From: an uncultured bacterium
GTDB taxonomy: Bacteria; Patescibacteriota; Minisyncoccia; UBA6257; GWB1-50-10
Assembly: GCA_963713955.1 (NCBI GenBank)
Contig: OY970216.1
Coordinates: 296,850 to 360,849, forward strand
Length of the DNA stretch: 64,000 bases
Reading direction: 5' to 3'
Part shown: piece after piece, positions 1-64,000 of the stretch
Position numbering within the stretch: the stretch's first letter is position 1
How the letters are laid out: each line of letters begins with the position of its first letter
Notes under the pieces: model-generated
What the model saw: only the letters and a program-made list of their open reading frames with translations
Databases searched by the model: none
Told to the model about the DNA's origin: nothing
Translations under genes and position numbers: made by a program

Positions 1-30
1 ATCGTCGTCTACGACGATTCCAGGAAACCT

Positions 31-324
31 TTGGCTTCGTCCGGTTACCTGCATGACGAGATGCCGGACTTGCCCGCGGGGGTTTTCGCTTACACCCGCG
101 TGAACGGCGAGGACCGATTCACGTGGCAGCCGGAGCGGGGAGTGAGAGTAGCGGCGGTCGTCGCGCGGTACAACGGCGGATTTGTCGTGGCCGGTAGATC
201 CTTAAGGGAAGTGGAGAAGCGGGAAGATTGGACACTGCTTCAGGTTGTGATCGCTTGGGCCGTTTCGATCGCGATCGCGGGCGTCACCGCGTACGTTTGG
301 GAAACAAAAAAGGAAGAACTTTAA
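31..324 (+). CDS. hypothetical small protein with C-terminal hydrophobic helix
   Basis: ORF track 97 aa; C-terminal LLQVVIAWAVSIAIAGVTAYVW looks like a TM helix; no recognisable family. Confidence 0.3.
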   Translation: MASSGYLHDEMPDLPAGVFAYTRVNGEDRFTWQPERGVRVAAVVARYNGGFVVAGRSLREVEKREDWTLLQVVIAWAVSIAIAGVTAYVWETKKEEL

Positions 325-477
325 AAAAGGGGAGTATATGGGAAACATCCTGTTGTTCGTGGGTGTTGGGCTCGTGTCGATATTCGGAGTTCTGTGCTTT
401 CACGAATTTCTGGAGCACAAGAGATACTGCAGGAGATCAAAGAAATGAGCGGTTGTTCGTTGTTAAAACAACCGCTC

Positions 478-1101
478 TTAAATTTTTGTGGCGGCCCGGT
501 GATTCTTGACGTATTTTTTGAGCTTCAGACCGAAGATGACTATCAATAAGATGGTAAGGAGTGAGTAAAAAGCGAACGAAGCACCCCCGAAATCTTGGGC
601 CACTTTCTGCCAGTATGATCCCATGAAATGCCCCGACAGAGCGTACCCTCCACTCCAAGTTACCGCCGAAAGAATTACGGTCAGGAGGAACGTACGCGGC
701 TTGATTTGGATGAGACCGGCGGCCACCGACGTATAGCCCCTGACGTAAGGAATGAGACGGCCAACGTAGATGCCCCACCAGTTCTTCTCGATTATCCTTT
801 CGCCGATGTGCTCCAGATGTTCGATTTTTATGGGAATCCACTTCGGTTTTTTGTCCAGAATGGTTTTCCCGAAGAAATAGAACACGAAAAACAGTATTGA
901 GGTGCCGATGAAATCGGCGGCGATGACTGAGAGGAGTACCAAGGTTAAACTCAAAACGTTGATGGACGTGAGGTAGCCGGCGAAGAGGAGAACGAATTCG
1001 TTGGGGACCGGATTGGGAACGCCGATCTCCTGGAGGAAGACCAGTGAGAAGATCGCGAGGTACCCGTACTGGGTTATGTAACTCGCCAGTTCTGCAGGCA
1101 T
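478..1101 (-). CDS. DedA/VTT-domain family membrane protein
   Basis: 207 aa; polytopic; GYLAIFSLVFLQEIGVPNPVPNE...GRLIPYVRGYTSVAAG pattern is typical of DedA/SNARE-associated proteins. Confidence 0.75.
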   Translation of the reverse strand: MPAELASYITQYGYLAIFSLVFLQEIGVPNPVPNEFVLLFAGYLTSINVLSLTLVLLSVIAADFIGTSILFFVFYFFGKTILDKKPKWIPIKIEHLEHIGERIIEKNWWGIYVGRLIPYVRGYTSVAAGLIQIKPRTFLLTVILSAVTWSGGYALSGHFMGSYWQKVAQDFGGASFAFYSLLTILLIVIFGLKLKKYVKNHRAATKI

Positions 1102-1163
1102 TAATTCATTATAGCGGTGAGTGCTTAATTTTAAAAGCTGTTATAGAATAGAGAACGTAAACA

Positions 1164-1877
1164 ATGAAAATTTCAATCGTCGTGCCGGCTCGCAATGAAG
1201 CCGGAGTCATAGAAAAAACCCTTCTCTCGGTCATGTCGCAGGAGCTGGATGGGAGTGACGAACTCGAAATAATAGTCGTTGTCAACGATTCTACCGACGA
1301 TACTGCGGAAGTAGCAAAAAAAGTTCTGAATTCCTCAGGTCGAGTGGTTTTTGAGAACCGGAGGGGAGCCAATTTCGCCCGGCAAAAAGGGTTTAAGGAA
1401 TCGACCGGCGACATTGTTTGCTTCGTCGATGCAGATTCATGGATTCCGCCGCGCTGGGCAAGCAATGTTAAGGAAATTCTTCAGAGGGGGTATGCGGGCG
1501 TCTCGGGGCCGTACCATTACAATTTCCCCGAATTGCGATTAAGGGTAGCCAATTGGCTTTTCAACTGGATTGTGCTCCCGACATTGCCGGATCTTCTTTA
1601 CGTTCTTTATCGGAAGAGAGCGGCGGTCGTGCTTGGAGGGAACTTCGCGGCTACCCGCGAAGCGCTTCGGAAAATCGGGGGAATTCCTACAACGGACCTG
1701 AAGAAGGGAGATGACGCGGTGATAGCCATGCTTCTGGCGAGGAAAGCGGGTCGGGTCGCCTTCTCTCATAAAGTCTGGGCTGTGTCTTCGCCCCGTAGGT
1801 ACGAAGAATACGGAGCGAAGAGAGTTCAAAAGGAATATGCTGACGCGTATTTCGGCGCCTATCACAGAATCGATTGA
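1164..1877 (+). CDS. family 2 glycosyltransferase
   Basis: N-terminal KISIVVPARNEAGVIEKTL and DxD region (VCFVDADS) are typical of GT-A fold GT2 enzymes. Confidence 0.8.
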   Translation: MKISIVVPARNEAGVIEKTLLSVMSQELDGSDELEIIVVVNDSTDDTAEVAKKVLNSSGRVVFENRRGANFARQKGFKESTGDIVCFVDADSWIPPRWASNVKEILQRGYAGVSGPYHYNFPELRLRVANWLFNWIVLPTLPDLLYVLYRKRAAVVLGGNFAATREALRKIGGIPTTDLKKGDDAVIAMLLARKAGRVAFSHKVWAVSSPRRYEEYGAKRVQKEYADAYFGAYHRID

Positions 1878-2590
1878 CTTCTGATATAATCATTAGGATG
1901 AAAATAAAATGGAATGAAGTTACGTGGTATTCGAGGATTTTGGCGCTCGTGATTTTCCTGGCTTTGCCGTTTTTGGGATTCTATCTTGGGTATCGGTACG
2001 GCATCGTTCAGATGTCGGCACCGGTCATCGTGCTCACGAGTCCGAGGGGCGATGCCACGGCTATCGACGAGATAAGTTCCACTTCAAGCTGGGCGACGTT
2101 CCAGAGCGACAAGTACGGCTTTTCGTTCAGGTATCCGATGGAGCTCGAGATGATGAATCCGGTCGGAATGTGGAAGTATTTCGCTTCCGCAACGAGTACG
2201 GGTGTTCAGGTCGTGAAGCTCGAGGTGCCGAAGATTTTCGAACCGGGCACCAACTTCGGCGACGCTGAGTTCAACGTCGGCGTGAGTTCTGCGAGTTCGG
2301 ATATGCAAGATTGTTTCCTGCCCATGAACGGCGAGGCCGCCTCGTCGACTTTATACTTGAACGGCACGACGTTTTACGGATTTGCCGGAGAGGACGCCGG
2401 AGCCGGCAATTACTACCAAGTTGAGTCCTACCGTGCCGTACACGACAATGCCTGCTACGATATAGATATGATTGTCCACTCGACGAACCTCGCGAATTAT
2501 CCTCCCGAATTCGGCCTGAAGCAGTTTGATGAGAACAAAATTCACGGCTTGCTGTCGGAAATACTTCAGTCGTTTACCTTCACTCAATAA
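1874..2590 (+). CDS. hypothetical membrane-anchored/secreted protein
   Basis: N-terminal TM helix (ILALVIFLALPFLGFYLGY) followed by a soluble domain; the start may be an internal Met; overlaps the upstream stop by 4 nt (operon-like). Confidence 0.45.
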   Translation: MTSDIIIRMKIKWNEVTWYSRILALVIFLALPFLGFYLGYRYGIVQMSAPVIVLTSPRGDATAIDEISSTSSWATFQSDKYGFSFRYPMELEMMNPVGMWKYFASATSTGVQVVKLEVPKIFEPGTNFGDAEFNVGVSSASSDMQDCFLPMNGEAASSTLYLNGTTFYGFAGEDAGAGNYYQVESYRAVHDNACYDIDMIVHSTNLANYPPEFGLKQFDENKIHGLLSEILQSFTFTQ

Positions 2591-2592
2591 AG

Positions 2593-3387
2593 ATGGGAAA
2601 TAAAAAATTGAAAGAAGCCGTCGGAATAGTCGTCGCGATCGTGGCTATCACCCTCGTCGCTTATTTCGGGTTTTTGAAAGGCGGGGCAGGGAGCGTGAAA
2701 ACACCTGCGCCGACCACCCTCGTTATTTCGGAGCAACCGCTCGACGAGGCTGGCCCGGGTTATTCCATAATCGGATCTTATCCGGTTCTCCAGGGCGGAA
2801 AAGAGAGCGGTGCTTTTAACGGCTATATTTCTTCAATGGTCCAGTCCCGAATTGATGATTTCAAACAATCCTTCGGCGAGAGGGACATTTCGAGGTTACC
2901 GCTGGAGATGCAGGAAGTCACAAGTACCCTCATAATCAATTATTCAATAGAAGCAACGTCGACCGATTTCATGAGTGTTCTTTTGTCGTCCGAAAGCTAC
3001 TTAGTCGGCATGGCGCATCCGTCGCACGCCATGGATTCCGTGAATTTCGATTTGACGACGGGGAAAGATTTGGCCTTGGGGGATTTCTTCGCCCCCGGGT
3101 CGGATTATTTGAAAATTATCGCCGATTACGCGAAAAGCGACATTTTGAATCAGATCAAGGATGGAACGTATTTCTCGACCGAAGATTACCTGGATCAGAG
3201 CGGAGGACTTCTTCCCGATGAATCGAATTTCCAGGTGTTCAATGTAACCCCCGACGCGCTGGTTGTCCATTTCCAGGAATATCAAGTAGGACCCTACGTT
3301 TCGGGTCCCGCGACGACCACGATTCCCTGGAGCATCTTCAAGGGTGTTTTGAATCCCGTGGGCCCGTTGAACCGTTTATTTCATTGA
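2593..3387 (+). CDS. hypothetical membrane-anchored/secreted protein
   Basis: N-terminal TM helix (VGIVVAIVAITLVAYFGF) then about 230 aa soluble domain; no confident family. Confidence 0.45.
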   Translation: MGNKKLKEAVGIVVAIVAITLVAYFGFLKGGAGSVKTPAPTTLVISEQPLDEAGPGYSIIGSYPVLQGGKESGAFNGYISSMVQSRIDDFKQSFGERDISRLPLEMQEVTSTLIINYSIEATSTDFMSVLLSSESYLVGMAHPSHAMDSVNFDLTTGKDLALGDFFAPGSDYLKIIADYAKSDILNQIKDGTYFSTEDYLDQSGGLLPDESNFQVFNVTPDALVVHFQEYQVGPYVSGPATTTIPWSIFKGVLNPVGPLNRLFH

Positions 3388-3436
3388 TTCAAAATGCTAT
3401 AATAGTCTAAAGGCCGATTTATTGAGGATAAAAGAT

Positions 3437-3601
3437 ATGTGGAAACAGTGGGTTAATTTCGTGGTGGGCGTCATCCTCGTGATCATGTCCCTCACGGCCG
3501 CAACGGTGGATGTCTACTATTTGATCGGCGGCGTGATCGTTGCAGTCCTCGCCATATGGTCTGCCATGGAGAAAAAGGGTGGGCCAGCGATGCCGCACTA
3601 A
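3437..3601 (+). CDS. small membrane protein (54 aa; below the ORF-track cutoff)
   Basis: ATG at 3437 has GAGGA 7 nt upstream; in-frame to TAA 3599-3601; two hydrophobic helices (MWKQWVNFVVGVILVIMSL..LIGGVIVAVLAIW). Confidence 0.4.
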   Translation: MWKQWVNFVVGVILVIMSLTAATVDVYYLIGGVIVAVLAIWSAMEKKGGPAMPH

Positions 3602-3666
3602 TCGGTCATTTTGGATGGGACAAGAAGCACCTCCTTGGGGAGGTGCTTTGTTTTGGGAGTCATGAT

Positions 3667-4350
3667 ATGCTACAGGGTATGCGATTCGGGAGAATCATCA
3701 TGTGGGGAGCGGTTGTCGTTGCCGTCGCGGCTGTCGTTTACGGTCTCATCTGGTTACAGGAAACCTCCCCGGTCAATCGATCCCAAGCCGTGGGGAACGG
3801 AAACGTCTCGGTGCCGCCGCCAACTGCCGCGGATTGGGCGGAAGGCAGCCCGAGCGCCTCGACGACGCTCATCGAGTACGGCGATTTTCAGTGCCCCGTT
3901 TGTTCCGTTTACGCGCCCATCTCGGATCAACTCGTAAAGGATTTTCAAGGCAAACTTCTTTTCGTTTACCGGTATTTCCCGCTTGAGACGATACATGAAA
4001 ACGCTGCGCTTTCCGCAGCCGCTGCGGAGGCGGCCGGCAAGCAGGGGAAATTCTGGGAAATGCACGATTTGCTTTTCAAAAACCAGAATTCGTGGGCTGA
4101 CCAGAGTTCGGCCGACGCCGGAAAGACCTTCGCGGGATATGCCTCGGAACTCGGCTTGAACGCGCAAGAGTTCGAAGCCGATATGGATTCAGCGGCGGTC
4201 GGCGCAAAGATACAAGCCGATTATGCGAATGATTTGAAAATGGGATTGAGCTACACGCCGACCTTCTTCCTCGACGGCAAGCTGATCCAAAATCCCCAAG
4301 GTTATGACGAATTCAAACAGCTCATCCAACAATCGCTCGGCGCGAATTAA
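3667..4350 (+). CDS. DsbA-like thiol:disulfide oxidoreductase (thioredoxin fold, membrane-anchored)
   Basis: CPVC active-site motif in DFQCPVCSV; TM anchor; start trimmed to the internal ATG at 3667 (MLQGMRFGRIIMWGAVVV). Confidence 0.75.
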   Translation: MLQGMRFGRIIMWGAVVVAVAAVVYGLIWLQETSPVNRSQAVGNGNVSVPPPTAADWAEGSPSASTTLIEYGDFQCPVCSVYAPISDQLVKDFQGKLLFVYRYFPLETIHENAALSAAAAEAAGKQGKFWEMHDLLFKNQNSWADQSSADAGKTFAGYASELGLNAQEFEADMDSAAVGAKIQADYANDLKMGLSYTPTFFLDGKLIQNPQGYDEFKQLIQQSLGAN

Positions 4351-4768
4351 AACCTTCGTTGTAGCGATTCTTATTCTGGCGACCATCGGGTTCGTCGATG
4401 CGGCGTACCTCACGGTCAACCACTATCTCGGCACCCCGCTGCCGTGCTCGATCGTGAACGGATGCGAAAAAGTGACGACGAGCGTTTACTCGGTCGTCTT
4501 GGGTGTTCCTCTGCCGCTCATCGGCGCCGTCTACTACCTCGCACTTCTTGTTTTGTCCGTCGCTTTTCTCGATGCGGAAAAAAAAGAACTGATCGCCGCG
4601 ATGTTGGGGATTTCGGGCCTCGGTTTTCTCGCGTCGCTCTTCCTGGTTTATCTCCAAATCTTCGTCCTCCGCTCTCTCTGCCCCTACTGCCTGGTCTCGG
4701 CGGCCGATTCAACGCTGATTTTTATCCTCTTGTACGAAGGAAATAAGCAAAAGCGCGACGAAGCTTAA
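4304..4768 (+). CDS. vitamin K epoxide reductase (VKOR)-family membrane protein
   Basis: 4-TM protein with loop cysteines (LPCSIVNGC) and C-terminal CPYC redox motif; adjacent to and overlapping dsbA, the usual VKOR/DsbB-replacement arrangement. Confidence 0.7.
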   Translation: MTNSNSSSNNRSARIKTFVVAILILATIGFVDAAYLTVNHYLGTPLPCSIVNGCEKVTTSVYSVVLGVPLPLIGAVYYLALLVLSVAFLDAEKKELIAAMLGISGLGFLASLFLVYLQIFVLRSLCPYCLVSAADSTLIFILLYEGNKQKRDEA

Positions 4769-5872
4769 GAGTATCGAGAATGCGAAGGGCGCCCTGAATT
4801 CTATCGTCTGCCACAGAAATCCCGCGATGACCGACGCGGGGAGGGCGATGAACCCCATGACCATCGCGAAGCTCCCGAGAAAGCTCGCCCGGAGTTCCGG
4901 CGGCGAGAAATCCGCCACGATGGTTTTGAGATTCCCTTCGTAGGCGCCGTAGTGAAGACCGTAGACGGCGAATCCTAAAAGGAACATGGCGAAGGAAGCG
5001 GCCGTCGCGAAAAAGAAATTGGTGATTATGAAAAGGAGATAAGCGCCGACGAGCACCATTTTCCTTCCGATCTTGTCAGCCAATTTCCCGAAGGGAATGG
5101 CCGCGAGGGCGGAGACCAGTATGAAAACTCCATAGAGAAGCGTCACCTGTTCGATGGAGAAGCCGCTCGTTTTTGCCGCGAGGATGTAGAAGGAATCGGT
5201 GAAGGCTCCGAGCGTGAAAACGGCCGAGGCAAGCGTGAACAAGCGGAGATTCTTGCTCGCGAGGCGGAACGAAAACGAAAGCTTTTTGGTCTCCTCCGTT
5301 TTGGGCCCTCTCTCGCGTATGAAAATGAGAACGAGGAGCGCCCCCATGAGGGAGGGTATCGCCGCGACCCAGAAAAGCTGCCGTTGCGTCAAACTGACGA
5401 CGAGAACGAGCGAGGCGAGGAGTCCGAAGAGCGCGCCGGTCCGATCTGCCGCCCGGAGTGCGCCGAAGGCCGTGGCCCGGACGTTGTACTTCTTGATGTC
5501 CGCGACGATCGCGTCCCGCGGCGCGTCCCTCAATTTCCCTCCCCGATCGAGGATTTTTCCCGGGATGACTTGCCAAGGGACGTTTGACACCGCGTAAACC
5601 ACGCGGCTCAAGAAGGCGCTCAAGTAGCCGAGCCATATGAAGATTTTCCTTTTCTTCAGCTTGTCCGACAAAAATCCGGAGAATGCCTGGGAAAAGGAGG
5701 TCAGAGCGTCTCCGAAGCCGTCGACGAACCCGAGGAACGTCGTCGAAGCGCCGAGAGTTACAGTTACAAACACGGGCCAGATGACGGTCACGAGGTAGTA
5801 GCCGACATCGTTAAGGAACGAGGCGGCCGCGAAGACAAGGATGGTCTTCTTGTTCTCTTTTTCCAGTGGCAT
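4709..5872 (-). CDS. MFS transporter
   Basis: 387 aa; about 12 TM segments; MFS motif A-like GRKMVLVGAYLLF...LADKIGRK. Confidence 0.8.
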   Translation of the reverse strand: MPLEKENKKTILVFAAASFLNDVGYYLVTVIWPVFVTVTLGASTTFLGFVDGFGDALTSFSQAFSGFLSDKLKKRKIFIWLGYLSAFLSRVVYAVSNVPWQVIPGKILDRGGKLRDAPRDAIVADIKKYNVRATAFGALRAADRTGALFGLLASLVLVVSLTQRQLFWVAAIPSLMGALLVLIFIRERGPKTEETKKLSFSFRLASKNLRLFTLASAVFTLGAFTDSFYILAAKTSGFSIEQVTLLYGVFILVSALAAIPFGKLADKIGRKMVLVGAYLLFIITNFFFATAASFAMFLLGFAVYGLHYGAYEGNLKTIVADFSPPELRASFLGSFAMVMGFIALPASVIAGFLWQTIEFRAPFAFSILLSFVALLLISFVQEDKNQR

Positions 5873-5908
5873 TCATAAATGATAACACGAATGTGGTAAA
5901 ATTTTAGG

Positions 5909-7387
5909 ATGAAGACATCCGAGTGGCTGAAGGAAAATCCGACACTCCAGAATTTCAAGCGAAAGCACCCCAGGACCTATGGTTTCTTTGGGAGAAGATT
6001 TTCCGGAAGCGGGCGCTACGGCAGGCGCTTCACGGGAGGGATCGTCCTCAGCCTCGCGCTTTTCGTTCTTTTTCTGGAACTCACCTGGGATGTGGTTTTT
6101 GCGGAAATCACGGCGTTCGATTCGAGTGTCATGAATTTTATTTACACGTTCAGGAATCTCGATTTCGCCAAATACTTCTTGTTTTTCACCGATCTTGGAG
6201 ATTGGCAAACGATAATATTCCTGGGTGTCGTTTTATTCGCTTTGTTCTTGATGCTGGGGAAAAAAAGGAAGGCCCTGTTTTTCTTCGGGACGCTGGCTTC
6301 GAGTGAAATATTTTACCTCCTCGTTAAGCTCGTCATAGCGAGGCCACGCCCGAGCGTTTTTTATTCTCTCGTCTCGAGGAGCGGGTTTTCTTTTCCGAGC
6401 GGGCACGCCGTGGGATCCGTCGTCTTTTACGGGTTTGCCGCATATCTTCTGGCCGGCATGTTCAAAAAGCGCCTGCCGAAGATTTTGATCTGGCTCCTCG
6501 GCGTCTTCGTTGTTCTAAACGTCGGCCTCTCGCGGATATATCTCGGCGTCCATTGGACATCCGATGTTTTGGGAGGGTGGTTGTTAGGTCTCTCTATCGC
6601 GATATTTTCCATCTTTTTCATGAAAGATCTGGCGAGGTCGAAGCCCGAAATCGAGAAGCCCGTTTTCTCGAAAAAATCGATACATCAAATCACGGCCGGC
6701 TTTCTCTTTCTGTCGTTCCTCTTCATCTATTATTTCTATGCCGATAACCCTCTCCTTTACAAACCGTTGCCGGCCCCTCCCACGCCCATTCTCCTCGACG
6801 CGAGTTCAAGCGTTGCCGATATGGTTTCGAGAAGTGATTTTCCAAAGTTTTCTGAGGCGATCGACGGGGACAAAATGGAACCGATGAGTTTCATAATTAT
6901 CGGCTCGAAGGGGGAATTGGTGTCGGCTTTCAAGTCGGAGGGGTGGATTATTGCCGATCCGCCGACGACGGCGAATTTTCTAAGGCTGGCTCTGGCCGCC
7001 GTGGAAGGGAAGCAGTACGACGCGGCCCCGGCTTCGCCGTCGTTTTTGAACGCGGAACCGGAGCTTTTGACCTTCGAGAAAGACATAGGGGGTACTTTCA
7101 AGGTGAGACATCACGCGAGGTTTTGGGAAACCCAGTTCGTTTACGGAGGAGAGCCGGTGTGGGTCGCCTCGGCCAGTTTCGACCAGGGACTTCAGAGTTA
7201 TCTTATCTACCATAAGATCAGTCCGGACATCGATACGGAAAGGGATTACGTAAACGCAGATCTCTTGAAATCGGGATTCGTCAGGAGTGAAACGGAAATA
7301 CAATCGGTGCCGCCGATGATGGGAGAGGACTTCGCGGAAGATCCGTTCTTCACGAATGGCAAGGCCTACGTGATATTCCTGAGGTAG
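5909..7387 (+). CDS. PAP2-family phosphatase with C-terminal extracytoplasmic domain (LssY_C-like)
   Basis: PAP2 signature KLVIARPRP ... PSGH ... SRIYLGVHWTSD; about 230-aa C-terminal soluble extension. Confidence 0.75.
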   Translation: MKTSEWLKENPTLQNFKRKHPRTYGFFGRRFSGSGRYGRRFTGGIVLSLALFVLFLELTWDVVFAEITAFDSSVMNFIYTFRNLDFAKYFLFFTDLGDWQTIIFLGVVLFALFLMLGKKRKALFFFGTLASSEIFYLLVKLVIARPRPSVFYSLVSRSGFSFPSGHAVGSVVFYGFAAYLLAGMFKKRLPKILIWLLGVFVVLNVGLSRIYLGVHWTSDVLGGWLLGLSIAIFSIFFMKDLARSKPEIEKPVFSKKSIHQITAGFLFLSFLFIYYFYADNPLLYKPLPAPPTPILLDASSSVADMVSRSDFPKFSEAIDGDKMEPMSFIIIGSKGELVSAFKSEGWIIADPPTTANFLRLALAAVEGKQYDAAPASPSFLNAEPELLTFEKDIGGTFKVRHHARFWETQFVYGGEPVWVASASFDQGLQSYLIYHKISPDIDTERDYVNADLLKSGFVRSETEIQSVPPMMGEDFAEDPFFTNGKAYVIFLR

Positions 7388-7434
7388 ATTCGGAGAAAGA
7401 GTTCAGTCTCTCACGGGCGTAAATTTCTGCTCGG

Positions 7435-7556
7435 ATAAATTCTCCTCACTCATCCTGGGAAATTGACGGAATTTATCAAACTCAACCCCGACCTGTTGGT
7501 CGGGGGATTCAGACAGTGATAAATTCCTATTTCCTGCGTCTTCGCTCGGGAATTTA
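7435..7556 (+). repeat. family-1 structured intergenic element, diverged copy
   Basis: Same architecture as 19916-20046 and 60027-60155: stem ggaatttatca/tgataaattcc encloses the conserved aactcaacc, a short hairpin ccgacc-tgtt-ggtcgg, and gggattcagaca; begins 48 nt after the PAP2 stop. Confidence 0.5.
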
Positions 7557-7667
7557 TACCCTCGCCTCAACAAAGCCCGCTCAAGACAGAACTCTTTCTC
7601 CTTGTTTTTTTCATTAGTGGAGCCACTTCGATTGATTAGCCATTAGGTTAATCAGAAATTTCGTATT

Positions 7668-8870
7668 CTATTTCTGCGCATTATAGATAGCTTGAATCTC
7701 AGCGGCGGATAAAACTCTACTATAGACGCGGACGTCATCAATTGAATAAATTGGGCTGCCAGAACCTCCACCGCCACCAATCGTCGCGTCCTGCTGACTA
7801 GGTACCCAAGAATTACTAATACTTCCAGAACCGACAAGCGCGCCGTTCACATAAACATAGCCCTTTTGATTAACTGTATCCCAAGCGACCGACACGAATA
7901 ACCAGGTATTGTTTGACATGCTTGGCTGCACAGCGAATTCATAGGCAGCTGAATCTTGGAATACGGCCTGCATGCTTCCTGGAGCACCATAATTATTTCT
8001 TACAAACAGATGGCTACGCGTATTATCCCAACCATCAAAAATAGGCCAACCAACGTTATTCCAACTGGCGGAATTCACCCAAAGGGTCAGCGTGCCCCTT
8101 TGAGGAAAACTTGAATTATACAAAGTGGGAATATTTACATACTGACTCGAGCTATTAGCATTAATAGTTAAACATCCGTTAACCTTGCAACTGGGAGCCC
8201 ATGTAGGGTTGCCTACCACCGTCCCCCCATTCCCATTCCCTGATCTGTCCCCCGGGTCTCCATCCAGCGGCCACCATCCTACTAATCCCTCACTCCTTCC
8301 AATAAGGGATAGGTCAGAACCGATCTCATACTTCCCAGGATCATAGCCTTGGTCTTGGGATGCAGTAGAATTGAGGTATTTCTGTGATTCCAAGGCACTG
8401 GACAAGGCATAGGAGCCTCCTGATACGTAGGTATAGTAGAGTCCAGTGCTTGTGGTATTCGTAGGGTCTATCGGGAGCTTGGATAAAGGGGATCCTGATG
8501 AAATAAGGGTGAGATTCACGGGAATCCAGCCTGTTCCGTCTACTCTTGTTGAGGAAGAGCTTGGAACACAGTGATAGGCCCATCCTGGGGGAGGAGAAGA
8601 CAGTCCCAGATTGGCACAGGTGGATGTGGTATCGGGAACTGATACGTAGAGGGTATTCGGAGTCCCTAAGGACTGGGTATATTGATCTGCTTGGAAGAGG
8701 GATAAGGCACTATTCAGGGCTGAAAGATCAGAGAGCCTGGTTGAATCTCTTCCTTGAGCTAAGAGCTGGGCGGGATTCAAGACCAAGACGACGGCGGTTG
8801 CAAGGACGGCTAAGATCGCGATCACGACCAGGAGCTCGATCAGAGTAAAAGATTCCCGAGAATGAGGCAT
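7668..8870 (-). CDS. type IV pilin-like protein (prepilin-type N-terminal domain) with C-terminal LamG/ConA-like domain, paralog 1
   Basis: SFTLIELLVVIAILAVLATAVV prepilin motif; C-terminal ...DDVRVYSRVLSAAEIQAIYNAQK typical of LamG_3 domains; start set at ATG 8868-8870 (MPHSRESFTLIEL). Confidence 0.75.
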   Translation of the reverse strand: MPHSRESFTLIELLVVIAILAVLATAVVLVLNPAQLLAQGRDSTRLSDLSALNSALSLFQADQYTQSLGTPNTLYVSVPDTTSTCANLGLSSPPPGWAYHCVPSSSSTRVDGTGWIPVNLTLISSGSPLSKLPIDPTNTTSTGLYYTYVSGGSYALSSALESQKYLNSTASQDQGYDPGKYEIGSDLSLIGRSEGLVGWWPLDGDPGDRSGNGNGGTVVGNPTWAPSCKVNGCLTINANSSSQYVNIPTLYNSSFPQRGTLTLWVNSASWNNVGWPIFDGWDNTRSHLFVRNNYGAPGSMQAVFQDSAAYEFAVQPSMSNNTWLFVSVAWDTVNQKGYVYVNGALVGSGSISNSWVPSQQDATIGGGGGSGSPIYSIDDVRVYSRVLSAAEIQAIYNAQK

Positions 8871-9252
8871 TTGATTGATTATAACATTATCTAGGGAAGG
8901 TTTGTTCTTCCTGCCCACCCAAAAGTTTTCCACAGGAGCTATTGACCTGAATTCCTTTTCCGGATATGATTATAAAAATGCAAAACTTAAGGTCGAATTC
9001 GATATTGTTCATCATCATTGCCCTCCTCCTTAGGAAGGGGACTTTGAGTTTTGCTAGAGCATAGAATTGTAAAGGAGAAATCGAATCAAAACTTAAAGCC
9101 CCCGACCGAAAGTCGAGGGCTTTTCGTTTCGGGACCCGAGATTTGTCCACTTGGCAAGCAGGTAAATCTTGGGCTCTGAAGGAAACTTCATTGTCCCAAG
9201 AGTTCTTTGTCAAACTGTTCACTTAAACAAAACACTAAGAAGGAGAAAAGTG

Positions 9253-9774
9253 ATGATTGCGATGACTACTGGCATCCAACCACGTATCGTCATTTCTGGA
9301 GAGACAGAAGACGGTATTGTTGGGAAAATACTTAACTATATAGCCGATCCTCCCCCTCCGGAACAGCGTCGTTATACGAAAAGGTTCTTTGGGTTGTGGC
9401 GTGAAGGAATATGTATGGGGAAGATTGTGAAACAAAAGAGAACGAGGAATGGTGGGGTTGAGGGGACTTTCGATGTTGCCCTTGAGATAGGCACAAGAGA
9501 GGCAGAGAAGAATATTTCCTTAGGCATCCTTTTGAGGGAAGTCCCAGGACTGAAGTTTAGCTTAAAGGATATGAGGAGAGACTCTTCAGGTTGGGTAGAG
9601 TTGCATATCGGCGGGGATGTAGATCGCCGGAAAATACCAAACATTGTGGACCTTATACTGGCTACTTATGTAACCAATCATAAGGAGACGCATCCTGTAG
9701 TGCCCGACAAGCCCGGAGGAAAAATTCAACGGTTTTGTTCCACCAGTGCTGGCAATCCTTTTGCGACGAAGTGA
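9253..9774 (+). CDS. hypothetical protein
   Basis: ORF 9169-9774 trimmed to the internal Met (MIAMTTGIQ); no family recognised; lies after an AT-rich intergenic stretch. Confidence 0.3.
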   Translation: MIAMTTGIQPRIVISGETEDGIVGKILNYIADPPPPEQRRYTKRFFGLWREGICMGKIVKQKRTRNGGVEGTFDVALEIGTREAEKNISLGILLREVPGLKFSLKDMRRDSSGWVELHIGGDVDRRKIPNIVDLILATYVTNHKETHPVVPDKPGGKIQRFCSTSAGNPFATK

Positions 9775-9897
9775 ACCGATTTTTTCTCTCGCGGGTAAAA
9801 AATACTCCGAGGGAACTTCTAACGAAAGCTGTGGTGACCCCGCAGCTTTTTTCCTTTTATTTGCCCAGAGGTGAAGAGTGATTTAAAATATTTGCAT

Positions 9898-10377
9898 ATG
9901 CAGAAAAATAAAACAAAAGCAGTGGCGTTAGTCGTCGTGTTAGTGGTAATAGTAGTCGCCCTGATCATCACGTTATCGGGGAGCAAAAATACGAATAACC
10001 AAGCGAATCAAAATCAAATGACGAACACAAATTCAAACGACAACCTTCAAGTAACGGATGAAGTCATGGGAACAGGCACGGAGGCGGTTGCGGGAGATCT
10101 CGTGACGGTGAACTACGTGGGAACGCTCGCGAATGGAACAGTCTTCGACGCGTCCGCGAGCCACGGGAATCAAGGTTTCACGTTCCTCTTGGGAGCGGGG
10201 CAAGTGATCAAGGGATGGGATGAAGGCGTTGCCGGCATGAAGGTCGGCGGCAAGCGGAAGCTTGTGATTCCCTCAGACCTGGCCTATGGGTCAAACGGTA
10301 TTCCGGGAGTGATCCCGCCGAACTCGACTTTGATTTTCGAAGTGGGGCTTTTGTCCGTTAAGCAAGCGGGGCAGTAA
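9898..10377 (+). CDS. FKBP-type peptidyl-prolyl cis-trans isomerase, membrane-anchored
   Basis: VTVNYVGTLANGTVFDAS...GAGQVIKGWDEGVAGMKVGGKRKLVIPSDLAYG is a canonical FKBP domain; N-terminal TM helix plus N/Q-rich linker. Confidence 0.8.
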   Translation: MQKNKTKAVALVVVLVVIVVALIITLSGSKNTNNQANQNQMTNTNSNDNLQVTDEVMGTGTEAVAGDLVTVNYVGTLANGTVFDASASHGNQGFTFLLGAGQVIKGWDEGVAGMKVGGKRKLVIPSDLAYGSNGIPGVIPPNSTLIFEVGLLSVKQAGQ

Positions 10378-10386
10378 ACTCATGAA

Positions 10387-11655
10387 ATGAAAAATTCTCT
10401 TTTAGGGAGAATAAAGAATTTAGGCAAAGACGTCGGTCCCGGCGTTATCACCGGCGCCGCCGACGATGATCCGTCTGGGATCTTGACCTACCTCCAGTCG
10501 GGCTTTTTGTACGGCTTCAAGATACTCTGGATGGCCGTTCTCGCCTTGCCCTTCATGATTTCGATTCAGGAAATGGCGGGAAGGATCGGCTATGTGACCG
10601 ACAAAGGGCTCATCAAAGTGATCAAGGACCACTATTCGAAGTGGCTCCTTTATTTCATCGCCGTCATTTCCGTCGTCGTCATAACCATGAACATCGGAGC
10701 GGATCTCCTCGCCGTCGGGACGGTTCTCGGGAATCTCATCCCCTTGCCCGTTCTTTTCTGGATTCCGTTCGTTGCGCTTGCCATCTTGGCTTTCACGATT
10801 TTCCTTTCCTATCCAAAATTCGCTAGAGTCCTCAAATGGCTGACCTTATCTCTTTTCTTCTACGTCGCAACCGTATTCACCGTAAAACTTGACTGGGGCG
10901 CGGTTCTTCAGGCAACTTTCCTGCCGCATATCGTCTTCGACAAAGATTTCATTCTGCTCTTTGCGGCGTTCTTCGGGACCACCATTTCGCCGTATTTGTT
11001 TTTCTGGCAGGCCGACGAGGAAGTCGAGGAGCGAGACGAAGTGAAAAGCGAAAGGAAACTCAAAAGGTTCCTCGTGACCAAAAACGAGCTGAAGCACATG
11101 CGAAAAGATACGGCTCTCGGGATGGTTTTCTCGGAAATCATAACGTGGTTCATCATCGTCGCGGCAGGCGGCCTCGCAGCCGTGAAGGGCCCGGCAGTCA
11201 TAGCGAATTTCAATCAGGCTTCCGCGGTCCTCCGGCCCCTCCTCGGCGAATGGGCTTTCGTCGTTTTCGCTCTGGGGATCGTGGGGACCGGCCTTCTCGC
11301 GATACCGGTGCTTTCGGGAAGCATCGGTTACATGCTCTCCGAAATATTCAACTGGACGGAAGGAATGAACAAAACGTGGAGAGAGGCAAGAAGTTTTTAC
11401 CTCGTCATAACGGCGGCAACTATTTCGGGGGTTGTCATGATGCTTTTAGGAGTTGACCCTATCGCGGCTCTGATTTACACGGCCGTTTTTTACACCGTCA
11501 TCACGCCGCCCATCGTTTACGTGATACTGAAAATCGCAAACAACAAGACGATCATGCGCGACAAGGTAAACGGACCTCTCACGAACGTTTTCGGGTGGCT
11601 GACGTTCGCTTTCGCGGTCATCGTTGTCGGTACCTACCTTTTCTCATTGTTCTGA
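10387..11655 (+). CDS. Nramp-superfamily divalent cation transporter (MntH/NRMT-like)
   Basis: N-terminal GPGVITGAADDDPSGI resembles the Nramp GPGxxxxxxxxDPGN motif; about 11 TM segments. Confidence 0.55.
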   Translation: MKNSLLGRIKNLGKDVGPGVITGAADDDPSGILTYLQSGFLYGFKILWMAVLALPFMISIQEMAGRIGYVTDKGLIKVIKDHYSKWLLYFIAVISVVVITMNIGADLLAVGTVLGNLIPLPVLFWIPFVALAILAFTIFLSYPKFARVLKWLTLSLFFYVATVFTVKLDWGAVLQATFLPHIVFDKDFILLFAAFFGTTISPYLFFWQADEEVEERDEVKSERKLKRFLVTKNELKHMRKDTALGMVFSEIITWFIIVAAGGLAAVKGPAVIANFNQASAVLRPLLGEWAFVVFALGIVGTGLLAIPVLSGSIGYMLSEIFNWTEGMNKTWREARSFYLVITAATISGVVMMLLGVDPIAALIYTAVFYTVITPPIVYVILKIANNKTIMRDKVNGPLTNVFGWLTFAFAVIVVGTYLFSLF

Positions 11656-11740
11656 TGTTCGTTCGCCGAACCATTGCGACAAAAACCCCTTCGTCGTCGG
11701 AGGGGTTTTTGTGTCAGGTAGTTGTTGTGGAAGATACCCT

Positions 11741-12085
11741 TTATAGCTTGCTTCTCGGAAGCCACGCAATGGCGCGGGTGGCGGTTACATCGGCTGCGTT
11801 GCGCCCCAGGAGGCTGTATACTTTGACCGGAAAACCGTCCTTGAGATCGGCGAGTAAGTAAGTATTACTCTTCGCGAGAACTTTTGTGTCGGAAACCGCG
11901 GTTGCGAGGTATGCCTGGTTGTTTCTCGCCGCGGTGAGCATCACGCCATTTGGTGTCGTGTTGAAGGCAGATTCACTTTCACGGGGTGCGGGAACGGTTG
12001 ACCACGCAAACGCGAAAGAAGAACTGAGGAGCATGCCTGCGATCAAGCTGCCGGTTCCGATGATTGCTTTCGTTTTACGATACAT
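11741..12085 (-). CDS. hypothetical small secreted protein
   Basis: Signal-peptide-like N-terminus (AIIGTGSLIAGMLLSSSFAFAW); no family. Confidence 0.35.
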   Translation of the reverse strand: MYRKTKAIIGTGSLIAGMLLSSSFAFAWSTVPAPRESESAFNTTPNGVMLTAARNNQAYLATAVSDTKVLAKSNTYLLADLKDGFPVKVYSLLGRNAADVTATRAIAWLPRSKL

Positions 12086-12200
12086 GGTTGAAGTCTGCTT
12101 ATACCCCCTCCGGCCTTGTTGACGGTGGATTTCACCAGCGTCTTTAGGAAAATACGCCGGTTGCCGGTCGAATGTTACAGAATGCCTGGCAACTCCCCAT

Positions 12201-12258
12201 ACCTAAATGAGAGTGAAAAATATGACGCCAACAAGAAGACGTTGCTCTCATTTAGGTG
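12201..12258 (+). promoter_or_regulatory. 13-bp perfect inverted repeat (acctaaatgagag / ctctcatttaggt) with 32-nt loop in the hisS 5' leader
   Basis: Read directly from the sequence; ends 22 nt upstream of the hisS ATG. Confidence 0.3.
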
Positions 12259-12279
12259 TAGGGGTAAAATTAATACGTT

Positions 12280-13617
12280 ATGGCAAGCAGATTAAAACCG
12301 AAATTGCCTTCCGGATTCAAGGATTACTTGCCGGATGAAGAAATAAGGAGAAGCGAAATGCTCGATGTGATCAAGAGAAACTTTGAGCTGTTCGGGTTTT
12401 TGCCGCTCGATACGCCTGCCGTGGAAGAGGAGAAAACGCTCACGGGAGGCGATCCGGAATTCAAAAAACAGATATTTAGAATCAAACGGGAAAGCGGTGC
12501 CGAAAATCTGGCGCTCCGTTTCGATCTCACGGTTCCTTTGGCTCGCGTGGTGTCTCTCTACGCCGGCAAGATAACTTTCCCCTTCAAGAGGTACCAGGTG
12601 GGAAGCGTGTGGAGAGGGGAAAAGGCGCAGGCCGGCCGATTCAGGGAATTCCTCCAGTTCGACGCCGACATCGTGGGATCAGCGAGCGTTCTCGCGGATG
12701 CCGAAATCATAGCCCTCATGAACCAGGTCATGCTTTCCCTGGGGTTCCAGAATTTCCTCATAAAAATAAGCAACCGGAAAGTGTTAAGCGGACTCCCGGA
12801 ATATGCTGGGTTTTCTCGCGGGAAATTGGATGCCGTTCTGAGAGTCGTCGACAAATTGGATAAAATCGGGGAAGCCGGCGTCTCAAAAGAGCTTACCTCA
12901 AAGAACGGGTGCGGCCTTTCAAAGCAAGAGGCCCGAGCGGTAATGGGTTTCTTCGGCCTGAGGGCAAAGAACAATTTCGAGGTTTTGCGTCTCGCGGGAG
13001 AAAAACTGAGAAGCGGGAGTTCGAAGAAAGGCCTTGCCGAGATGGAAGAACTCGTGGGTCACCTCGAGGCGCTCGGCGTTCCGGCTGAGCGGTGGGCGTT
13101 CGATTTCGCGACGGTCAGGGGTCTTGCGTACTACACAGGTTTTGTTTTTGAAACGATTCTCCTTGATCTGCCCGGGATCGGCAGCGTTTTTTCCGGCGGA
13201 AGGTACGATAACCTGATTTCGAATCTCGGGGGATCAAGCTTACCGGCCGTCGGCGTTTCAGTCGGAGTGGATCGAATGTTTTACGCGATGACGGAGCTCA
13301 GAATTTCCGCCGAAGGGGGAAGAAAAGCGAAAGTCTTGGTTCTGAATTTCGACGAGAAAACATGTCGGGATGCCGAGAAAACCGTTTCCCTTCTCAGGGA
13401 AAACGGAATTCCGTCGGAAATTTACCTCGGGAACGAAAAAGGGCTGAAAGGACAAATCTCATACGCCCTCAAAAACAACTACGCACTCGCCGTCATGGTG
13501 GGCGCGGACGAAGTTTCGAAGGGCATCGTGAGTATTAAAAGTTTCAAGGCCTATAAACAGTTTGGGGTGAAACGGGAGAATTTGGTGTCCGAGGTGAAGA
13601 AACTTTTGGAACAGTAG
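12280..13617 (+). CDS. hisS: histidyl-tRNA synthetase
   Basis: Class II aaRS motif 2 (RFREFLQFDADIVG) and the HisRS-specific GGRYDNL motif; C-terminal anticodon-binding domain present. Confidence 0.85.
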   Translation: MASRLKPKLPSGFKDYLPDEEIRRSEMLDVIKRNFELFGFLPLDTPAVEEEKTLTGGDPEFKKQIFRIKRESGAENLALRFDLTVPLARVVSLYAGKITFPFKRYQVGSVWRGEKAQAGRFREFLQFDADIVGSASVLADAEIIALMNQVMLSLGFQNFLIKISNRKVLSGLPEYAGFSRGKLDAVLRVVDKLDKIGEAGVSKELTSKNGCGLSKQEARAVMGFFGLRAKNNFEVLRLAGEKLRSGSSKKGLAEMEELVGHLEALGVPAERWAFDFATVRGLAYYTGFVFETILLDLPGIGSVFSGGRYDNLISNLGGSSLPAVGVSVGVDRMFYAMTELRISAEGGRKAKVLVLNFDEKTCRDAEKTVSLLRENGIPSEIYLGNEKGLKGQISYALKNNYALAVMVGADEVSKGIVSIKSFKAYKQFGVKRENLVSEVKKLLEQ

Positions 13618-14253
13618 ATGGAAAAGGAAAACGCTCTTGCCGAAATAAAGAAGGAATTGGAGGAGAACGAGAAGTTGCCGCTTTTCGGAACCAATCTGGT
13701 TTTCGGCGAAGGGGATCCTTCTGCGAAAATCATGTTCATCGGCGAGGCGCCGGGATTCTACGAAGACCGGGAACGGAGGCCGTTCGTCGGGAGAGCCGGA
13801 AAACTTTTAGATCGGCTGATCGCGGACATCGGAATGCGGCGCGAGGACGTTTACATCACGAATATCGTAAAACGCCGACCGCCCGAGAACCGCGATCCGC
13901 TGCCGGAGGAACTGGAGGGTTACCGGCCGTACCTTGCGCGGGAAATTGAAGCCGTTAATCCGAAAATCATAGCGACCCTGGGGAGATTTTCGATGAATTA
14001 TTTTTTGCCGGAAGGGAAGATATCGCGGGATCAGGGAAAGGTTTTCTGGTGGGGAGAGCGGATCGTGATGCCACTCTACCATCCGGCGGCGGCACTCCGC
14101 TCGACTTCTGTTCTTGACGATTTGGAGGAGAGTTTCAAAAAGCTTAAAGCCGTCGCCGTAAAATTCGAGGAACTCTTGGAGCAGAAGAGAAAGAAACCAC
14201 CGAGCGAAATTCCGGGAGAGATTAAAAAAGAAGAGCAAAAATCACTCTTTTAG
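13618..14253 (+). CDS. uracil-DNA glycosylase, family 4
   Basis: GEAPG motif (FIGEAPGFYEDRERRPFVGRAGKLL) and the C-terminal HPAAALR-type motif of family 4 UDGs. Confidence 0.85.
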   Translation: MEKENALAEIKKELEENEKLPLFGTNLVFGEGDPSAKIMFIGEAPGFYEDRERRPFVGRAGKLLDRLIADIGMRREDVYITNIVKRRPPENRDPLPEELEGYRPYLAREIEAVNPKIIATLGRFSMNYFLPEGKISRDQGKVFWWGERIVMPLYHPAAALRSTSVLDDLEESFKKLKAVAVKFEELLEQKRKKPPSEIPGEIKKEEQKSLF

Positions 14254-14268
14254 GCCTATAATAGAGGC

Positions 14269-15426
14269 ATGAGACGCGGTATTGCAACATTCACGCTCGA
14301 TGAAGGAAAATGTCCTCCGTGGCTTTTCCGGCGGATGGTTGCGCTTGGAAGGGATATGGTGAAAATCTTGATCGCGGAATACGGGCCAGACGAATTCATA
14401 AGAAGGATGGGCGATCCGGTGTGGTTTCAATCACTCGGAACGGTTCTCGCGTTCGATTGGAACGCGTCGGGCTTGACGACGATCTTGACCGCCGCTTTGA
14501 AGGAGGCGATTCGACATGAGGAAAGGAGCTTAGGTGTTTTCATTTGCGGCGGAAAGGGAAAAACCTCCCGGAATACACCGGACGAAATACTGAATTGGGG
14601 CGATCGCATCGGCATGAGTGACAAGAAAACAAATGCGCTCGTCTACAACTCCAGAATGAGCGCGAAGGTTGATAGCGCCTTGGTTCAAGACGGTTTCCAG
14701 ATTTACCATCACAGTTTCATGTTTTCCTGGAGCGGTGCGTGGACGGTTGTCCAGCAGGGGATGAATACTGAAAATCAAACCGCGCGGAGGTACCACTGGT
14801 CTTCCGACAAGGTGACGGACATGGTCTGCGAGCCGCACTCCGGCATATCGTCGAAGCTCATCGGCAAAAATGTCCTCAATATGGTTTCGAAGGGAAGCTC
14901 CGGGAGTCGGGAAATGTCCGTGGAGCTCGTGGGTGCCGGCTATCCATCGCTCATGAAAGACGTGGCCATTCTGCGGAAGCATTTTTCTCGATTTTCCAAC
15001 ATGGTCTCGCTCCAATCCGGCAAGGAGCAGCTGACGCTCCTCGATCTGGATCGGGGGGAATTCAAATACCACCCGATGGTCCACGAGGATTTCATGATGA
15101 ACAGATACCTCGACAAGGTTCTGCAGAAAGTGACGTACCTGAAACCCGGAAGCTATGAGAAGCTCGCGTCGCTCCGGGGGGTGGGACCGAAGACGGTCCG
15201 CGCGCTCGCGCTCGTCGGCGAGGTGATTTACGGCGCGAAGCCGTCGTACGAAGATCCGGCGCGATACAGCTTCGCCCACGGCGGGAAGGACGGCACGCCC
15301 TACCCCGTCGATCTCAGAACCTACGATCAAACGATAGAAATACTGAAGAAAGCAGTTGCGAAAACCCGTTGGGATCAGGAAGAAAAACGGAAAGCGGTCA
15401 GCAAATTGGAAGGGAATAGGGAATAG
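14269..15426 (+). CDS. DUF763-family protein
   Basis: N-terminal MRRGIATFTLDEGKCPPWLFRRMVALGRDM...EYGPDEFIRRMGDPVWFQSLG matches my memory of the conserved DUF763 N-terminus. Confidence 0.55.
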   Translation: MRRGIATFTLDEGKCPPWLFRRMVALGRDMVKILIAEYGPDEFIRRMGDPVWFQSLGTVLAFDWNASGLTTILTAALKEAIRHEERSLGVFICGGKGKTSRNTPDEILNWGDRIGMSDKKTNALVYNSRMSAKVDSALVQDGFQIYHHSFMFSWSGAWTVVQQGMNTENQTARRYHWSSDKVTDMVCEPHSGISSKLIGKNVLNMVSKGSSGSREMSVELVGAGYPSLMKDVAILRKHFSRFSNMVSLQSGKEQLTLLDLDRGEFKYHPMVHEDFMMNRYLDKVLQKVTYLKPGSYEKLASLRGVGPKTVRALALVGEVIYGAKPSYEDPARYSFAHGGKDGTPYPVDLRTYDQTIEILKKAVAKTRWDQEEKRKAVSKLEGNRE

Positions 15427-15478
15427 GATATAGTACCGAATTTCTAAACCCTAAACCCTACTCCCTATACTCTAGCTT

Positions 15479-17845
15479 TCACTTCTCGAAGTGGGGGGCG
15501 ACAAACCTCTGGTCGACGATCTTCGTGAGTTCGGTCATCTGCATCCAGGCGAAAGACCAAATCCAGACGCCGAGGATGTAGAGAAGGGGAATACCGGTCA
15601 TGAAAATCCCGATCCATGCCATGAGACTTGCCGCGATCTGGGTGATCGAGGTCGCGAAAACGACCTGCGTGCTCGGCAGGAATTTATACCAGCGTTCCTT
15701 CGTATGAGCGACGTAGATCAGCATATGGCCGGAGATCATGAGTTTCAGAAAGAAAACAGTTTGTATCACGTCCCAACTGAAGTGAAAGACGTAAACCATG
15801 AGGAGAAACAATATCAAACTGTTGAGTATCCCCGTTATGCCGTAGAGGGCACCTAAGGTGAACCGTTCGATGACTCTTATCTTGGCCGGGCGGCTGAAAT
15901 TTTTGACTCTGTTGAAAGCCAGAGAGATGATGGGAATATCGTTCATGATGGCGATCAGGATCAACTGGATCGGCGTCAGGGGATAGGTTTTATAAATGAT
16001 CCCGAGAATGACGATTGTGATGATGAGACGAAAACTCTCGGATATCCGGTAAATGGAATAGCTGTAAAGGCGGGAGAAAATTTTCCTGGCTTCTATAAGA
16101 GCATCCTTGATAACGGATATTCCGGGGGAAAGAAGGACTATGTCGGCGGCGCTCTTCAGTGCATCGACTGCGTTTTTGACGGCGATGCCCACATTGGCTT
16201 CCTTGATGGCCGGCAAGTCGTTCACGCCGTCGCCAGTCATTGCCACAATGTATCCGTCCGCTTGTGCCAATTTGGCAAGATTGAATTTGTCTTCCGGCAG
16301 TATCTGGGAAAAAGCTCCGATGCTGTCGAAGTAAGAACGACCGGTCGATTGCCAGTCCACTTCATCGCGGGATAAAACCTTCCCGTCCAAGGAAAGCTCC
16401 GATGCCGTACGTTTGCTTATGGCTGTGTTGTCGCCGGTCAGCATTTTGACGCTGATGCCGTTCTCTCGCAGGAACCCGATCACGCCTGCCGCATCGTCGG
16501 TCAGGGGATCGGCAAGCATGATGATGCCGGCTATGGTCATATTCTTTTCTTCAGTACCATCCTTCCTGACGGCAACGCCGAGAACGCGATACCCTCCGTC
16601 AGCTGCCTTGTCGACATCGGTTTCATACCGAGATTTCAGTGCGGCGTCCATCGTGCATAAATCCTCGATTACCTGCGGAGCGCCGACGGAAACGAGAACT
16701 CTTGAATCGCCGAAGGAGACTGAAGCCGTGGATCGCTTTCTTTCGGAGTCAGCTGGCGTGAGTTCTAAGACGGAAAAATCCCTCGTGAGTCCCAGTGTCG
16801 ATGCCTTGAGATTCACGGCGTTGTCGATGGAACTTTTCGTGTCTTCCGGGGCCGCGGCCATGGCGTAGCGCATCACTTCGTCTGTTGAGAAAATGCCGTA
16901 CGGGATAATCCGCGAGACGGTGATGGTGTTATTGGTAAGCGTCCCCGTTTTGTCCGTGAGGAGCATATTGACATTCGCGAGGTCTTCAAGGGCGGATAAT
17001 CTCCGGACTATCGTTTTCTTCTTCGCGAGCTCCAGCGCTCCCAGGCTGATAATGAGCGTCATTACCGTTGGGAGGCTTATCGGAATGCCCGCGATGATCA
17101 AACTGAGGTCGAGGACGACGATGTCGCTCCATGCAGTGTGTTGCAGAAGGAAGACGACGGTCACGACGGCGACGCCGACGAGGGCGATCACAGTGAGGAA
17201 CTTGGAGATGGTTAAGATGTCCTTTTCGAGGATACTCCGCCGTGTCACGCGCTCTATGAGCGTTATGGTTTTTCCGAAGTTTGTCTTGATGCCTGTCGCG
17301 GTCACTGTCATCGTTGCCGACCCGGTCGCGACGAACGATCCTGAATAAACTTTGTCCTTGGTATTCTTATCCTTCGGCAGCGATTCTCCCGTGAGGACCG
17401 CTTCGTTCACCATTAAGTTCTTCGCTTCGACGAGATCACCGTCGGCCGGTATGAGGTCGCCGACCATGAGGCGCACCGAATCACCGGGGACCAGGGAACG
17501 CGAGGTGATCCACATCCACGTGCCGTCCCGGAGAACTTTCACTTGAATGGCCAAACCTTCCTTCAGTTTCTTTATGGCATTGTCGGCTTTGTTCTCCTGC
17601 CAGAAGCCGATCGCGAAGTTCAGCACCATGAGGAGCAAGATGAAGTAGAAGTCAAACGTCTTGCCACTGAAAAGAGAAAGGAGCGCCGCCGCAAGGAGCA
17701 TGAGCGCGATCGGGGAAATAAGCCACTTCGCGATCTTCACGAAAAAACTTGTTCTCCTTTCCGGTATTTCATTCGGACCGTATTCCTCGAGTCTCTTCTC
17801 GGCTTCTTCCGAAGTCAACCCCCCCAGCGTTAAGTTGTCGTCCAT
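15479..17845 (-). CDS. P-type cation-transporting ATPase (P3A H+/Mg2+-ATPase-like)
   Basis: DKTGTLT phosphorylation motif; TGES; MTGDGVNDLPAIKEANVGIAV hinge motif; 788 aa. Confidence 0.85.
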   Translation of the reverse strand: MDDNLTLGGLTSEEAEKRLEEYGPNEIPERRTSFFVKIAKWLISPIALMLLAAALLSLFSGKTFDFYFILLLMVLNFAIGFWQENKADNAIKKLKEGLAIQVKVLRDGTWMWITSRSLVPGDSVRLMVGDLIPADGDLVEAKNLMVNEAVLTGESLPKDKNTKDKVYSGSFVATGSATMTVTATGIKTNFGKTITLIERVTRRSILEKDILTISKFLTVIALVGVAVVTVVFLLQHTAWSDIVVLDLSLIIAGIPISLPTVMTLIISLGALELAKKKTIVRRLSALEDLANVNMLLTDKTGTLTNNTITVSRIIPYGIFSTDEVMRYAMAAAPEDTKSSIDNAVNLKASTLGLTRDFSVLELTPADSERKRSTASVSFGDSRVLVSVGAPQVIEDLCTMDAALKSRYETDVDKAADGGYRVLGVAVRKDGTEEKNMTIAGIIMLADPLTDDAAGVIGFLRENGISVKMLTGDNTAISKRTASELSLDGKVLSRDEVDWQSTGRSYFDSIGAFSQILPEDKFNLAKLAQADGYIVAMTGDGVNDLPAIKEANVGIAVKNAVDALKSAADIVLLSPGISVIKDALIEARKIFSRLYSYSIYRISESFRLIITIVILGIIYKTYPLTPIQLILIAIMNDIPIISLAFNRVKNFSRPAKIRVIERFTLGALYGITGILNSLILFLLMVYVFHFSWDVIQTVFFLKLMISGHMLIYVAHTKERWYKFLPSTQVVFATSITQIAASLMAWIGIFMTGIPLLYILGVWIWSFAWMQMTELTKIVDQRFVAPHFEK

Positions 17846-17895
17846 ATTTTTATTGTAATACTTTTTCCAGAGGCGAAAATATCGTGTATAGTGGA

Positions 17896-19875
17896 ATGGT
17901 GGAAAGCGGAAAAGAAATAATCAGAAGCTTGAATGAAGAGCAGCGCGAGGCGGTGGCGGCGAAGAACGGCCCGATTCTCGTCATCGCCGGTCCCGGTTCG
18001 GGGAAAACGCGGGTCATCGAATATCGGGTTTTGAATTTGGTCCGAAGCGGCGTCGATCCGCGGCGCATTTTGCTTTTGACCTTTACGAGAAGGGCGGCGC
18101 GGCAGATGCTTGATCGGGCCGCCTTCCACGACGAGCGGTGCAAGCAGGTCGAGGGCGGGACTTTCCATTCCTTCGCGTACAAACTTTTGAGAGCCGAGGG
18201 GGAGAAACTGGGCTTGAGAAAGAATCTCTCCGTTTTGGACGAAAGCGACGCGGAGGAGCTCGTCGGGAAAATCCTCGCGGCTTCCGGATTCCGGGAGGGA
18301 GACAAAAAGGAAGCCTTCCCCAAAAAAGACACGCTGAAAAAAATCTTCAGCTTAGCCGCCAATAAAAACCTTGGGCTTGAAGGCGTGATCGAGAGATACT
18401 TCTCCCACCTCCGCGATTTCCTGGCGGAGATAAAAGAAATCGGCGACGACTATACCCGCGAGAAGAAAGAAAAAGGCTATGTGGACTTTGACGATCTTCT
18501 TCTTTACGCGCGGGATGTTTTGTCCCTGGGCGGCGTGGGAGAGAAAATCGCTTCGCGATACGAATTCATAATGGTTGACGAGTACCAGGACACCAACCCT
18601 CTGCAGGGTGAGATAACGTATCTCTTGGGGAAAAGGACGGGAAACGTCCTCGTGGTCGGGGACGATGCGCAGAGCATCTATGGATTCCGCGGCGCTTCGC
18701 ATAAGAATATCATGGAGTTTCCGGAAATGTTCCCGGGAACGAAGATCGTGAAGCTCGAGGAAAACTACCGGTCGACGCAAACGATCCTTGATTTGTCGAA
18801 CGAGGTTCTCGCGAACATGGCTGAGAAATTCCAGAAAGACTTGGTTTCGGCGAAGGGCAAAACCGGCGAGAGGCCCAAAGTTCTCTATTTCGGAAACTCC
18901 GAGGATGAGACCGAATGGATCGCCGAAAAAGTTTTGTCCCTCGCGAGTTCCGGCACTCCCTTGCGGGAACAAGCGGTCCTTTTCCGCTCCACGTACGTTT
19001 CCATCATGCTCCAGGCGGAACTTTCGAAAATGAAGATTCCCTACAAGGTTTTCGGGGGATTGAAATTTTACGAGATGGCTCATGTCAAGGACTTCATGGC
19101 GTACGCGCGGGTCATCGCGAATTACCGGGACGAGATCAGCTGGTCGAGGATCCTCGGCATGTTGCCGGGCGTCGGCAAAAAAACCGCGGAAGCGCTCTGG
19201 AGCGAGATGGAAAATTCCGGCGATCTGGATCAAGCTCTTTCGGCTCTGGAAAAATTCGGATTAAGGACCAGAAATTCCGTCCCGATGCTGAAGCTAAAAG
19301 AAGCTCTGTCCGAAGTTTCGGCGTCGCGGGCGAGCGTTTACGACGCGCTCGGCCGGATCATGGATTTCTACCTGCCGTTCTTCCGGGAGAAATTCGACGA
19401 TTGGCCGACGCGACTCCAGGATCTGGAGACACTGAAAGATCTGTCGGAGAATTACGACGATCTGGATTCTTTTCTCGCCGATCTTTCGATAGAAATACCG
19501 GAGGATCGCGGCGAAGAGGAAAAAGATTTTCTGACTCTGTCGACCATCCATTCGGCGAAAGGCTTGGAATGGAACACGGTCTATCTTTTGGGAGTCGCCG
19601 ACGGCGTTTTGCCGTCCAAACGATCCATGGATTTCGAGGAAGACATTGAAGAAGAAGGAAGACTGCTCTACGTCGCAATAACCAGGGCGAAAGAGAGACT
19701 GTATTTGTTCTTTCACTTGGAAGAAGGACGGGGAGCATATTTCGGCCAGAGGATTTCCCGATTTCTCGAGCCGCCGAACGTCTTCAACGCGCTCTCCCAC
19801 GAGGATTTATCGGGGTATGGACTCCGGGACGAGGTCAAATATGACGATGAGGATGAGGGAATAGAGTTGGAATAG
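17896..19875 (+). CDS. UvrD/PcrA/Rep-family DNA helicase
   Basis: Walker A VIAGPGSGKTR; helicase motifs; start trimmed to ATG 17896 (MVESGKEII); 660 aa. Confidence 0.85.
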   Translation: MVESGKEIIRSLNEEQREAVAAKNGPILVIAGPGSGKTRVIEYRVLNLVRSGVDPRRILLLTFTRRAARQMLDRAAFHDERCKQVEGGTFHSFAYKLLRAEGEKLGLRKNLSVLDESDAEELVGKILAASGFREGDKKEAFPKKDTLKKIFSLAANKNLGLEGVIERYFSHLRDFLAEIKEIGDDYTREKKEKGYVDFDDLLLYARDVLSLGGVGEKIASRYEFIMVDEYQDTNPLQGEITYLLGKRTGNVLVVGDDAQSIYGFRGASHKNIMEFPEMFPGTKIVKLEENYRSTQTILDLSNEVLANMAEKFQKDLVSAKGKTGERPKVLYFGNSEDETEWIAEKVLSLASSGTPLREQAVLFRSTYVSIMLQAELSKMKIPYKVFGGLKFYEMAHVKDFMAYARVIANYRDEISWSRILGMLPGVGKKTAEALWSEMENSGDLDQALSALEKFGLRTRNSVPMLKLKEALSEVSASRASVYDALGRIMDFYLPFFREKFDDWPTRLQDLETLKDLSENYDDLDSFLADLSIEIPEDRGEEEKDFLTLSTIHSAKGLEWNTVYLLGVADGVLPSKRSMDFEEDIEEEGRLLYVAITRAKERLYLFFHLEEGRGAYFGQRISRFLEPPNVFNALSHEDLSGYGLRDEVKYDDEDEGIELE

Positions 19876-19915
19876 CTCCCTGTTTCTCATTCGTTCAGTA
19901 AAGTTCTCGGTTGCT

Positions 19916-20046
19916 AAAATCCTCCTCGCTCCTCGTCGGAATAAAGCCGCAAAATATCGAACTCAACCTCATCCGCCTCATAATCGGCGGATTCGGGATT
20001 CAAACATCCGATATTTTGCTCATTCCTTCCTCATCGCTCGGGGATC
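19916..20046 (+). repeat. family-1 structured intergenic element, copy 2
   Basis: About 90% identical to 60027-60155; stem gcaaaatatcg(19949-59)/cgatattttgc(20009-19); central hairpin tccgcc-tcataatc-ggcgga; starts 41 nt after the helicase stop. Confidence 0.55.
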
Positions 20047-20137
20047 TTGGAGCAACTTCGAACAAATTCACTTATGAGGAACAGGGAGCTCCATCCTTGC
20101 TTTTTGACAAGAAGCGGGGAGCTGGTAAAATGGAGAC

Positions 20138-20380
20138 ATGGATACGCCAAAAGTTACGATCTATACCACCCCCACCTGCGTGTTTTGCAGGATGGCGAAA
20201 GCGTTTTTCAAGTCGCACAACGTCGCCTATGAGGAGAAAGACGTGGCAACGGATCTTCAGGCGCGTGAGGATATGGTCCGGAAATCCGGCCAGCTCGGCG
20301 TTCCCGTCATCGACGTTGGCGGGGAGATCGTGGTTGGCTTTGACCAAGGGACGCTTTCGAGACTTTTGAAGGTAAAATAA
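20138..20380 (+). CDS. glutaredoxin/NrdH-like small redoxin
   Basis: 80 aa; CVFC active site (VTIYTTPTCVFCRMAK); GVPVI motif. Confidence 0.8.
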   Translation: MDTPKVTIYTTPTCVFCRMAKAFFKSHNVAYEEKDVATDLQAREDMVRKSGQLGVPVIDVGGEIVVGFDQGTLSRLLKVK

Positions 20381-20440
20381 ATTAAATTGAAAAAGGTATC
20401 GTTGAAGCGGTCGCGAAAGCCATAGCGTAAGCGGCGATTC

Positions 20441-22012
20441 ATGAAAAACTATACGAAAAAAGCGGCGATTTTTTTTAAGAGACCAAGAAATCTCGTTATC
20501 GGAATCATTGTCCTGGGGATCGTTCTCTTTTTCATTCTCGGCGGCAAGAAGCAGCCGGTCAATAACCTCATAACGATAAAAAGAGGATCGGTGGTGCAGG
20601 ACATCGTCGTGACGGGGGATATAACATCCGAAGAGAACGTGGATCTTTCGTTCCCCGTGGGCGGTAACATAAGTAAGATTTTCGTCGCAACCGGTGACAA
20701 GGTGGGTACGGGGGATATTCTCCTCGCCGAGGATGCGAGCGTTTTGGAAGCTCAGTTGCAGCAGGCGGAAGCGAGCGTTGCCGCGGACGAAGCGAACCTG
20801 GCAACTCTCGAGAGCGGAGCGACGCCGGAGGACGTCAGTGTTTCCGAAGCCGAGGTTGCGAGTGCGGAGAGCGCGCTTGCCGACGCAAAGAGGGCCGCCG
20901 TGAACGCAATCAAAGATGCGTACACGAAAGCCGACGACGCGGTTCATAACCAAACCGATCAAATTTTCACGAATCCGCGGACGAGCAATCCCCAACTTCT
21001 GTTCACGATACCCGACCAACAGCTCACGGTGAATATCGACGCCGAGCGGGTAGGGGTCGAATCCGATTTCAGCGCTTGGAGTACTGCGCTCCAGAGTCTC
21101 GGTTCTTCCGACGATCTTCTGCCGGTCATAAAACAAACCAAGGCGTATCTCGACGACATCCAAAGTTTTCTGACTGACGTTGCGTCAGCCCTGAACGTCG
21201 CAAATCCCTCCACGGGCGCCACGCAAGCCGCTTTGAGTTCTTGGAAAACCGCTGTCGCGGCCGGCAGGACGGAAACGGGGACAACCCTCACAAACGTCAT
21301 CGGAGTTGAATCGTCGCTGAATGCGGCAGAGACCGCTCTCACGGTTGCCCAAAAACAGCTAGCCTTGAAACAAGCTCCGGCGACGGCCGACCAAGTAGCG
21401 GCTGAGGAAGCCCAAGTGGAACAAGCCAAGGCGAACGTGGCCGTGATCCAAGCGCAAATCAACCAAATGGTGCTCGAGTCACCCCTTTCGGGCATCGTGA
21501 CGAATGTCGTGCCGAAGAAAGGTGAGGTGGTAACGGCGGGGGAAACGGTCGTTTCGATCATGGGGATCAACAGTTTGGAAGTTGAGGCGTACGTGGCGGA
21601 GGCGGACGTCGCGAAGCTTACGGTTGGCGACCCAGTTTCCATGACCTTTGATGCCTTGCCCGGCGAAAATTTCACGGGGAAAGTTTTTTCCATCGATCCG
21701 GCGGAGACCGTCTTGAACGGCGTCGCCAATTACAAGATAAAAGTGAGTTTTGACAAAATGGATCCCCGATTCAAGAGCGGACTCACGGCGAACTTGACCA
21801 TAGAAACGGAGCGGAAAGACGGCGTTCTCGTGGCACCGCAGTTTGCGATCATCCAGAACGATCAGGGAACGTTCGCTACTAAAGTGGTGAACGGCAAAGA
21901 GGAACAAGTGCCGATCATCCTCGGCATCCAGGACCAGAACGGCAATGCGGAAGTCGTGAGCGGTCTTTCGGAAGGCGATCAGGTCCTGAACGTCGGGTTG
22001 AAGCAGCAATGA
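20441..22012 (+). CDS. HlyD/MacA-type periplasmic adaptor (membrane fusion protein) with long coiled coil
   Basis: N-terminal TM helix; biotinyl/lipoyl-like beta-hairpin; extended Ala/Glu-rich coiled coil; immediately upstream of the MacB-like ABC pair. Confidence 0.75.
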   Translation: MKNYTKKAAIFFKRPRNLVIGIIVLGIVLFFILGGKKQPVNNLITIKRGSVVQDIVVTGDITSEENVDLSFPVGGNISKIFVATGDKVGTGDILLAEDASVLEAQLQQAEASVAADEANLATLESGATPEDVSVSEAEVASAESALADAKRAAVNAIKDAYTKADDAVHNQTDQIFTNPRTSNPQLLFTIPDQQLTVNIDAERVGVESDFSAWSTALQSLGSSDDLLPVIKQTKAYLDDIQSFLTDVASALNVANPSTGATQAALSSWKTAVAAGRTETGTTLTNVIGVESSLNAAETALTVAQKQLALKQAPATADQVAAEEAQVEQAKANVAVIQAQINQMVLESPLSGIVTNVVPKKGEVVTAGETVVSIMGINSLEVEAYVAEADVAKLTVGDPVSMTFDALPGENFTGKVFSIDPAETVLNGVANYKIKVSFDKMDPRFKSGLTANLTIETERKDGVLVAPQFAIIQNDQGTFATKVVNGKEEQVPIILGIQDQNGNAEVVSGLSEGDQVLNVGLKQQ

Positions 22013-22126
22013 CCGGGCTGGCGTAGGATTATGCCTCGTAGGACAACTTCGAGGTCAGGATTCTTGACCAAGAGATTAAAGGTCTACCATTCAAACAAAG
22101 AATAATTCGAAGTTGTACTACAGGGT

Positions 22127-22837
22127 ATGCTTTCCGTTAGAAATCTCTCAAAAGTGTATCAGGATGACGGCACGGAAACGCAGGCCTTGACCGGCATTTC
22201 TTTTGAGGTGAAAAAGGGAGAGTTCATCGCCATCATGGGACCTTCCGGCTCCGGCAAATCGACGCTCCTCCACATTCTCGGGTTTCTCGATCGGCCGACG
22301 GGCGGCGCGTACTCTTTTTTCGGAAAGGAAATAGAAGACTTGAATGACCTCGAGCTCGCCGAGATACGGAACGAGGAGATGGGATTCGTATTTCAGGATT
22401 TCAATCTCTTGGGACGATCATCCGTTTATGAAAACGTGGAACTCCCCCTCCTTTACAGCAATAAGATCTCTCTGCGGCAGAGGAGAGCGGCCGTCGAGAA
22501 AGCGGTGTCCTCGGTCGGACTTTCGGAGAAATTCTCCGTCGAAGCGGGAAAGCTTTCGGGAGGGCAAAAACAGAGGGTCGCGATCGCACGGGCGCTGGTT
22601 GTAAGTCCGAACGTCATATTCGCCGATGAGCCGACCGGCAATTTGGATTCCAAGTCCGGCGGTCAGGTCATGGACATCCTCCGGGAGCTTAACGACGCCG
22701 GGCACACGGTGATCCTCGTGACTCATGAGACGTACACGGCCGAATTCGCCGAGCGACTGATCCATTTGAAAGACGGGAAAATTGAGAGCGACGCGCCAGT
22801 CACAAAGAGGCGAGGAATAGATCAATTCATTAAATAG
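22127..22837 (+). CDS. ABC transporter ATP-binding protein (MacB/LolD-type)
   Basis: Walker [10 protein letters not shown]; signature [15 protein letters not shown]; Walker [12 protein letters not shown]. Confidence 0.9.
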
Positions 22838-22838
22838 A

Positions 22839-24083
22839 ATGCGGTTCAATGATGCGTTCAAAGCAGCGGTGAAGAGTGTAAAGCATTCCAAGATGCGCTC
22901 CTTTCTCACGATTCTTGGGATCGTGATCGGCGTGGCGTCCGTCATCATTTTGATGTCCGTTGGGCAGTCGGCTCAGGATTACATCCTGAATCAGGTGAAG
23001 GGAGTCGGTTCCAATTTAATTTTCATCATACCCGGCGGGACGAGCGGCTCCAAATTTTCCGCGCCCGCTTCGGAGCGGGGAATCGTAATCAAGACCTTGA
23101 CGGCAACCGACGTGACCGCCCTCGAGCGGGAGCCGACGATCACGGCCGTCGCGCCCCTCGTGAACGGCCAGGCGACCGTGGCGTACGGTAACAATGACAC
23201 CTCGATCCCGTACGAAGGAGTCACGGCCGAATTCTTCCCCATGAGGGGCTTTGATGTTTCCCAAGGGAGAGTTTTCAATCAGTCCGACGTTGATTCTTCG
23301 AACCGGGTCGTGATTCTCGGTCCCACCGTCGCGAAGACGCTTTTCGGCGACATGACGCCGATCGGCAAATTCGTGCGGTTGGGAAACATCCCGCTCCAAG
23401 TGGTCGGGATTCTTGAGAACAAGGGAGTGGGACCCGGCGGAGTTGATCAGGATAACATGGCGCTCGTGCCGATAACGATCGCGCAAAACCAGCTTCTTGG
23501 AGTCAATTACTACGGTTACATCCTCGTGCAGGCGAGCGATTCGTACAGCATCAACTTCACCGAGTCGCGGGTCGTGACCGTCTTGCGGCAAACGCACCAT
23601 GTTACCGATCCGACCAAGGACGATTTCACGGTGGAAACGCAGGCTGACATCCTTTCGATTCTCGGCAACATCACGTCGGTCATGACGATATTCTTAACCG
23701 CTATCGCCTCCATATCGCTCATCGTGGGCGGCATCGGCATTATGAACATCATGCTCGTCTCAGTTATCGAACGGACGAGGGAAATCGGTCTCCGGAAGGC
23801 AGTCGGGGCGACGACGGCCGACATCTTGAAGCAATTCTTGACGGAAGCAACCCTCCTCACGTTTTTAGGCGGAATCATCGGGATCATGTTGGGTGGTCTC
23901 GTGACTTTTGGGGCTTACCTCGTGATCGCCAGAGCCCTCGCCGTTGACTGGACGTTCACTCTCCCCCTGAAAGCCGTCCTTTTGGGCGCGGGAGTCTCGA
24001 TACTGACCGGCATGGTTTTCGGATTCTATCCGGCTCGCCAGGCAGCTAGAAAGAGCCCCATTGAAGCGCTCCACTATGAGTGA
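22839..24083 (+). CDS. ABC transporter permease, FtsX/MacB family
   Basis: N-terminal TM helix plus large periplasmic domain plus C-terminal 3 TM helices with FtsX-like motif; start overlaps the ATPase stop. Confidence 0.85.
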   Translation: MRFNDAFKAAVKSVKHSKMRSFLTILGIVIGVASVIILMSVGQSAQDYILNQVKGVGSNLIFIIPGGTSGSKFSAPASERGIVIKTLTATDVTALEREPTITAVAPLVNGQATVAYGNNDTSIPYEGVTAEFFPMRGFDVSQGRVFNQSDVDSSNRVVILGPTVAKTLFGDMTPIGKFVRLGNIPLQVVGILENKGVGPGGVDQDNMALVPITIAQNQLLGVNYYGYILVQASDSYSINFTESRVVTVLRQTHHVTDPTKDDFTVETQADILSILGNITSVMTIFLTAIASISLIVGGIGIMNIMLVSVIERTREIGLRKAVGATTADILKQFLTEATLLTFLGGIIGIMLGGLVTFGAYLVIARALAVDWTFTLPLKAVLLGAGVSILTGMVFGFYPARQAARKSPIEALHYE

Positions 24084-24102
24084 TTGTTAAAAAGCCCCAC
24101 TT

Positions 24103-24136
24103 GCCCCGCACAAAAACTCGTTTTTGTGCGGGGTCG
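24103..24136 (+). terminator. terminator-like hairpin (14-bp perfect stem ccccgcacaaaaac / gtttttgtgcgggg)
   Basis: Read from the sequence 20 nt after the permease stop; no long U-run, so it may not be a real terminator. Confidence 0.35.
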
Positions 24137-24286
24137 AAGTCTTGCATTATGAGTAAAGCCTTGTTACGATAACGCCCATGTGGGCAAGATTGGAATTTTG
24201 GATATTCGTCCTCATAGGATTTGCTCTCGTGTATTATGGCTACACGAGAGTTTTAGGATAGATCCCTATATAAACCCTCCTCCAAG

Positions 24287-24360
24287 AGACCAGGGAATAA
24301 AAAAGTGGGTAAGACTTGGGCTAGCGCCCCGGAGCGCACACTTTTTTGTTCCCTGGTCTC
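24287..24360 (+). repeat. family-2 structured element, copy 1
   Basis: Outer 12-bp stem gagaccagggaa/ttccctggtctc, inner aaaaaagtg/cactttttt, core gggtaagacttgggctagcgccccggagcgcacac; a TATAAT follows at 24376. Confidence 0.5.
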
Positions 24361-24388
24361 TTGCTCTCCCCTTTGTTATAATGGAAAC

Positions 24389-24616
24389 ATGATAAACATA
24401 GAGGGTAATTGGCTATTGGCGACGATAGTCATCATATGGGTCCTGCCGTGGAAAGGGGTTGCGTTGTGGAGAGCGGCGAAGTTGTCCCAGAAGTGGTGGT
24501 TTGTCGTGCTTCTCGTTCTGAACACGCTTGCCATTCTTGAGATTCTTTACATTTTCGTGTTTTCCAAATCTGCGATGAAAAAGCAGAATTTGGCTGAAAA
24601 ATCGATATCACAATAG
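24389..24616 (+). CDS. small 2-TM membrane protein
   Basis: ORF 24305-24616 trimmed to Met at 24389 (MINIEGNWLLATIVIIWVLPW...); the upstream part of the ORF is translation of the repeat element. Confidence 0.45.
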   Translation: MINIEGNWLLATIVIIWVLPWKGVALWRAAKLSQKWWFVVLLVLNTLAILEILYIFVFSKSAMKKQNLAEKSISQ

Positions 24617-24654
24617 GTCGGGGAGGGGTTAAAGCCGAGAAGGCTAACCGAAAA

Positions 24655-25128
24655 ATGAAATTGAAGGTAGGCAAAACTGCTCCGGATTTCGAGTTGCCGG
24701 ATCAGGAAGGAAAGAAACAAAAACTTTCCGGTTACCGCCGGAGGTGGGTTTTGATCTATTTCTATCCCAAGGACGACACGCCGGGATGCACCGCGGAGGC
24801 CTGCATGATCCGCGATTATTTCCCGGATTTCAGGAAATTGAAGGCAAAAGTTCTGGGCATAAGCGTCGATTCGGTGAAAAGTCACGAGAAGTTTGCGAAG
24901 AAATACCAGCTGCCGTTCACGCTCCTTTCGGATGAGAAAAAAGAGGTTGTCGGGAAATACGGCGTGTGGGGGGAGAAAAAATTCATGGGCCGGACGTATG
25001 AAGGAACACTCCGGACGTCGTTCTTGATTGACCCCACGGGGAAAATCGTGAAGATCTACGAGAATGTCAAGCCGGAAATCCACGCGAAAGAAGTCCTCAC
25101 CGATTTGAAAAAGCTGAAGAAGCGATGA
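24655..25128 (+). CDS. bcp: peroxiredoxin Bcp (thioredoxin-dependent thiol peroxidase)
   Basis: KAPDFELPDQEGKK...YFYPKDDTPGCTAEAC is a canonical Bcp/AhpC-TSA motif. Confidence 0.9.
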   Translation: MKLKVGKTAPDFELPDQEGKKQKLSGYRRRWVLIYFYPKDDTPGCTAEACMIRDYFPDFRKLKAKVLGISVDSVKSHEKFAKKYQLPFTLLSDEKKEVVGKYGVWGEKKFMGRTYEGTLRTSFLIDPTGKIVKIYENVKPEIHAKEVLTDLKKLKKR

Positions 25129-25397
25129 AAAAGACGTATGAAGTGAAAGTTTCCGGTCGAGTCCAGGGTGTCAACTTCAGATACTCGGCAATGAAGAAAG
25201 CGATCGGGCTTGGCATTGTTGGTTTCGTTCGCAATGAATCCGACGGAACGGTGCTTATCGAAGCGGAGGGCGAGGAAGAATCGCTTGAAAAGTTCCTGGC
25301 TTGGTGCCGCAAGGGTCCTTTCTTCGCCAAAGTCGATCGGCTGGACTTTTCCGAGATTCCGGCGCGCGATTACTCCGACTTCAAAATCGCACGGTGA
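25125..25397 (+). CDS. acyP: acylphosphatase
   Basis: VSGRVQGVNFRYSAMKKAIGLGIVGFVRNESDGTV is the acylphosphatase signature; 90 aa. Confidence 0.85.
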   Translation: MKKTYEVKVSGRVQGVNFRYSAMKKAIGLGIVGFVRNESDGTVLIEAEGEEESLEKFLAWCRKGPFFAKVDRLDFSEIPARDYSDFKIAR

Positions 25398-25406
25398 TTT
25401 CTTATT

Positions 25407-27047
25407 ATGTCTGAGTTTTACGAAAATCTGAAAAAAGCGGTGAAGGGGGACGTTTTGAATGATGAGGAAACACTCACGAAGTACGGCGAAGATTATTCCA
25501 TCTTCAAGGTAAAACCGCAGGCCGTCGTTTTCCCCAAGGACATTGAAGACGTTAAAAGTTTGGTGAAATTCGCGACTGAGAGGAGACGGAAAGGAGAGAA
25601 CATGTCCCTTACAGGTCGCTCGGCGGGAACCGATATGTCGGGCGGACCCTTGAATGAATCGGTTATCGTCGAGTTTGTGAAATATTTCAACCATGTGCGC
25701 GAAATAGGTTCTGACTATGCCATCGTTGAGCCGGGTGTCTACTTCAGGGATTTCGAAAAACAACTTCAGGGAAAAGGATTGCTCTACCCTCCCTATCCGG
25801 CCTCGAAAGATCTCTGCGCTTTGGGCGGGATGGTGAACAACAATTCGGGCGGGGAACTCACACTCCAGTACGGCAAGACGGAAAATTTCGTCGAGGAACT
25901 CACACTTGTCATGTCCGACGGCGAAGAGCATCGCTTGAGGCCGCTTGTCGGGGATGCATTGCAGAGCAAGTTGAGTGAGGAGAGTTTCGAGGGCGACCTC
26001 TACCGGAAGTTGTATCGGCTGATAGAAGATAATTACGATGTCATCATGGCTGCCAAGCCGAAAGTTTCCAAGAATTCAGCCGGCTACTACCTCTGGAATG
26101 TCTGGGATAAGAAAACATTCGACATCACGAAACTCGTCGTCGGTTCCCAGGGAACCCTCGGGCTTTTGACATCGGCGAAACTCCGTCTTGTGAAGGCTCC
26201 GAAATATACCCGGCTCATTGTCGTGTTTTCCAGAACGCTTGACCCGATTCCGGATTTGGTCGACGCGGTACTGCCCCTGAAACCCGACAGCATCGAGTCG
26301 TACGACGACAAGACGCTCGGGCTTGCCCTGAAATTCTTTCCGGCGCTTTTGAAACTCATGAAAGGAAGCGTTTTCAAGATGATCGTCGAATTCCTGCCGG
26401 AAGTGGGAATGATCATTCGGGGCGGTGTGCCGAAGATGATTCTCTTGGTCTCGGTGTCGGCGGACGATGCGTCTGCCTTGGAAGAGAAATCGCGGGCGGT
26501 CGTGACGGCGATCAAAAGATTCCCGGTTCAAATACGCTCCGTGAGAGACAAAGCGGAAGCGCAGGAGTACTGGACGATCAGACGCCAAAGTTTTAATTTG
26601 CTCCACAGCCACGTGAAAGGTATGTATGCGGCGCCCTTCATCGATGACATTATCGTGGATCCGAAGTACATGCCGGAGCTTCTGCCGCAGGTGAACGCCA
26701 TTTTGGACAGACACAAGGATAAGCTCGTCTACACCATCGCCGGACATCCGGGCAACGGCAATTTCCATATCATCCCCTTAGTGCACTTGAATGATCCGGA
26801 AACGCGGAAGATCATTCCGGAGGTGACGGAAGAGGTCTACAAGCTGGTTTTCAAGTACGGCGGCTCGATAACGGCCGAGCATAATGACGGCTTGATCCGG
26901 ACGCCGTATCTTAAGGAAATGTACGGCGAGAAGATTGTATCGCTCTTTGCCGAAGTGAAGAAGATTTTCGATCCGCTTGGCATTTTCAATCCTGGAAAGA
27001 AAGTTGGCGCGACGCTTGAATACGCGGCAGAACACATGAAAGAATAG
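25407..27047 (+). CDS. FAD-linked oxidase (GlcD/D-lactate dehydrogenase-like, PCMH-type FAD domain)
   Basis: FAD_binding_4-like N-terminal domain (SLTGRSAGTDMSGGPL) and FAD-oxidase C-terminal domain. Confidence 0.75.
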   Translation: MSEFYENLKKAVKGDVLNDEETLTKYGEDYSIFKVKPQAVVFPKDIEDVKSLVKFATERRRKGENMSLTGRSAGTDMSGGPLNESVIVEFVKYFNHVREIGSDYAIVEPGVYFRDFEKQLQGKGLLYPPYPASKDLCALGGMVNNNSGGELTLQYGKTENFVEELTLVMSDGEEHRLRPLVGDALQSKLSEESFEGDLYRKLYRLIEDNYDVIMAAKPKVSKNSAGYYLWNVWDKKTFDITKLVVGSQGTLGLLTSAKLRLVKAPKYTRLIVVFSRTLDPIPDLVDAVLPLKPDSIESYDDKTLGLALKFFPALLKLMKGSVFKMIVEFLPEVGMIIRGGVPKMILLVSVSADDASALEEKSRAVVTAIKRFPVQIRSVRDKAEAQEYWTIRRQSFNLLHSHVKGMYAAPFIDDIIVDPKYMPELLPQVNAILDRHKDKLVYTIAGHPGNGNFHIIPLVHLNDPETRKIIPEVTEEVYKLVFKYGGSITAEHNDGLIRTPYLKEMYGEKIVSLFAEVKKIFDPLGIFNPGKKVGATLEYAAEHMKE

Positions 27048-27055
27048 GAGAATGA

Positions 27056-27132
27056 GAAACCGGCGAAACAAAAAAGTGTGCGCTCCGAGGCCGCTAGGCC
27101 GGTCTTACCCATCTTTTTGTTTCGCCGGTTTC
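27056..27132 (-). repeat. family-2 structured element, copy 2 (inverted orientation)
   Basis: Outer 14-bp stem gaaaccggcgaaac/gtttcgccggtttc; core is the reverse complement of copy 1 with compensatory changes (ggcctagcggcc versus gggctagcgccc); begins 9 nt after the FAD-oxidase stop. Confidence 0.5.
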
Positions 27133-27157
27133 CTTTAGTGTATAAAGGAAGGAATAT

Positions 27158-28321
27158 GTGTTTTCTATGTTTAGTTTCCGCGTTTTGAAGAAAGATAAAA
27201 ATTCACTGGCTCGCACCGGCGTCATCGAAACTCCTCACGGCGTTGTCGAGACGCCGGCGTACGTCGTGGTCGGTACGAACGCGGCTGTCCGGACGCTCAC
27301 ACCCCACGATATCACGGAAACCAAGACGCAGATCGTCATTGTGAACACCTACCACATGTGGAAAGATTTGGGCGAGAAGTTGGAAACGTTCAGCGGGTTG
27401 CACGAGAAGATGGAATGGAGTGGGCCCTTGATGACCGACAGTGGGGGATTCCAGGTTTTCAGTTTCGGTTTTGGAAGGGAACACGGAATCGGAAAGGTAA
27501 GAGAAGTACCCAGTCGCTCTTCCGAAAATCTGACGAAGATAACCGAAGAAGGTGTTTATTTTTATGATGACAAAGAAAGATTTTTGAGTCCAGAAATCTC
27601 GATGCATATCCAGGAAAAGCTGGGAGCCGATATTGTATTCGCCTTTGACGAATGCACATCGCCTTTGAACAGTTATAAGTACGTGAAAGATAGTATGGAG
27701 AGAACACATCGGTGGGCTCTGCGATCGCTTGCGACAAAGATGAGAAGTGACCAAGCACTCTATGGCATCGTTCAGGGAGGAGAGTTCAGAGACTTGCGTG
27801 AAGAAAGTGCCCGGGTTATCGGCAGGATGGCGTTTGAAGGGCTCGCCATCGGCGGATCATTCGGCAAACTAGAAATGCATGATGTTCTCCGATGGACGGT
27901 GCCGCTTCTTCCCGATGGAAAGCCGCGACACCTTTTAGGAATTGGGAGGATCGAGGATGTCCTAAATGCCGTCGAGCTTGGTATTGATACATTTGATTGC
28001 GTGATCCCAACGAGGGAGGCGCGCCACGGATCGCTTTGGACGGAGGGTGGACGCTTCGATGTCAGAAAAGGAAAGTATGAGAATGATGAAAATAGAATTC
28101 AGGATGACTGCTCATGTCCCGTTTGTTCCAAAAACGTGACGAGGAGCGAGTTGCACAATCTTTTCAAATTGAGAGACCGGGAAGCCGGGAGATTGGCGAC
28201 GATCCATAACGTCTGGTTTTTCAACGATCTGATGCGGCGGATCAGAGAATCGATAAAAGAAGGAAAATTTGGAGAATTGAAGAAGGAATACCTTGAATTA
28301 GGGGTTAGGCATAGGGTATAG
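27158..28321 (+). CDS. tgt: queuine tRNA-ribosyltransferase
   Basis: LMTDSGGFQVFS active-site region, LAIGG motif, zinc site CSCPVC..H. Confidence 0.85.
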   Translation: MFSMFSFRVLKKDKNSLARTGVIETPHGVVETPAYVVVGTNAAVRTLTPHDITETKTQIVIVNTYHMWKDLGEKLETFSGLHEKMEWSGPLMTDSGGFQVFSFGFGREHGIGKVREVPSRSSENLTKITEEGVYFYDDKERFLSPEISMHIQEKLGADIVFAFDECTSPLNSYKYVKDSMERTHRWALRSLATKMRSDQALYGIVQGGEFRDLREESARVIGRMAFEGLAIGGSFGKLEMHDVLRWTVPLLPDGKPRHLLGIGRIEDVLNAVELGIDTFDCVIPTREARHGSLWTEGGRFDVRKGKYENDENRIQDDCSCPVCSKNVTRSELHNLFKLRDREAGRLATIHNVWFFNDLMRRIRESIKEGKFGELKKEYLELGVRHRV

Positions 28322-28384
28322 AAAACCTCCCGAGCACTGAAAGCGCTTGGGAGGTCGTGTTGTTTCTGTTATAATAAAGGAGAA

Positions 28385-29590
28385 ATGAATCCCCACTACC
28401 GAAGCAGCTTCACCCTGATCGAACTCCTGGTCGTGATTGCGATCCTTGCCGTCTTAGCGACTGCCGTCGTCTTGGTCTTGAACCCTTCCCAGCTTCTTGC
28501 TCAAGGAAGAGACTCCACGAGATTGTCTGATCTTGCAGCCCTCCAGAGCTCCCTTGCTCTCTTCCAGGCAGATCAATGGAATCAATCCTTAGGAACCGCC
28601 TCAACAACATATCTCTCAATCCCCGATTCATCACCAACCTGCCAGAATACCGGCATCGTTCCTCCTCCAGGATGGAGTTATCACTGTTCTCCCGCATCAA
28701 CCTATGCCAAGACCGATGGATCCGGCTGGATCCCCCTGAACTTCACCCTCATATCGTCAGGAAGCCCCCTCTCAAAGCTTCCCATCGATCCCGTGAACAC
28801 TACCTCCTCCGGTCTCTACTACACCTATACCCCCGGAGGATCGTATGCCATCTCCGGCATGATGGAATCGCAGAAGTACCTCCCAACTGCAGCCAATGAC
28901 CAGGGCTATGATCCGGGACGCTATGAAGCCGGCTCCGACATCTCCCTCATTGCGAAGAGTGAAGGCCTAGTCGGCTGGTGGCCCCTCGATGGGAGCGCGA
29001 ATGACATGTCTGGGAACGGGAATCAGGGGACGTGGTTTGGATCCCTTATCGGAGGTTCCCACTATACCCAGGGGAAGGTAGGATCTGCAGGGAATTTCAA
29101 TGGAAGTGACAGTTATATAGATCTCAACTACAACCCCGCGATTGGTATGGGAAGTTTCTCTATCAGTCTATGGTTTAATTCTCAGGATAACACTGGCGTC
29201 TTGGGTAATCTCCAATTTTTGCTGAATAAATACCATGCGAGTGGCAGCAGATTTGATATCTATTTGACTGCGGACGGGACCGGTTTGTGTTACTACGTCC
29301 AAGGTGACAACGGTTACTTTGGCGGTTGCCCAGCCGTAGTGGCAAGAGGTGCGTGGAACTATGCGGTATTGGTTAGGGATGCATTGAGCGGTAAAGTCAG
29401 TTTATATCTCAATGGTTCTTTGGTGAGCAGTCAAAGTGACACAAGCGGGAACATACCGGTGACCGGCGGCTTTGTCTATGGGAATCAAGACAATCAACGA
29501 TGGGCGAAGGGTTTCGGTGATGACCTTCGCATTTACAACCGTGCTCTCTCCGCCGCGGAGATTGCTGCCATCTATAACGCCCAGCGATAG
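28385..29590 (+). CDS. type IV pilin-like protein with C-terminal LamG/ConA-like domain, paralog 2
   Basis: MNPHYRSSFTLIELLVVIAILAVLATAVV; the first ~200 aa are about 80% identical to paralogs 1 and 3; C-terminal DDLRIYNRALSAAEIAAIYNAQR. Confidence 0.75.
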   Translation: MNPHYRSSFTLIELLVVIAILAVLATAVVLVLNPSQLLAQGRDSTRLSDLAALQSSLALFQADQWNQSLGTASTTYLSIPDSSPTCQNTGIVPPPGWSYHCSPASTYAKTDGSGWIPLNFTLISSGSPLSKLPIDPVNTTSSGLYYTYTPGGSYAISGMMESQKYLPTAANDQGYDPGRYEAGSDISLIAKSEGLVGWWPLDGSANDMSGNGNQGTWFGSLIGGSHYTQGKVGSAGNFNGSDSYIDLNYNPAIGMGSFSISLWFNSQDNTGVLGNLQFLLNKYHASGSRFDIYLTADGTGLCYYVQGDNGYFGGCPAVVARGAWNYAVLVRDALSGKVSLYLNGSLVSSQSDTSGNIPVTGGFVYGNQDNQRWAKGFGDDLRIYNRALSAAEIAAIYNAQR

Positions 29591-29643
29591 TATCAAGTAT
29601 CATGTAGCAAGTGGAAAGTATTAAATCCCATCTACTTGATACT
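29589..29643. terminator. conserved 3' hairpin shared by pilin paralogs 2 and 3 (11-bp perfect stem agtatcaagta / tacttgatact, about 33-nt loop)
   Basis: Sits between the convergent pilin-2 and recG stops; the same stem sequence follows pilin paralog 3 at 59027-59100. Confidence 0.45.
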
Positions 29644-29670
29644 TTCTACTTAGTACTTCCTACCTGTCGA

Positions 29671-31902
29671 CTATTCCCAGTGTATTTCTTTTTCGAAGAC
29701 GCTCAATCTCTCCTTGAGGGCGGGGTATTTTTTTAGGTTGGGGTCGCCTTTGAGTGTTTGGAGCGCAAGTTCCCTTGTGCGTTTAACGAGATCGGGGTTT
29801 TGAATCGCTTTCATCGCGAGATCTGGCATGCCAGTCTGCGATTCTCCCAAAAATTCTCCCGGACCCCGGAGTTTCAGATCCTTTTCGGCCAATTCGAAAC
29901 CGTTCTTCGCTTCCACGATTGCTTTCAGTCTTTGGTTCACGTTCCTTGTTTCGGATTCAGTGAAGAGAAAGCAGTAGGATTGATGCTCGCCGCGGCCAAC
30001 GCGCCCTCGGAACTGGTAAAGCTGCGCGAGGCCGAACCGGTCAGCATCCTCGATCATCATGATCGTGGCGTTCGGGATGTCGACACCGACTTCGATGACT
30101 GAAGTGGAGATCAGGACATCTATCTTTTTATTCAGGAAATTGCTCATGATTTCTTCCTTGTCGGCCGATTTCATTTTCCCGTGAAGCATCGCGACCGCGA
30201 GATCGGGGAAAATTTTCTTGGAAAGTTTCTCATATTCTTCTTTGACGGCCTTGACCCCGTACCACAAGAAATCTCTTGAGAGTGGAGGATGAGCGTTCGA
30301 GCTGTTTTGTGAAACGTACTTCTCAATACTGTGACGGTGAGCTTGTGGTACAGGGTTGACCTGCCAGAGAAGCGCCGTTTTGTAATTTCCGGAAACTGCG
30401 CTTTCTTCAGCCGGATCTATCCTCGGGTATATCACGAAAGCCTGTCTGCCTTCCCGCACTTCGCTTCTTATGAATTCATACGCTTTCTTTCTTTCTGCCG
30501 GCGAAACCGCTTTGGTTATTATTTTTTTCCTGTTTTTGGGCATCTCCGTTATGAGAGACAGGTCAAGATCTCCGAAAAGAGTCAGACTCAAAGTTCTTGG
30601 AATGGGCGTCGCCGACATGCTCAAAAAGTGGGGGATCAAAGACGATTCCCGTCCGCTTAAGAGTTCGGCTCTTTGCTTTACGCCGAATCGGTGCTGTTCG
30701 TCGACCACCACCAGGGCCAAGTTGGGAAACTCGACGTACTTCTGGAGAAGCGCGTGCGTCCCAATGATTATCTTTACTTTGTCCCTTTTTATTTCATCCG
30801 CCGCCTGTTTTTTCTTGATCTCACTCGATAGGCCGTGGCCGTAGAAGATCTCGCTTTCGCCGGAGGTCAAGAGAAGAACACCGCTCTCAAAATCGCCGAA
30901 GAGCTTGATGAAGGTATTGTAGTGCTGGGAAGCGAGGATCGAGGTCGGGGCCATGAAAGCCACTTGGCGGCCCGCCTTCGCGGCGTTCAGGGCCGCGACA
31001 GCCGCTATAACCGTCTTCCCCGATCCGACGTCGCCTTGGAGAAGCCGGTTCATGGGTATCTTTTTCGAAGTGTCCGTGAGTATTTCCCAAAGGGATTTTT
31101 TTTGCGAGAGGGTGAGTTCGAAGGGAAGTTTGCCGATGAGCGATTTTACGTAATCCAGATCTATTTTCACGTCTATCGATTCGCTTTTGGCCAGTATTAT
31201 TTTTTGCCTCAGGTTATAGAGTTGGAGCAGGAACAAGTCTTCAAAGGCGAATCTCCTCCTCGCTGCAGCCGCGTCGTCAAGATTTTCGGGGAAATGTACG
31301 TTTCTCAAGGCCTCACGTAGGCCGGGCAAATTCTCTTCAGACAGCATTTCGCGGGGCAGGGGCTCGTCCGGCATTTTGAGGTCCGAGAGAGCCGTGCTTA
31401 CCATATTTCTGATTCCCTTGGAGGTGAGACCTTTCGTCTCGGGGTAGACCGGCACTATTCGTGCCGTGTGTTTTGGTACCGCATCGTCGCTCCTCACGAT
31501 TTCGTAGGTGGGGTTGGAGAGGTAGATCTCTGCGGAGCCGGAGGTTTTCCCGGAAAAATTTGCGGTTACTCCCGGCTGGAGAACGTTTTTGACATAGGGT
31601 TGGTTGAACCAAATAGCTCGGATCGATCCGGAGTCGTCCGAGATGAGGGCCTCCGTGATGTAAATGTTCTTTTTCCAGCTTCTTCTTGTGTTTATCTCAT
31701 CGATAGTTCCTTTTATGGTTGCCTCTTGTCGGGGTATCAAGTCCGCGATTTTGTAAATTTCGGAGAAGTCCTCATAGCGGGTGGGGAAGTGGAACAAGAG
31801 ATCCCGTACCGTTTCAATGCCGAGGTTTTTGAGCTTGGCCTTCCATCGCTCGCCGACAGATTTTATTTTGGAAACCGGATCGTCCAGGTTTATCACACCC
31901 AT
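29671..31902 (-). CDS. recG: ATP-dependent DNA helicase RecG
   Basis: Wedge domain plus SF2 helicase; GDVGSGKT Walker A; DEQHRFG; QFRGRVGRG motif VI; 743 aa. Confidence 0.9.
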   Translation of the reverse strand: MGVINLDDPVSKIKSVGERWKAKLKNLGIETVRDLLFHFPTRYEDFSEIYKIADLIPRQEATIKGTIDEINTRRSWKKNIYITEALISDDSGSIRAIWFNQPYVKNVLQPGVTANFSGKTSGSAEIYLSNPTYEIVRSDDAVPKHTARIVPVYPETKGLTSKGIRNMVSTALSDLKMPDEPLPREMLSEENLPGLREALRNVHFPENLDDAAAARRRFAFEDLFLLQLYNLRQKIILAKSESIDVKIDLDYVKSLIGKLPFELTLSQKKSLWEILTDTSKKIPMNRLLQGDVGSGKTVIAAVAALNAAKAGRQVAFMAPTSILASQHYNTFIKLFGDFESGVLLLTSGESEIFYGHGLSSEIKKKQAADEIKRDKVKIIIGTHALLQKYVEFPNLALVVVDEQHRFGVKQRAELLSGRESSLIPHFLSMSATPIPRTLSLTLFGDLDLSLITEMPKNRKKIITKAVSPAERKKAYEFIRSEVREGRQAFVIYPRIDPAEESAVSGNYKTALLWQVNPVPQAHRHSIEKYVSQNSSNAHPPLSRDFLWYGVKAVKEEYEKLSKKIFPDLAVAMLHGKMKSADKEEIMSNFLNKKIDVLISTSVIEVGVDIPNATIMMIEDADRFGLAQLYQFRGRVGRGEHQSYCFLFTESETRNVNQRLKAIVEAKNGFELAEKDLKLRGPGEFLGESQTGMPDLAMKAIQNPDLVKRTRELALQTLKGDPNLKKYPALKERLSVFEKEIHWE

Positions 31903-32119
31903 AACTAAGATTTCGATAAAGTGTCTTGCAACCTTTCCTTCAATCTTCTTAAGCTTTGCGCATGGTATTTAAGCTTCGATTCTCTTTGTTTGAAGTACAT
32001 CCTAAATAGAGAGATTTATCTACACCCCTTAGTAAATAAACATAGTACATATCTTAGTTATGGGTGTGACGAGACATCGCGCATATTATAGCGCGAATTT
32101 AGTAACAAGTAACTGTTTG

Positions 32120-32192
32120 TCCGCCCCCTGGGAATCGAACCCAGAACCTTAGGATTAAGAGTCCTCTGCTCTGCCAATTGAGCTAGGGGCGG
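32120..32192 (-). tRNA. tRNA-Lys (anticodon CTT)
   Basis: Hand-folded: acceptor ccgcccc/ggggcgg, D-arm gctc-aattggca-gagc, anticodon loop cuCUUaa, T-arm ctggg-ttcgatt-cccag; 73 nt. Confidence 0.8.
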
Positions 32193-32259
32193 TCATTGGA
32201 ATTGTAAATTGAAAACGAAGAAAATTCCAGTTTCTGCCTCGTCCGGATTCGCCGAGATT

Positions 32260-33129
32260 CTATCTACTGATTCTTGAGAGAAGAATGATTCCGATGCACG
32301 CGATTGCGACGCCTACGAGTTGGTGCCATCTCAGTTTTTCTTTGTTAAAGAAGATTCCGAGGAAAACCGCCAGCGCTATGTAGCTTTCGCTGATGGTCGT
32401 AGCGATGGAGATCGGAATCAGAGTCGTCGAGTAGGCATAGAAAACCCAAGCTGCGTTATCAATGACGCTTTGGGCTGTTATGACTGCTGGATATTGCTTG
32501 AAATCGCGTACTATGCTTTTGAGGTTACCGTTGGCGAGGAGATAGACGAAGCAAAAGACGGCGAGTGAGCCGTGAATGAACCATATGGCCAGAAGAGGTG
32601 AGACCTCCTGGCTTGAGACGCCCACCAGAAAATTCATGAGACCCATCCCGACGGCGGCCAGTCCTGCCAACATAACGCCTCTCTCGAAAACCCGTTTATG
32701 GTAGTGTAAGTGCGTATGATGGAGGGTGATTGCGAGCGTTACACCGATAAATATCGAAAAGATGAGGAGAGCTTGGATCAGCGAAATGTGTTCATGCCAG
32801 ATAGTTATGCTTAAGCCGACGGCTACGGGAACTTCTATGCCGAGGAGCGGTTCGACAATGGCGATTTTGCCCCTTTTCAAGGCTTCAAAGTCGAAAAGAG
32901 CTCCAAAGAACATAACCAAGCTCCCCAGGACTAACACGGCTATGTTCTGAGGATGCATCCAAAGCGCTGGTAATTCGTGGGCTATCAGCGGGAAGATGAC
33001 GACGAGAGCCGTAATCCCTATGAAGAACAAAGTCTTCCAGTCGCCGATTTTCCGGGTGGTTCGCTGGATCAAGAAATCCCCCAATCCCCACCCTAAAAGT
33101 GCTCCTATTGCAAAAAGTATTCCCAACAT
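32260..33129 (-). CDS. EamA/DMT-family transporter
   Basis: 10-TM protein with duplicated EamA-like halves; ORF-track start 33162 (TTG) would overlap tRNA-Arg, so trimmed to ATG 33127-33129 (MLGILFAIG). Confidence 0.65.
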   Translation of the reverse strand: MLGILFAIGALLGWGLGDFLIQRTTRKIGDWKTLFFIGITALVVIFPLIAHELPALWMHPQNIAVLVLGSLVMFFGALFDFEALKRGKIAIVEPLLGIEVPVAVGLSITIWHEHISLIQALLIFSIFIGVTLAITLHHTHLHYHKRVFERGVMLAGLAAVGMGLMNFLVGVSSQEVSPLLAIWFIHGSLAVFCFVYLLANGNLKSIVRDFKQYPAVITAQSVIDNAAWVFYAYSTTLIPISIATTISESYIALAVFLGIFFNKEKLRWHQLVGVAIACIGIILLSRISR

Positions 33130-33135
33130 TTTTTG

Positions 33136-33209
33136 TGCGCCCTGCAGGAATCGAACCTGCAACCCTCTGCTTCGAAGGCAGATACTCTATCCAATTGAGC
33201 TAAGGGCGC
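33136..33209 (-). tRNA. tRNA-Arg (anticodon TCG)
   Basis: Hand-folded: acceptor gcgccct/agggcgc, anticodon stem tctgc/gcaga, loop cuUCGaa, T-arm gcagg-ttcgatt-cctgc; 74 nt. Confidence 0.8.
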
Positions 33210-33365
33210 AGTCTTACGCTATCATCTTATAACTTTTGATGGCCTTTTGAAAGCTATGGAGAGGAATGAAAACATCCTCTCACTAAAGCCTCCAGTCGTT
33301 AAAATCCAATTCGCTCCCTCGCTCCTCGCCACCCAGCTTCGATTCTTCCCCTTTATTCTACAAAG

Positions 33366-33515
33366 AAGCTCCCGTGCAGGTATTTTGAAGAAGCTTACGG
33401 AAGCGAAAAAGCTTGGTTCCCGAGCGGAAGCGAGGGATTTTTCGCTGAGAAGCAGCGGGCTCTTGCCGCTGGAGCAAGAGAACCGTGGTTCTGAGAAATA
33501 CCTGCACGGGAGCTT
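33366..33515 (+). repeat. 20-bp perfect inverted repeat (aagctcccgtgcaggtattt / aaatacctgcacgggagctt) enclosing a 110-nt hairpin-rich segment; candidate ncRNA or MITE
   Basis: Read from the sequence in a 350-nt intergenic gap between tRNA-Arg and cca; nested hairpins agcga-gggattttt-tcgct and cagcgg-gctcttg-ccgctg. Confidence 0.3.
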
Positions 33516-33558
33516 TACTACATTTCATTTTAACTCTGCCTATTCTAAAATTATCGTA

Positions 33559-35040
33559 ATGACGTTGAAGATACCGAAAGAAGTGAAAGAGGCAGTGAAG
33601 AAACTGGAAACCGCGGGGTACGAAGCGTACCTCGTCGGCGGGTGCGTACGGGACGTGGTACTCGGGAAGATTCCCAAGGATTGGGACATCGCGACGAACG
33701 CCCGGCCTGAGGAGATGCAGAAAATTTTCCCGGAGAGCGTCTACGAAAACAATTTCGGAACCGTGGGCGTGAAAACCGATTCGGATGATGAAACTTTGAA
33801 AATACTCGAAGTGACAACGTTCAGATCGGAGAGCGTCTATGAAGATCGGAGACATCCCAAAGATGTGAAATTTGTCTCGACGATCGAGGAAGATTTGTCA
33901 CGCCGGGATTTCACTGTGAACGCCATGGCACTCTCGTTCGGTTCGAAATTCGAAATTCGAAATTCGAAATTTTCGCTGATCGATCCCTTTGATGGCCGGA
34001 GAGATTTGAAGAAAAAAATCATACGGGCAGTCGGCGATCCACACAAGCGCTTCGAAGAGGACGCTCTGCGTCTCATGCGGGTCACGCGGTTCGCGGTTGA
34101 ACTCGATTTCGCCATAGAGCCCCGGACGCTCGAAGCGGTCAAGAAAAATGCCGGCCTCATCGAAGAGATAGCAAAAGAAAGGATCCGCGACGAGCTCGTG
34201 AAGGTCGTCATGTCCGACCGGGCGGCCGAGGGCATCATTCTTCTCGAGGACACGGGACTCTTGAGATACATTATTCCGGAACTTCGGGAGGGCATCGGTT
34301 GCGAACAGAACAAGCATCATATCTATACTGTCTTTGACCACAACGTGCGGGCGCTGAATTACACCGCCGAAAAGAAATATTCGCTCATCGTCCGCCTGGC
34401 CGCTCTGCTCCATGACGTCGGGAAGCCGCGCGTCAAAAGGGGGGACGGGCCTGACTCCACGTTTTACAATCATGAGGTTATCGGCGGCAGGATGACTTTG
34501 AAGATACTGGATCGGTTGCGTTTTTCCAAGGAAGTAGTGGAAAAAGTCGGCCATCTGGTGAGGTTTCACCTCTTCTACTACAACGTCGGCGAAGTGACGG
34601 AGGCTGGCGTCCGGAGGTTTTTGGCGCGGGTCGGTCCCGAAAACGTGGGTGATTTGCTGAAAGTGAGGGAAGCGGATCGGATCGGTTCCGGCGTTCCCAA
34701 AGCCTTCCCTTATAAACTTCGTCACCTCCTCTTTATGATCGAGAAGGTGAAGCGCGATCCTATTTCTCCCAAGATGCTCGAAATGAACGGCACGGACGTC
34801 ATGGGAATTTTGGACATCGGGCCGGGCCCGAAAGTCGGCTGGATTCTTTCGATACTTCTCGAGGAGGTTCTGGACGATCCCGCGAAGAACAAGCGCGGAC
34901 ACTTGGAGGAAAGAGTGAAATGTCTCGGCGCGCTTTCGGACAAGGAACTAAAGATCATGGCGGAAAAGGCGAAGGAAACCAAAGAGGAATTCGAGTCCGG
35001 AGTTGAAAGCGAAATGAAGAAGAAGTACTATGTAAAATAA
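33559..35040 (+). CDS. cca: CCA-adding tRNA nucleotidyltransferase with HD domain
   Basis: Pol-beta NTase head GGCVRDVVLGKIPKDWDIAT ... RRDFTVNAMAL; HD motif LLHDVGKP; start trimmed to ATG 33559 (MTLKIPKEV). Confidence 0.85.
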   Translation: MTLKIPKEVKEAVKKLETAGYEAYLVGGCVRDVVLGKIPKDWDIATNARPEEMQKIFPESVYENNFGTVGVKTDSDDETLKILEVTTFRSESVYEDRRHPKDVKFVSTIEEDLSRRDFTVNAMALSFGSKFEIRNSKFSLIDPFDGRRDLKKKIIRAVGDPHKRFEEDALRLMRVTRFAVELDFAIEPRTLEAVKKNAGLIEEIAKERIRDELVKVVMSDRAAEGIILLEDTGLLRYIIPELREGIGCEQNKHHIYTVFDHNVRALNYTAEKKYSLIVRLAALLHDVGKPRVKRGDGPDSTFYNHEVIGGRMTLKILDRLRFSKEVVEKVGHLVRFHLFYYNVGEVTEAGVRRFLARVGPENVGDLLKVREADRIGSGVPKAFPYKLRHLLFMIEKVKRDPISPKMLEMNGTDVMGILDIGPGPKVGWILSILLEEVLDDPAKNKRGHLEERVKCLGALSDKELKIMAEKAKETKEEFESGVESEMKKKYYVK

Positions 35041-35043
35041 ATT

Positions 35044-35454
35044 ATGGATGTCAGATTCAGGAACGAAAAAATATGGAGAGTTCTCAGCAATTTTTGGACC
35101 ATCATTTTTATGGTCTTTTTGGTTCTTAATTTCTTGTTTCACGGACAGTTCGATTTTCTTACGGCGCCTTTCAGTGTCATCTATACGGGCATCTTAACCC
35201 TTTACGCCGGAACCAAAGAATTCGACCGGTGGTACGACGTTCATGAAAGCCGCCACCCGGGAGAACTCTTCATTATTGCCTGGACCGTGGTTATATTTTC
35301 GCTCGTATTTTTGTCCGTAATTTTGCCGGACGGCTATAAAGTTTCGTCCGAAACCGTAGCAGTCTACATAATGGTTCTCTCTATTTTCGCTCTGACTCAA
35401 AAATCGAAACAGCTCCATAAGCGCAAGCTGGAACGCAAGAAAAGCGGGAAATAA
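35044..35454 (+). CDS. small 4-TM membrane protein
   Basis: 136 aa, hydrophobic; no family. Confidence 0.4.
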   Translation: MDVRFRNEKIWRVLSNFWTIIFMVFLVLNFLFHGQFDFLTAPFSVIYTGILTLYAGTKEFDRWYDVHESRHPGELFIIAWTVVIFSLVFLSVILPDGYKVSSETVAVYIMVLSIFALTQKSKQLHKRKLERKKSGK

Positions 35455-35647
35455 GTTGAAACTTTACCCCGCACCAAGCCAAGCGCTGCAACGCCTCACG
35501 CTTCCGATATTCCTTCAAGCATCAGGCGGGATACAACTGCGAGGTTTTTCCCCTCCATTCGTGGGTCATCGTACGGCGTTGGAAGCGAAGCGCTTGATCT
35601 GGTGACGGGGTTTACTCTCTTCGCTTTTTCCTTTAAGCTTTTAGTGG

Positions 35648-35718
35648 CGGGGAGGAGTATGCCGGTAGTACACACGCTTCGGGTGCGTGCAGACCGGGTT
35701 CGATTCCCGGCTCCCCGA
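35648..35718 (+). tRNA. tRNA-Pro (anticodon CGG), short D-arm
   Basis: Hand-folded: acceptor cggggag/ctccccg, anticodon stem cacgc/gcgtg, loop uuCGGgu (G37), T-arm ccggg-ttcgatt-cccgg; 71 nt; D-stem only 3 bp, so confidence is moderate. Confidence 0.6.
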
Positions 35719-35729
35719 CAAATAAAAGT

Positions 35730-35785
35730 TATCCCCAGATTTATGGCTTCCCGCTCTCATTATTGAGAGCGGGAAGCCTTATTAG
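35730..35785. repeat. family-3 palindromic hairpin, copy 1 (ggcttcccgctctc-attatt-gagagcgggaagcc); probable bidirectional terminator
   Basis: 14-bp perfect stem; lies between tRNA-Pro (+) and the HhH-GPD glycosylase stop (-); near-identical 55-nt copy at 40525-40572. Confidence 0.5.
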
Positions 35786-36612
35786 ATGTGGTATGTATCG
35801 CCGCACTTTTCGATGAATCCTTCGCGGGAGAGCTGGAGGAGAATCCCTTTGAGCTCAATCTTTGATTTTCCGGTTTTGTGGGAAAGTTTTCCAAGGGTAA
35901 GAGGGGAATGGAGGAGAAGCCTTAAAATCTGTCCGCGAATCTGGCGTCTTGATCCTTCGAAACGGGATTGCTTAAAGTAGTGTTTGCTTTTCCGGTTGGG
36001 ATTTGGAGAGATCTTCGAGGGATTGCGGCCGAGGGTGGCGCCATAATCCGTGAGTGCCCAATACCACTCGCGCGGATTCTTCCGGTCGAGAGTTTGCTCG
36101 AGGAGGGGAAGAATTTCGCGATCATGGATCATTTTCCTCTTTTTGAAGAACCAGTGGATGAACGTCCGTCGGATATTCGTCTCGATAAAGAGGGAAGGGA
36201 GGTTGTACGCGTAGGCGATAATCGCGCCGGCGGTCGCTTCGCCGATGCCGGGGAGTTTCGCGAGTTCATCCGCGCTCCTCGGCAATCGTCCGTGGTGCTT
36301 TCGAACGATTTCGCGAGCCATCTTTTGGAGATAAAGCGGCCTGCGGTTGTATCCCAAGCCCTGCCAGATCGAAAGGATCTTCTTTAGAGGGGCGCCGGCG
36401 AGTGTCCGCCAATCGGGGAATGCTTTGAGGAATTTCGGGTAATAGAGCGCGACACGCGGAACCTGCGTCTGCTGGAGCATGATTTCGGAAACCACGATGC
36501 GGTAGGGAGTTACGTTCTCCCGCCAGGGGAGATTGCGCCCTTCCTTTCGATAGTATTCCTGGATTTCTTTCCTGAATTCTTGGACTTGTTTCTTTGAAAG
36601 TTTTGCCGGCAT
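35782..36612 (-). CDS. HhH-GPD superfamily DNA glycosylase (MutY/Nth-like) lacking Fe-S cysteines, with C-terminal wHTH-like extension
   Basis: HhH motif LAKLPGIGEATAGAIIAYAYN; no Cx6Cx2Cx5C cluster; start trimmed to ATG 36610-36612 (MPAKLSKKQ). Confidence 0.7.
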   Translation of the reverse strand: MPAKLSKKQVQEFRKEIQEYYRKEGRNLPWRENVTPYRIVVSEIMLQQTQVPRVALYYPKFLKAFPDWRTLAGAPLKKILSIWQGLGYNRRPLYLQKMAREIVRKHHGRLPRSADELAKLPGIGEATAGAIIAYAYNLPSLFIETNIRRTFIHWFFKKRKMIHDREILPLLEQTLDRKNPREWYWALTDYGATLGRNPSKISPNPNRKSKHYFKQSRFEGSRRQIRGQILRLLLHSPLTLGKLSHKTGKSKIELKGILLQLSREGFIEKCGDTYHI

Positions 36613-36718
36613 GAGAGTCTCTTTGCATTTTACCCCCTTGGATTCAATTTGTAACGAAATTTGAGGCTTCGCGTATTCTTTCATACATACAAGAAAGGTC
36701 GGTATAGTTTTTCCTATC

Positions 36719-37426
36719 ATGAAAAAATTGACGATCGGAGTCGGAGTTGTCGCGGGAGTTGCTGTTTTGGCGACGATGCTTGTCGCGAGTGCCCAGACGG
36801 CGGCGACGACAACGGCCGGGACGCCAAGTCAGTCCGAACAGATGGTACTGCAGATCGGACCGGCGGGGAAAACGCTTCTCCGTGGGACAATCGGCTCCGT
36901 CTCAAGCGGGGTCCTCACAGTGAGAAGCTGGGGTGGAGATTGGACGGTGAATGTTGGTTCCTCGGCCCAAGTTCTCCCGGCGGCGGCCAGCAACAACTTG
37001 AGCCAATTCAAGACGGGTGATTTCGTTGGTGTCCAGGGAACGGTATCACAAAGCGCCGCTTGGACTGTTGACGCGACGCTGGTTCGGGATTGGACGTATC
37101 GGCAAGCAGTGACCCAACAGGAGAAGCAGAACGTACAATCCGCGCGCCAGACGATTCAGAGCGGGACGCCCAAGAACTACGTCGGCGTTGCGGCGAATGT
37201 GAATGGCAGTTCCTTCACCCTGACGGTCGGGGGAACGGCGTACACGGTGAACGTTGCGTCCGGTGCGGAAGTGGTAAATAAGAATTGGGTAACGATACCT
37301 CTCACGAACATTCAGAATAACGATAACGTGCGCGTCTGGGGCGTGAATGCGAGTAGCACCATCACGGCGCAAATCGTGCGGGACGTTTCGATTCCGGCGA
37401 CTTCTCCGCCGAATCCGTCTCACTAG
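36719..37426 (+). CDS. secreted protein with two tandem ~75-aa beta-rich repeats (DUF5666-like)
   Basis: Signal peptide; repeat 1 GTIGSVSSGVLTVRSWGGDWTVNVGSS..., repeat 2 VGVAANVNGSSFTLTVGGTAYTVNVASG... Confidence 0.5.
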   Translation: MKKLTIGVGVVAGVAVLATMLVASAQTAATTTAGTPSQSEQMVLQIGPAGKTLLRGTIGSVSSGVLTVRSWGGDWTVNVGSSAQVLPAAASNNLSQFKTGDFVGVQGTVSQSAAWTVDATLVRDWTYRQAVTQQEKQNVQSARQTIQSGTPKNYVGVAANVNGSSFTLTVGGTAYTVNVASGAEVVNKNWVTIPLTNIQNNDNVRVWGVNASSTITAQIVRDVSIPATSPPNPSH

Positions 37427-37448
37427 TCGATTCAGTTTAAGAGTTTTT

Positions 37449-37486
37449 AGAAGAAGCCTGTTCAAAAACAGGCTTCTTCTTTTTGG
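37449..37486. terminator. Rho-independent terminator (gaagaagcctgtt-caaaa-acaggcttcttc followed by ttttt), bidirectional position
   Basis: 13-bp perfect stem followed by a T-run, between convergent genes. Confidence 0.6.
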
Positions 37487-37493
37487 TGAGCGC

Positions 37494-40400
37494 TCAGCGG
37501 TGGGACTCCCTTCTTAAAGCGCAATACTCGCAATTTTTGTCTTCACAGGTTTTATTCCAGAAAGACAAATCCAGTATTTCCTTGGCAACGTTTCTTATGG
37601 TGATCTTGAGCTTCTCAGTATCTAAATCCGAGATATTGAATTGGTATTTTTTATAAGAATCGCTCGCGTTCGGCTCTACGAAATCTATCGTGCCGGAGAT
37701 CATCTTGAATTTGCCGTTGTCGTGGCCGTCGAGGAGAATTTTGTAGAACACGAGTTGTCGCAGGTAATTACCGTCGCTTGATTTGGTGAGTCCCCGTATT
37801 TCATTTTCCGATTTCACGGTACCGGTTTTATAGTCCACGACGTTTACGCGGCCCGCCTGATCCAGCACTTCGATTTTGTCGAGCTTGCCGATAAGTTTTA
37901 TGTCATCGAGCTTTACGTCGTTTACGGATTTTTCGAGGATGATGTTGGTATCCCACGTGCCGCGGTATTTGTCGTAGTAACCGGAGAGCGCTTTTTTGCC
38001 CCTTTTCGAGAGATCGCGGTAGTCCTTTTCGTTGATCGGCTGATGGAACAGACTTCTCTCGAAAATCGCGGAGAGATATTCCTTCCCCTTGTCTTTTCCT
38101 TCTTTTAGCTTTCCGAAGTAGTTTTTCAGTGCCTCGTGCACGGCGTTTCCGTACATCAAACTTCTCTCGGGAGCTTCGGGGATTCGTACGAGGTTTCGGT
38201 AGAAGTACCGCCAGGGACATTGGAGAAAATTGTTGAGCGCGGTGGCCGAAAGCCCTTGTTCCCGAAAGAGTTTGTTTAAATATTCCTTTTCCTCCAAGAG
38301 GGGAGCTTGGTTTTTGCTGGATTCGAATTCAATTTCCAAGTGCGATCTGAATTCTTTTTCGTATCGTTCGGTGTCCACCTTTTCCGTAAGCTCCGGGCGT
38401 ATTTTGCTCACGAACTCCGAGGGCAGTGCCGCCTCGCCACTCTCCTTGCGGGTGGCGTATGTTATGAAAACTTCTTTCCTCGCCCGCGTGAGGGCCACGT
38501 AAAAGATGTTCAGCTCGTCGCTCTCACTTTCCCCCTCGAGTTCACCCGCCCTCTTTTTATCCAGATTGAAGACCGCGGGAGGCAGTTTTATGAGTTCCGC
38601 GTGTTTTTTGGATCCCCATCTTCCTTCAACGGCATTGACGATAAACACGTCGTCGAATTCCAATCCTTTGGATTTGTGGGCAGTCATGATTCTCACTCTC
38701 CCGGGGACGGCGGTTTCGGTCGACGCTTTTATCCTTATCCCGTGTTCTTCAAGGAGATTCAGGTATTCAATGAAATCGGTCAGCCGGTAATCTTTGTGCG
38801 CTTCGACGAGGGACCTCAGGTGGTTGAAAAGCGCGTGTAATTTCATGAGTTTCAGCGCCCCGTCGTTGTCCTTGAGGATTTTTTCGAGGAGGCCGGAGTC
38901 TTTGACTATTTTTTCAAGAACCGCGATGGCATTCTCGTTCTCGGCCTTCTTCTTCCAGTCGGAGAACTTTTGATATGTCCCGAGTATCTTGGGAGCGTCT
39001 TCCACGCCGGCTTTTTTCAGTTTTGCTTTCGACCTCACGATGTCGGGGAGAGTTATTCTCCGCGCTCTGCTTTTTCTTGCTCCCTTGAGGAAGATCGAGA
39101 TTTTATAGAGGTCGAGGGGTGGAATGTCGAAAAGATCGGTTTGGAGCGCGGCAAAAAGCTCTTCGTCGGATCCGAATTTGTCCACCGCCGCGAGTATGGT
39201 TTTCAGTTTCTTCAAATCCCAGTCGCCCAGAATGTCTTCATCGGACTCCACGCTCGCCGGTATGCCGAATTTGCCGAGCGTCTCTGCGACCGGTTTTGCA
39301 TCCCTGTTCTCCCTCACGATGACGGCTATCTCTTCCGGTTTCACGCCCCCGGCTGTCAGCGCGGATATTTTCGCGGCGATGAAGTAGTTCTCCGATCCTC
39401 TGTCGGTAAAGGGGCAGATTTTAATGGCAGATTCGCGGTGGCCGGCGTTGGCGGAGAGCCGCTCGTCGCGCTCCGCGACGTCGTAGGCTGCGTCCAGTAT
39501 CCTTTGGGTCGAGCGGTAATTTTCCTTCAACGTTATGAGTTCAACGCCGCGGTACTTCTTTTTGAGGTAGAGAAAATTCTCGAGTGATGCTCCTTGGAAC
39601 CGGAAGATGGCCTGTTTGGCGTCGCCGACGACGAAGAGATTTGGATTGTCGTAAAAACTCGCTAGAAGCTCCAGGATTTTGTTTTGGGCTTTGTTGGTGT
39701 CTTGGTGCTCGTCGACGAGGAAGTAAAGATACTGTTCCTGGAGGGTGGAAAGGAGCGTGTCGTTTTCGCTCAAGGTTGCGGCCACCTTCATAATCATGTC
39801 GTTGTAGTCGTAGTACTTGTTTTCTCTCAAGGCTTCTTCGTATTTTTCGTAGATCAAGGACAACTCCCGGTTTCTCTTCAAGTGTTTTTCCTCATCGGCA
39901 TACTTGGCTTTCAATCTTTCCGCGGAGTTTGCCGTGTCGCCGTTCGAAGCAAGCGATTTTTCTTCTCGGGCGATCAAGTTTTCGAACTCGTCCGGTTTGA
40001 CGTTCTCTCTCTTCAGATCGTCAATGGCTTTCTTGATCTTCTCCAGGTAGTAGTATTTATTGTTCTTGGTTTTCAGGCTTTCCAATTCCGTGTCGTCCAG
40101 AATGCGCCGGAGGATTTTTATCTGGTCGGCTTCCGTGATATTAACCGAGCCGATGATTTCGGGGAATTCTTCCGGATACTCTTGGATGATGGAATTTGCG
40201 AAGCCGTGGAATGTGGTGATGTAAACTCGGTAGGCTGCCGGGCCGATGAGCTCGAGGAGCCGTTCCCTCATGGAATGAACGCCCGAGTCGGTGAAGGTCA
40301 AGGCGAGAATGCCTTCCGGCGGCGTTCCTGTTTTCAAAATGATGTTGGCGATCCGGAGGGTCAGGATCTCCGTTTTTCCGGTGCCGGGGCCGGCGATGAC

Positions 40401-40496
40401 CATGACCGGACCTTCGATCGTGTCGACGGCTCTTTTTTGCTCGGGGTTTAACCTTTTATAGGCCGTTTCGAAGGCTTTTGTTTTAACTTCGGTCAT
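37494..40496 (-). CDS. UvrD-family helicase fused to a C-terminal PD-(D/E)XK RecB/Cas4-like nuclease with Cys cluster (AddA-like helicase-nuclease)
   Basis: Walker A VIAGPGTGKTE; UvrD motifs; C-terminal VVDYKTG nuclease motif plus cysteines CPWRYF...CEDKNCEYC; 1000 aa. Confidence 0.8.
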   Translation of the reverse strand: MTEVKTKAFETAYKRLNPEQKRAVDTIEGPVMVIAGPGTGKTEILTLRIANIILKTGTPPEGILALTFTDSGVHSMRERLLELIGPAAYRVYITTFHGFANSIIQEYPEEFPEIIGSVNITEADQIKILRRILDDTELESLKTKNNKYYYLEKIKKAIDDLKRENVKPDEFENLIAREEKSLASNGDTANSAERLKAKYADEEKHLKRNRELSLIYEKYEEALRENKYYDYNDMIMKVAATLSENDTLLSTLQEQYLYFLVDEHQDTNKAQNKILELLASFYDNPNLFVVGDAKQAIFRFQGASLENFLYLKKKYRGVELITLKENYRSTQRILDAAYDVAERDERLSANAGHRESAIKICPFTDRGSENYFIAAKISALTAGGVKPEEIAVIVRENRDAKPVAETLGKFGIPASVESDEDILGDWDLKKLKTILAAVDKFGSDEELFAALQTDLFDIPPLDLYKISIFLKGARKSRARRITLPDIVRSKAKLKKAGVEDAPKILGTYQKFSDWKKKAENENAIAVLEKIVKDSGLLEKILKDNDGALKLMKLHALFNHLRSLVEAHKDYRLTDFIEYLNLLEEHGIRIKASTETAVPGRVRIMTAHKSKGLEFDDVFIVNAVEGRWGSKKHAELIKLPPAVFNLDKKRAGELEGESESDELNIFYVALTRARKEVFITYATRKESGEAALPSEFVSKIRPELTEKVDTERYEKEFRSHLEIEFESSKNQAPLLEEKEYLNKLFREQGLSATALNNFLQCPWRYFYRNLVRIPEAPERSLMYGNAVHEALKNYFGKLKEGKDKGKEYLSAIFERSLFHQPINEKDYRDLSKRGKKALSGYYDKYRGTWDTNIILEKSVNDVKLDDIKLIGKLDKIEVLDQAGRVNVVDYKTGTVKSENEIRGLTKSSDGNYLRQLVFYKILLDGHDNGKFKMISGTIDFVEPNASDSYKKYQFNISDLDTEKLKITIRNVAKEILDLSFWNKTCEDKNCEYCALRRESHR

Positions 40497-40524
40497 TGAG
40501 TTTATTATATCCCCGGCGGACTTA

Positions 40525-40572
40525 TCCCCAAAATCTATGGCTTCCCGCTCTCGTTATTGAGAGCGGGAAGCC
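40525..40572. repeat. family-3 palindromic hairpin, copy 2 (ggcttcccgctctc-gttatt-gagagcgggaagcc)
   Basis: In the divergent promoter region between the helicase-nuclease (-) and the 40633 gene (+); a partial third arm gagcgggaggcc follows. Confidence 0.5.
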
Positions 40573-40632
40573 ATATTTAGAGCGGGAGGCCAAATATTTG
40601 GTGGATAACTTCGTTCGTGTTACTATGGGAAT

Positions 40633-41067
40633 ATGTCTTGGGAGCTTTTTGAGAAGGTGAAAAACATAGGCCTGCCGGCCGGATCCTACGCCATCTTCGG
40701 GAGCGGCCCCATGGGGGTGAGGGGAATCCGGGATTGCGGGAACATGGACGTCGTCGTGACGGACGAGCTCTTTGACGAATACCGTGGTATGTCCGGCTGG
40801 GACTTAAAAGACTCAAGAGACGATGAATATTTGTTGAATAACGGCATTTTCCTCTGGAAAGGCTGGGGGCCGGGTGAGTGGAACGTCAAGCAATTGATAG
40901 AAGATGCCGAAATGATAGAGGGGTTGCCCTTCGTGCGGCTCTCAGATGTCCTCAAATGGAAGAAATTAAGCGGAAGGGAAAAGGACTTGAAAGACATAAA
41001 ATTGATTGAGAGTTATTTGGACAAGAATGACGGGAAGATCGCGCCCGTGGCAAAATCCCCGAAATAG
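40633..41067 (+). CDS. nucleotidyltransferase-fold protein (minimal NTase, GS..DxD)
   Basis: IFGSGPMGVRGIRDCGNMDVVV fits the hG[GS]x9-13DxD pol-beta NTase signature; 144 aa; the rest is unassigned. Confidence 0.4.
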   Translation: MSWELFEKVKNIGLPAGSYAIFGSGPMGVRGIRDCGNMDVVVTDELFDEYRGMSGWDLKDSRDDEYLLNNGIFLWKGWGPGEWNVKQLIEDAEMIEGLPFVRLSDVLKWKKLSGREKDLKDIKLIESYLDKNDGKIAPVAKSPK

Positions 41068-41090
41068 GATAGAATAGGAAAAGTTTTCTT

Positions 41091-41107
41091 GGGCCTATGG
41101 TACAGTG
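41091..41107 (+). repeat. 17-nt partial copy of the tRNA-Ala 5' end (gggcctatggtacagtg versus gggcctatggtctagtg)
   Basis: Direct repeat 395 nt upstream of tRNA-Ala, bracketing a structured region and the GIY-YIG gene. Confidence 0.5.
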
Positions 41108-41232
41108 TCCCGATAATCTCAAAATCTTTGATTTTGTGAGATTATCGAGGATCCGCGATTTTGTAGATTTGCTTCGCAAATACAAAATCGGGAGCAAAAC
41201 GCGGCATTCGTCCCGATTTCTAAAATTTTGGA

Positions 41233-41478
41233 ATGTTTTTCACCTACATTCTAAAATCGTCACTTAACAACTCCTATTACGTTGGGAGTTGTAAAGACAT
41301 AAAAGAGAGATTAAGATTGCATAATGGCGGACGCGTAAGATCAACGAAGAGATGGATACCTTGGCGATTGATGCATCTTGAGTTATTTGAGACCTTGCGA
41401 GAAGCTAGGCGAAGAGAATTGCAAATTAAATCTTGGAAAAAACGGAAAGCTATTGAGAATTTGATAGAACAACAATAG
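41233..41478 (+). CDS. GIY-YIG nuclease family protein (UPF0213/YhbQ-like)
   Basis: FTYILKS...YYVGSC.D...RL..HN motif; 81 aa. Confidence 0.8.
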   Translation: MFFTYILKSSLNNSYYVGSCKDIKERLRLHNGGRVRSTKRWIPWRLMHLELFETLREARRRELQIKSWKKRKAIENLIEQQ

Positions 41479-41485
41479 CTTTGAC

Positions 41486-41556
41486 GGGCCTATGGTCTAG
41501 TGGCAGAACGGCGCATTCGCATTGCGCAGACGGCGGTTCGATTCCGCCTAGGTCCA
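41486..41556 (+). tRNA. tRNA-Ala (anticodon CGC)
   Basis: Hand-folded: acceptor gggccta/taggtcc with a G3.U70 pair, anticodon stem gcgca/tgcgc, loop uuCGCau, T-arm ggcgg-ttcgatt-ccgcc, discriminator A. Confidence 0.75.
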
Positions 41557-41743
41557 CAGGAGTTGAGTACATACTCAACCCATGATGAAATAACCGCATA
41601 AATGCTAGGGTTGTTTAAGGAAGGTCCCGTTATAAGGCGATACTTTTCGTTTAGGCCAGACTTCCCCAGGTTCTAGATATTTCCTATGGGAAACCAAAAT
41701 AAAAGACCCTGGTAAAAATCAGGGCCTTCCGCTTTCTTGGATT

Positions 41744-42343
41744 TCATCGTTGAATTGGTGCATATTTCTCGGCTATAAAATCAGCGATTTGTTTTAAGAT
41801 TCTTCGCCCTATGGGCATCGGAGCAGTGTAAACAGCTTCAACAAATGAACGGCCGCACCGCGCACAATGATTTGAATCCCAAAGCACATCCCGACACCAG
41901 TTGCACCAACGGAAAACTGGTTTGCCACACTGCAAGCAGTAATGGTCTCCTTTAAGCAAAGGAGTTCCACAGCCACGGCAAGTTTTTCTAATGTCAACTT
42001 TTACAGCCTCTTTTTTGACGTGTTTTGAAACACCGAGGCGTTTGTCGGCAATCCGTTTCGCAAATTTGCGTCCTATGTAGATCAGCAATCCCTCGAGTAG
42101 GCCTGCGCCAAGATACAAATATGCTGTGTAGGATGGAATCTTCCATAAATGGAACGCGCTATCAAGGAATCCGATTAGGCCAACAAAAAGAATAATAGAA
42201 ATCCCAGCGACAAGGAACCTATTAAGAGCGCGTTGTTCTATGTAGTTTCTAAGATCCCATCCCCAACGGTCCCCACACTCCTCGCAGAAATCAAAGCCGA
42301 TAATTTCACAGCCACAGTGTATGCAGTGCGACATCATAATCAC
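41744..42343 (-). CDS. zinc-ribbon-rich membrane protein
   Basis: Four CxxC pairs (CIHCGC..CEEC; CRGC..CLQC; CNWC..CARC) and 2 TM helices; 199 aa. Confidence 0.45.
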   Translation of the reverse strand: MIMMSHCIHCGCEIIGFDFCEECGDRWGWDLRNYIEQRALNRFLVAGISIILFVGLIGFLDSAFHLWKIPSYTAYLYLGAGLLEGLLIYIGRKFAKRIADKRLGVSKHVKKEAVKVDIRKTCRGCGTPLLKGDHYCLQCGKPVFRWCNWCRDVLWDSNHCARCGRSFVEAVYTAPMPIGRRILKQIADFIAEKYAPIQR

Positions 42344-42346
42344 CTC

Positions 42347-42577
42347 CTATCTTTTAAGTTGTAAAAGACCATTTCGTATTTTGCACTCCTTCCCGATGAA
42401 GTGACGCAGATCGATCTTAGAAGAAACTCCTGACTGCAAAGTTATAAATTCTTTTTTCCCCGAGAACAATCCCGCCTCGATTTCGAGAACTATGTTGCCT
42501 TCACAACTGTAAACGTCTTTTACGGTACCTTCGATATTTGCAGGCTTCCATTCAACGAAAACAAGACAATCGCTCAT
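42347..42577 (-). CDS. hypothetical small protein
   Basis: 76 aa; operonic (3-nt gap and 4-nt overlap) with the flanking zinc-ribbon genes. Confidence 0.35.
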   Translation of the reverse strand: MSDCLVFVEWKPANIEGTVKDVYSCEGNIVLEIEAGLFSGKKEFITLQSGVSSKIDLRHFIGKECKIRNGLLQLKR

Positions 42578-42825
42578 TTTACAACCTCCCTCTTTCCGCC
42601 ACTCGTTAATCTGTGAATTAGGGCCAGAAGTAGTTGGCGCAACAAGCTTGGTGGTTTGTCTTTAGTTGCACTGTCCAGCGAACGACCGCAGGAAGGACAA
42701 TAACTCTCCAAGATTTCGGTACTACAGAAATTACACCTTGGGAAGGGTCGTGTGTTTTTCCCGCATTTTTTACAAAACTTCTGGTCGTCGGTTGCCAAGC
42801 TTCCGCAAGAAATACAGCGTCTCAT
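42574..42825 (-). CDS. double zinc-ribbon protein
   Basis: CISCGS..CKKCGK and CNFCST..CPSCGR. Confidence 0.45.
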   Translation of the reverse strand: MRRCISCGSLATDDQKFCKKCGKNTRPFPRCNFCSTEILESYCPSCGRSLDSATKDKPPSLLRQLLLALIHRLTSGGKREVVK

Positions 42826-42936
42826 AGATTCCTCCTTTTCTTTTGGTTTGTGAACTTAACTAACCGAATCATGTCTATTTGTTATATATCTGTCAATCTG
42901 TTGACGAAAACCGACAAAAAGACTATTATGGGCTGA

Positions 42937-43746
42937 ATGATCCAAATCTACAGAACTCTTAAAGAGGTGGGGATACCGGAAATGGCCAGCCGTATATATG
43001 AGCAGCTTCTCGAATCCGGCTCTGTTTCGGCTAGACAGCTGGCCGAAAAACTGAACGTTCCTCGCCCCTCCGTTTATGACAATCTTAAACTCCTCATAAA
43101 GAACGGATTAGTGGTGGAACGAGAAGAGGAGAACAAAAAAATATTCGGCGTTGATGACATTAGAAACCTGTCACATCTCTTCCAGTCAAAAATCGAGCTC
43201 CTCAAAGAACGAGAGAGCGAGTTGAAGGAATTTTTGTCTACCCTTACTAAACAGGCGAGGTCTTTCGAGCCGAAAATCAAGTTCTACTCCGGTTCGGAGG
43301 GCATCAAGCAGGTTTTGAACAACCTTCTTTGGTACGACAATATCGAAACGTTGACGATGTGGCCGATCAGTGAGATAGTCGATGTTTTAGGCAAAGAATA
43401 CTTGGCGGATCTGAATCGCCGCCGCATCCGCCAGAAGATCTCCATCAGGGGCATTTGGCCGCAAGATAAAACCATTAATTTCAAGGATTATCCGTTCCTT
43501 GGTGTTGGTAGGGGTCACCTGCGGGAATTGTGTTTGGCGCCCAAGGGCATGACATGGCAGATGAGTTACTGGCAGTATGCCGACAAGGTCGCTTTCATAT
43601 CTTCCAAAAAGGAGCTGTTCGGTTTCGTGATCCATAGCCGGGATTTTGTCACCCTGACAAAATCCCAGTTTGAAGTTATCTGGAAAATTTCAAAGCCGAT
43701 CCAGCCGCAGCCTCAATACACGGATTCATTCTTGGAGACGGTGTAG
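42937..43746 (+). CDS. TrmB-family transcriptional regulator
   Basis: N-terminal wHTH ASRIYEQLLESGSVSARQLAEKLNVPRPSVYDNLKLLIKNGLV plus TrmB-like C-terminal domain. Confidence 0.65.
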   Translation: MIQIYRTLKEVGIPEMASRIYEQLLESGSVSARQLAEKLNVPRPSVYDNLKLLIKNGLVVEREEENKKIFGVDDIRNLSHLFQSKIELLKERESELKEFLSTLTKQARSFEPKIKFYSGSEGIKQVLNNLLWYDNIETLTMWPISEIVDVLGKEYLADLNRRRIRQKISIRGIWPQDKTINFKDYPFLGVGRGHLRELCLAPKGMTWQMSYWQYADKVAFISSKKELFGFVIHSRDFVTLTKSQFEVIWKISKPIQPQPQYTDSFLETV

Positions 43747-43922
43747 GATTCACATACTGAAAAATCCAATAATGACTGAACAAGCAATTTCTCCCACCTA
43801 TCATTGTGGATAGAATCTCTGTACCATGGATCACATGCTGGTAGGAGAAGAACTTTCTTTTTTGATTTTCTCCCGCACAGAGGTTCTAACAAATTCTATT
43901 AGCCTCCACAGGAGTTGAATAA

Positions 43923-45473
43923 ATGAAGTTCTATTTATCATCTTACAGGCTTGGAGAAAAAACCGAAGAATTAAAAAAGCTGGTTCCTGCCGGAAGAATC
44001 GGTTATATCCCCAATGCTCTCGACTCTTCCGGGGTGGACCCGGGGCGGAGAAGGAAGCACATTGAAGAAGATATTAATTCGTTGCGTGAGCTCGGGCTCA
44101 AAGTTGAGTTGATTGACCTGCGCGACTACTTTGATAAACACAATGATTTAAAGAGCAAGCTTAAGGAACTTGGTGCGGTTTTTGTGAGTGGGGGCAATGT
44201 TTTTGTTCTGCGCCAAGCGATGAGATTGAGCCATCTTGACGAGATTCTAAAAGAACTGCGAGAGAAAAATAATTTTCTCTATGCAGGTTACAGTGCCGCT
44301 GGATGCGTTCTCGCGCCGAACCTCAAAGCATATGAGATTGTGGACACAGTACAAACCCCATACAAGGAGCTGAAAGAAGCCATTTGGGATGGATTGGGAT
44401 TTATTGACTTCGCTTTTATGCCGCACTGGAATTCCGATCATCCGGAATCCGCAGACATTGAGAGAGAGATTGAGTATTGTAAAGAGAACAACATCCCCTA
44501 TAAAGCGATTAGGGATGGGGAGGTTATAATTATGGAAAATAAGACAAAACCAATTCTTATAACCTGTTATGTGAACCCCGACCTTGATGGCGTCGCCAGC
44601 GCAATCGCCTACGGCGAATTTTTGCAGAAAACGGGCAAGAACGCCGTCGTCAGGATCATCGGTGAACCGCACGACGAAGCGAAGTATGTTTTAAACCGCT
44701 TTGGCTTCGCGTATCCCCAAACGATATCTAACGCGGACGATTTCGACGAAGTAATACTCGTGGACACGAGCAACCCCAACGGACTCGAAGGTAAGATTGC
44801 TCCCGAGAAAGTCATCGAGATCATTGATCATCGCAAAGTTCATGATGCAGGTGAATTTCCGAACGCCAAGGTGCAGATCGAGCTCATCGGGGCGGCCGCT
44901 ACGCTTATCGCGGAAAAATTCATGCGGAACAACATTGCCATCTCGAAAGAGTCCGCGACACTCGTTTATGGGGCGATAATTTCAAATACTCTCAACTTCA
45001 AGAGTGGCGTCACCACCGACCGCGACAGGGAAGCGGCCGCGTGGCTCAATAAGGTTGCGGGATTGCCCGAAGATTTCTGGAGAGATCTGTTTACTGCGAA
45101 ATCCGACTTATCCGGTGGGAAGCTTGCTGAGCGAATCGAGAGCGATTTCGCGTGGTTCGTGATGGGCGGAAAGAAAGTCGGCGTCGCCCAAATCGAAATG
45201 ATCGGCGCGAAGGAGCTGCTCGATGAGCGAAGCGGCGAAGTAGTTCAAATCCTCGACAGAATTAAGAAAGACATGAACCTGGATCACATTTTCCAAAACA
45301 CGATAGAGCTGGAAAACGCAAAGAACTTTTTTGTTGCCCAAGATCTAGACACGCAAAAACTTTTGGAAAAAGTTTTGAGTGTGCGATTTGCCGGCGTCGT
45401 CGCGGAGCGGCCCGATCTCATCATGAGGAAGCAAATTGTTCCCTTGTTGAAGGAAGAGTTGGATCGGGAATAG
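43923..45473 (+). CDS. fusion protein: N-terminal peptidase S51 (PepE-like) domain plus C-terminal DHH-superfamily phosphoesterase (family II pyrophosphatase/NrnA-like)
   Basis: N-terminal half: VSGGNVFVL and YAGYSAAGCVLAPN align with PepE (VGGGNTFQLL and YIGWSAGANLACP; my recollection of E. coli PepE). C-terminal half: NPDLDGVASAIAY (DHH motif I) and IIDHRK (motif III-like). Confidence 0.6.
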   Translation: MKFYLSSYRLGEKTEELKKLVPAGRIGYIPNALDSSGVDPGRRRKHIEEDINSLRELGLKVELIDLRDYFDKHNDLKSKLKELGAVFVSGGNVFVLRQAMRLSHLDEILKELREKNNFLYAGYSAAGCVLAPNLKAYEIVDTVQTPYKELKEAIWDGLGFIDFAFMPHWNSDHPESADIEREIEYCKENNIPYKAIRDGEVIIMENKTKPILITCYVNPDLDGVASAIAYGEFLQKTGKNAVVRIIGEPHDEAKYVLNRFGFAYPQTISNADDFDEVILVDTSNPNGLEGKIAPEKVIEIIDHRKVHDAGEFPNAKVQIELIGAAATLIAEKFMRNNIAISKESATLVYGAIISNTLNFKSGVTTDRDREAAAWLNKVAGLPEDFWRDLFTAKSDLSGGKLAERIESDFAWFVMGGKKVGVAQIEMIGAKELLDERSGEVVQILDRIKKDMNLDHIFQNTIELENAKNFFVAQDLDTQKLLEKVLSVRFAGVVAERPDLIMRKQIVPLLKEELDRE

Positions 45474-45519
45474 CTGCCGGTTTTCGCCGGAATGCCGGAT
45501 CCGTGGTAAACTGTAAACG

Positions 45520-45843
45520 TTGCCTATAATCATGAAAAAATCGGACTATCTCTTGAAAAGCTTCATAAATGCCGCAGCTACATTTGTTTATGTATCCGCC
45601 GTGGCGTGGTTCGGTTTCAACAGCCAGGCGATTTTCGGTAAGCAGCAAACCTTTCTCGCTCCGCTTCTCATGCTTTTGCTCTTTGTTGTGTCGGCGTTGA
45701 TAACAGGCCTCCTGGTTTTAGGGAAGCCGATCCATTTGTACTTGAGCGGCCTCAAGAAAGAAGCGTTCGTTTTATTCTTCGCCACTTTGGTGTGGCTCGT
45801 TTTGTTTCTGCTTGTTGTTGCCGCTGTGCTCTTGCCACGGTAA
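45520..45843 (+). CDS. small 3-TM membrane protein
   Basis: 107 aa, hydrophobic. Confidence 0.35.
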   Translation: MPIIMKKSDYLLKSFINAAATFVYVSAVAWFGFNSQAIFGKQQTFLAPLLMLLLFVVSALITGLLVLGKPIHLYLSGLKKEAFVLFFATLVWLVLFLLVVAAVLLPR

Positions 45844-45892
45844 TAATTCGGGGTTTGAAAGTTACCTCTGCCGCCGGTATAATGACTCAATA

Positions 45893-46180
45893 ATGTTAAC
45901 CAAAAAAGATTTGGAGAAATTGGCTGATCTTTCCCGGATGAAGCTGAAGGAAGGGGAAGAGGATAAGTTACTGCATGACTTGGGCGGCATCTTGGATCAT
46001 TTCGAGGAACTGAAGGAATTGAATACCGACGAGGTTCTGCCGATGAACGGCGGGACGTTGTCGTCGAACGTCTGGAGAGATGACGAGCCGACGAACGCGC
46101 TGGACGGGAAAGCCGCCAGGGAAGAATTCCCGGAAACGAAAGACGGATACTTGAAGGTTCCACCGGTCTTTGAGGAGTAA
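45893..46180 (+). CDS. gatC: Asp/Glu-tRNA amidotransferase subunit C
   Basis: MLTKKDLEKLADLSRMKLKEGEE...LKELNTDEV is the GatC pattern; start trimmed to ATG 45893; 4-nt overlap with gatA. Confidence 0.8.
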   Translation: MLTKKDLEKLADLSRMKLKEGEEDKLLHDLGGILDHFEELKELNTDEVLPMNGGTLSSNVWRDDEPTNALDGKAAREEFPETKDGYLKVPPVFEE

Positions 46181-46211
46181 TCGCGAATATACGTTTTACC
46201 AAATAACGCGA

Positions 46212-47654
46212 ATGGACTTAAACGAACTGACCATAAAAGAATTCCATAAGGGGCTTGAGGGAAAAAAGTTTTCCGCGAGGGAAGTGACGGCAGCATTTTT
46301 GAAGGCCATAAAAGAGAAAGACGGTGAATTGAATGCCTACCTGTCTGTTTTTGAGAGTCAAGCTCTTGAAGCAGCCGCGGCCGTGGATAAAAAAATCGCT
46401 TCGGGCGGGGTGGTTCCGGCCTTGGCCGGCGTGCCATTGGCCGTGAAGGATAACATGCTTATTGAAGGCACGAAAACCACCGCCGCTTCCAAGATACTGG
46501 AAAATTACGTGGCTTCATACGATGCGACCGTGATAGGAAAACTCAAGAAGGAGGACGCCGTGTTTTTGGGAAAGACAAATTTGGACGAGTTCGCCATGGG
46601 ATCCTCGACGGAATATTCCGCTTTCAAGAAAACCAAAAATCCCCATGACCTGACGAGAGTCCCGGGTGGATCTTCCGGCGGTTCGGCCGCGGCAGTCGCG
46701 GCTACTATGGCGATGGCAGCCTTGGGGAGCGATACGAGCGGTTCCATATGTCTTCCGGCCGCGTTCTGCGGCGTTGTGGGACTTCGCCCATCGTACGGCT
46801 CGGTATCGCGCTCCGGACTCATAGCCATGGCTTCAAGCCTTGACCAGATAGGTCCGATAACCAAGACAGTGGAGGACGCGGAAATTTTATTCAGGAGCAT
46901 CGCGGGAAGAGACGATCTGGATTCCACAAGCATCGACTATTCTTACGAAGAAGTGAAAGATTTGGAGAACGTCAAAAAGTTGAGAGTGGGTTTACCGAAG
47001 GAATTCTTCGTATCGGGTCTCAGCAAGGAAATCGAGGAGGGCATCGAGTCCGCCATTCAAAAGCTCAAAAAGCTTGGGTTGGAATTCAAGGAAGTGAACC
47101 TTCCCCATGCGAAATACGCCTTGTCTTGTTATTACATCATTATGCCCGCGGAAGTGAGTTCAAACCTCGCCCGTTTCGAAGGAGTGCGGTACCCGGGAAT
47201 ACCCGAGGTGAGAAAAGAAGCGGAGAGTTTGAGTGATCTTTATCTCAGAACACGGGGTGTCGGATTCGGACTCGAACCGAGGCGGCGCGTTTTGCTCGGG
47301 ACGTTCGTCTTGTCGGCCGGCTACTATGACGCATATTACGCCAAAGCCCAGAAAGTAAGACGCTTGATCAAAAACGATTTTGACGATGCATTCAATGACG
47401 TTGATGTAATCATGGCGCCGGTTACGCCGACGCCGGCATTCAAATTAGGAGAAAAAGTTTCGGATCCGCTGATGATGTATCTGTCAGATATTTTTACGAC
47501 ACAGACAAACCTCGCCGGAGTTCCGGCTCTATCACTCCCGGTTAAGAAATACGAACTCGGTGGGGGAGAATTGCCCGTAGGGTTCCAGCTGATCGGAAAA
47601 CGTTTCGAGGAAAACAAAATTCTCGCGCTCGGCAAACTTTACGAGAAAAGCTGA
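46212..47654 (+). CDS. gatA: Asp/Glu-tRNA amidotransferase subunit A
   Basis: Amidase signature GGSSGGSAAAVAA; Ser-cisSer-Lys triad context. Confidence 0.9.
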   Translation: MDLNELTIKEFHKGLEGKKFSAREVTAAFLKAIKEKDGELNAYLSVFESQALEAAAAVDKKIASGGVVPALAGVPLAVKDNMLIEGTKTTAASKILENYVASYDATVIGKLKKEDAVFLGKTNLDEFAMGSSTEYSAFKKTKNPHDLTRVPGGSSGGSAAAVAATMAMAALGSDTSGSICLPAAFCGVVGLRPSYGSVSRSGLIAMASSLDQIGPITKTVEDAEILFRSIAGRDDLDSTSIDYSYEEVKDLENVKKLRVGLPKEFFVSGLSKEIEEGIESAIQKLKKLGLEFKEVNLPHAKYALSCYYIIMPAEVSSNLARFEGVRYPGIPEVRKEAESLSDLYLRTRGVGFGLEPRRRVLLGTFVLSAGYYDAYYAKAQKVRRLIKNDFDDAFNDVDVIMAPVTPTPAFKLGEKVSDPLMMYLSDIFTTQTNLAGVPALSLPVKKYELGGGELPVGFQLIGKRFEENKILALGKLYEKS

Positions 47655-48319
47655 TTAGCCTTTTCGAGATCTTCAGGAGTTCCCACCGGGAACCATAATT
47701 TTGCGAATACAGCTTTAACTTTGTAATCTTTTATCATTTTCGAAAGTGCGTAGGAAAGATACTTCTCTTTCCCTTCCGGCACCCCGGGCTCATAATCGAA
47801 AATCTCGCCGTTCAAAAGGAGACCATTTGCAAGAACAATGTTCGACAGCGGGTTTTCCGGCTTCTCGATGATTTCTTTTATGTTACCGTCGGGGTCCAGC
47901 GTGACAACGCCGAATTTTTGCGGTTCGTTCGACGTCGAAACGGCAGCGGCAAGATCGTACTTTACCATCTCGCGGAGCGTCGCGGGGTCTATGAGATCGT
48001 CTGAATAGAAGACGAAGAATTTTTCCTCTCCTTCAAGTTTTTTCCGGCAGAGCTTCAAGGCTTCCATGGTTCCGGAAGCGGGATTTTCCTGAAAGACGTA
48101 GTTTACCCTTTTTCCCGTGAATTCACCTCCCAGGAAGCTTTTTATTTGATCGCCTTTGTATCCGATAACGACGATTATCTCCGTGACCTCGGGAGGGAAA
48201 GCGGATATGATGCGTTCGATGAGCGGCCTGCCGGCTATTTTAAGAAGCGGTTTGGGAATTTCGTTTGTGAGAGGCCGCATCCGGGTTCCCAAGCCGGCGG
48301 CCAAAATAACTGCTTTCAT
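47639..48319 (-). CDS. sugar-phosphate nucleotidyltransferase (NTP_transferase family)
   Basis: MKAVILAAGLGTRMRPLTNEIPKPLL is a canonical N-terminal motif; start trimmed to ATG 48317-48319 to avoid tRNA-Asp. Confidence 0.8.
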   Translation of the reverse strand: MKAVILAAGLGTRMRPLTNEIPKPLLKIAGRPLIERIISAFPPEVTEIIVVIGYKGDQIKSFLGGEFTGKRVNYVFQENPASGTMEALKLCRKKLEGEEKFFVFYSDDLIDPATLREMVKYDLAAAVSTSNEPQKFGVVTLDPDGNIKEIIEKPENPLSNIVLANGLLLNGEIFDYEPGVPEGKEKYLSYALSKMIKDYKVKAVFAKLWFPVGTPEDLEKANQLFS

Positions 48320-48331
48320 GAATGTCTTCTG

Positions 48332-48406
48332 CGGGGTGGACGGGATTTGAACCCGCAACCTATTCCGTGACAGGGAATCGTGCAAACCAGGTTACACCAC
48401 CACCCC
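48332..48406 (-). tRNA. tRNA-Asp (anticodon GTC)
   Basis: Hand-folded: acceptor ggggtgg/ccacccc, anticodon stem attcc/ggaat, loop cuGUCac, T-arm gcggg-ttcaaat-cccgt; 75 nt. Confidence 0.8.
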
Positions 48407-48451
48407 ACGCTCCATAAGATTAATTTATATTGAAGTATTTTTCAAATACGG

Positions 48452-50206
48452 CTACACAACTTCCGCTTGATAGCACTGATCGCAATATATCCTTAGTTTT
48501 CTTCCTGGGTTGTACGCTGTCTGAATCTTTTTGGAACATCTCAAACAGGTAGAATCCACGAGTTTATATGGGTTCCTTTTCTTGAATCTGTCCATGAGGC
48601 GCACCTGCGGGTGCAGCCTGGGAATCGGGATTGAATGTTTCCGGTAGAACTCCAATTCTGATTTTATGATTCTGAACGGCTTTTTAGACTCCTCGCATAT
48701 GATAGCAAAGTTCAGAATATCGTCTGAAGCGTCTTTGATGTTCGTGGGCGTCTTGTCAAGTACTTTGAGATCCATCGACTCTATTCTGAGGTTCTCCGGT
48801 TTCAGATTGACGTCCATTTCTCTCTGTTCTTCCGGACTCAGGGGCGAAATGGCTTGAGCATAGGTGTCCTCGTAGTAGAAAAATGAATCATGGAGCGGAA
48901 GGAACTCTCCATATACGCCGTCCGAAACCATGCGGGTTTTAATCGTGTCCACTAAGCGCCAGTATTCGTCTTCGGAATACTGCTTGTTTAAGATGCAATA
49001 CTTCTTCTTTTTCAATCCCGAGCATCCGAAGCAGTAACGGCAATCGGAGCACTCAAAGGAGTATTCGACCTCTGTGCAGTCGTTAACGAAGTAAGACGAG
49101 ATCACTTTGTTCACCGATAACCCTTCGATGGTGTTGTAACATTGTTCGCCCGGCCCGAATATAGTCACATCCATACAATCTTCCGCGCCGATGAAATCCT
49201 GGCTGTATCGGACGTTCTCGTTTTTGTAGAAGGTCAAAACCCACTTGGCGCTCATGCCATGAAAGGACTGGAAACAATTTTTGCAGTCCCTCAGATGGTC
49301 GCCCGTCGAATTGGGAGAACTGATGGTGAGCGTCGCCCTGAAGATAGCGTTCGTATCCATGAAGCTGCTGAACTTCTTCCGGAACTCTTCAGAGACCGCG
49401 CTGTCTCCCAAGTCTATGCGAAAAATTCTCTCTTTGTAATCTGCTTCTGAAAGCTGTTCGTTGAGATAACAGAACTTCTTATTGCGCAGGTTGACGCATC
49501 CGAAACAATCCTGGCAGTTATGGCAGTCGAATAGAAATGCCGAATTGGAGCAGTTACTGGAATTTTGGATGTACTTCGAATTATAGATATGATCCGAATC
49601 TATGATTTCATAGGAATACTGAACGTGATCGGCGCCGAGGAGATCGATTGAATCTTGGGAATAAAGAACCCAGAGGCCATAGGAGATGTTTTCGGCTATG
49701 CCGATCGTGGACGAGAGATAGCAGTTCTTTATGCTGAGGCTATCGACCGTGTATTCGCTATTCACAACGTCCTTGTTGTATCTCGCCAATGCTCTGTGAG
49801 GAACGTCTTGTATTAACTTGAGGAGCTGATCTTGGAACTTTCCGTTGGGGTCGTAGTCACGACCGAAAGACATCGGGTCCCATTGGGCAGGATTCCACCA
49901 ATATTGATTGTCGTAGATTTTGTATTTGTTCTCCTCGCTTATTTGGGATACGACTCTTTCCTCGGGGTGAGCCGAGCACCCTTTTTTGTAAAACTGAAAG
50001 ATATTGGCCATCATAGCCATCCGCTTTCTCATCCGGCAATCGGGGCATTCTCGGGGCGGCAATATATTCAGTTTTTCTACAAACCTAATATCTTCTTCGG
50101 ACAATTCGAACTCCTCGTTAGAGTTTGAGCATCTCCTTTTACCCGGGGTGGTCGTTTTCCAAACCTCTCGCAACACTTCATCGAACTTCGGTGTCTTTGA
50201 ATCCAT
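48452..50206 (-). CDS. hypothetical Cys-rich protein with internal beta-helix-like repeats and terminal zinc-ribbon-like motifs
   Basis: 584 aa; repeated units SNCSNSAFLFDCHNCQDCFGCVNLRNKKFCYLNEQLSEADY and YSFECSDCRYCFGCSGLKKKKYCILNKQYSEDEY; N-terminal CPDC and C-terminal CLRC..CDQC; no family recognised. Confidence 0.45.
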   Translation of the reverse strand: MDSKTPKFDEVLREVWKTTTPGKRRCSNSNEEFELSEEDIRFVEKLNILPPRECPDCRMRKRMAMMANIFQFYKKGCSAHPEERVVSQISEENKYKIYDNQYWWNPAQWDPMSFGRDYDPNGKFQDQLLKLIQDVPHRALARYNKDVVNSEYTVDSLSIKNCYLSSTIGIAENISYGLWVLYSQDSIDLLGADHVQYSYEIIDSDHIYNSKYIQNSSNCSNSAFLFDCHNCQDCFGCVNLRNKKFCYLNEQLSEADYKERIFRIDLGDSAVSEEFRKKFSSFMDTNAIFRATLTISSPNSTGDHLRDCKNCFQSFHGMSAKWVLTFYKNENVRYSQDFIGAEDCMDVTIFGPGEQCYNTIEGLSVNKVISSYFVNDCTEVEYSFECSDCRYCFGCSGLKKKKYCILNKQYSEDEYWRLVDTIKTRMVSDGVYGEFLPLHDSFFYYEDTYAQAISPLSPEEQREMDVNLKPENLRIESMDLKVLDKTPTNIKDASDDILNFAIICEESKKPFRIIKSELEFYRKHSIPIPRLHPQVRLMDRFKKRNPYKLVDSTCLRCSKKIQTAYNPGRKLRIYCDQCYQAEVV

Positions 50207-50290
50207 ACCTATAATCTTATCATCTGGTGGATGCTTTTAAAGCTGCATAACATCGCCAAAACACCCACCCTGTAAGGAATTCGAGCACCC

Positions 50291-50605
50291 CTAACTTGAG
50301 TTAGTCTGGTTTTGGCTCGTTGTTACACTGAACCTCGTTATCCAAACAAAAAGCAACCCCACCACAAAAAGAATCGCTCCCGGAGCGGCATCGGAAATAT
50401 TTATTCCTAAGAGAGTCGTTGTCCAGTTCGCTAGTGGTCCGGTTATTCCGTGCAAGAAGAGAATTATCCCTCCGATCACGCAAGCAAGCCCCAAGATAAG
50501 ACCAGCTATCGAGTATATGAACTGGAATTTGACGGCCTTTCTCCAAAGTTCCCTGTCTTCGGGATTTTGGGGAGGAGTTACTTCCAAAGTTTTGAATATT
50601 CTCAT
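50291..50605 (-). CDS. small 3-TM membrane protein
   Basis: 104 aa. Confidence 0.4.
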   Translation of the reverse strand: MRIFKTLEVTPPQNPEDRELWRKAVKFQFIYSIAGLILGLACVIGGIILFLHGITGPLANWTTTLLGINISDAAPGAILFVVGLLFVWITRFSVTTSQNQTNSS

Positions 50606-50663
50606 GCTGTAATCATAAAGACCGATCGGCCTTTTCTGTTAAAGGATTTCTAGTTGATACGCT

Positions 50664-51047
50664 CTACACAAATCCTTTGTAAAGCAAGATCAAGCCTAGG
50701 ACAAAAGCGACGATTCCACCGAAGATAAGTATGCCGTCCCTGTTCGCCCACTTGTATACCGAAACGGCAGAATTCGGGAAGAGGAGGAGGAAAGCCCCCT
50801 TGATCAAGGTCAGCCAGCCCAGAATCGTAATGAGCAATGCCAACAAGCCAGAAGCCCAGATATTGTTCAGTACAACGAGCACAGCACCCATGGACAAGAT
50901 GAGAAAACCCCACAACCATAAGAACCCTCGGTCCTGAACTGTCTTTTCAAGAGCGGCAGCTATATTCTTCCGGTCGGTAACTACCGATAGGCCCATTACT
51001 GCGAGAAGAATCCCCAAGAATTGGGCAATAGCGATGGAGGTGTTCAT
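50664..51047 (-). CDS. small 4-TM membrane protein
   Basis: 127 aa; preceded by conserved motif A (51119-51177). Confidence 0.4.
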   Translation of the reverse strand: MNTSIAIAQFLGILLAVMGLSVVTDRKNIAAALEKTVQDRGFLWLWGFLILSMGAVLVVLNNIWASGLLALLITILGWLTLIKGAFLLLFPNSAVSVYKWANRDGILIFGGIVAFVLGLILLYKGFV

Positions 51048-51118
51048 TTATTTATGTTGATGATATAAGACCGACCTTTTGATTATTATAGCACTCTTAT
51101 GGGACTATTTTTCTTCTT

Positions 51119-51177
51119 CCTGTTCGAACGTGTGGACTTACTCAACTTCAGCCATTCCATGAGTTTGTGCAATCATT
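51119..51177 (-). promoter_or_regulatory. conserved ~59-nt upstream motif, copy A (about 80% identical to 52079-52137)
   Basis: Minus-strand reading ..cacaaACUCAuggaauggcugaagUUGAGUaaguccacacGUUCGAACag..; upstream of the 127-aa membrane gene. Confidence 0.35.
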
Positions 51178-51183
51178 CAGGAA

Positions 51184-51972
51184 TTAATTTTCGTCGTCGA
51201 TGAACAACTCATAATACGAAAGCATGATAGGGGTTCCCCAAACGATCCAGAAAGTAAATTCCTCAAAAGGGAATGTCAATCCGAAAAGCTGGATTGTCCC
51301 TATGTATTGTCCCGGGAAGCGCCATTGGTTCAGTTTAAGAGCCGTGAGTTCGAAGCTCAAGAACAAAAAAATGTTGAAAACATCTGCTTTCAGTAACTTT
51401 CCGACCATATGGGGGTCTTTGAAGATGACATAAAAGAATGGCAATGCTCCCATAAAACCTATTGCAAGGTATGCATAGTGCCATTGGAGAAGCGAAGGGG
51501 CCGTGAGAAAAATACCCACGACAAGTACAAAAAGTATCAGGGCAAAAATAGCCGCTTTCTTGAAACGCTTCGACATTTTCTCCGATCGCTCGTGTTCGAA
51601 AAAGTGTTCGTAGTAGATAATAGTGAACGATATCCAGAATACATACCAGATAAGCACATCAATGGGCACAAGACCGAATATCTTATTTGGGAAAACAAGT
51701 TGATTTTGCGGTGCCCATGACCACGCTTTATTGAATTCTGCCAAGAGGTCCACAATGAATAGGGTAATAACCCCCGTCGCCAGCGTCGCACCGAGACGTT
51801 TCAATTGTTTTGGCTTGCGGATAAAGAGGTAGAAAGCGGGAATCGCGAAGAAAACGATTGTAGAAGTCAAAAATATTGCCTTGAAATAGAGGATAAGAGG
51901 TATGGAGAAAAGTACCCACCCGACGATGACTAGGAAGTCAACCCGTACCTTATTTTTGAAAATCGCATCCAT
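51184..51972 (-). CDS. polytopic membrane protein (about 7 TM)
   Basis: ORF 51184-52104 trimmed to Met MDAIFKN, which has a GAGGAG SD and TATAAT upstream; the N-terminal extension would overlap conserved motif B. Confidence 0.45.
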   Translation of the reverse strand: MDAIFKNKVRVDFLVIVGWVLFSIPLILYFKAIFLTSTIVFFAIPAFYLFIRKPKQLKRLGATLATGVITLFIVDLLAEFNKAWSWAPQNQLVFPNKIFGLVPIDVLIWYVFWISFTIIYYEHFFEHERSEKMSKRFKKAAIFALILFVLVVGIFLTAPSLLQWHYAYLAIGFMGALPFFYVIFKDPHMVGKLLKADVFNIFLFLSFELTALKLNQWRFPGQYIGTIQLFGLTFPFEEFTFWIVWGTPIMLSYYELFIDDEN

Positions 51973-52009
51973 TTTTTGCTCCTCTGATACTCTTATTATA
52001 CAAACAAAC

Positions 52010-52035
52010 ACCCACCTTGTAAGGTGGGTGTTTTT
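52010..52035. terminator. palindromic hairpin cacccacc-ttgtaa-ggtgggtg plus T-run (terminator-like); related half-sites at 50258-50277 and 53694-53719
   Basis: 8-bp perfect stem followed by ttttt on the plus strand and ttgtttgt on the minus strand. Confidence 0.4.
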
Positions 52036-52078
52036 CCTAAGTAAGCAACAGTAAGCAACTTGTTGCGAAGCCTGAACG

Positions 52079-52137
52079 CTGTTCGAACTTGCGGACTTGC
52101 TCAACTTCTGCCGTTCAGTGAACTTGTGAAATCATTT
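52079..52137 (-). promoter_or_regulatory. conserved ~59-nt upstream motif, copy B
   Basis: ..cacaagUUCAcugaacggcagaagUUGAGCaaguccgcaaGUUCGAACag..; compensatory changes relative to copy A at a putative 5-bp stem (A-U to G-C, C-G to U.G). Confidence 0.35.
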
Positions 52138-52224
52138 TTGTAGAAAGGGGATTAGGAAGAAAGAGAGGAAAAAATGACGGAAGGGACAAAAAAACAAAAG
52201 CCGCCCCAATGGCGGTTTTGTTTT

Positions 52225-52551
52225 TTACTCCACTAATCTTATTTCCCGGTCGAATACGCTCGCTATCTTATGGAGCGTCGCGATGGAGAAATTGTGGGTG
52301 CCGGATTCGATCCTCGCGATGACCGATCTCGGCATCTCGGCCTTCTCCGCGACTTCTCCCTGGGTCATGTGCCGCTTCTCCCGGAGAGTCCTGATCTCAT
52401 GTGCCAGCTTGATCCGGCTCATTTCCTCGGTAAAGGCCTTCCTAAATTCAGGATTCTTCTTCCTCTCCATGATTACTGCTGAGAGAGGAGTGAATTTAAC
52501 AACTTCTTTATTTTTTCTAAGTCCAAAATCTTTCATCTTTTCTATTTTCAT
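52225..52551 (-). CDS. higA: HigA-like antitoxin (XRE-family HTH)
   Basis: HTH TQGEVAEKAEMPRSVIARIESG; directly downstream of the HigB-like toxin; followed by a terminator hairpin. Confidence 0.7.
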   Translation of the reverse strand: MKIEKMKDFGLRKNKEVVKFTPLSAVIMERKKNPEFRKAFTEEMSRIKLAHEIRTLREKRHMTQGEVAEKAEMPRSVIARIESGTHNFSIATLHKIASVFDREIRLVE

Positions 52552-52571
52552 TGTAATCTTAATTTTCTTAT

Positions 52572-52892
52572 TTACTTCTTGATGTTTGTTACCATCCGAT
52601 ATACCTCTTCCGCCCGTTCTATGACCCTTTTGGGCGTCTTCCGGCTTTTCTTTCGGAATGCATCCACGGCATAGATGATGCCCTTCTGTTGGAAATACAC
52701 TATCCGGTACTGGCCGACCGTGAGTTCCATAATCTTGCCCTTGAGGGGCTTGATGTCGAGTTCCTCAGTCAGGCCATTCTCAAGAGACTCGAGGTGGGCG
52801 AGTATTTTCGCAACATCTTTAGTGGAAAGACCTTCCAGGTATTCGGTGACGTCACCGAGCTGCAGTAGCTTCATTAGGTTGTCTAGGTGCAA
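52572..52892 (-). CDS. higB: HigB/RelE-like toxin (phage Gp49/DUF891 family)
   Basis: DIKPLKGKIMELTVGQYRIVYFQQKGIIYAVDAFRKKSRKTPKRVIE matches the Gp49-like HigB core; toxin-first HigBA order. Confidence 0.65.
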   Translation of the reverse strand: MHLDNLMKLLQLGDVTEYLEGLSTKDVAKILAHLESLENGLTEELDIKPLKGKIMELTVGQYRIVYFQQKGIIYAVDAFRKKSRKTPKRVIERAEEVYRMVTNIKK

Positions 52893-52915
52893 GAATCGAC
52901 CTTTGATGCTAGTGT

Positions 52916-52929
52916 AGCATATATGCTAT
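52916..52929. promoter_or_regulatory. 14-bp perfect palindrome tagcatatatgcta upstream of higB (candidate autoregulatory operator)
   Basis: Read from the sequence 24 nt upstream of the higB start. Confidence 0.4.
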
Positions 52930-53108
52930 AGGTGTCAAGAGCGTATCTTCCAGATTTTTTACCCCCTTGCTATCTTTTCGTATATACCCCCTCTCCCTCA
53001 TCGGGGAGAGTAAACTTAACCAGGGCTTCTCTGCGAGAGAGTTGCTGGAAACCGACGATGCATGTTATCCTGATTCAAAAGGCCGGTAAATAAGAAAATG
53101 CTAATAAA

Positions 53109-53627
53109 ATGGGAGGCTTTGAAGAAGTGGGTTCACAAAAATTAGAGCAGGACAAGTTTGCGTCTTTCCGAGAGCGAGCTAAAGATGTCGCTACTGTCGG
53201 AGAGGGATTAATGAATATAGATGCTGCTCACGAAGGGACATTTGCGGATCAAAGACGATTGGAGCAGCTAGCCACAACCCATGAAGAAGAAAGCAGACAA
53301 CTTAACCGGACGGGAGGGCAGCAAAGATCTTTCGCCGAAAGTGCTGAAAGATTGCGTGAGGCGGCTCGAAACAACAAGGAGTGGATAGAGGCTAGATTAA
53401 ATATCCTTTCCACTGAGGAAAGGCAGAGTTACTTGGCAAAAGAGCAGGATCTCGTCGCCCGTTTTGAGGCAACGCAAAAGAACTTAGACAATTACAAGCC
53501 GAGCGATGAACCGGAGCTTATTCGAAATATGCCGGTTCGAAAAAAATTAGAGATCGAGTTCAACGCCGCCAAAGAAGCACTCCGAATACACGAGGCGAGT
53601 TTGATTGAACTGAGTCAGGGGATTTAA
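53109..53627 (+). CDS. hypothetical coiled-coil protein
   Basis: 172 aa, charged and helical; no family. Confidence 0.35.
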   Translation: MGGFEEVGSQKLEQDKFASFRERAKDVATVGEGLMNIDAAHEGTFADQRRLEQLATTHEEESRQLNRTGGQQRSFAESAERLREAARNNKEWIEARLNILSTEERQSYLAKEQDLVARFEATQKNLDNYKPSDEPELIRNMPVRKKLEIEFNAAKEALRIHEASLIELSQGI

Positions 53628-53849
53628 TCTTATCCTCACGATTCTGGATGCTTTGAAGACAGCTGAATATACTGGCAACTTCCCAGAAAACAAGAACACC
53701 CACCTTGTAAGGTAGGCATTCTGGGCAATCTCAACAAGTTGTCACAAGCTTCAATGTTTTCGACAAGTAATACTTTTATATTGACAGGTGTGTAGTTCGG
53801 TTGTAGCCTTACTGCATCATCTTTCGCAATTTTAAAAAGGAGCGAGTTA

Positions 53850-54095
53850 ATGCAAAGACTAGTTTCGGTTACAGAGAGTGTATGCGAATCCATGAAGGTA
53901 CCCTTGTGGGTAATGGAAGCTGCCGTTGGGAAGCAAGTGCCGGCTGAGGAAGGACCGAACGAGGAATTGTGGCTCAAGAAAATCGATTTGATCTCGGTTC
54001 TTGAAAAGAAAAGTGAGCGTCAGGCGGCAGACTGGATCCGCAGGAATGTAAACCAAGATACCATTGTAGTGCCTCAAGTATTACTTCAGGCGTAG
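53850..54095 (+). CDS. hypothetical small protein
   Basis: 81 aa. Confidence 0.3.
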   Translation: MQRLVSVTESVCESMKVPLWVMEAAVGKQVPAEEGPNEELWLKKIDLISVLEKKSERQAADWIRRNVNQDTIVVPQVLLQA

Positions 54096-54193
54096 GCGTA
54101 CACAGAGCAGGCCCAGGCAGTTGTAGCCGGACCTCCCTTATTTTATACCCCCGATCTCATGAGGTGGATATTTTTGCCGAAGTGGGCAACTTG

Positions 54194-54265
54194 TTGCGGG
54201 GGCAGGATTCGAACCTGCGACCTCCGGGTTATGGGCCCGACGAGCGACCGCTGCTCCTCCCCGCG
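54194..54265 (-). tRNA. initiator tRNA-fMet (anticodon CAT)
   Basis: cgcgggg 5' end with a C1-A72 mismatch; three G-C pairs closing the anticodon stem (tcggg-cccataa-cccgg); nearly colinear with my recollection of E. coli tRNA-fMet. Confidence 0.8.
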
Positions 54266-54333
54266 GTTCATAAAACAAATGAATTATACTTGTAAAGAGG
54301 GTATAAGTCAATTTATAATTGAATAAATCATTT

Positions 54334-54407
54334 GGCTGGGTAGCTCAGTCGGTTAGAGCGTGGCCCTCATAAAGCCGAGGTCGTGGGTTCGAATCCCACC
54401 CCAGCCA
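54334..54407 (+). tRNA. tRNA-Met or tRNA-Ile2 (anticodon CAT)
   Basis: Acceptor ggctggg/cccagcc, D-arm gctc-agtcggtta-gagc, anticodon loop cuCAUaa, T-arm gtggg-ttcgaat-cccac; 74 nt. Confidence 0.75.
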
Positions 54408-54429
54408 CAAAAATGTATATCATAAAAAT

Positions 54430-55410
54430 ATGAATTTAAAGGAAATAGAAAACAAATCGGCGCTGGAGATAGAAAAGGCGAAAGACGCCCGTGAGTTGGA
54501 AGCCGCAAAGATCAAATATCTCGGGAGAAACGGGTTCCTTTCGAAGTTCATGAAAACAATACCTTCGCTTCCCTTGGAGGAACGGAAGGTCGTCGGAAAG
54601 GAGGCGAACGGGGTCAAGAATAATATCGAGAGATTTCTCATTGCGAAAGCTGGTTCGTTCAAGGAAAAGGCGACGGAGGAATTTTTCGACGTCACGCGGC
54701 CGGGCAAGAAGATCAAGCTGGGCCATGAGCATCCTTTGGCCAAAGTCGACGAAGAGGTAAGAAGAATATTCACCTCGATGAATTTTTCCGTAGTTTGGGG
54801 TCCCGAGCTCGAAACCGAGTATTACAACTTTGACGCCTTAAACATTCCCGCTAACCATCCGGCGAGGGATATGTGGGACACGTTCTGGGTGAAAACGTGG
54901 ACGGACAAATTGCTTCTCCGGACGCACACGAGTCCCGTCCAGGTGCGGTACATGGAGAAACACGAGCCGCCGTTCCAGATCATCGTCCCCGGCCGCGTTT
55001 TCCGGTACGAAGCGACTGACGCATCGCACGAAATAAATTTCTACCAGGTGGAGGGGCTCATGGTGGGGCCGAACGTCACGCTGGCCAACTTGAAATTCGT
55101 CATCGAGAAATTTTTCGAGAAGTTTTTCGGTGAATCCGGGAGACGGATAGAATTCAGGTATCGGCCGAGCTATTTCCCGTTCACCGAGCCGAGCCTGGAG
55201 GTCGATATCAAGATCGGCGGCAAGTGGCTTGAAGTCATAGGGGCGGGGATGGTCCATCGGAACGTTTTCGACGCCGTCCGCTACAACCCGGATACAGTGC
55301 AGGGCTTCGCGTTCGGGATGGGCCTCGACCGCCTCGCGATGATAAAGTACCAGATCCCGGACATTCGCATGTTCTACGAGGGTGACTTGCGGTTCATTCA
55401 TCAATTTTAA
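54430..55410 (+). CDS. pheS: phenylalanyl-tRNA synthetase alpha subunit
   Basis: Class II motifs ...FRYRPSYFPFTEPSLEVDI... and GAGMVHRNV; 326 aa. Confidence 0.9.
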   Translation: MNLKEIENKSALEIEKAKDARELEAAKIKYLGRNGFLSKFMKTIPSLPLEERKVVGKEANGVKNNIERFLIAKAGSFKEKATEEFFDVTRPGKKIKLGHEHPLAKVDEEVRRIFTSMNFSVVWGPELETEYYNFDALNIPANHPARDMWDTFWVKTWTDKLLLRTHTSPVQVRYMEKHEPPFQIIVPGRVFRYEATDASHEINFYQVEGLMVGPNVTLANLKFVIEKFFEKFFGESGRRIEFRYRPSYFPFTEPSLEVDIKIGGKWLEVIGAGMVHRNVFDAVRYNPDTVQGFAFGMGLDRLAMIKYQIPDIRMFYEGDLRFIHQF

Positions 55411-55415
55411 AAGCA

Positions 55416-55754
55416 ATGGAAACGCCCAACGGAAAAATTGAAGATGAGAGGTTTCATGAACTCCAAAGATTCAGAGAAGAGATTGAGGCTATCAAGAAAA
55501 GCACTCCCTCCCTCTCCGAAGTCAACGTTGATGAATTGACGGATGAGGACATGGAACTCTGGAAACTTAAAGAAAGCGGAAATGCAACCAGGGAGGCTAT
55601 CGATGCACATAGAAAATCGATCTCTAATGAGAAAAGGATTTTACGGGAAGAAATTCCTAGGAGTCGCAGTTTATTCTTTCAATATGTCGCCAATGAAGTG
55701 AGCCAAAGGATAACAAGAGAGGAGTTGGCCAAAAGGAGAAGAAATAAAAAATAA
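55416..55754 (+). CDS. hypothetical charged/coiled-coil protein inserted between pheS and pheT
   Basis: 112 aa; K/E/R-rich; no family. Confidence 0.4.
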   Translation: METPNGKIEDERFHELQRFREEIEAIKKSTPSLSEVNVDELTDEDMELWKLKESGNATREAIDAHRKSISNEKRILREEIPRSRSLFFQYVANEVSQRITREELAKRRRNKK

Positions 55755-55763
55755 AGTGGAACG

Positions 55764-57680
55764 ATGAAATTTTCGTACCCATTGATAAAAAAATTGGTCC
55801 CGGGGGTGAAAAGCAAAGGTCAGATCATTGATACCCTGAATTTCCATTCCTACGAGACCGAGGACGCGCCGGGCGACACGTTCGAGGTCAAACTGCCGGC
55901 GAACCGATTTTCCGATTCAGCGTCCCACATCGGCGTCGCGCGGGAAGTTGCTACAGCCCTGAACCTCGGTTTCAAAGAAAGTGCGGGGGAGAAAGTAAGA
56001 CCGGGGAAAACAAAACCGGATTTTTCCGTCACCGTTGCCGAGAAAAAACTCTGTCCGCGATACGTCGCCTGGAGGTTTAATAATATTAAGGTCAAAGATT
56101 CACCGGCCTGGCTGACGCAGATCTTGAAGGATTGCGGACTCCGCCCGATAAACAACGTCGTCGACATTATGAATTACGCGATGCTTTTGACGGGCCAGCC
56201 GCTCCACGCTTTCGATTTCGATAAGCTCGAGGGAGGCGAGGTGAAAATCAGAATGGCGAAGGGCGAAGCGATGACCACCATCGACGGACGTGCTTTGAAG
56301 CTCGGGAAAAATGTTTTGGTCATAGCAGACAAGAATCGGCCGATCGCCCTCGCGGGCATCAAAGGCGGCAAGGATACGGAGGTTGACGAGAAAACCAAGA
56401 GAATTCTCGTCGAAGCGGCAAGCTTCGAACCTTCCTTGATATACCGGACGTCCAAGGAATTGGGGCTTTCAACGGACGCATCCCAGCGATTTTCACATAA
56501 CCTGAGCTTGGAGTTGCCGCTCTCGGGAATCGCCAAAGCCGCTGAGATGCTCGTGGATCTTGCCGGGGCGCGGCCCGGTTCCAGATTCGATTCTTATCTG
56601 AAACAAATCCCGAAGAGAATACTCAAATTTGACATAGAGAAGTTCAACAAATTCATCGGTACGGATTTGAGCGGCAAGGAAGCAACCGCGTACTTGAAGC
56701 GGCTCGGCTTCAAAAGCTTGCGCGGAGACGAGTGGGAAGTGCCACCGTTCCGGACGGACGTCGAGAATCACGAAGATCTTTTCGAAGAAGTAGCCCGTAT
56801 GTACGGGTACGGCAGGATTCCGGCGAAGGCGCCGGAAGTGGCACTCTCGCCGTCGGGCACCGAAGATCGCGTTATCCTGAAGGATAAAATAAGACATCTC
56901 CTCCAGGGGTTCGGATTCGATGAAGTTTATACGTATTCCATGATTTCGGTGCGGGATGCCGGGGGGAAGGGAAGGAAAACGGATAATTTGTATGAAGTGT
57001 CGAATCCGATAAGCGAAGAATTCCAGTATCTGAGGCCGACGCTTGAAGTCAACCTGGCAAAGGTCGTGGCGGACAATTTCAGGTTTTCCGACACGGCGAA
57101 GATTTTTGAAATTGGGAACACATTCAGAAAGATAGGCAAGGAAACTGGCGAGCAAATGTCCTTCGGGGTCGTTTTTGCCGATAAGAAGGAAGAAAGATTT
57201 TTCGAGCTCAAAGGGATCCTCGACGAGCTTTTCAAGAAGGTCGGTCTCACTGATTATAACTTCGAGGAAGGCGGGAATTTTTTGAAACTTGAATCGAACG
57301 GAGAAATTTTTGGCTTTCTAAAAAATGCCAAGGTGGAAGGAGGGGAAATGTCCTTCGCCGAGATTAACTTTGATAAGCTGGCTGAGCTGGTAGAAGGCGA
57401 ATTTGAATATGAGCCGCTGCCTAAGTATCCTTCGGTGGTGCGGGACATCTCCATCCGCGTGCCCGGCGGCGCGAAGATAGGCGACATCATTCAGGAAATA
57501 CAGGACTCGAACCTGAAACTTATAGAGGATGTTGATCTGGTGGATGAGTATAAATCGAACATGACACTCAGGATCGTATTCCAATCTGAAGAAAGAACGT
57601 TGACGGCGGAAGAAGTGAATAGGGAGATGACTAAGATCCAAAAAACGCTGGAGACGAAGTTTGGGGCCACGATACGGTGA
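55764..57680 (+). CDS. pheT: phenylalanyl-tRNA synthetase beta subunit (short form)
   Basis: B3/B4 and B5 domains plus C-terminal anticodon-binding-like domain; 638 aa, lacks the long N-terminal tRNA-binding domain of typical bacterial PheT. Confidence 0.85.
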   Translation: MKFSYPLIKKLVPGVKSKGQIIDTLNFHSYETEDAPGDTFEVKLPANRFSDSASHIGVAREVATALNLGFKESAGEKVRPGKTKPDFSVTVAEKKLCPRYVAWRFNNIKVKDSPAWLTQILKDCGLRPINNVVDIMNYAMLLTGQPLHAFDFDKLEGGEVKIRMAKGEAMTTIDGRALKLGKNVLVIADKNRPIALAGIKGGKDTEVDEKTKRILVEAASFEPSLIYRTSKELGLSTDASQRFSHNLSLELPLSGIAKAAEMLVDLAGARPGSRFDSYLKQIPKRILKFDIEKFNKFIGTDLSGKEATAYLKRLGFKSLRGDEWEVPPFRTDVENHEDLFEEVARMYGYGRIPAKAPEVALSPSGTEDRVILKDKIRHLLQGFGFDEVYTYSMISVRDAGGKGRKTDNLYEVSNPISEEFQYLRPTLEVNLAKVVADNFRFSDTAKIFEIGNTFRKIGKETGEQMSFGVVFADKKEERFFELKGILDELFKKVGLTDYNFEEGGNFLKLESNGEIFGFLKNAKVEGGEMSFAEINFDKLAELVEGEFEYEPLPKYPSVVRDISIRVPGGAKIGDIIQEIQDSNLKLIEDVDLVDEYKSNMTLRIVFQSEERTLTAEEVNREMTKIQKTLETKFGATIR

Positions 57681-57701
57681 AGATGATGTTATAATGAGGG
57701 G

Positions 57702-59027
57702 ATGATGCCCCCTCATCTCCAATCTTCCTTCACCCTCATCGAACTCCTGGTCGTGACCCCGATACGAAAGGCGTTCCACGCCTTCGTACGGGGCAAGTCG
57801 CCATCCAATCCCAAGGCTTCTTTCACGTTAATTGAACTTCTCGTCGTCATTGCTATTCTCGCAGTCCTCGCGACCGCCGTCGTCCTCGTCCTGAACCCCG
57901 CCCAGCTCCTTGCCCAAGGAAGAGACTCCACAAGATTGTCTGATCTTGCAGCCTTGAACAGTGCCCTCTCCTTGTTCCAAGTTGATGCCTATACCCAGTC
58001 CCTGGGGACTCCGAATACAGTCTATATATCTGTTCCTGACAATGCTTCCTCTACCTGTGGATCTCTTGGTCTTCCTTCCTTGCCTTCCCCCTGGGCCTAT
58101 CACTGTGTTCCCGCCTCTTCTTCCACGAAGGTAGACGGAACAGGCTGGATTCCTGTGAATCTCACCCTTATATCGTCAGGATCCCCTTTATCCAAGCTCC
58201 CGATTGATCCCGTGAATACCACAAGCACTGGACTCTACTATACCTACGTATCAGGAGGCTCCTATGAGATTACTTCAGCTATGGAGTCTCAGAAGTACCG
58301 ATTAGGAGGTTCTACTGATGCAGTCTCTACCGATGGAGGCCCGTATCCTGATTTGAGGGAAATAGGCTCCAATCTCTCTCTCCTCCCCATAGACTATGGA
58401 GATACGAGTCTTGTGGGATATTGGCCCTTCAATGAAGGGACGGGCCTAACTGCCTATGATGCGAGTGGACATGGGAATAACGGGGCGTTAAGCGCTTCTC
58501 CTCCGGCTTGGATCACAGGGAAATTAGGTGGGGCCTTGAGCTTTAACGGGAGTAATAACTATGTGAGTTACGCTTCAAGTAGTGGCAATGTCTACGGGCC
58601 GATTACGGTCGCTGCTTGGGTGTACGTCAATCCAAACAGCACTTATCAATTTGTAATCCAACGGGGAACAAGCGGAGCCAACGTTAACTGTCAGTATTCT
58701 TTGTATGTTGTTACTACCAATGTTTTGAGATTCAGTATCGATGCCGGAGCCAATGAGTACCCCGCAAATTCTTCGGTGCTGACCGCAGGATGGTACTATG
58801 TTGTTGGCACGTGGACTGGTTCTGGTCCGGCCGCCATCTATATCAATGGTGTGAACGCCGGCAACAGCGCCTCTGTTTCTGGGACTCAAAATAGCATCAG
58901 TAATTTTATTATGGGCAATAGTGGAGGGGGCGGTTACCCGTTTAATGGTTATCTTGACGATGTCCGCGTCTACAATAGAGCTTTATCCGCCGCCGAGATT
59001 CAGGCGATCTACAACGCCCAAAAATAA
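57702..59027 (+). CDS. type IV pilin-like protein with C-terminal LamG/ConA-like domain, paralog 3 (duplicated prepilin leader segment)
   Basis: SSFTLIELLVV-TPIRKAFHAFVRGKSPSNPKA-SFTLIELLVVIAILAV; C-terminal DDVRVYNRALSAAEIQAIYNAQK. Confidence 0.7.
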   Translation: MMPPHLQSSFTLIELLVVTPIRKAFHAFVRGKSPSNPKASFTLIELLVVIAILAVLATAVVLVLNPAQLLAQGRDSTRLSDLAALNSALSLFQVDAYTQSLGTPNTVYISVPDNASSTCGSLGLPSLPSPWAYHCVPASSSTKVDGTGWIPVNLTLISSGSPLSKLPIDPVNTTSTGLYYTYVSGGSYEITSAMESQKYRLGGSTDAVSTDGGPYPDLREIGSNLSLLPIDYGDTSLVGYWPFNEGTGLTAYDASGHGNNGALSASPPAWITGKLGGALSFNGSNNYVSYASSSGNVYGPITVAAWVYVNPNSTYQFVIQRGTSGANVNCQYSLYVVTTNVLRFSIDAGANEYPANSSVLTAGWYYVVGTWTGSGPAAIYINGVNAGNSASVSGTQNSISNFIMGNSGGGGYPFNGYLDDVRVYNRALSAAEIQAIYNAQK

Positions 59028-59100
59028 GTATCAAGTATAAAGTAGAATGTATAAAGTATAATTTGCGCTTTGAATTTTTGGTTTTTCTCTACTTGATACT
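59027..59100 (+). terminator. conserved 3' hairpin of pilin paralog 3 (agtatcaagtat ... tacttgatact)
   Basis: Same 11-bp stem as at 29589-29643, with a longer loop. Confidence 0.45.
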
Positions 59101-59130
59101 TTCTACTTAATATTAGCTACTCGCTGTATA

Positions 59131-59985
59131 ATGAGATTAATGAGAAAATTCGCCTTCATTTCCATTCTGATTTGCGGAATTTCATTCGCTTACCTCTCTT
59201 ATGCCGCTTCTCCTGTCGTCACCGTTTCCAATACTTACCCAATTCAAGGTGACACGGTTCTCGTGAACGTTTCCGGGGTCGCGAGCGCGCCCAAGACGGC
59301 AACTCTCGGGACTGAGACGGCGAATTTTTTCCCGTACGGCGGGAAATACGCCGCCGTAATCGGCCTCAAGGTTACGGCCGCGGCCGGCTGGCAGAGAATC
59401 ACGCTCAAATTTTCCGACGGTTCGGCCGTCACGAAATGGATCGACGTTCTGAAGAAAAAAATCACCGTGGAAAATCTCGCTGTTCCGCCGGAGCTCGGCG
59501 TGACGCCGACGGAACTCGTCCAAGAGATCACGGACGAGAACGCGGCGCTGAACGACATCGTCAATACGGTAACCCCGCAAACTTACATAACCAAAGGTTT
59601 TGGTTTGCCCCTGGCGAACAACACGTATATCACTGATCGTTACGGCATTCTCCGCAGGACGGGCGATCAGGAAATCTGGCATCTGGGAACTGATTTCGCC
59701 GCCGCTTCGGGGAGTATCGTTGCGGCCGTGAATTCCGGCGTCGTCAGATTCGCGACATCGACTGTGTCCTACGGGAACACGGTTATCGTGGATCACGGGG
59801 AGGGAATTTATTCCATGTATCTTCATTTGTCGACGATAATCGCCCGGGCGGGCGATACGGTGAAAAAGGGGCAGGTAATAGGTCTTGTCGGGAACACCGG
59901 GTTCTCGACCGGCGAGCACCTGCACTTGTCGATCAAGGTAAACGGCATTTCCGTAGATCCCCTGCGATTCGTGCGGGTGTTTTAG
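59131..59985 (+). CDS. M23-family (LytM-like) metallopeptidase
   Basis: HLGTDFAA...GNTVIVDHGEGIYSMYLHLS...GNTGFSTGEHLHLSI are the M23 HxxxD/HxH motifs. Confidence 0.85.
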   Translation: MRLMRKFAFISILICGISFAYLSYAASPVVTVSNTYPIQGDTVLVNVSGVASAPKTATLGTETANFFPYGGKYAAVIGLKVTAAAGWQRITLKFSDGSAVTKWIDVLKKKITVENLAVPPELGVTPTELVQEITDENAALNDIVNTVTPQTYITKGFGLPLANNTYITDRYGILRRTGDQEIWHLGTDFAAASGSIVAAVNSGVVRFATSTVSYGNTVIVDHGEGIYSMYLHLSTIIARAGDTVKKGQVIGLVGNTGFSTGEHLHLSIKVNGISVDPLRFVRVF

Positions 59986-60026
59986 GAGAAGGCAGCCACT
60001 CCCTCATCGGCGAGTTTTTCTTTCGA

Positions 60027-60155
60027 ATAAATCCTCCTCGCTCCTCGTCGGAATAAAGTCGCAAAATATCGAACTCAACCTCCCCGCCTCATCGGCGGGT
60101 TCGGGATTCAAACAAGCGATATTTTGCTCATTCCTTCCTCGTAGCTCGGGGATTT
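60027..60155 (+). repeat. family-1 structured intergenic element, copy 3
   Basis: Stem gcaaaatatcg(60061-71)/cgatattttgc(60117-27); central hairpin cccgcc-tcatc-ggcggg; starts 42 nt after the M23 stop. Confidence 0.55.
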
Positions 60156-60277
60156 ATGCATCTCAAGAAAAAAGCCTTCTTCGGGAGTGGCTGCCTCTCC
60201 TGTGCCGTTTTAGTGAGGTTTTCGATTCTCCTTGACTGAATCCTATCGGAGAGATAAGAAAATAATCGAACGAGTCA

Positions 60278-60340
60278 GATATACCTCGCGAAGGCTAAGA
60301 CTTGGGCGTCGCCCCGGAGACTGCCTGAGCGAGGTATGTC
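60278..60340 (+). repeat. family-2 structured element, copy 3 (short form)
   Basis: Outer stem gatatacctcgc/gcgaggtatgtc; core ggctaagacttgggcgtcgccccggaga. Confidence 0.4.
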
Positions 60341-60369
60341 TGGCGAGCGAGGAGAAAATTGAAAGCGAG

Positions 60370-61392
60370 TTATTTGGTGAAGTAGAGGAATTCCAAGATG
60401 ATGAGAATGAACCAGCCGACTTGGAGGATAAACCACGCGATGATTTCCACCCACTCCGCCCGCTCCTTGCTCGAGACGGTGAAATTCTCGACAAAAGAAG
60501 AGTAGATCCCGTCCAGCGAATCCAATTTTTCTTTTATGGTCGAACGCCACTCGCTGATCTTGAGTTTCTTGCTCGCGAGGTCATAAAATCGCGCCGAGTA
60601 CCAGTCGCCGATGAGTTTGATATCCCGTTCCAAAGACTCGAAAGCCGAAATCCAGGTGATGCGCCTCTGTAGTATGTCTCTCGCGGTTTCGGAAATAATC
60701 TTGTTTTTGGAAAACAGTCTTTTCTTCTGGGGTGCCATGAGTTGCTTTGAGATGTTTTCGATCTGGTCGTCGAGTCTCCGGTCGAGTACTCGGTGTCTCA
60801 GAAGCTGGAGATTCGCTAAGGTCAGGAGTTCCACCGCCAAACCAAAATCGCCTTCGATGTCGAAGAGGAACGCACCGTCCCAGTCTATGACGGACAAGTC
60901 GTGTTTGGCATATTTTATTTGGGTGGAAAGAGTATACTCAATTTCTTTCGGGTCGAGCGTAAGATTCTCCGATTTGAGGAGGGCGGCCATGACCGGCGCA
61001 TGCGTGAGAAACTGTTCCGGGTCGCCCTCGTATCCCGAGACCTCGAAGATGGAATACATTTCACTCATCTCCTCACTGCCGCTCCATTCTTTGAGAATCC
61101 GATAGCTCTCATCGTACAACTTCTTCTCCCAGCCGCTTGTCTCGCTTTCGTCGAAAATGTCTTTGAGTTCAAGGTTCGCCTCGACGACGAGTATGGAAGG
61201 GGCGTAGCCGAGGATGGAAAAAACCACGTCCCGGTCTTCTATTTTCTTCTTCTCTTCACCGATCACGACGAGGTGGGGCACCGAAGAGGGGAAATAATGC
61301 GGTCCGCTTTTCTGCGTTTCGGATTTGAATATTTTCCCCCTCACGGCCTTGGGCACTTCCGAAAGAACCAGCGTCACGAGTTGATTTTTCAT
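60370..61392 (-). CDS. hypothetical protein with C-terminal TM helix
   Basis: 340 aa, acidic and soluble with C-terminal WFILQVGWFILIILEFLYF; no family recognised. Confidence 0.4.
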   Translation of the reverse strand: MKNQLVTLVLSEVPKAVRGKIFKSETQKSGPHYFPSSVPHLVVIGEEKKKIEDRDVVFSILGYAPSILVVEANLELKDIFDESETSGWEKKLYDESYRILKEWSGSEEMSEMYSIFEVSGYEGDPEQFLTHAPVMAALLKSENLTLDPKEIEYTLSTQIKYAKHDLSVIDWDGAFLFDIEGDFGLAVELLTLANLQLLRHRVLDRRLDDQIENISKQLMAPQKKRLFSKNKIISETARDILQRRITWISAFESLERDIKLIGDWYSARFYDLASKKLKISEWRSTIKEKLDSLDGIYSSFVENFTVSSKERAEWVEIIAWFILQVGWFILIILEFLYFTK

Positions 61393-61417
61393 GCGCTTTC
61401 ATTATAAACTATAACCA

Positions 61418-62722
61418 ATGTTCAACAAAATCAGGCCGAAGAACCTGCTTTTGGCAATAGTTTTGGTGGCCATCGCAGCCGGGATTTTCGATTACCAGCC
61501 GCTGTGGGAGACCATTTCCGGCTTCAGGCCGTGGAATTTGGGATTGGATCTCGCGGGGGGGAGTGCACTGACCTACAGCATCGACTTATCCAAAGTTCCA
61601 GCTTTGGATCAGGGAACGGTTGTGAACGGCTTGCGGGACGTCATAGAAAAAAGAGTCAACTTGTTCGGCGTTTCGGAGCCGAAGGTTTATACCGAGACGG
61701 CCGGAAGCGGTTACCGACTGGTCGTGGAACTTGCGGGTGTGAAGGACGTCAATCAGGCCATCCAGGAAATCGGCGCAACGCCGTTTTTGGACTTCCGGGA
61801 AGTCCAGGAAGCGAATGCCACGTCATCGCAGGCGACGACAACCTCCTCGACTTCGACTTTGAGCGAGCAGAATTTGGAGTTTATTCCAACCGCCCTCAAC
61901 GGGCGGTACGTGATCGGCGCGACGTGGTCACGCAGTTCCATAACCAGCCAGCCGGAGGTTGACATCGAGTTCAATTCCGAAGGGGCGAAGATTTTCGAGG
62001 ATTTGACTTCGAGGAACGTGGGGAAGCCGCTGGCCATATTTCTCGATAACCAACTTATAGAGATGCCGACTGTCCAGGAGGCGATAAGCGGCGGCAAGGC
62101 TCAGATAACCGGCAATTTCACTCCGGAGAGCGCCGAGCTTCTCGTCGAACGATTCAATGCTGGCGCCTTGCCCGCTCCGATCACGCTCATCAATCAACAA
62201 ACAATAAGTCCGGATTTCGGGAAAAACGCCCTTGATACGGCGATCCTCGCTGGCATCATCGGAACCTTGGCGGTTATGGTTTTCATGCTCATCTATTACA
62301 AGAAGCTTGGTATCTTCGCCTCGGCGGCCCTTCTTATCTACATCGCGATAACGCTTGCCATATTCAAAATCGTGCCGGTTACGATGACCTTGGCGGGAAT
62401 CGCTGGATTCATTCTTTCCATCGGCATGGCTGTCGACGCGAACGTTCTGGTCTTCGAAAGAACCAAGGAAGAATTGAAACGGGGCTTGAGTCACGCATCG
62501 GCCGTCGAGGAGGGATTCAAGAGAGCTTGGACGTCGATCAGGGATTCCAACGTTTCCACTATCATCACTTCGGCAGTCCTCTATTACTTCACCTCCAGTT
62601 TCGTCAAGGGTTTCGCGCTCTCCCTTTTGATCGGCGTTCTGGTGAGCTTGTTCTCGGCGATAACGACTACGCGGACGCTCCTCAGGGTTTTCGAGAGCAG
62701 CGATAAAAAACAAACCGCATGA
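61418..62722 (+). CDS. secD: protein translocase subunit SecD
   Basis: LGLDLAGGSALTY start; periplasmic domain; C-terminal 6-TM bundle. Confidence 0.9.
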   Translation: MFNKIRPKNLLLAIVLVAIAAGIFDYQPLWETISGFRPWNLGLDLAGGSALTYSIDLSKVPALDQGTVVNGLRDVIEKRVNLFGVSEPKVYTETAGSGYRLVVELAGVKDVNQAIQEIGATPFLDFREVQEANATSSQATTTSSTSTLSEQNLEFIPTALNGRYVIGATWSRSSITSQPEVDIEFNSEGAKIFEDLTSRNVGKPLAIFLDNQLIEMPTVQEAISGGKAQITGNFTPESAELLVERFNAGALPAPITLINQQTISPDFGKNALDTAILAGIIGTLAVMVFMLIYYKKLGIFASAALLIYIAITLAIFKIVPVTMTLAGIAGFILSIGMAVDANVLVFERTKEELKRGLSHASAVEEGFKRAWTSIRDSNVSTIITSAVLYYFTSSFVKGFALSLLIGVLVSLFSAITTTRTLLRVFESSDKKQTA

Positions 62723-63615
62723 AATTTTTGAACGTCGTTGAAAACAAAAAATACTATTTATCGTTCGCCGCCGCAATCGTGTTAGCGAGCTGGCTCTGCG
62801 TCTTGTTCTTGGGACTAAAACCGGGCATCGATTTGTCCGGCGGGACCGAGTGGCAGATCGCTTTCAAGAACGGAAACGTTTCCGTTTCAGAGATCCAATC
62901 CGTTTTGTCCGGGGCGGGAGTGGTGGAACCGTCGGTGCGGAGCGTCGGCGAAAATTCGTTTACGATTGAAACCCTTCCGATGAACGAAGCGGATCATCAA
63001 AAATATGCGGAAGTCCTGAAGACAAAGATCGGCGATTTTGAAGAGCAAAATTTCTCGAGCATCGGCCCGGTCATTGGAAGTGAGCTCGCGAAGAAATCGG
63101 TAACCGCCATCATTCTGGTCTTGGTAGGCATTTCGCTCTATATCGCGTACGCGTTCCGGAAAGTTTCCGAGCCGGTCAAGTCGTGGAAGTACGGGCTCAT
63201 AACCTTGGTGACGCTCGTTCACGATGTATCGATCCCGGGCGGCTTTCTCGCGCTCCTCGGTTTTTTCAAGGGTGTTGAGATGGACACCAATTTCATCGTC
63301 GCGCTCCTCGTCATCATGGGATTTTCGGTCCACGATACGATTGTCGTCTTTGACCGGATCCGCGAGAATTTGATGCTTGCGCGGGGCAAGAAAACGTCCC
63401 TGGGAGAAATAATAGACTACAGCGTGAGAGAGACGTTCGCGAGGTCGGTCAATACGTCGCTTGCCCTAATCCTCGTTCTCATGGCACTTCTCGTTTTCGG
63501 TCCGCCGTCCCTCTTTTACTTCGTGTTAACCATGCTCATCGGGACTATTTTCGGGACCTATTCATCGATTTTCGTCGCGAGTCCCTTGCTCTATTTGTGG
63601 CAAAAGAGGGATTAG
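62719..63615 (+). CDS. secF: protein translocase subunit SecF
   Basis: GIDLSGGTEWQI; 6-TM SecF bundle; 4-nt overlap with secD. Confidence 0.9.
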   Translation: MKFLNVVENKKYYLSFAAAIVLASWLCVLFLGLKPGIDLSGGTEWQIAFKNGNVSVSEIQSVLSGAGVVEPSVRSVGENSFTIETLPMNEADHQKYAEVLKTKIGDFEEQNFSSIGPVIGSELAKKSVTAIILVLVGISLYIAYAFRKVSEPVKSWKYGLITLVTLVHDVSIPGGFLALLGFFKGVEMDTNFIVALLVIMGFSVHDTIVVFDRIRENLMLARGKKTSLGEIIDYSVRETFARSVNTSLALILVLMALLVFGPPSLFYFVLTMLIGTIFGTYSSIFVASPLLYLWQKRD

Positions 63616-63630
63616 CGTCGGTGGGTATCC

Positions 63631-64000
63631 CTAGTCAATTGGCGCAAAGGTTAACGACTTTTTGAGGTAGTTCCTGGGGTTTTGAAACAATTCCGGTGAG
63701 GAAAATCTGACGGAAAATTCCCTCACGTAGTCAGGCATCTTCTCCGCGGTCACGTGATGGTACATTCTCCTCACGAATGTCCTGAAGTTCCCGAACATCC
63801 CCTCGATCTCGGAGGTCTTCCCGAACTCCCATTTAGCATGGATGTCCCGTTCGTGTCTCACTGGCCACCATCTCTCGATGCCCCGGTATATGGCTGCCCC
63901 ATCGGTATGGAGCCTCGCCCTCGGCTTCACGTACTCCATGAGGAACCGAACCGCTTCTGCTCGGTCAACCGACTTCTCGGGCAAAACCACGTACGCGACC
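63631..64000 (-). mobile_element. IS1595-family (ISXO2-like) transposase, C-terminal part; the gene continues beyond the window edge
   Basis: HTDGAAIYRGIE...HERDIHAKWEFGKTSEIEGMFGNFRTFVRRMYHHVTAEKMPDYVREFSVRF matches the DDE_Tnp_IS1595 C-terminal region; the ORF is open at the window end. Confidence 0.6.

Follow-up and report, generated by a model that had tools for sequence, protein, structure and literature searches.

Free-standing GIY-YIG nuclease genes have been described among tRNA genes: SegB is a homing endonuclease of this type encoded in the tRNA gene cluster of phage T4, and its cutting of the tRNA region in a related genome goes along with preferential inheritance of SegB and the flanking tRNA sequence (PMC2330249). 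The locus analysed here, located in a 64-kb stretch of DNA from an uncultured bacterium (hereafter the window), likewise has a gene for a GIY-YIG nuclease in the midst of tRNA genes. SegB comprises about 220 residues and includes a DNA-binding region, whereas the window protein is bacterial, only 81 residues long and restricted to the catalytic domain; moreover, its gene sits within a split tRNA gene, is surrounded by hairpin inverted repeats and has a complete, apparently spare tRNA attached to it. Group I introns, some of which carry homing endonuclease genes, occupy position 35/36 of tRNAs in Patescibacteria (bioRxiv 10.1101/2025.07.03.662931; PMC13011429). The elements described below share phylum, target (the tRNA anticodon loop) and position 35/36 with these introns, but no ribozyme was detected in the loci scanned, the nuclease is of the GIY-YIG type, and function would be kept by a spare DNA copy instead of splicing. 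With regard to the nuclease itself, UPF0213/YhbQ proteins (PDB 1zg2, 1ywl) and the Slx1 domain are likewise stand-alone GIY-YIG catalytic cores. Slx1 acts in eukaryotic repair, has a RING/PHD domain and works with the partner Slx4; UPF0213 proteins have, to our knowledge, no established function, and we know of no link between either protein and tRNA genes or hairpin elements.

Islands and prophages that use tyrosine recombinases also insert in tRNA genes and restore a working tRNA. These are kilobases long, need an integrase and duplicate the 3' end of the tRNA as an att site, whereas the cassette considered here splits the anticodon, supplies a whole tRNA and has no recombinase. Synthetic 'cleave-and-rescue' and 'home-and-rescue' drives, reportedly built with engineered Cas9 in insects by Oberhofer and colleagues in 2019 and by Kandul and colleagues in 2021, couple a nuclease directed at an essential gene with a spare version of the same gene, and the likeness to the present locus would be one of architecture alone. 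Yeast mitochondrial GC clusters are among the known hairpin-ended miniature elements (PMC4478555). Like GC clusters, REP/MITE and IS200/IS605-type elements, the elements found here include short, ORF-less palindromic units with autonomous relatives and no obvious target duplication, and they combine the terminal or subterminal hairpins typical of IS200/IS605 elements and MITEs with ORF-less derivatives. They differ in having a GIY-YIG nuclease as the cassette protein and in being inserted within tRNA sequences; no HUH (TnpA), RAYT or other known transposase was found in the full elements, whose sole ORF is the GIY-YIG gene. A search of the literature gave no published description of a layout consisting of a split tRNA, a GIY-YIG gene and a spare tRNA.

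We regard it as likely that positions 41091-41556 of the window represent the fossil of a small selfish cassette that was inserted in a resident tRNA-Ala(CGC) gene at anticodon position 35/36. The region reads, from left to right, as old tRNA nt 1-17, a mini-element, old tRNA nt 18-34, TCCCGAT, the GIY-YIG gene and a tRNA. The first piece of the old ('outer') tRNA-Ala (41091..41107, + strand) had been noticed in an earlier, sequence-only reading of this DNA as a 17-nt copy of the tRNA-Ala 5' end. The copy is real, but it matches the live tRNA in 15/17 bases (11 exact bases followed by two mismatches) and not in all 17; the reported distance of 395 nt to the real tRNA-Ala is correct as start-to-start spacing. 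No further match to the tRNA 17-mer with at most three mismatches was present in the 64-kb window or in 100 shuffles. The second piece, nt 18-34 (gcaaaacgcggcattcg; 41194..41210, +), had been overlooked. It is 14/17 identical to the live tRNA and stops behind the second base of the anticodon (position 35/36); combined, the two pieces of the old tRNA-Ala(CGC) form a 34-nt 5' half that is 29/34 identical to the live tRNA. Upstream, a promoter-like site (GTGGCA-17-TAGAAT; 41047..41075, +; 16 nt 5' of the old tRNA-Ala start) may have served the tRNA originally as its promoter and would now drive transcription into the elements, as judged from a consensus match of a kind whose count was not above that in shuffles.

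The two pieces are separated by an ORF-less, two-hairpin mini-element of 86 nt (41108..41193, +) that sits in the D-loop after nt 17 of the old tRNA. It consists of TCCCGAT (41108-14), hairpin 1, the palindrome ATCGAGGATCCGCGAT (41144-59; a motif with one copy within the 64-kb window), hairpin 2 and ATCGGGA (41187-93). As single-stranded DNA the two hairpins gave a fold z of -5.7, and 0/200 shuffles folded as well. Two members of the previously reported run of three hairpins are consequently genuine, while the 'third' (cggga..tcccg) is made up of two element ends, namely the right end ATCGGGA (41187-93) and the left end TCCCGAT (41211-17) of the next element, placed around the tRNA piece. Homologues of the mini-element were seen at the same D-loop site in five metagenome loci (L039, L040, L046, L027 and L042; L numbers denote the loci compared below), with conserved ends and differing stems.

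The element that follows begins with a left end (41211..41232, +) composed of TCCCGAT (41211-17) and a -10-like TAAAAT (41221-26), the latter 6 nt 5' of the nuclease ATG. This left-end motif is conserved across the Ala clade, and the position of the putative -10 box, to which we assign a promoter role from sequence, suggests that the nuclease mRNA is leaderless or has a short leader. The nuclease gene itself (41233..41478, +) encodes 81 residues, of which 1-71 match PF01541 with 60.4 bits (cut-off 22.6; E = 2.1e-16). An alignment of 28 family members, the window protein among them, shows no variation at Y5, Y16, G18, R26, H30 and E62 and hardly any at N31. The AlphaFold2 model (pLDDT 96.1) predicts a three-stranded sheet with helices on its flanks in the order strand-strand-helix-strand-helix-helix, and Foldseek matched it to 1zg2, Slx1, I-TevI and UvrC-N. 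The best match in a sequence search of the PDB was UPF0213 (1zg2, E = 6.6e-10; 1ywl, 2e-8), with the Slx1 nuclease domain next (5.5e-5) and then I-TevI (3.9e-4). By these matches the protein is placed in the UPF0213/YhbQ-Slx1 branch, closer to these proteins than to I-TevI or UvrC, and it looks functional and Slx1-like on the grounds of its conserved residues and predicted fold. No DNA-binding module for a long target was found in the 81-residue protein with Pfam profiles or in the model. With 4,732 clusters at E <= 1e-10, this is a very large family; a search of IMG/VR gave no nuclease of the window type, and the identical nuclease P0018 was present at one tRNA locus only.

Downstream of this gene lies the intact tRNA-Ala(CGC) (41486..41556, +; 3' end 41556/7; Rfam RF00005, 59.1 bits), which has the G3:U70 pair, is now the sole tRNA-Ala(CGC) of the 64-kb window and appears to be an element-borne spare copy. 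It is preceded by 'tagctttgac' (41476..41485, +), what is left of the leader stem found next to the cargo tRNA (compare 'cgatagctttggt' in intact elements), and the palindrome usually located between the GIY-YIG gene and the leader stem is absent from the window copy. The whole right side has in fact disappeared: central palindrome, trailer stem, right end and old 3' half are all gone, and the nuclease gene therefore ends 7 nt 5' of the spare tRNA (the gene had been recognised correctly before, with the gap given as 8 nt). Because the right end is missing, the assignment of the live tRNA as cargo is based on comparison with other loci; on this basis the 'real' tRNA at 41486-41556 is most likely the cargo of the cassette and not its original target.

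This comparison covered 80 metagenome loci from a search with a GIY profile, with 90 GIY genes, and the test for neighbouring tRNAs was made on the 73 genes with at least 280 nt of downstream sequence. A same-strand tRNA was located at most 200 nt downstream of 43 of these 73 genes, an opposite-strand tRNA in 0/73, and a tRNA on either side in 53. A 5' copy of the same downstream tRNA was also present upstream of the nuclease in most of 48 cases (49 including the window), and in 29 cases this copy scored better than all 100 shuffles. The layout of split tRNA, GIY-YIG gene and spare tRNA recurs among many uncultured bacteria. In the Ala clade the split falls after the second anticodon base in 13/13 loci, and intact copies have the order 5' half / TCCCGAT-GIY-ATCGNGGATCCNCGAT-stem-whole tRNA-stem'-ATCGGGA / 3' half, where the right end is followed by C36 and the old 3' half. 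Identity between the old and new 5' halves in the 13 loci ranged from 36/36 (L025) down to about 21/33, a spread that is as expected if the insertions, as read from these sequences, are of different ages. Complete cassettes, about 0.3-0.6 kb in size and with no trace of a former integrase, comprise two hairpin domains with long stems, enclosed by TCCCGAT...ATCGGGA. In the first domain the loop holds the nuclease gene with its own -10 box, and in the second it holds a complete tRNA. This tRNA is whole and has the identity of the broken gene; a working tRNA therefore remains available to the host as the two halves of the old gene decay.

Among 91 plus-strand GIY genes, a TCCCGAT-like left end was seen for 49, the central palindrome for 20 and an ATCGGGA-like right end for 20, the latter two being mostly confined to Ala and Lys loci. 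Some loci are nested two or three deep; in L037 and L039 a second element with a third tRNA has in turn split the cassette-borne tRNA at 35/36. Copies with the same ends occur in intergenic DNA (L034, L044) and in protein genes, where they bring along a duplicated gene segment that leaves the gene intact: 67 nt of the atpG 5' end in L029, and the last 21 codons in L050 and L061, which are near-identical copies of one locus. Similarity to the nuclease follows tRNA identity (Ala/Lys/Gly 58-67%, Glu 50-58%, Pro about 40-51%, Gln 43-49%). An element-free tRNA-Ala(CGC) is present in L006, which is not a close relative and has a different gene order, and no pair of occupied and empty alleles within one species was seen among the loci. 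The order tRNA-Pro(CGG)-GIY-tRNA-Ala(CGC) is kept in L028, L032, L037, L038 and L103, which long vertical inheritance fits as well as repeated homing. Other layouts prevail in the Pro and Val/Ile clades (tandem whole tRNAs, or hairpins in place of tRNA arms), and these are not covered by the simple cassette model. ARAGORN reported 'tRNA-Ile(tat)' and 'tRNA-Stop(tta)' in related loci whose anticodon arm is made up of an element hairpin.

The recurrent architecture, the nested copies and the conserved nuclease are all observed in these loci, whereas cleavage, target specificity, homing and the reason why the spare copy would be immune are inferred. The nuclease would break target genes that are free of the element, and repair would copy the cassette from the occupied allele, with the flanking gene halves serving as homology arms. 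Such an arrangement would amount to a natural 'cleave/home-and-rescue' system, and the old 5' half in the window would in addition have been hit in the D-loop by an ORF-less, two-hairpin derivative. Several observations count against the cassette reading: the 81-residue protein has no DNA-binding domain that would account for sequence-specific recognition of a tRNA gene, and the anticodon loop of the spare tRNA is the same as that of the target and offers no basis for immunity of the spare copy. The single tRNA locus of P0018, the tRNA-Pro(CGG)-GIY-tRNA-Ala(CGC) order kept in five loci and the differing layouts of the Pro and Val/Ile clades are to be counted on the same side. Only tentatively do we put forward the more general idea that the cassettes are natural 'cleave-and-rescue' drives, in which a minimal Slx1-like nuclease acting on hairpin or cruciform DNA may break an essential gene, usually a tRNA gene, and spread linked to a spare copy, nesting tRNA genes by repeated invasion.

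The same data bear on other explanations. The units with TCCCGAT...ATCGGGA ends could be true transposable elements, with autonomous (GIY) and ORF-less miniature copies, which we consider rather unlikely. Their fold into long-stem hairpins would agree with this, as would intergenic copies whose ends are clean and which show no evident duplication of the target, the replacement of whole tRNA arms by element hairpins in L069, L078 and L025, and the varied sites of the mini-elements (after about nt 11 between D-stem and D-loop, in the D-loop after nt 17, at 27/28 and in the T-loop). Since the nuclease lacks a DNA-binding domain and is nearest to the structure-specific Slx1, it might, with equally low probability, cut extruded hairpins or cruciforms at its own ends and in the stem-loops of tRNA genes; that insertions in essential genes survive only with a travelling spare copy is a further part of this explanation to which we give no greater weight. 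Against it, the palindrome has a single copy in 64 kb, homing is the better fit for the strong bias towards one strand, that of the nuclease gene, and for the agreement of cargo and target tRNA, and we know of no GIY-YIG transposase. The proven group I introns at 35/36 of tRNA-Asn and of tRNA-Asp from Patescibacteria (bioRxiv 10.1101/2025.07.03.662931; PMC13011429), together with the still fully complementary halves of the middle tRNA in L037, bring to mind inserts spliced as RNA from the outer tRNA precursor, with release of the inner tRNA and the nuclease as an intron-encoded or splicing protein. However, Rfam scans of the window region and five intact loci gave tRNAs only and no intron or ribozyme family (RF00028 included), the outer halves are often decayed or chimeric (3/15 reconstructions were called as tRNAs, two of them one sequence), the window lacks any 3' half or exon, and these elements are also present between genes and in protein genes, with duplications at the DNA level; splicing is accordingly very improbable. 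Hardly more credible is an ordinary host arrangement, i.e. a housekeeping GIY-YIG gene co-transcribed with tRNAs beside a decayed tandem tRNA duplicate. The conserved order beside tRNA-Pro and tRNA-Ala in several relatives, the size of the family and an ORF that stayed intact despite hairpin loss would suit it, but not the precise and recurrent junction at 35/36, the shared terminal motifs, the nesting, the ORF-less derivatives or the copies in unrelated genes with compensating duplications.

The sequence-only reading had instead proposed a tRNA insertion hotspot, in which the GIY-YIG gene and a 2.35-kb block with zinc-ribbon genes and a TrmB regulator are decayed islets of a site-specific recombinase. 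Both repeats on which it relied exist, and a variable region is also indicated by L006, where the genes from tRNA-Ala to the DHH gene differ. The left repeat does show that a tRNA gene was invaded, and the suggestion of a selfish element was right in spirit. The duplicated piece is, however, a 5' half ending in the anticodon (35/36), with element-specific ends around it that recur in many genomes, and not the tRNA end expected of an att site, and the live tRNA is likely cargo. On the right, the 14-mer tccacaggagttga at 41553..41566 (+; last 4 nt of the tRNA and 10 nt of trailer, part of which pairs with 41573-41581 as a short hairpin) does recur exactly at 43905..43918 (+), extending to 18/20. 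The repeat scored above 200/200 shuffles of the downstream 5.4 kb; the window has 5 independent exact direct repeats of at least 14 nt within 5 kb, where about 1.2 chance 14-mers are expected, and the chance of one such repeat abutting a tRNA end is about 0.01. The second copy contains AGGAG, 4 nt before the ATG of a Peptidase_S51-DHH (PepE-DHH) fusion gene (43923-45473), yet ribosome-binding context does not explain the match: a search of the window gave only the two known copies, and SD-like motifs precede about 11/63 long ORFs.

The enclosed block starts with three co-oriented small genes (41744..42825, - strand) next to a terminator-like site (41730-41701). They had been called zinc-ribbon genes, which holds for the 83-residue product, which passes Pfam cut-offs; the 199-residue membrane protein shows a weak double zinc ribbon below the cut-off, and the 76-residue protein gave no domain or zinc-ribbon match in Pfam. 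The TrmB-family regulator (42937..43746, +) and the PepE-DHH protein were confirmed by domain matches. The TrmB gene is conserved in Patescibacteria, and a search gave 268 homologues at E <= 1e-10 (the best 120 listed being 57-100% identical, mostly about 267 residues long and from many lineages of the phylum); about 45 nt 5' of it are conserved at the DNA level in relatives, and its neighbours differ in the three closest relatives among the matches listed (L104-L106). In agreement with the earlier remark that no integrase is present, no ORF between 40633 and 45473 has a recombinase domain. The 14-mer shares only 4 nt with the tRNA, and no remnant of a tRNA 3' half was found upstream of or beside its second copy. 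The repeat is a separate feature outside the GIY element. An insertion of the 2.35-kb segment is possible, but the right-hand bracket is not supported as an islet and the 14-mer is not convincing as the mark of an inserted island; the islet reading is only partly supported overall, and its recombinase origin is improbable.

If the tentative idea of natural drives is true, the cassettes would form a class of mobile element new to bacteria, common throughout Patescibacteria and perhaps outside them, and such activity could be the function of part of the large UPF0213 family. For UPF0213 proteins the loci offer a candidate substrate that is open to testing. The cassette reading would account for small GIY-YIG genes of no known function beside tRNA genes in uncultured bacteria. 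It would also give a selfish element a route into an essential single-copy gene without splicing, the spare copy being brought along by a logic otherwise known from engineered gene drives. For annotation, caution is advised, as tRNA callers report hairpin-disrupted pseudo-tRNAs. Finally, such cassettes would be a source of tRNA gene turnover and of tRNA pseudogene halves in very small genomes.

The genes of the window have their closest relatives in Nomurabacteria, Liptonbacteria and Paceibacterota MAGs, and the source genome belongs to the Patescibacteria (CPR). Upstream of the tRNA-Ala, the sequence-only reading had described a 17-nt copy of the tRNA 5' end, three hairpins and a GIY-YIG gene ending 8 nt before the tRNA. 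The 17-mer (41091-41107, plus strand) is present as a 15/17 match, not an exact one; it is the sole such 5'-end match in the window, and none appeared in 100 shuffles. Alignment with related loci revealed that it is just the first piece of the split 5' half of an old tRNA-Ala, in which nt 1-17 are followed by an 86-nt insert (41108-41193) composed of TCCCGAT, hairpin 1, ATCGAGGATCCGCGAT, hairpin 2 and ATCGGGA, and then by nt 18-34 (gcaaaacgcggcattcg, 41194-41210; 14/17 identical to the live, intact tRNA). With the insert removed, the old 5' half is identical to the live tRNA at 29/34 positions and stops after the second anticodon base. Next come a second TCCCGAT (41211-41217), which forms the left end of the nuclease element, a -10-like box, TAAAAT (41221-41226), the 81-aa ORF of the GIY-YIG gene (41233-41478; PF01541, E = 2e-16) and the intact tRNA-Ala(CGC) at 41486-41556. 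The nuclease gene was thus recognised correctly, with a gap of 7 nt rather than 8 between its stop codon and the tRNA. The first two hairpins are both arms of the 86-nt insert (z = -5.7 when folded as single-stranded DNA), whereas the supposed third is not one hairpin but two element ends, one closing the insert on the right and the other opening the nuclease element on the left. Of the window's seven tRNAs, tRNA-Ala alone has a fragment copy close by, and searches of the window for fragments of the other six and for further GIY-YIG copies found none. A degenerate 45-nt repeat was given no weight, since it matches at only 18/28 positions past the 17-mer and is absent from homologous loci. The same-strain contigs L001, L117 and L118 derive from two independent sequencing runs, in both of which they end at 41528, inside the T-arm of the tRNA-Ala; the break could be the result of a repeat, or of allelic heterogeneity, on its upstream side.

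A profile search with the nuclease yielded 80 metagenome loci with 90 GIY genes in total. Downstream sequence was sufficient for 73 of these genes. In 43 of them, a tRNA on the same strand starts within 200 nt downstream, as compared to 0/73 for the opposite strand; 53/73 have a tRNA on at least one side. The closest relatives of the nuclease are partnered with tRNA-Ala(CGC/UGC) and the more distant ones with tRNA-Lys, Gly, Glu, Gln, Pro, Cys or Ser, indicating that nuclease similarity tracks tRNA identity. In most cases the 5' part of this tRNA is also present as a copy upstream of the nuclease gene, and in 29/49 the copy scored above all 100 shuffles. The break falls after the second anticodon base (35/36) in 13/13 Ala-clade loci, where identity between the old and new 5' halves ranges from 36/36 down to about 21/33. 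The same layout occurs in L011, a genome-collection locus, with tRNA-Ser(UGA) as partner. This locus, from another MAG, holds a GIY gene, a tRNA-Ser(UGA) 5' fragment and two GC hairpins directly upstream of the intact tRNA-Ser (9534-10000); a PepE homologue begins 41 nt past the tRNA and is 74% identical to the N-terminal part of a fusion protein of the window (see below). With regard to phage carriage, a search of IMG/VR for relatives of the nuclease found none.

The catalytic residues of the nuclease are invariant in 28 members, and its AlphaFold model is confident (pLDDT 96.1). Among solved structures, its closest relatives are UPF0213 proteins (1zg2, 1ywl) and the Slx1 nuclease domain, in that order, followed by I-TevI and UvrC-N; the 81-aa protein has no DNA-binding domain. 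The family comprises 4,732 clusters at E <= 1e-10, and exact-protein look-ups for the GIY protein and for a 144-aa protein gave no match.

The anatomy of an intact copy can be read from well-preserved loci of the Ala and Lys types, such as L025, L032, L048, L052 and L043. The old 5' half is followed by TCCCGAT, about 15 nt including a TATAAAAT-like box, and the GIY ORF. Behind the palindrome ATCGNGGATCCNCGAT, which comes next, a complete tRNA (often with encoded CCA) is enclosed by a stem of about 9 nt on its left and the complementary 9 nt on its right; then follow ATCGGGA and lastly C36 with the old 3' half. As one strand, the element folds into two long-stem domains with the ORF in loop 1 and the tRNA in loop 2 (L048, z = -4.1). 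The old halves are often decayed or chimeric: 3/15 reconstructions were recognised as tRNAs, and two of these three are copies of one sequence. tRNA-Ala genes are nested in L039 (2865-3540) and L037 (2400-3010), where a GIY cassette splits the outer tRNA and an ORF-less element with an intact third tRNA splits the cassette tRNA at 35/36. ORF-less two-hairpin units with the same ends also interrupt tRNA sequences, either in a loop (D-loop, T-loop) or at another site (after about nt 11, at 27/28). The D-loop mini-element of the window, the 86-nt insert, has homologues at the identical site in L039, L040, L046, L027 and L042, with conserved ends and differing stem sequences. Outside tRNAs, the element is intergenic in L034 and L044, and in protein genes it is always accompanied by a duplicated gene segment, one gene copy being left intact. 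At L029 457-960, the element has a 67-nt fragment of the old atpG 5' end on its left and the complete atpG gene on its right. At L061 2890-3380, with L050 as a near-identical copy, it is the left-hand gene that is complete, and the right-hand side has an old C-terminal fragment of 21 codons.

In other clades, a tRNA arm is wholly replaced by an element-type hairpin (L069 3234-3308, L088 1482-1557 and L090 2575-2649; also L078 826-902 and L066 438-513), and so is the T-arm of the outer copy in L025 (about 3372-3421), just past the right element end. Genes with the anticodon arm replaced by TCCCGAT-loop-ATCGGGA are called 'tRNA-Ile(tat)' or 'tRNA-Stop(tta)' by ARAGORN, and a tRNA-Pro D-arm is replaced by CCCCGCC-loop-GGCGGGG. 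Pro-clade loci form tandem arrays of the type tRNA-GIY-tRNA(-GIY).

The window copy has no palindrome, trailer stem, right end or old 3' half, and neither hairpin domain can now form; with these parts gone, it is a fossil with an intact nuclease ORF. A search of 41573-47000 on both strands for the old tRNA 3' half or the right element end rose above shuffles only at the region of a 14-mer repeat, and ATCGGGA occurs in the window at chance level. Recombination between directly repeated 3' halves is one possible cause of the loss. The gene order 594-aa gene, tRNA-Pro(CGG), GIY, tRNA-Ala(CGC) is common to the window, L028, L032, L037, L038 and L103, indicating that the insertion is old in this lineage. 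In L028, L032, L037 and L103, the GIY-tRNA-Ala unit and tRNA-Pro(CGG) are separated by 100-320 nt, and a block is missing that in the window comprises genes for a MutY-like glycosylase and a PcrA/UvrD-like helicase-nuclease as well as a 235-aa ORF of unknown function. The block lies between two copies of a near-perfect palindromic 37-nt hairpin (TATGGCTTCCCGCTCTC-loop-GAGAGCGGGAAGCC; 35742-35778 and 40536-40572, 4794 nt apart), a much stronger bracket than that formed by the 14-mer.

This 14-mer, tccacaggagttga, had been read as bracketing a second islet, with a zinc-ribbon trio and a TrmB regulator as cargo. It is indeed exact at 41553-41566 and 43905-43918, extends to 18/20, and has 4 nt in common with the tRNA. 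The window contains five independent exact direct repeats of at least 14 nt within 5 kb, as against about 1.2 chance 14-mers expected, and the probability that one such repeat touches a tRNA end is about 0.01; the 14-mer is thus statistically unusual, but not compelling. The caveat that it might be generic RBS context does not hold, as it occurs only twice and few ORFs have Shine-Dalgarno-like leaders; AGGAGTTGA occurs three times, once within a gene. Shine-Dalgarno motifs are found at few window genes, and many start codons (e.g. 40496-, 57701+, 28384+, 1897+) are preceded at a distance of 6-12 nt by TATAAT-like boxes, a sequence pattern which suggests that leaderless or short-leader mRNAs may be widespread. 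Speaking against an integration islet are the lack of a recombinase and the sequence before the second 14-mer copy, which is unlike the tRNA 3' half (over 60 nt, the alignment is no better than for random windows). Of the trio, Pfam cut-offs are passed by the 83-aa protein only; the hit of the 199-aa protein is below cut-off, and there is none for the 76-aa protein. For TrmB, 268 homologues score E <= 1e-10; the best 120 listed share 57-100% identity, come from a wide range of Patescibacteria lineages and are mostly about 267 aa long. Also conserved are about 45 nt on the upstream side of TrmB, yet its neighbours in the three nearest relatives are different genes. In the empty-site comparison, the nearest relatives reach at most 82% identity in TrmB and 81% in the DHH part, with different neighbours, and exact-protein look-ups (the GIY and 144-aa proteins aside) matched the same strain only. 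A 2.35 kb insertion or rearrangement is therefore possible but unsupported, the collections containing no close relative to give an empty site, and this bracket is probably unrelated to the cassette.

The ORF at 43923-45473 encodes a 516-aa fusion of a PepE-like Peptidase_S51 domain with DHH/DHHA2 domains. Of its best 120 homologues, only the same strain's protein has the Peptidase_S51 fusion; the others consist of DHH/DHHA2 domains alone and nearly all are about 308 aa long. In one same-strain Logan assembly, the gene call is split into 463 + 62 aa. Two 15-nt sequences form an inverted repeat (14/15 complementary), which has one arm within the GIY gene 3' end, 16 nt before the tRNA (41456-41470), and the other 8 nt before the second 14-mer copy (43883-43897). 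It matches no stem of intact elements and may be due to chance, a second 15-nt inverted repeat (93%) having been found in the same 4 kb.

Neither bracket agrees with the integrase-islet model, although the footprint on which it was built is itself real and informative. Known RNA families (intron, ribozyme, sRNA) were not matched in the window region or in five intact loci. Patescibacteria genes for tRNA-Asn and tRNA-Asp carry self-splicing group I introns at 35/36, with HNH endonucleases (bioRxiv 10.1101/2025.07.03.662931; PMC13011429); the cassette shares this position but has no detectable intron or ribozyme family. In full-text literature searches, no publication was found that links GIY-YIG genes to split tRNA genes; among the nearest published items is T4 SegB, a homing endonuclease of the GIY-YIG type encoded in a tRNA cluster of the phage (PMC2330249). 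Nor did we find a published description of the cassette type to which the left bracket belongs as a degenerate member.

The most economical account is a selfish cassette at the DNA level, one that enters a gene and supplies a spare copy of what it breaks there. How it moves could be explained in two ways. A structure-specific nuclease might drive a hairpin transposon, an alternative to be taken seriously, as it fits the affinity of the nuclease to Slx1, itself a structure-specific endonuclease, the variety of mini-element sites and the tRNA arms replaced by element hairpins. We favour a homing-type mechanism, for which we infer cleavage, specificity and spare-copy immunity: alleles lacking the cassette would be broken by the nuclease, whereupon repair, with the flanking gene halves as homology arms, would copy it in. 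A homing-type cassette would explain why the cargo tRNA matches the target tRNA, as well as the constant orientation, the nesting and the graded decay of the outer halves.

Follow-up and report, generated by a model that had tools for sequence, protein, structure and literature searches.

A tRNA-bounded, variable interval of a Paceibacteria-like chromosome as a probable mosaic islet

How did the interval between the tRNA-Asp and tRNA-fMet genes of a Paceibacteria-like chromosome come to hold its present genes? An initial annotation of the 64-kb window (the whole stretch of DNA analysed here) took the interval for a horizontally acquired island with cargo that could act in host or episymbiont interaction. 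Here we report an analysis of its anatomy, synteny, codon usage, gene distributions and repeats, from which we consider it probable that the interval is a passive variable hot spot holding a mosaic islet, assembled by several separate insertions or rearrangements, and that this islet is neither one self-mobile element nor one functional operon. We recovered the annotated tRNAs and every ORF at the positions given, together with the two repeat families and the HigB/HigA-like pair and its palindrome (Table 1). Eight ORFs lie in the interval, encoding proteins of 584, 104, 127 and 262 residues, the HigA-like and HigB-like proteins, and proteins of 172 and 81 residues. The minus-strand tRNA-Met bears initiator features, a C1:A72 mismatch and three G-C pairs adjoining the anticodon loop, as read from its sequence. 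A second, independent assembly (L001) matches positions 41529–54225 of the window at 99.98%, so assembly error does not account for the locus.

Table 1 Features of the tRNA-Asp–tRNA-fMet interval and its borders (window coordinates)
Feature	Position	Strand	Remarks
tRNA-Asp(GTC)	48331-48406	-	ARAGORN; Rfam 62 bits; left boundary, 5' end towards islet
584-aa protein	48452-50206	-	26 Cys
Leader repeat, left copy	50212-50277	-	leader/promoter region of 584-aa gene; includes half-hairpin 17-mer core 50261-50277
104-aa membrane protein	50291-50605	-	two TM segments; ORF and TM prediction
127-aa membrane protein	50664-51047	-	about four TM segments
Promoter of 127-aa gene	51093..51085	-	TGnTATAAT
58-nt direct repeat, copy B	51120-51177		between 262-aa stop and 127-aa promoter
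262-aa polytopic membrane protein	51184-51972	-	from internal ATG
Promoter of 262-aa gene	52023..51995	-	CTTACA-17-TATAAT; overlapped by hairpin terminator 52006-52033
Intrinsic terminator, second 17-mer copy	52006-52033	-	perfect 12-bp hairpin and T-run
18-nt direct repeat of tRNA-fMet 3' junction (54181-54198)	52050-52067		16/18 identical, 13 nt perfect
58-nt direct repeat, copy A	52079-52136		83% identical to copy B
higBA intrinsic terminator	52197-52219	-	
HigA-like Xre/HTH_3 antitoxin, 108 aa	52225-52551	-	PF01381, 1.3e-13
HigB-like toxin, Gp49 (RelE/ParE-type)	52572-52892	-	PF05973, 2.6e-12
Perfect 14-bp palindrome TAGCATATATGCTA	52916-52929		overlaps spacer and start of -10 hexamer of higBA promoter
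higBA promoter	52938..52911	-	TTGACA-16-TACACT
172-aa protein	53109-53627	+	helical, coiled-coil-like, near-orphan
Leader repeat, right copy	53625-53712	-	with full hairpin terminator 53693-53722, third 17-mer copy
81-aa ORF	53850-54095	+	called by gene finder in L001
tRNA-Met(CAT), initiator-type	54193-54265	-	ARAGORN, Rfam; right boundary, 3' end towards islet
tRNA-fMet promoter	54311..54283	-	TTGACT-17-TATAAT
tRNA-Met(CAT), elongator-type	54334-54408	+	ARAGORN, Rfam; divergent from tRNA-fMet

The backbone GatC–GatA–tRNA-Asp…tRNA-fMet–tRNA-Met–PheS–PheT is kept in six relatives, in which the Asp-to-Met gap measures 1023 bp (L009), 618 bp (L012), 523 bp (L013), 996 bp (L014), 3874 bp (L015) and 2790 bp (L016), compared with 5786 bp in the window. 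Their gaps have the GC content of their surroundings and contain an NlpC/P60-like gene of about 148 codons, which is absent from the window; the islet proteins gave no tblastn match at the six loci, and islet genes known from elsewhere occupy other loci only. The expectation that the interval would vary among relatives is borne out in that different genes occupy it, but these relatives are distant (PheS 60–66% identical), so that the variability holds at roughly the family level and a recent acquisition lies beyond the reach of the comparison.

The GC content is 0.451 inside the interval and 0.505 outside it, and no other 5.8-kb segment of the window has so low a value (mean 0.499, s.d. 0.021). 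It is thus AT-richer than its flanks, as first described, but only modestly; positions 41–43 kb of the window, at 0.431, fall below it. Codon usage is not uniform: against reference genes with a mean z of −0.27 (s.d. 2.3), five of the eight ORFs are atypical (104 aa, −4.0; 127 aa, −3.3; 262 aa, −5.5; 172 aa, −6.2; 81 aa, −4.3). The 584-aa gene (−1.9), higA (−0.8) and higB (−1.2) are typical, although the test has little power on short genes and higBA lies inside a block flanked by repeats. In the 584-aa gene, the GC dip arises at codon positions 1 and 2, with a GC3 of 0.60, and hence from amino-acid composition.

These differences might all belong to an ordinary, vertically inherited, lineage-specific stretch shaped by the rapid reshuffling of gene order in CPR genomes, in which low GC and odd codons would reflect membrane-protein and small-ORF composition and the repeats would be reused terminator or promoter motifs. 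The distance of the relatives agrees with this explanation, as do other rearrangements (the tRNA-Lys/Arg/Pro/Ala block lies on the opposite side of PheST), the normal codons of the 584-aa and higBA genes, the predicted terminator function of two of the three 17-mer copies described below and the lack of mobility genes. We nevertheless consider it unlikely, since five genes deviate by 3–6 s.d. from the codon usage of the window, a repeat flanking most of the atypical genes continues for about 50–70 nt beyond its hairpin, and the 127-aa gene has a distribution that fits it poorly. Several observations also speak against a mosaic islet: the relatives are distant, so ordinary long-term rearrangement could explain the differences, the GC dip is small, there are no mobility genes and no phage, plasmid or viral-contig similarity, higBA has typical codons although it lies inside the repeat-flanked block, and the repeat copies described below are not fresh.

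In L092, the nearest relative, a copy of the 127-aa protein with 89% identity is encoded at a different locus, with promoter and 5′ UTR conserved. The protein is also 68–70% identical to Terracidiphilus (Acidobacteriota) proteins, encoded on contigs that are genuinely non-CPR (GC 61%), whereas PheS is only 43–47% identical across phyla; this suggests that its phylogeny conflicts with the species tree. Homologues of the 104-aa protein, 77–86% identical, lie in unrelated contexts, next to fmt/def, in other Patescibacteria (CPR). The 262-aa protein, a distant relative of the lycopene-cyclase domain with an Insig-like fold, belongs to a family sparsely scattered among CPR bacteria, and its gene was seen in three unrelated contexts. 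The three proteins do not occur together at any other locus examined, and the idea of a membrane-protein set falls with this result. Nor does the interval encode only lineage-specific genes, given these distributions and those of the full-length homologues of the 584-aa protein, which number more than 2,196 across Patescibacteria. The 172-aa protein has three credible homologues among 1.84 billion representatives, and the 81-aa ORF is doubtful as a gene because it has no homologues or family matches.

The internal repetition noted at the outset proved to exceed chance. The 58-nt direct repeat has a 30-nt core with E = 6e-5 against the whole window; its copies show no significant or shared RNA fold (z about 0), and the L092 orthologue of the 127-aa gene has no copy of it upstream. 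Three copies of the 17-mer ACACCCACCYTGTAAGG are present, at 50261, 52008 and 53696, and none elsewhere in the 64 kb; shuffles (n = 100) predict none by chance. Two of its copies form a full hairpin with a T-run behind it and so are minus-strand intrinsic terminators, and the remaining one, at 50261, is a half-site whose break falls where the 5′ arm meets the loop. At one boundary, the repetition extends to a leader direct repeat of 67–89 nt, which reaches about 50–70 nt past the hairpin and flanks a 3.35-kb inner block containing most of the codon-atypical genes; outside the 17-mer core it scores 36, against 13.5 ± 2.3 for shuffled sequences (0 of 1,000 reach 36). The repeat copies are 17–30% diverged, with indels, and are not fresh target duplications.

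Could these repeats mark the remnant of one integrative element, an island or degraded prophage that entered tRNA-fMet at its 3′ end, had HigBA for an addiction module, left the hairpin cores as att-derived sites and has since lost its integrase? The tRNA-fMet 3′ end does face the islet, its junction sequence recurs inside it (Table 1), the half-hairpin is broken where recombination at a hairpin would be expected to break it, and a toxin–antitoxin (TA) module accompanies several codon-atypical genes. However, the 18-nt junction repeat is near chance (BLAST E = 0.01; about 0.4 chance matches per 6.6 kb by our own estimate) and includes only 5–6 nt of the tRNA, making it a weak candidate for an att-like scar, and no convincing tRNA-derived att repeat was found. 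Searches in and beside the interval found no integrase, excisionase, transposase, recombinase or other mobility gene, and the interval has no similarity to phages, plasmids or viral contigs. The gene distributions are separate, the genes never travelling together, which argues against a single cargo, and the 584-aa gene is native-like. We judge such a remnant distinctly unlikely; the proposal of a horizontally acquired island is partly right, in that the interval is a real variable spot with unrelated genes, a TA pair among them.

The 584-aa protein had been proposed to be secreted or exposed at the surface. It has zinc ribbons at its N and C termini, with four invariant CxxC pairs, around an internally duplicated β-solenoid with two six-Cys clusters; no signal peptide or transmembrane segment was found, and the protein is cytoplasmic. 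Its family is paralogous and dispersed, and its orthologues occupy other genomic contexts. Elsewhere, homologues form tandem arrays of three to seven paralogues adjoining VirD4-like ATPases, which carry DUF87/TrwB_AAD_bind/TraG-D_C and DUF8128 domains, some with the same zinc finger (zf_Tbcl_2) at their end. The gene is native to the phylum, not foreign cargo. CPR bacteria depend on hosts, the four genes for this protein and the three membrane proteins are tightly arranged on one strand, and the 127-aa gene is common to a possible host phylum, but a coherent host-interaction module of a Cys-rich surface or secreted factor working with the three membrane proteins is very improbable and largely refuted already by localisation (cytoplasmic-type zinc ribbons), by the neighbours of the homologues (VirD4-like ATPases, not these membrane proteins), by the absence of co-occurrence of the four genes at other loci examined, and by the terminators and separate promoters between them.

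The toxin-first pair described at the outset was confirmed, with PF05973 and PF01381 domains and an operator-like palindrome in its promoter. The toxin is 100–106 residues long, starting at either TTG 52892 or ATG 52874, and among phrog profiles matches phrog_2523 and, weakly, the RelE-like phrog_1213. No NCBIfam model reaches its cutoff for the antitoxin (one example is TIGR03070, Y4mF-family antitoxin, 35.7 bits; cutoff 71.65). The palindrome is the presumed HigA operator; HigBA would be an autoregulated type II TA system, HigA probably binding in the promoter spacer.

For the mosaic islet, we infer the following order of events, one among several possible histories. An ancestral occupant of the slot, the NlpC/P60-type peptidase gene seen in relatives, would have been lost, and the 584-aa gene, native and belonging to a dispersed, phylum-wide family, would have come to occupy the slot together with its leader. 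The 3.35-kb block, consisting of the 172-aa gene, higBA and the 262-, 127- and 104-aa membrane-protein genes, may next have inserted into this leader by recombination, duplicating about 70–90 nt of it. Every gene of the block would be served by a promoter or terminator of its own and come from a separate evolutionary source, the 58-nt pair and the third hairpin core would be marks of additional events, and HigBA would disfavour loss of the block. We regard the islet as a feature of an ordinary kind that also offers one interesting lead.

Among known systems, the interval resembles tRNA-associated islets and islands in being tRNA-bounded, variable and mosaic, with partly atypical codons and composition, a type II TA pair and direct repeats. 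It differs in its very small size (5.8 kb), in lacking an integrase, a clear tRNA-derived att duplication and phage or plasmid similarity, in the native origin of its 584-aa content, and in a left edge that abuts the 5′ end of tRNA-Asp, not a tRNA 3′ end. Its TA pair shares with HigBA systems the toxin-first order of PF05973 (Gp49/HigB-like) and PF01381 (HTH_3) genes, a 20-nt gap, a palindromic putative operator in a σ70-like promoter and its own terminator; it differs in matching no solved HigB sequence and no NCBIfam equivalog. In Patescibacteria, only 148 of 5,713 type IV coupling protein homologues lie near virB4 (PMC12102498), a study that gives no description of the Cys-rich 584-aa family. 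The arrays of 584-aa homologues adjoin VirD4-like ATPases of this kind, a likeness of gene neighbourhood, whereas the copy in the window stands by itself and the 64 kb encode no ATPase of that type. Polytopic membrane proteins of the lycopene-cyclase-domain (PF18916) and Insig-like kinds are also among the closest known systems.

The interval between the tRNA-Asp gene and the initiator tRNA-Met gene spans 5,786 bp and contains six minus-strand genes, encoding a Gp49/HigB-like toxin, an HTH_3 antitoxin, membrane proteins of 262, 127 and 104 residues and a 584-residue Cys-rich protein, together with two plus-strand ORFs of 172 and 81 residues. The real start of the 262-aa protein is an internal ATG. 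Read from its sequence, the minus-strand tRNA-Met has a C1:A72 mismatch and an anticodon stem closed by three G–C pairs, and is therefore an initiator tRNA, which bears out the tRNA-fMet call of the initial annotation. The interval lies between housekeeping genes, with GatCA and a nucleotidyltransferase to its left and PheST to its right; RecG, UvrD, AddA and a CCA-adding enzyme are farther away. An independent assembly of the same locus from another read set (Logan contig L001) matches window positions 41529–54225 at 99.98%, and the islet arrangement is therefore real. This contig starts inside tRNA-Ala and ends inside tRNA-fMet, and breaks at exactly these tRNAs could reflect strain variation or repeats there.

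Coordinates of the features discussed, in the window unless another contig is named. Codon z is the synonymous-codon score; lower values are less like the window's other genes.
Feature	Position	Strand	Codon z
tRNA-Asp(GTC) (ARAGORN, Rfam)	48331-48406	-	
tRNA-Met, initiator (ARAGORN, Rfam)	54193-54265	-	
tRNA-Met, second (ARAGORN, Rfam)	54334-54408	+	
584-aa gene	48452-50206	-	-1.9
104-aa gene		-	-4.0
127-aa gene	50664-51047	-	-3.3
262-aa gene	start at 51972	-	-5.5
higA	52551..52225	-	-0.8
higB	52892..52572	-	-1.2
172-aa ORF		+	-6.2
81-aa ORF		+	-4.3
higBA promoter palindrome	52916-52929		
17-mer, partial copy	50261-50277		
17-mer, hairpin copies	52006-52033; 53693-53722	-	
58-nt direct repeat	51120-51177; 52079-52136		
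Leader direct repeat, 67-89 nt	50212-50277; 53625-53712		
Block between leader repeats	50278-53624		
Candidate att-like repeat	52050-52067; 54181-54198		
14-nt inverted repeat	48407-48420; 52265-52278		
Low-GC patch	41233-42577		
tRNA-Ala in the patch	41486-41557		
81-aa ORF in the patch			-4.6
197-aa ORF in the patch			-6.6
76-aa ORF in the patch			-3.4
173-aa ORF	9253-9774		-7.4
tRNA-Lys/Arg/Pro/Ala, compared segments	32119-41557; L009 9928-13130; L014 15614-18763		
340-aa gene	60370-61392		
Insertion sequence	L092 15214-16277		
L092 match to the 340-aa gene	L092 14927-15214		
127-aa gene, Terracidiphilus copies	L093/L094 6001-6381		
584-aa-family arrays	L003 10001-16439; L005 2976-13488; L090 4489-16701; L091 8001-13632		

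The source genome is absent from the GTDB species representatives, among which the nearest PheS is 66% identical, so the locus was compared only with distant relatives (PheS 60–66% identical, roughly family level). The backbone GatC–GatA–tRNA-Asp … tRNA-Met(s)–PheS–PheT is kept in six of six Paceibacteria-type relatives (contigs L009, L012, L013, L014, L015 and L016), with Asp-to-Met gaps of 1,023, 618, 523, 996, 3,874 and 2,790 bp, respectively, against 5,786 bp in the window. All six gaps have the local GC content and contain a minus-strand gene encoding an NlpC/P60-like protein of ~148 aa, of which neither a copy nor a remnant was found anywhere in the window, and tblastn of the islet proteins against the six loci gave no match. 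The islet content at this slot is unique among the available genomes. Since both the size and the content of the gap differ in the six relatives, the slot is variable, in agreement with the proposed island; at roughly family-level distance, the comparison shows variability, not recency. The relatives have the tRNA-Lys/Arg/Pro/Ala block downstream of PheT; in the window it stands upstream of GatCA, which marks a large rearrangement in the lineage of the window. In L092, a contig of the nearest relative found, an insertion sequence (rve-type transposase and HTH_Tnp_1) lies between the genes for an M23 peptidase and SecD; at that place the window carries a different, 340-aa gene, of which only the first 96 residues match L092, beside the insertion sequence. 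Insertion sequences are therefore active in the clade, though none occurs in the islet.

Within the 64-kb window, the GC content is 0.451 in the interval and 0.505 outside it. The AT-richness reported by the initial annotation is real but modest: the interval is the lowest-GC 5.8-kb stretch of the window, yet lies only ~2.3 s.d. under the mean, and 41–43 kb is lower still. Codon likelihood says more about the islet than GC does. In a synonymous-codon test against the 48 other genes of the window, which is the sole reference for both codon usage and GC (reference mean z = −0.27, s.d. 2.3), five of the eight islet ORFs have z ≤ −3.3; higBA and the 584-aa gene score as typical. In the 584-aa gene, only codon positions 1 and 2 are GC-poor (GC3 = 0.60), an effect of amino-acid composition, not of foreign origin. 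A second low-GC (0.43), codon-atypical patch surrounds tRNA-Ala and may be another small islet; the 197-aa protein encoded there has a sub-threshold double-zinc-ribbon match. No ORF of the window deviates more in codon usage than the 173-aa ORF, which also has a low GC3 (0.45).

No islet gene co-occurs with another islet gene elsewhere, at the loci examined. Only 69 homologues of the 262-aa protein were found, at best 63–68% identical, on scattered Patescibacteria (CPR) contigs with unrelated neighbours. The window protein itself does not match the lycopene cyclase family PF18916 at E ≤ 0.1; 5 of 26 homologues do (best E 7.4e-6), which points to distant relatedness only. Homologues of the 104-aa protein, 77–86% identical, are encoded near fmt/def on other Patescibacteria contigs (36–45% GC). 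Among 1.84 billion representatives, the 172-aa protein has three credible homologues and is nearly an orphan, and a homologue search with the 81-aa ORF found none. Scans of viral contigs with the 262-aa protein, the 127-aa protein and the repeated 17-mer gave no match.

The 127-aa protein has 51 homologues. Its copy in L092 is 89% identical, against 63–79% for the other proteins shared with that contig, and is encoded at a different locus, next to a DUF8128/T4CP cluster; its own promoter and 5′ untranslated region are conserved there. The protein is also 68–70% identical in several metagenome-assembled genomes labelled Terracidiphilus (Acidobacteriota), which have large contigs, 61% GC and a typical free-living gene content. 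Given that PheS is only 43–47% identical across phyla, this ~70% identity is best read as a likely inter-phylum transfer. In a neighbour-joining tree, the CPR and Terracidiphilus sequences are interleaved, and the tree gives no direction. The shared protein is a tangible trace of genes crossing between phyla, and possibly points to a host. Plain vertical descent of lineage-specific DNA would accommodate the modest GC dip and the typical codon usage of the 584-aa gene and higBA, and we consider it unlikely in view of the five codon-atypical ORFs and the 127-aa gene.

The repeated motifs described in the initial annotation exceed chance. The 17-mer ACACCCACCYTGTAAGG has three copies in the 64-kb window, all inside the interval, where none would be expected. 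Two of them form 12–13-bp hairpins followed by T-runs on the minus strand (the 26-nt hairpin of the core is AACACCCACCTTGTAAGGTGGGTGTT) and are intrinsic terminators; the third retains the loop and the 3′ arm only. The two copies of a 58-nt direct repeat are 83% identical. In addition, the 17-mer copy upstream of the 584-aa gene resembles the 53.7-kb copy for a further ~50–70 nt, up to GATAAGATTA. Scored by itself, the non-core part of this leader repeat reaches 36 (shuffles 13.5 ± 2.3; 0 of 1,000 equal it), and it has no other match in the window. The leader repeat flanks a 3.35-kb block that runs from the stop codon of the 104-aa gene to that of the 172-aa gene.

Several roles considered for the 58-nt repeat were rejected. 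As a riboswitch or leader RNA upstream of the membrane-protein genes, the repeat and its downstream hairpin fold no better than shuffles; the two copies have no fold in common, no Rfam family matches, and neither the 262-aa homologues nor the L092 orthologue of the 127-aa gene have the motif upstream. A coding remnant was rejected since the substitutions lack third-position bias. Integron-like attC cassettes were discarded as well: there is no IntI-type integrase, the repeat forms no hairpin that is significant (z −0.3 to −1.0) or common to both copies, its alignment contains no RYYYAAC...GTTRRRY pair, and the hairpins that recur have plain G+C stems and U-tails, not attC-like structures.

The 3′ junction of tRNA-fMet is repeated directly at a site between the 52079–52136 copy of the 58-nt repeat and the hairpin at 52006–52033 (13 nt perfect, 16 of 18 overall), a weak and the only candidate for an att-like scar, near chance expectation and internal to the islet. 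Together with the tRNA adjacency, it would be the trace left by a decayed integrative element at tRNA-fMet, a reading we regard as improbable: none of the eight ORFs encodes an integrase or recombinase by Pfam, NCBIfam, PHROGs or PADLOC. The clear direct repeats (leader and 58-nt) are not tRNA-derived. Nor did these ORFs give a defence-system signal beyond a generic HTH. A phage or plasmid origin was rejected, with no blastn match of the whole islet to phages or plasmids. A perfect 14-nt inverted repeat, ACGCTCCATAAGAT, has its left copy starting at the base that adjoins the 5′ end of tRNA-Asp, the exact left edge of the islet, and its other copy inside higA (E about 0.003); it is probably a chance occurrence.

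On balance, the islet is probably a passive accretion site. A native 584-aa gene with its hairpin and leader would first have occupied the slot downstream of tRNA-fMet, and a block with higBA, the 172-aa gene and the three membrane-protein genes would then have inserted into the leader, thereby duplicating it. Further events may be recorded by the third hairpin core and by the 58-nt repeats on either side of the 262-aa gene. Each gene retains its own promoter or terminator, which fits piecemeal capture, not an operon. Recombination in trans, site-specific or directed by hairpins, would agree with the breakpoint at 50277/50278, inside the hairpin, and with the weak repeat at tRNA-fMet, neither of which proves it.

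The 584-aa protein belongs to a family that is the more valuable lead, a by-product lying mostly outside the window. More than 2,196 full-length homologues (570–600 aa) are labelled Paceibacteria and Giovannoni-, Kuenen-, Sung-, Lipton-, Gribaldo- and Gracilibacteria; the nearest is 77% identical, in a different gene context (contig L002). The structure model is confident (pLDDT 84, pTM 0.85) and predicts an N-terminal helix followed by a zinc ribbon (C26, C29, C54 and C57), an internally duplicated β-solenoid (residues 160–298 and 308–458), each half with a C-x8-C-x2-C-x2-C-x2-C-x8-C cluster, and a second, C-terminal zinc ribbon (C554, C557, C575 and C578). An F-x-I-x3-E-L-x-F-Y-x-K-x3-P-x-P motif precedes the C-terminal ribbon and recurs at the N-terminus. 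The model thus agrees with the β-helix-like repeats and terminal zinc ribbons described previously. The suggestion of a secreted or surface protein fails: no signal peptide, transmembrane anchor or secretion motif was found (19-residue hydropathy maximum 0.87), and the N-terminus is taken up by the helix and zinc ribbon. The protein looks like a cytoplasmic metal-binding protein. A coherent host-interaction module, for which the co-localized membrane-protein and Cys-rich genes might be taken, is highly improbable given this predicted location and the absence of co-occurring islet genes elsewhere.

On other contigs, the family forms tandem paralogue arrays of three (L003/L004 and L091), six (L005/L006) or seven (L090) members, bracketed by VirD4/TraG-like (DUF87, TrwB_AAD_bind, TraG-D_C) or DUF8128 ATPases, some of which end in the same zf_Tbcl_2 finger; in L005, the entire array lies between dnaK and dnaJ. 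Array paralogues are 27–37% identical to the window protein, and the orthologous array member 54–58%. The 64-kb window contains a single copy, with no second copy or pseudogene and no VirD4-like or DUF8128 ATPase. Viral contigs gave the family a single match, a fragment of 38 residues at one end of a 6-kb contig, which was disregarded, and no solved structural relative was found. No relevant paper came up in a full-text search by name for the domains of the family and of the neighbouring ATPases (DUF8128, zf_Tbcl, PF23477, CxxC-x17-CxxC and PF26449). Orphan VirD4-like ATPases have been counted in Patescibacteria, with only 148 of 5,713 near virB4 (PMC12102498). We tentatively suggest, at low confidence, an undescribed Patescibacteria-wide system in which three to seven diverged ~580-aa paralogues, bracketed by these orphan ATPases with a shared terminal zinc finger, would be diversified substrates or adaptors of coupling-protein-like motors, the window copy being a dispersed member that landed in a recombination hot spot.

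The toxin–antitoxin pair resembles a known system. In HigBA type II modules, a HigB/RelE–ParE toxin gene precedes an Xre-type HTH antitoxin gene, and the islet pair has both this order, with a 20-nt gap, and these families (PF05973 at 2.6e-12, 47 bits, cutoff 23.9; PF01381 at 1.3e-13, 51 bits, cutoff 23). One promoter (TTGACA-16-TACACT) and one strong terminator, after higA, make it a single operon. The perfect palindrome TAGCATATATGCTA overlaps the spacer and the first bases of the −10 hexamer, a position consistent with putative autorepression, and the predicted anatomy is that of a standard autorepressed type II module. The islet itself is ordinary in kind, and indicates that CPR genomes as small as 0.8 Mb still have slots flanked by tRNA genes in which foreign genes, and genes moved from elsewhere, build up although no mobility gene resides there. 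Like an integrative genomic island, it adjoins a tRNA gene and is variable among relatives (here, six distant ones), but it has no integrase at either end. A tRNA-flanked mosaic islet with a toxin–antitoxin pair is thus a known arrangement, and what is new here is its occurrence without a mobility gene, at small size and in a CPR setting.
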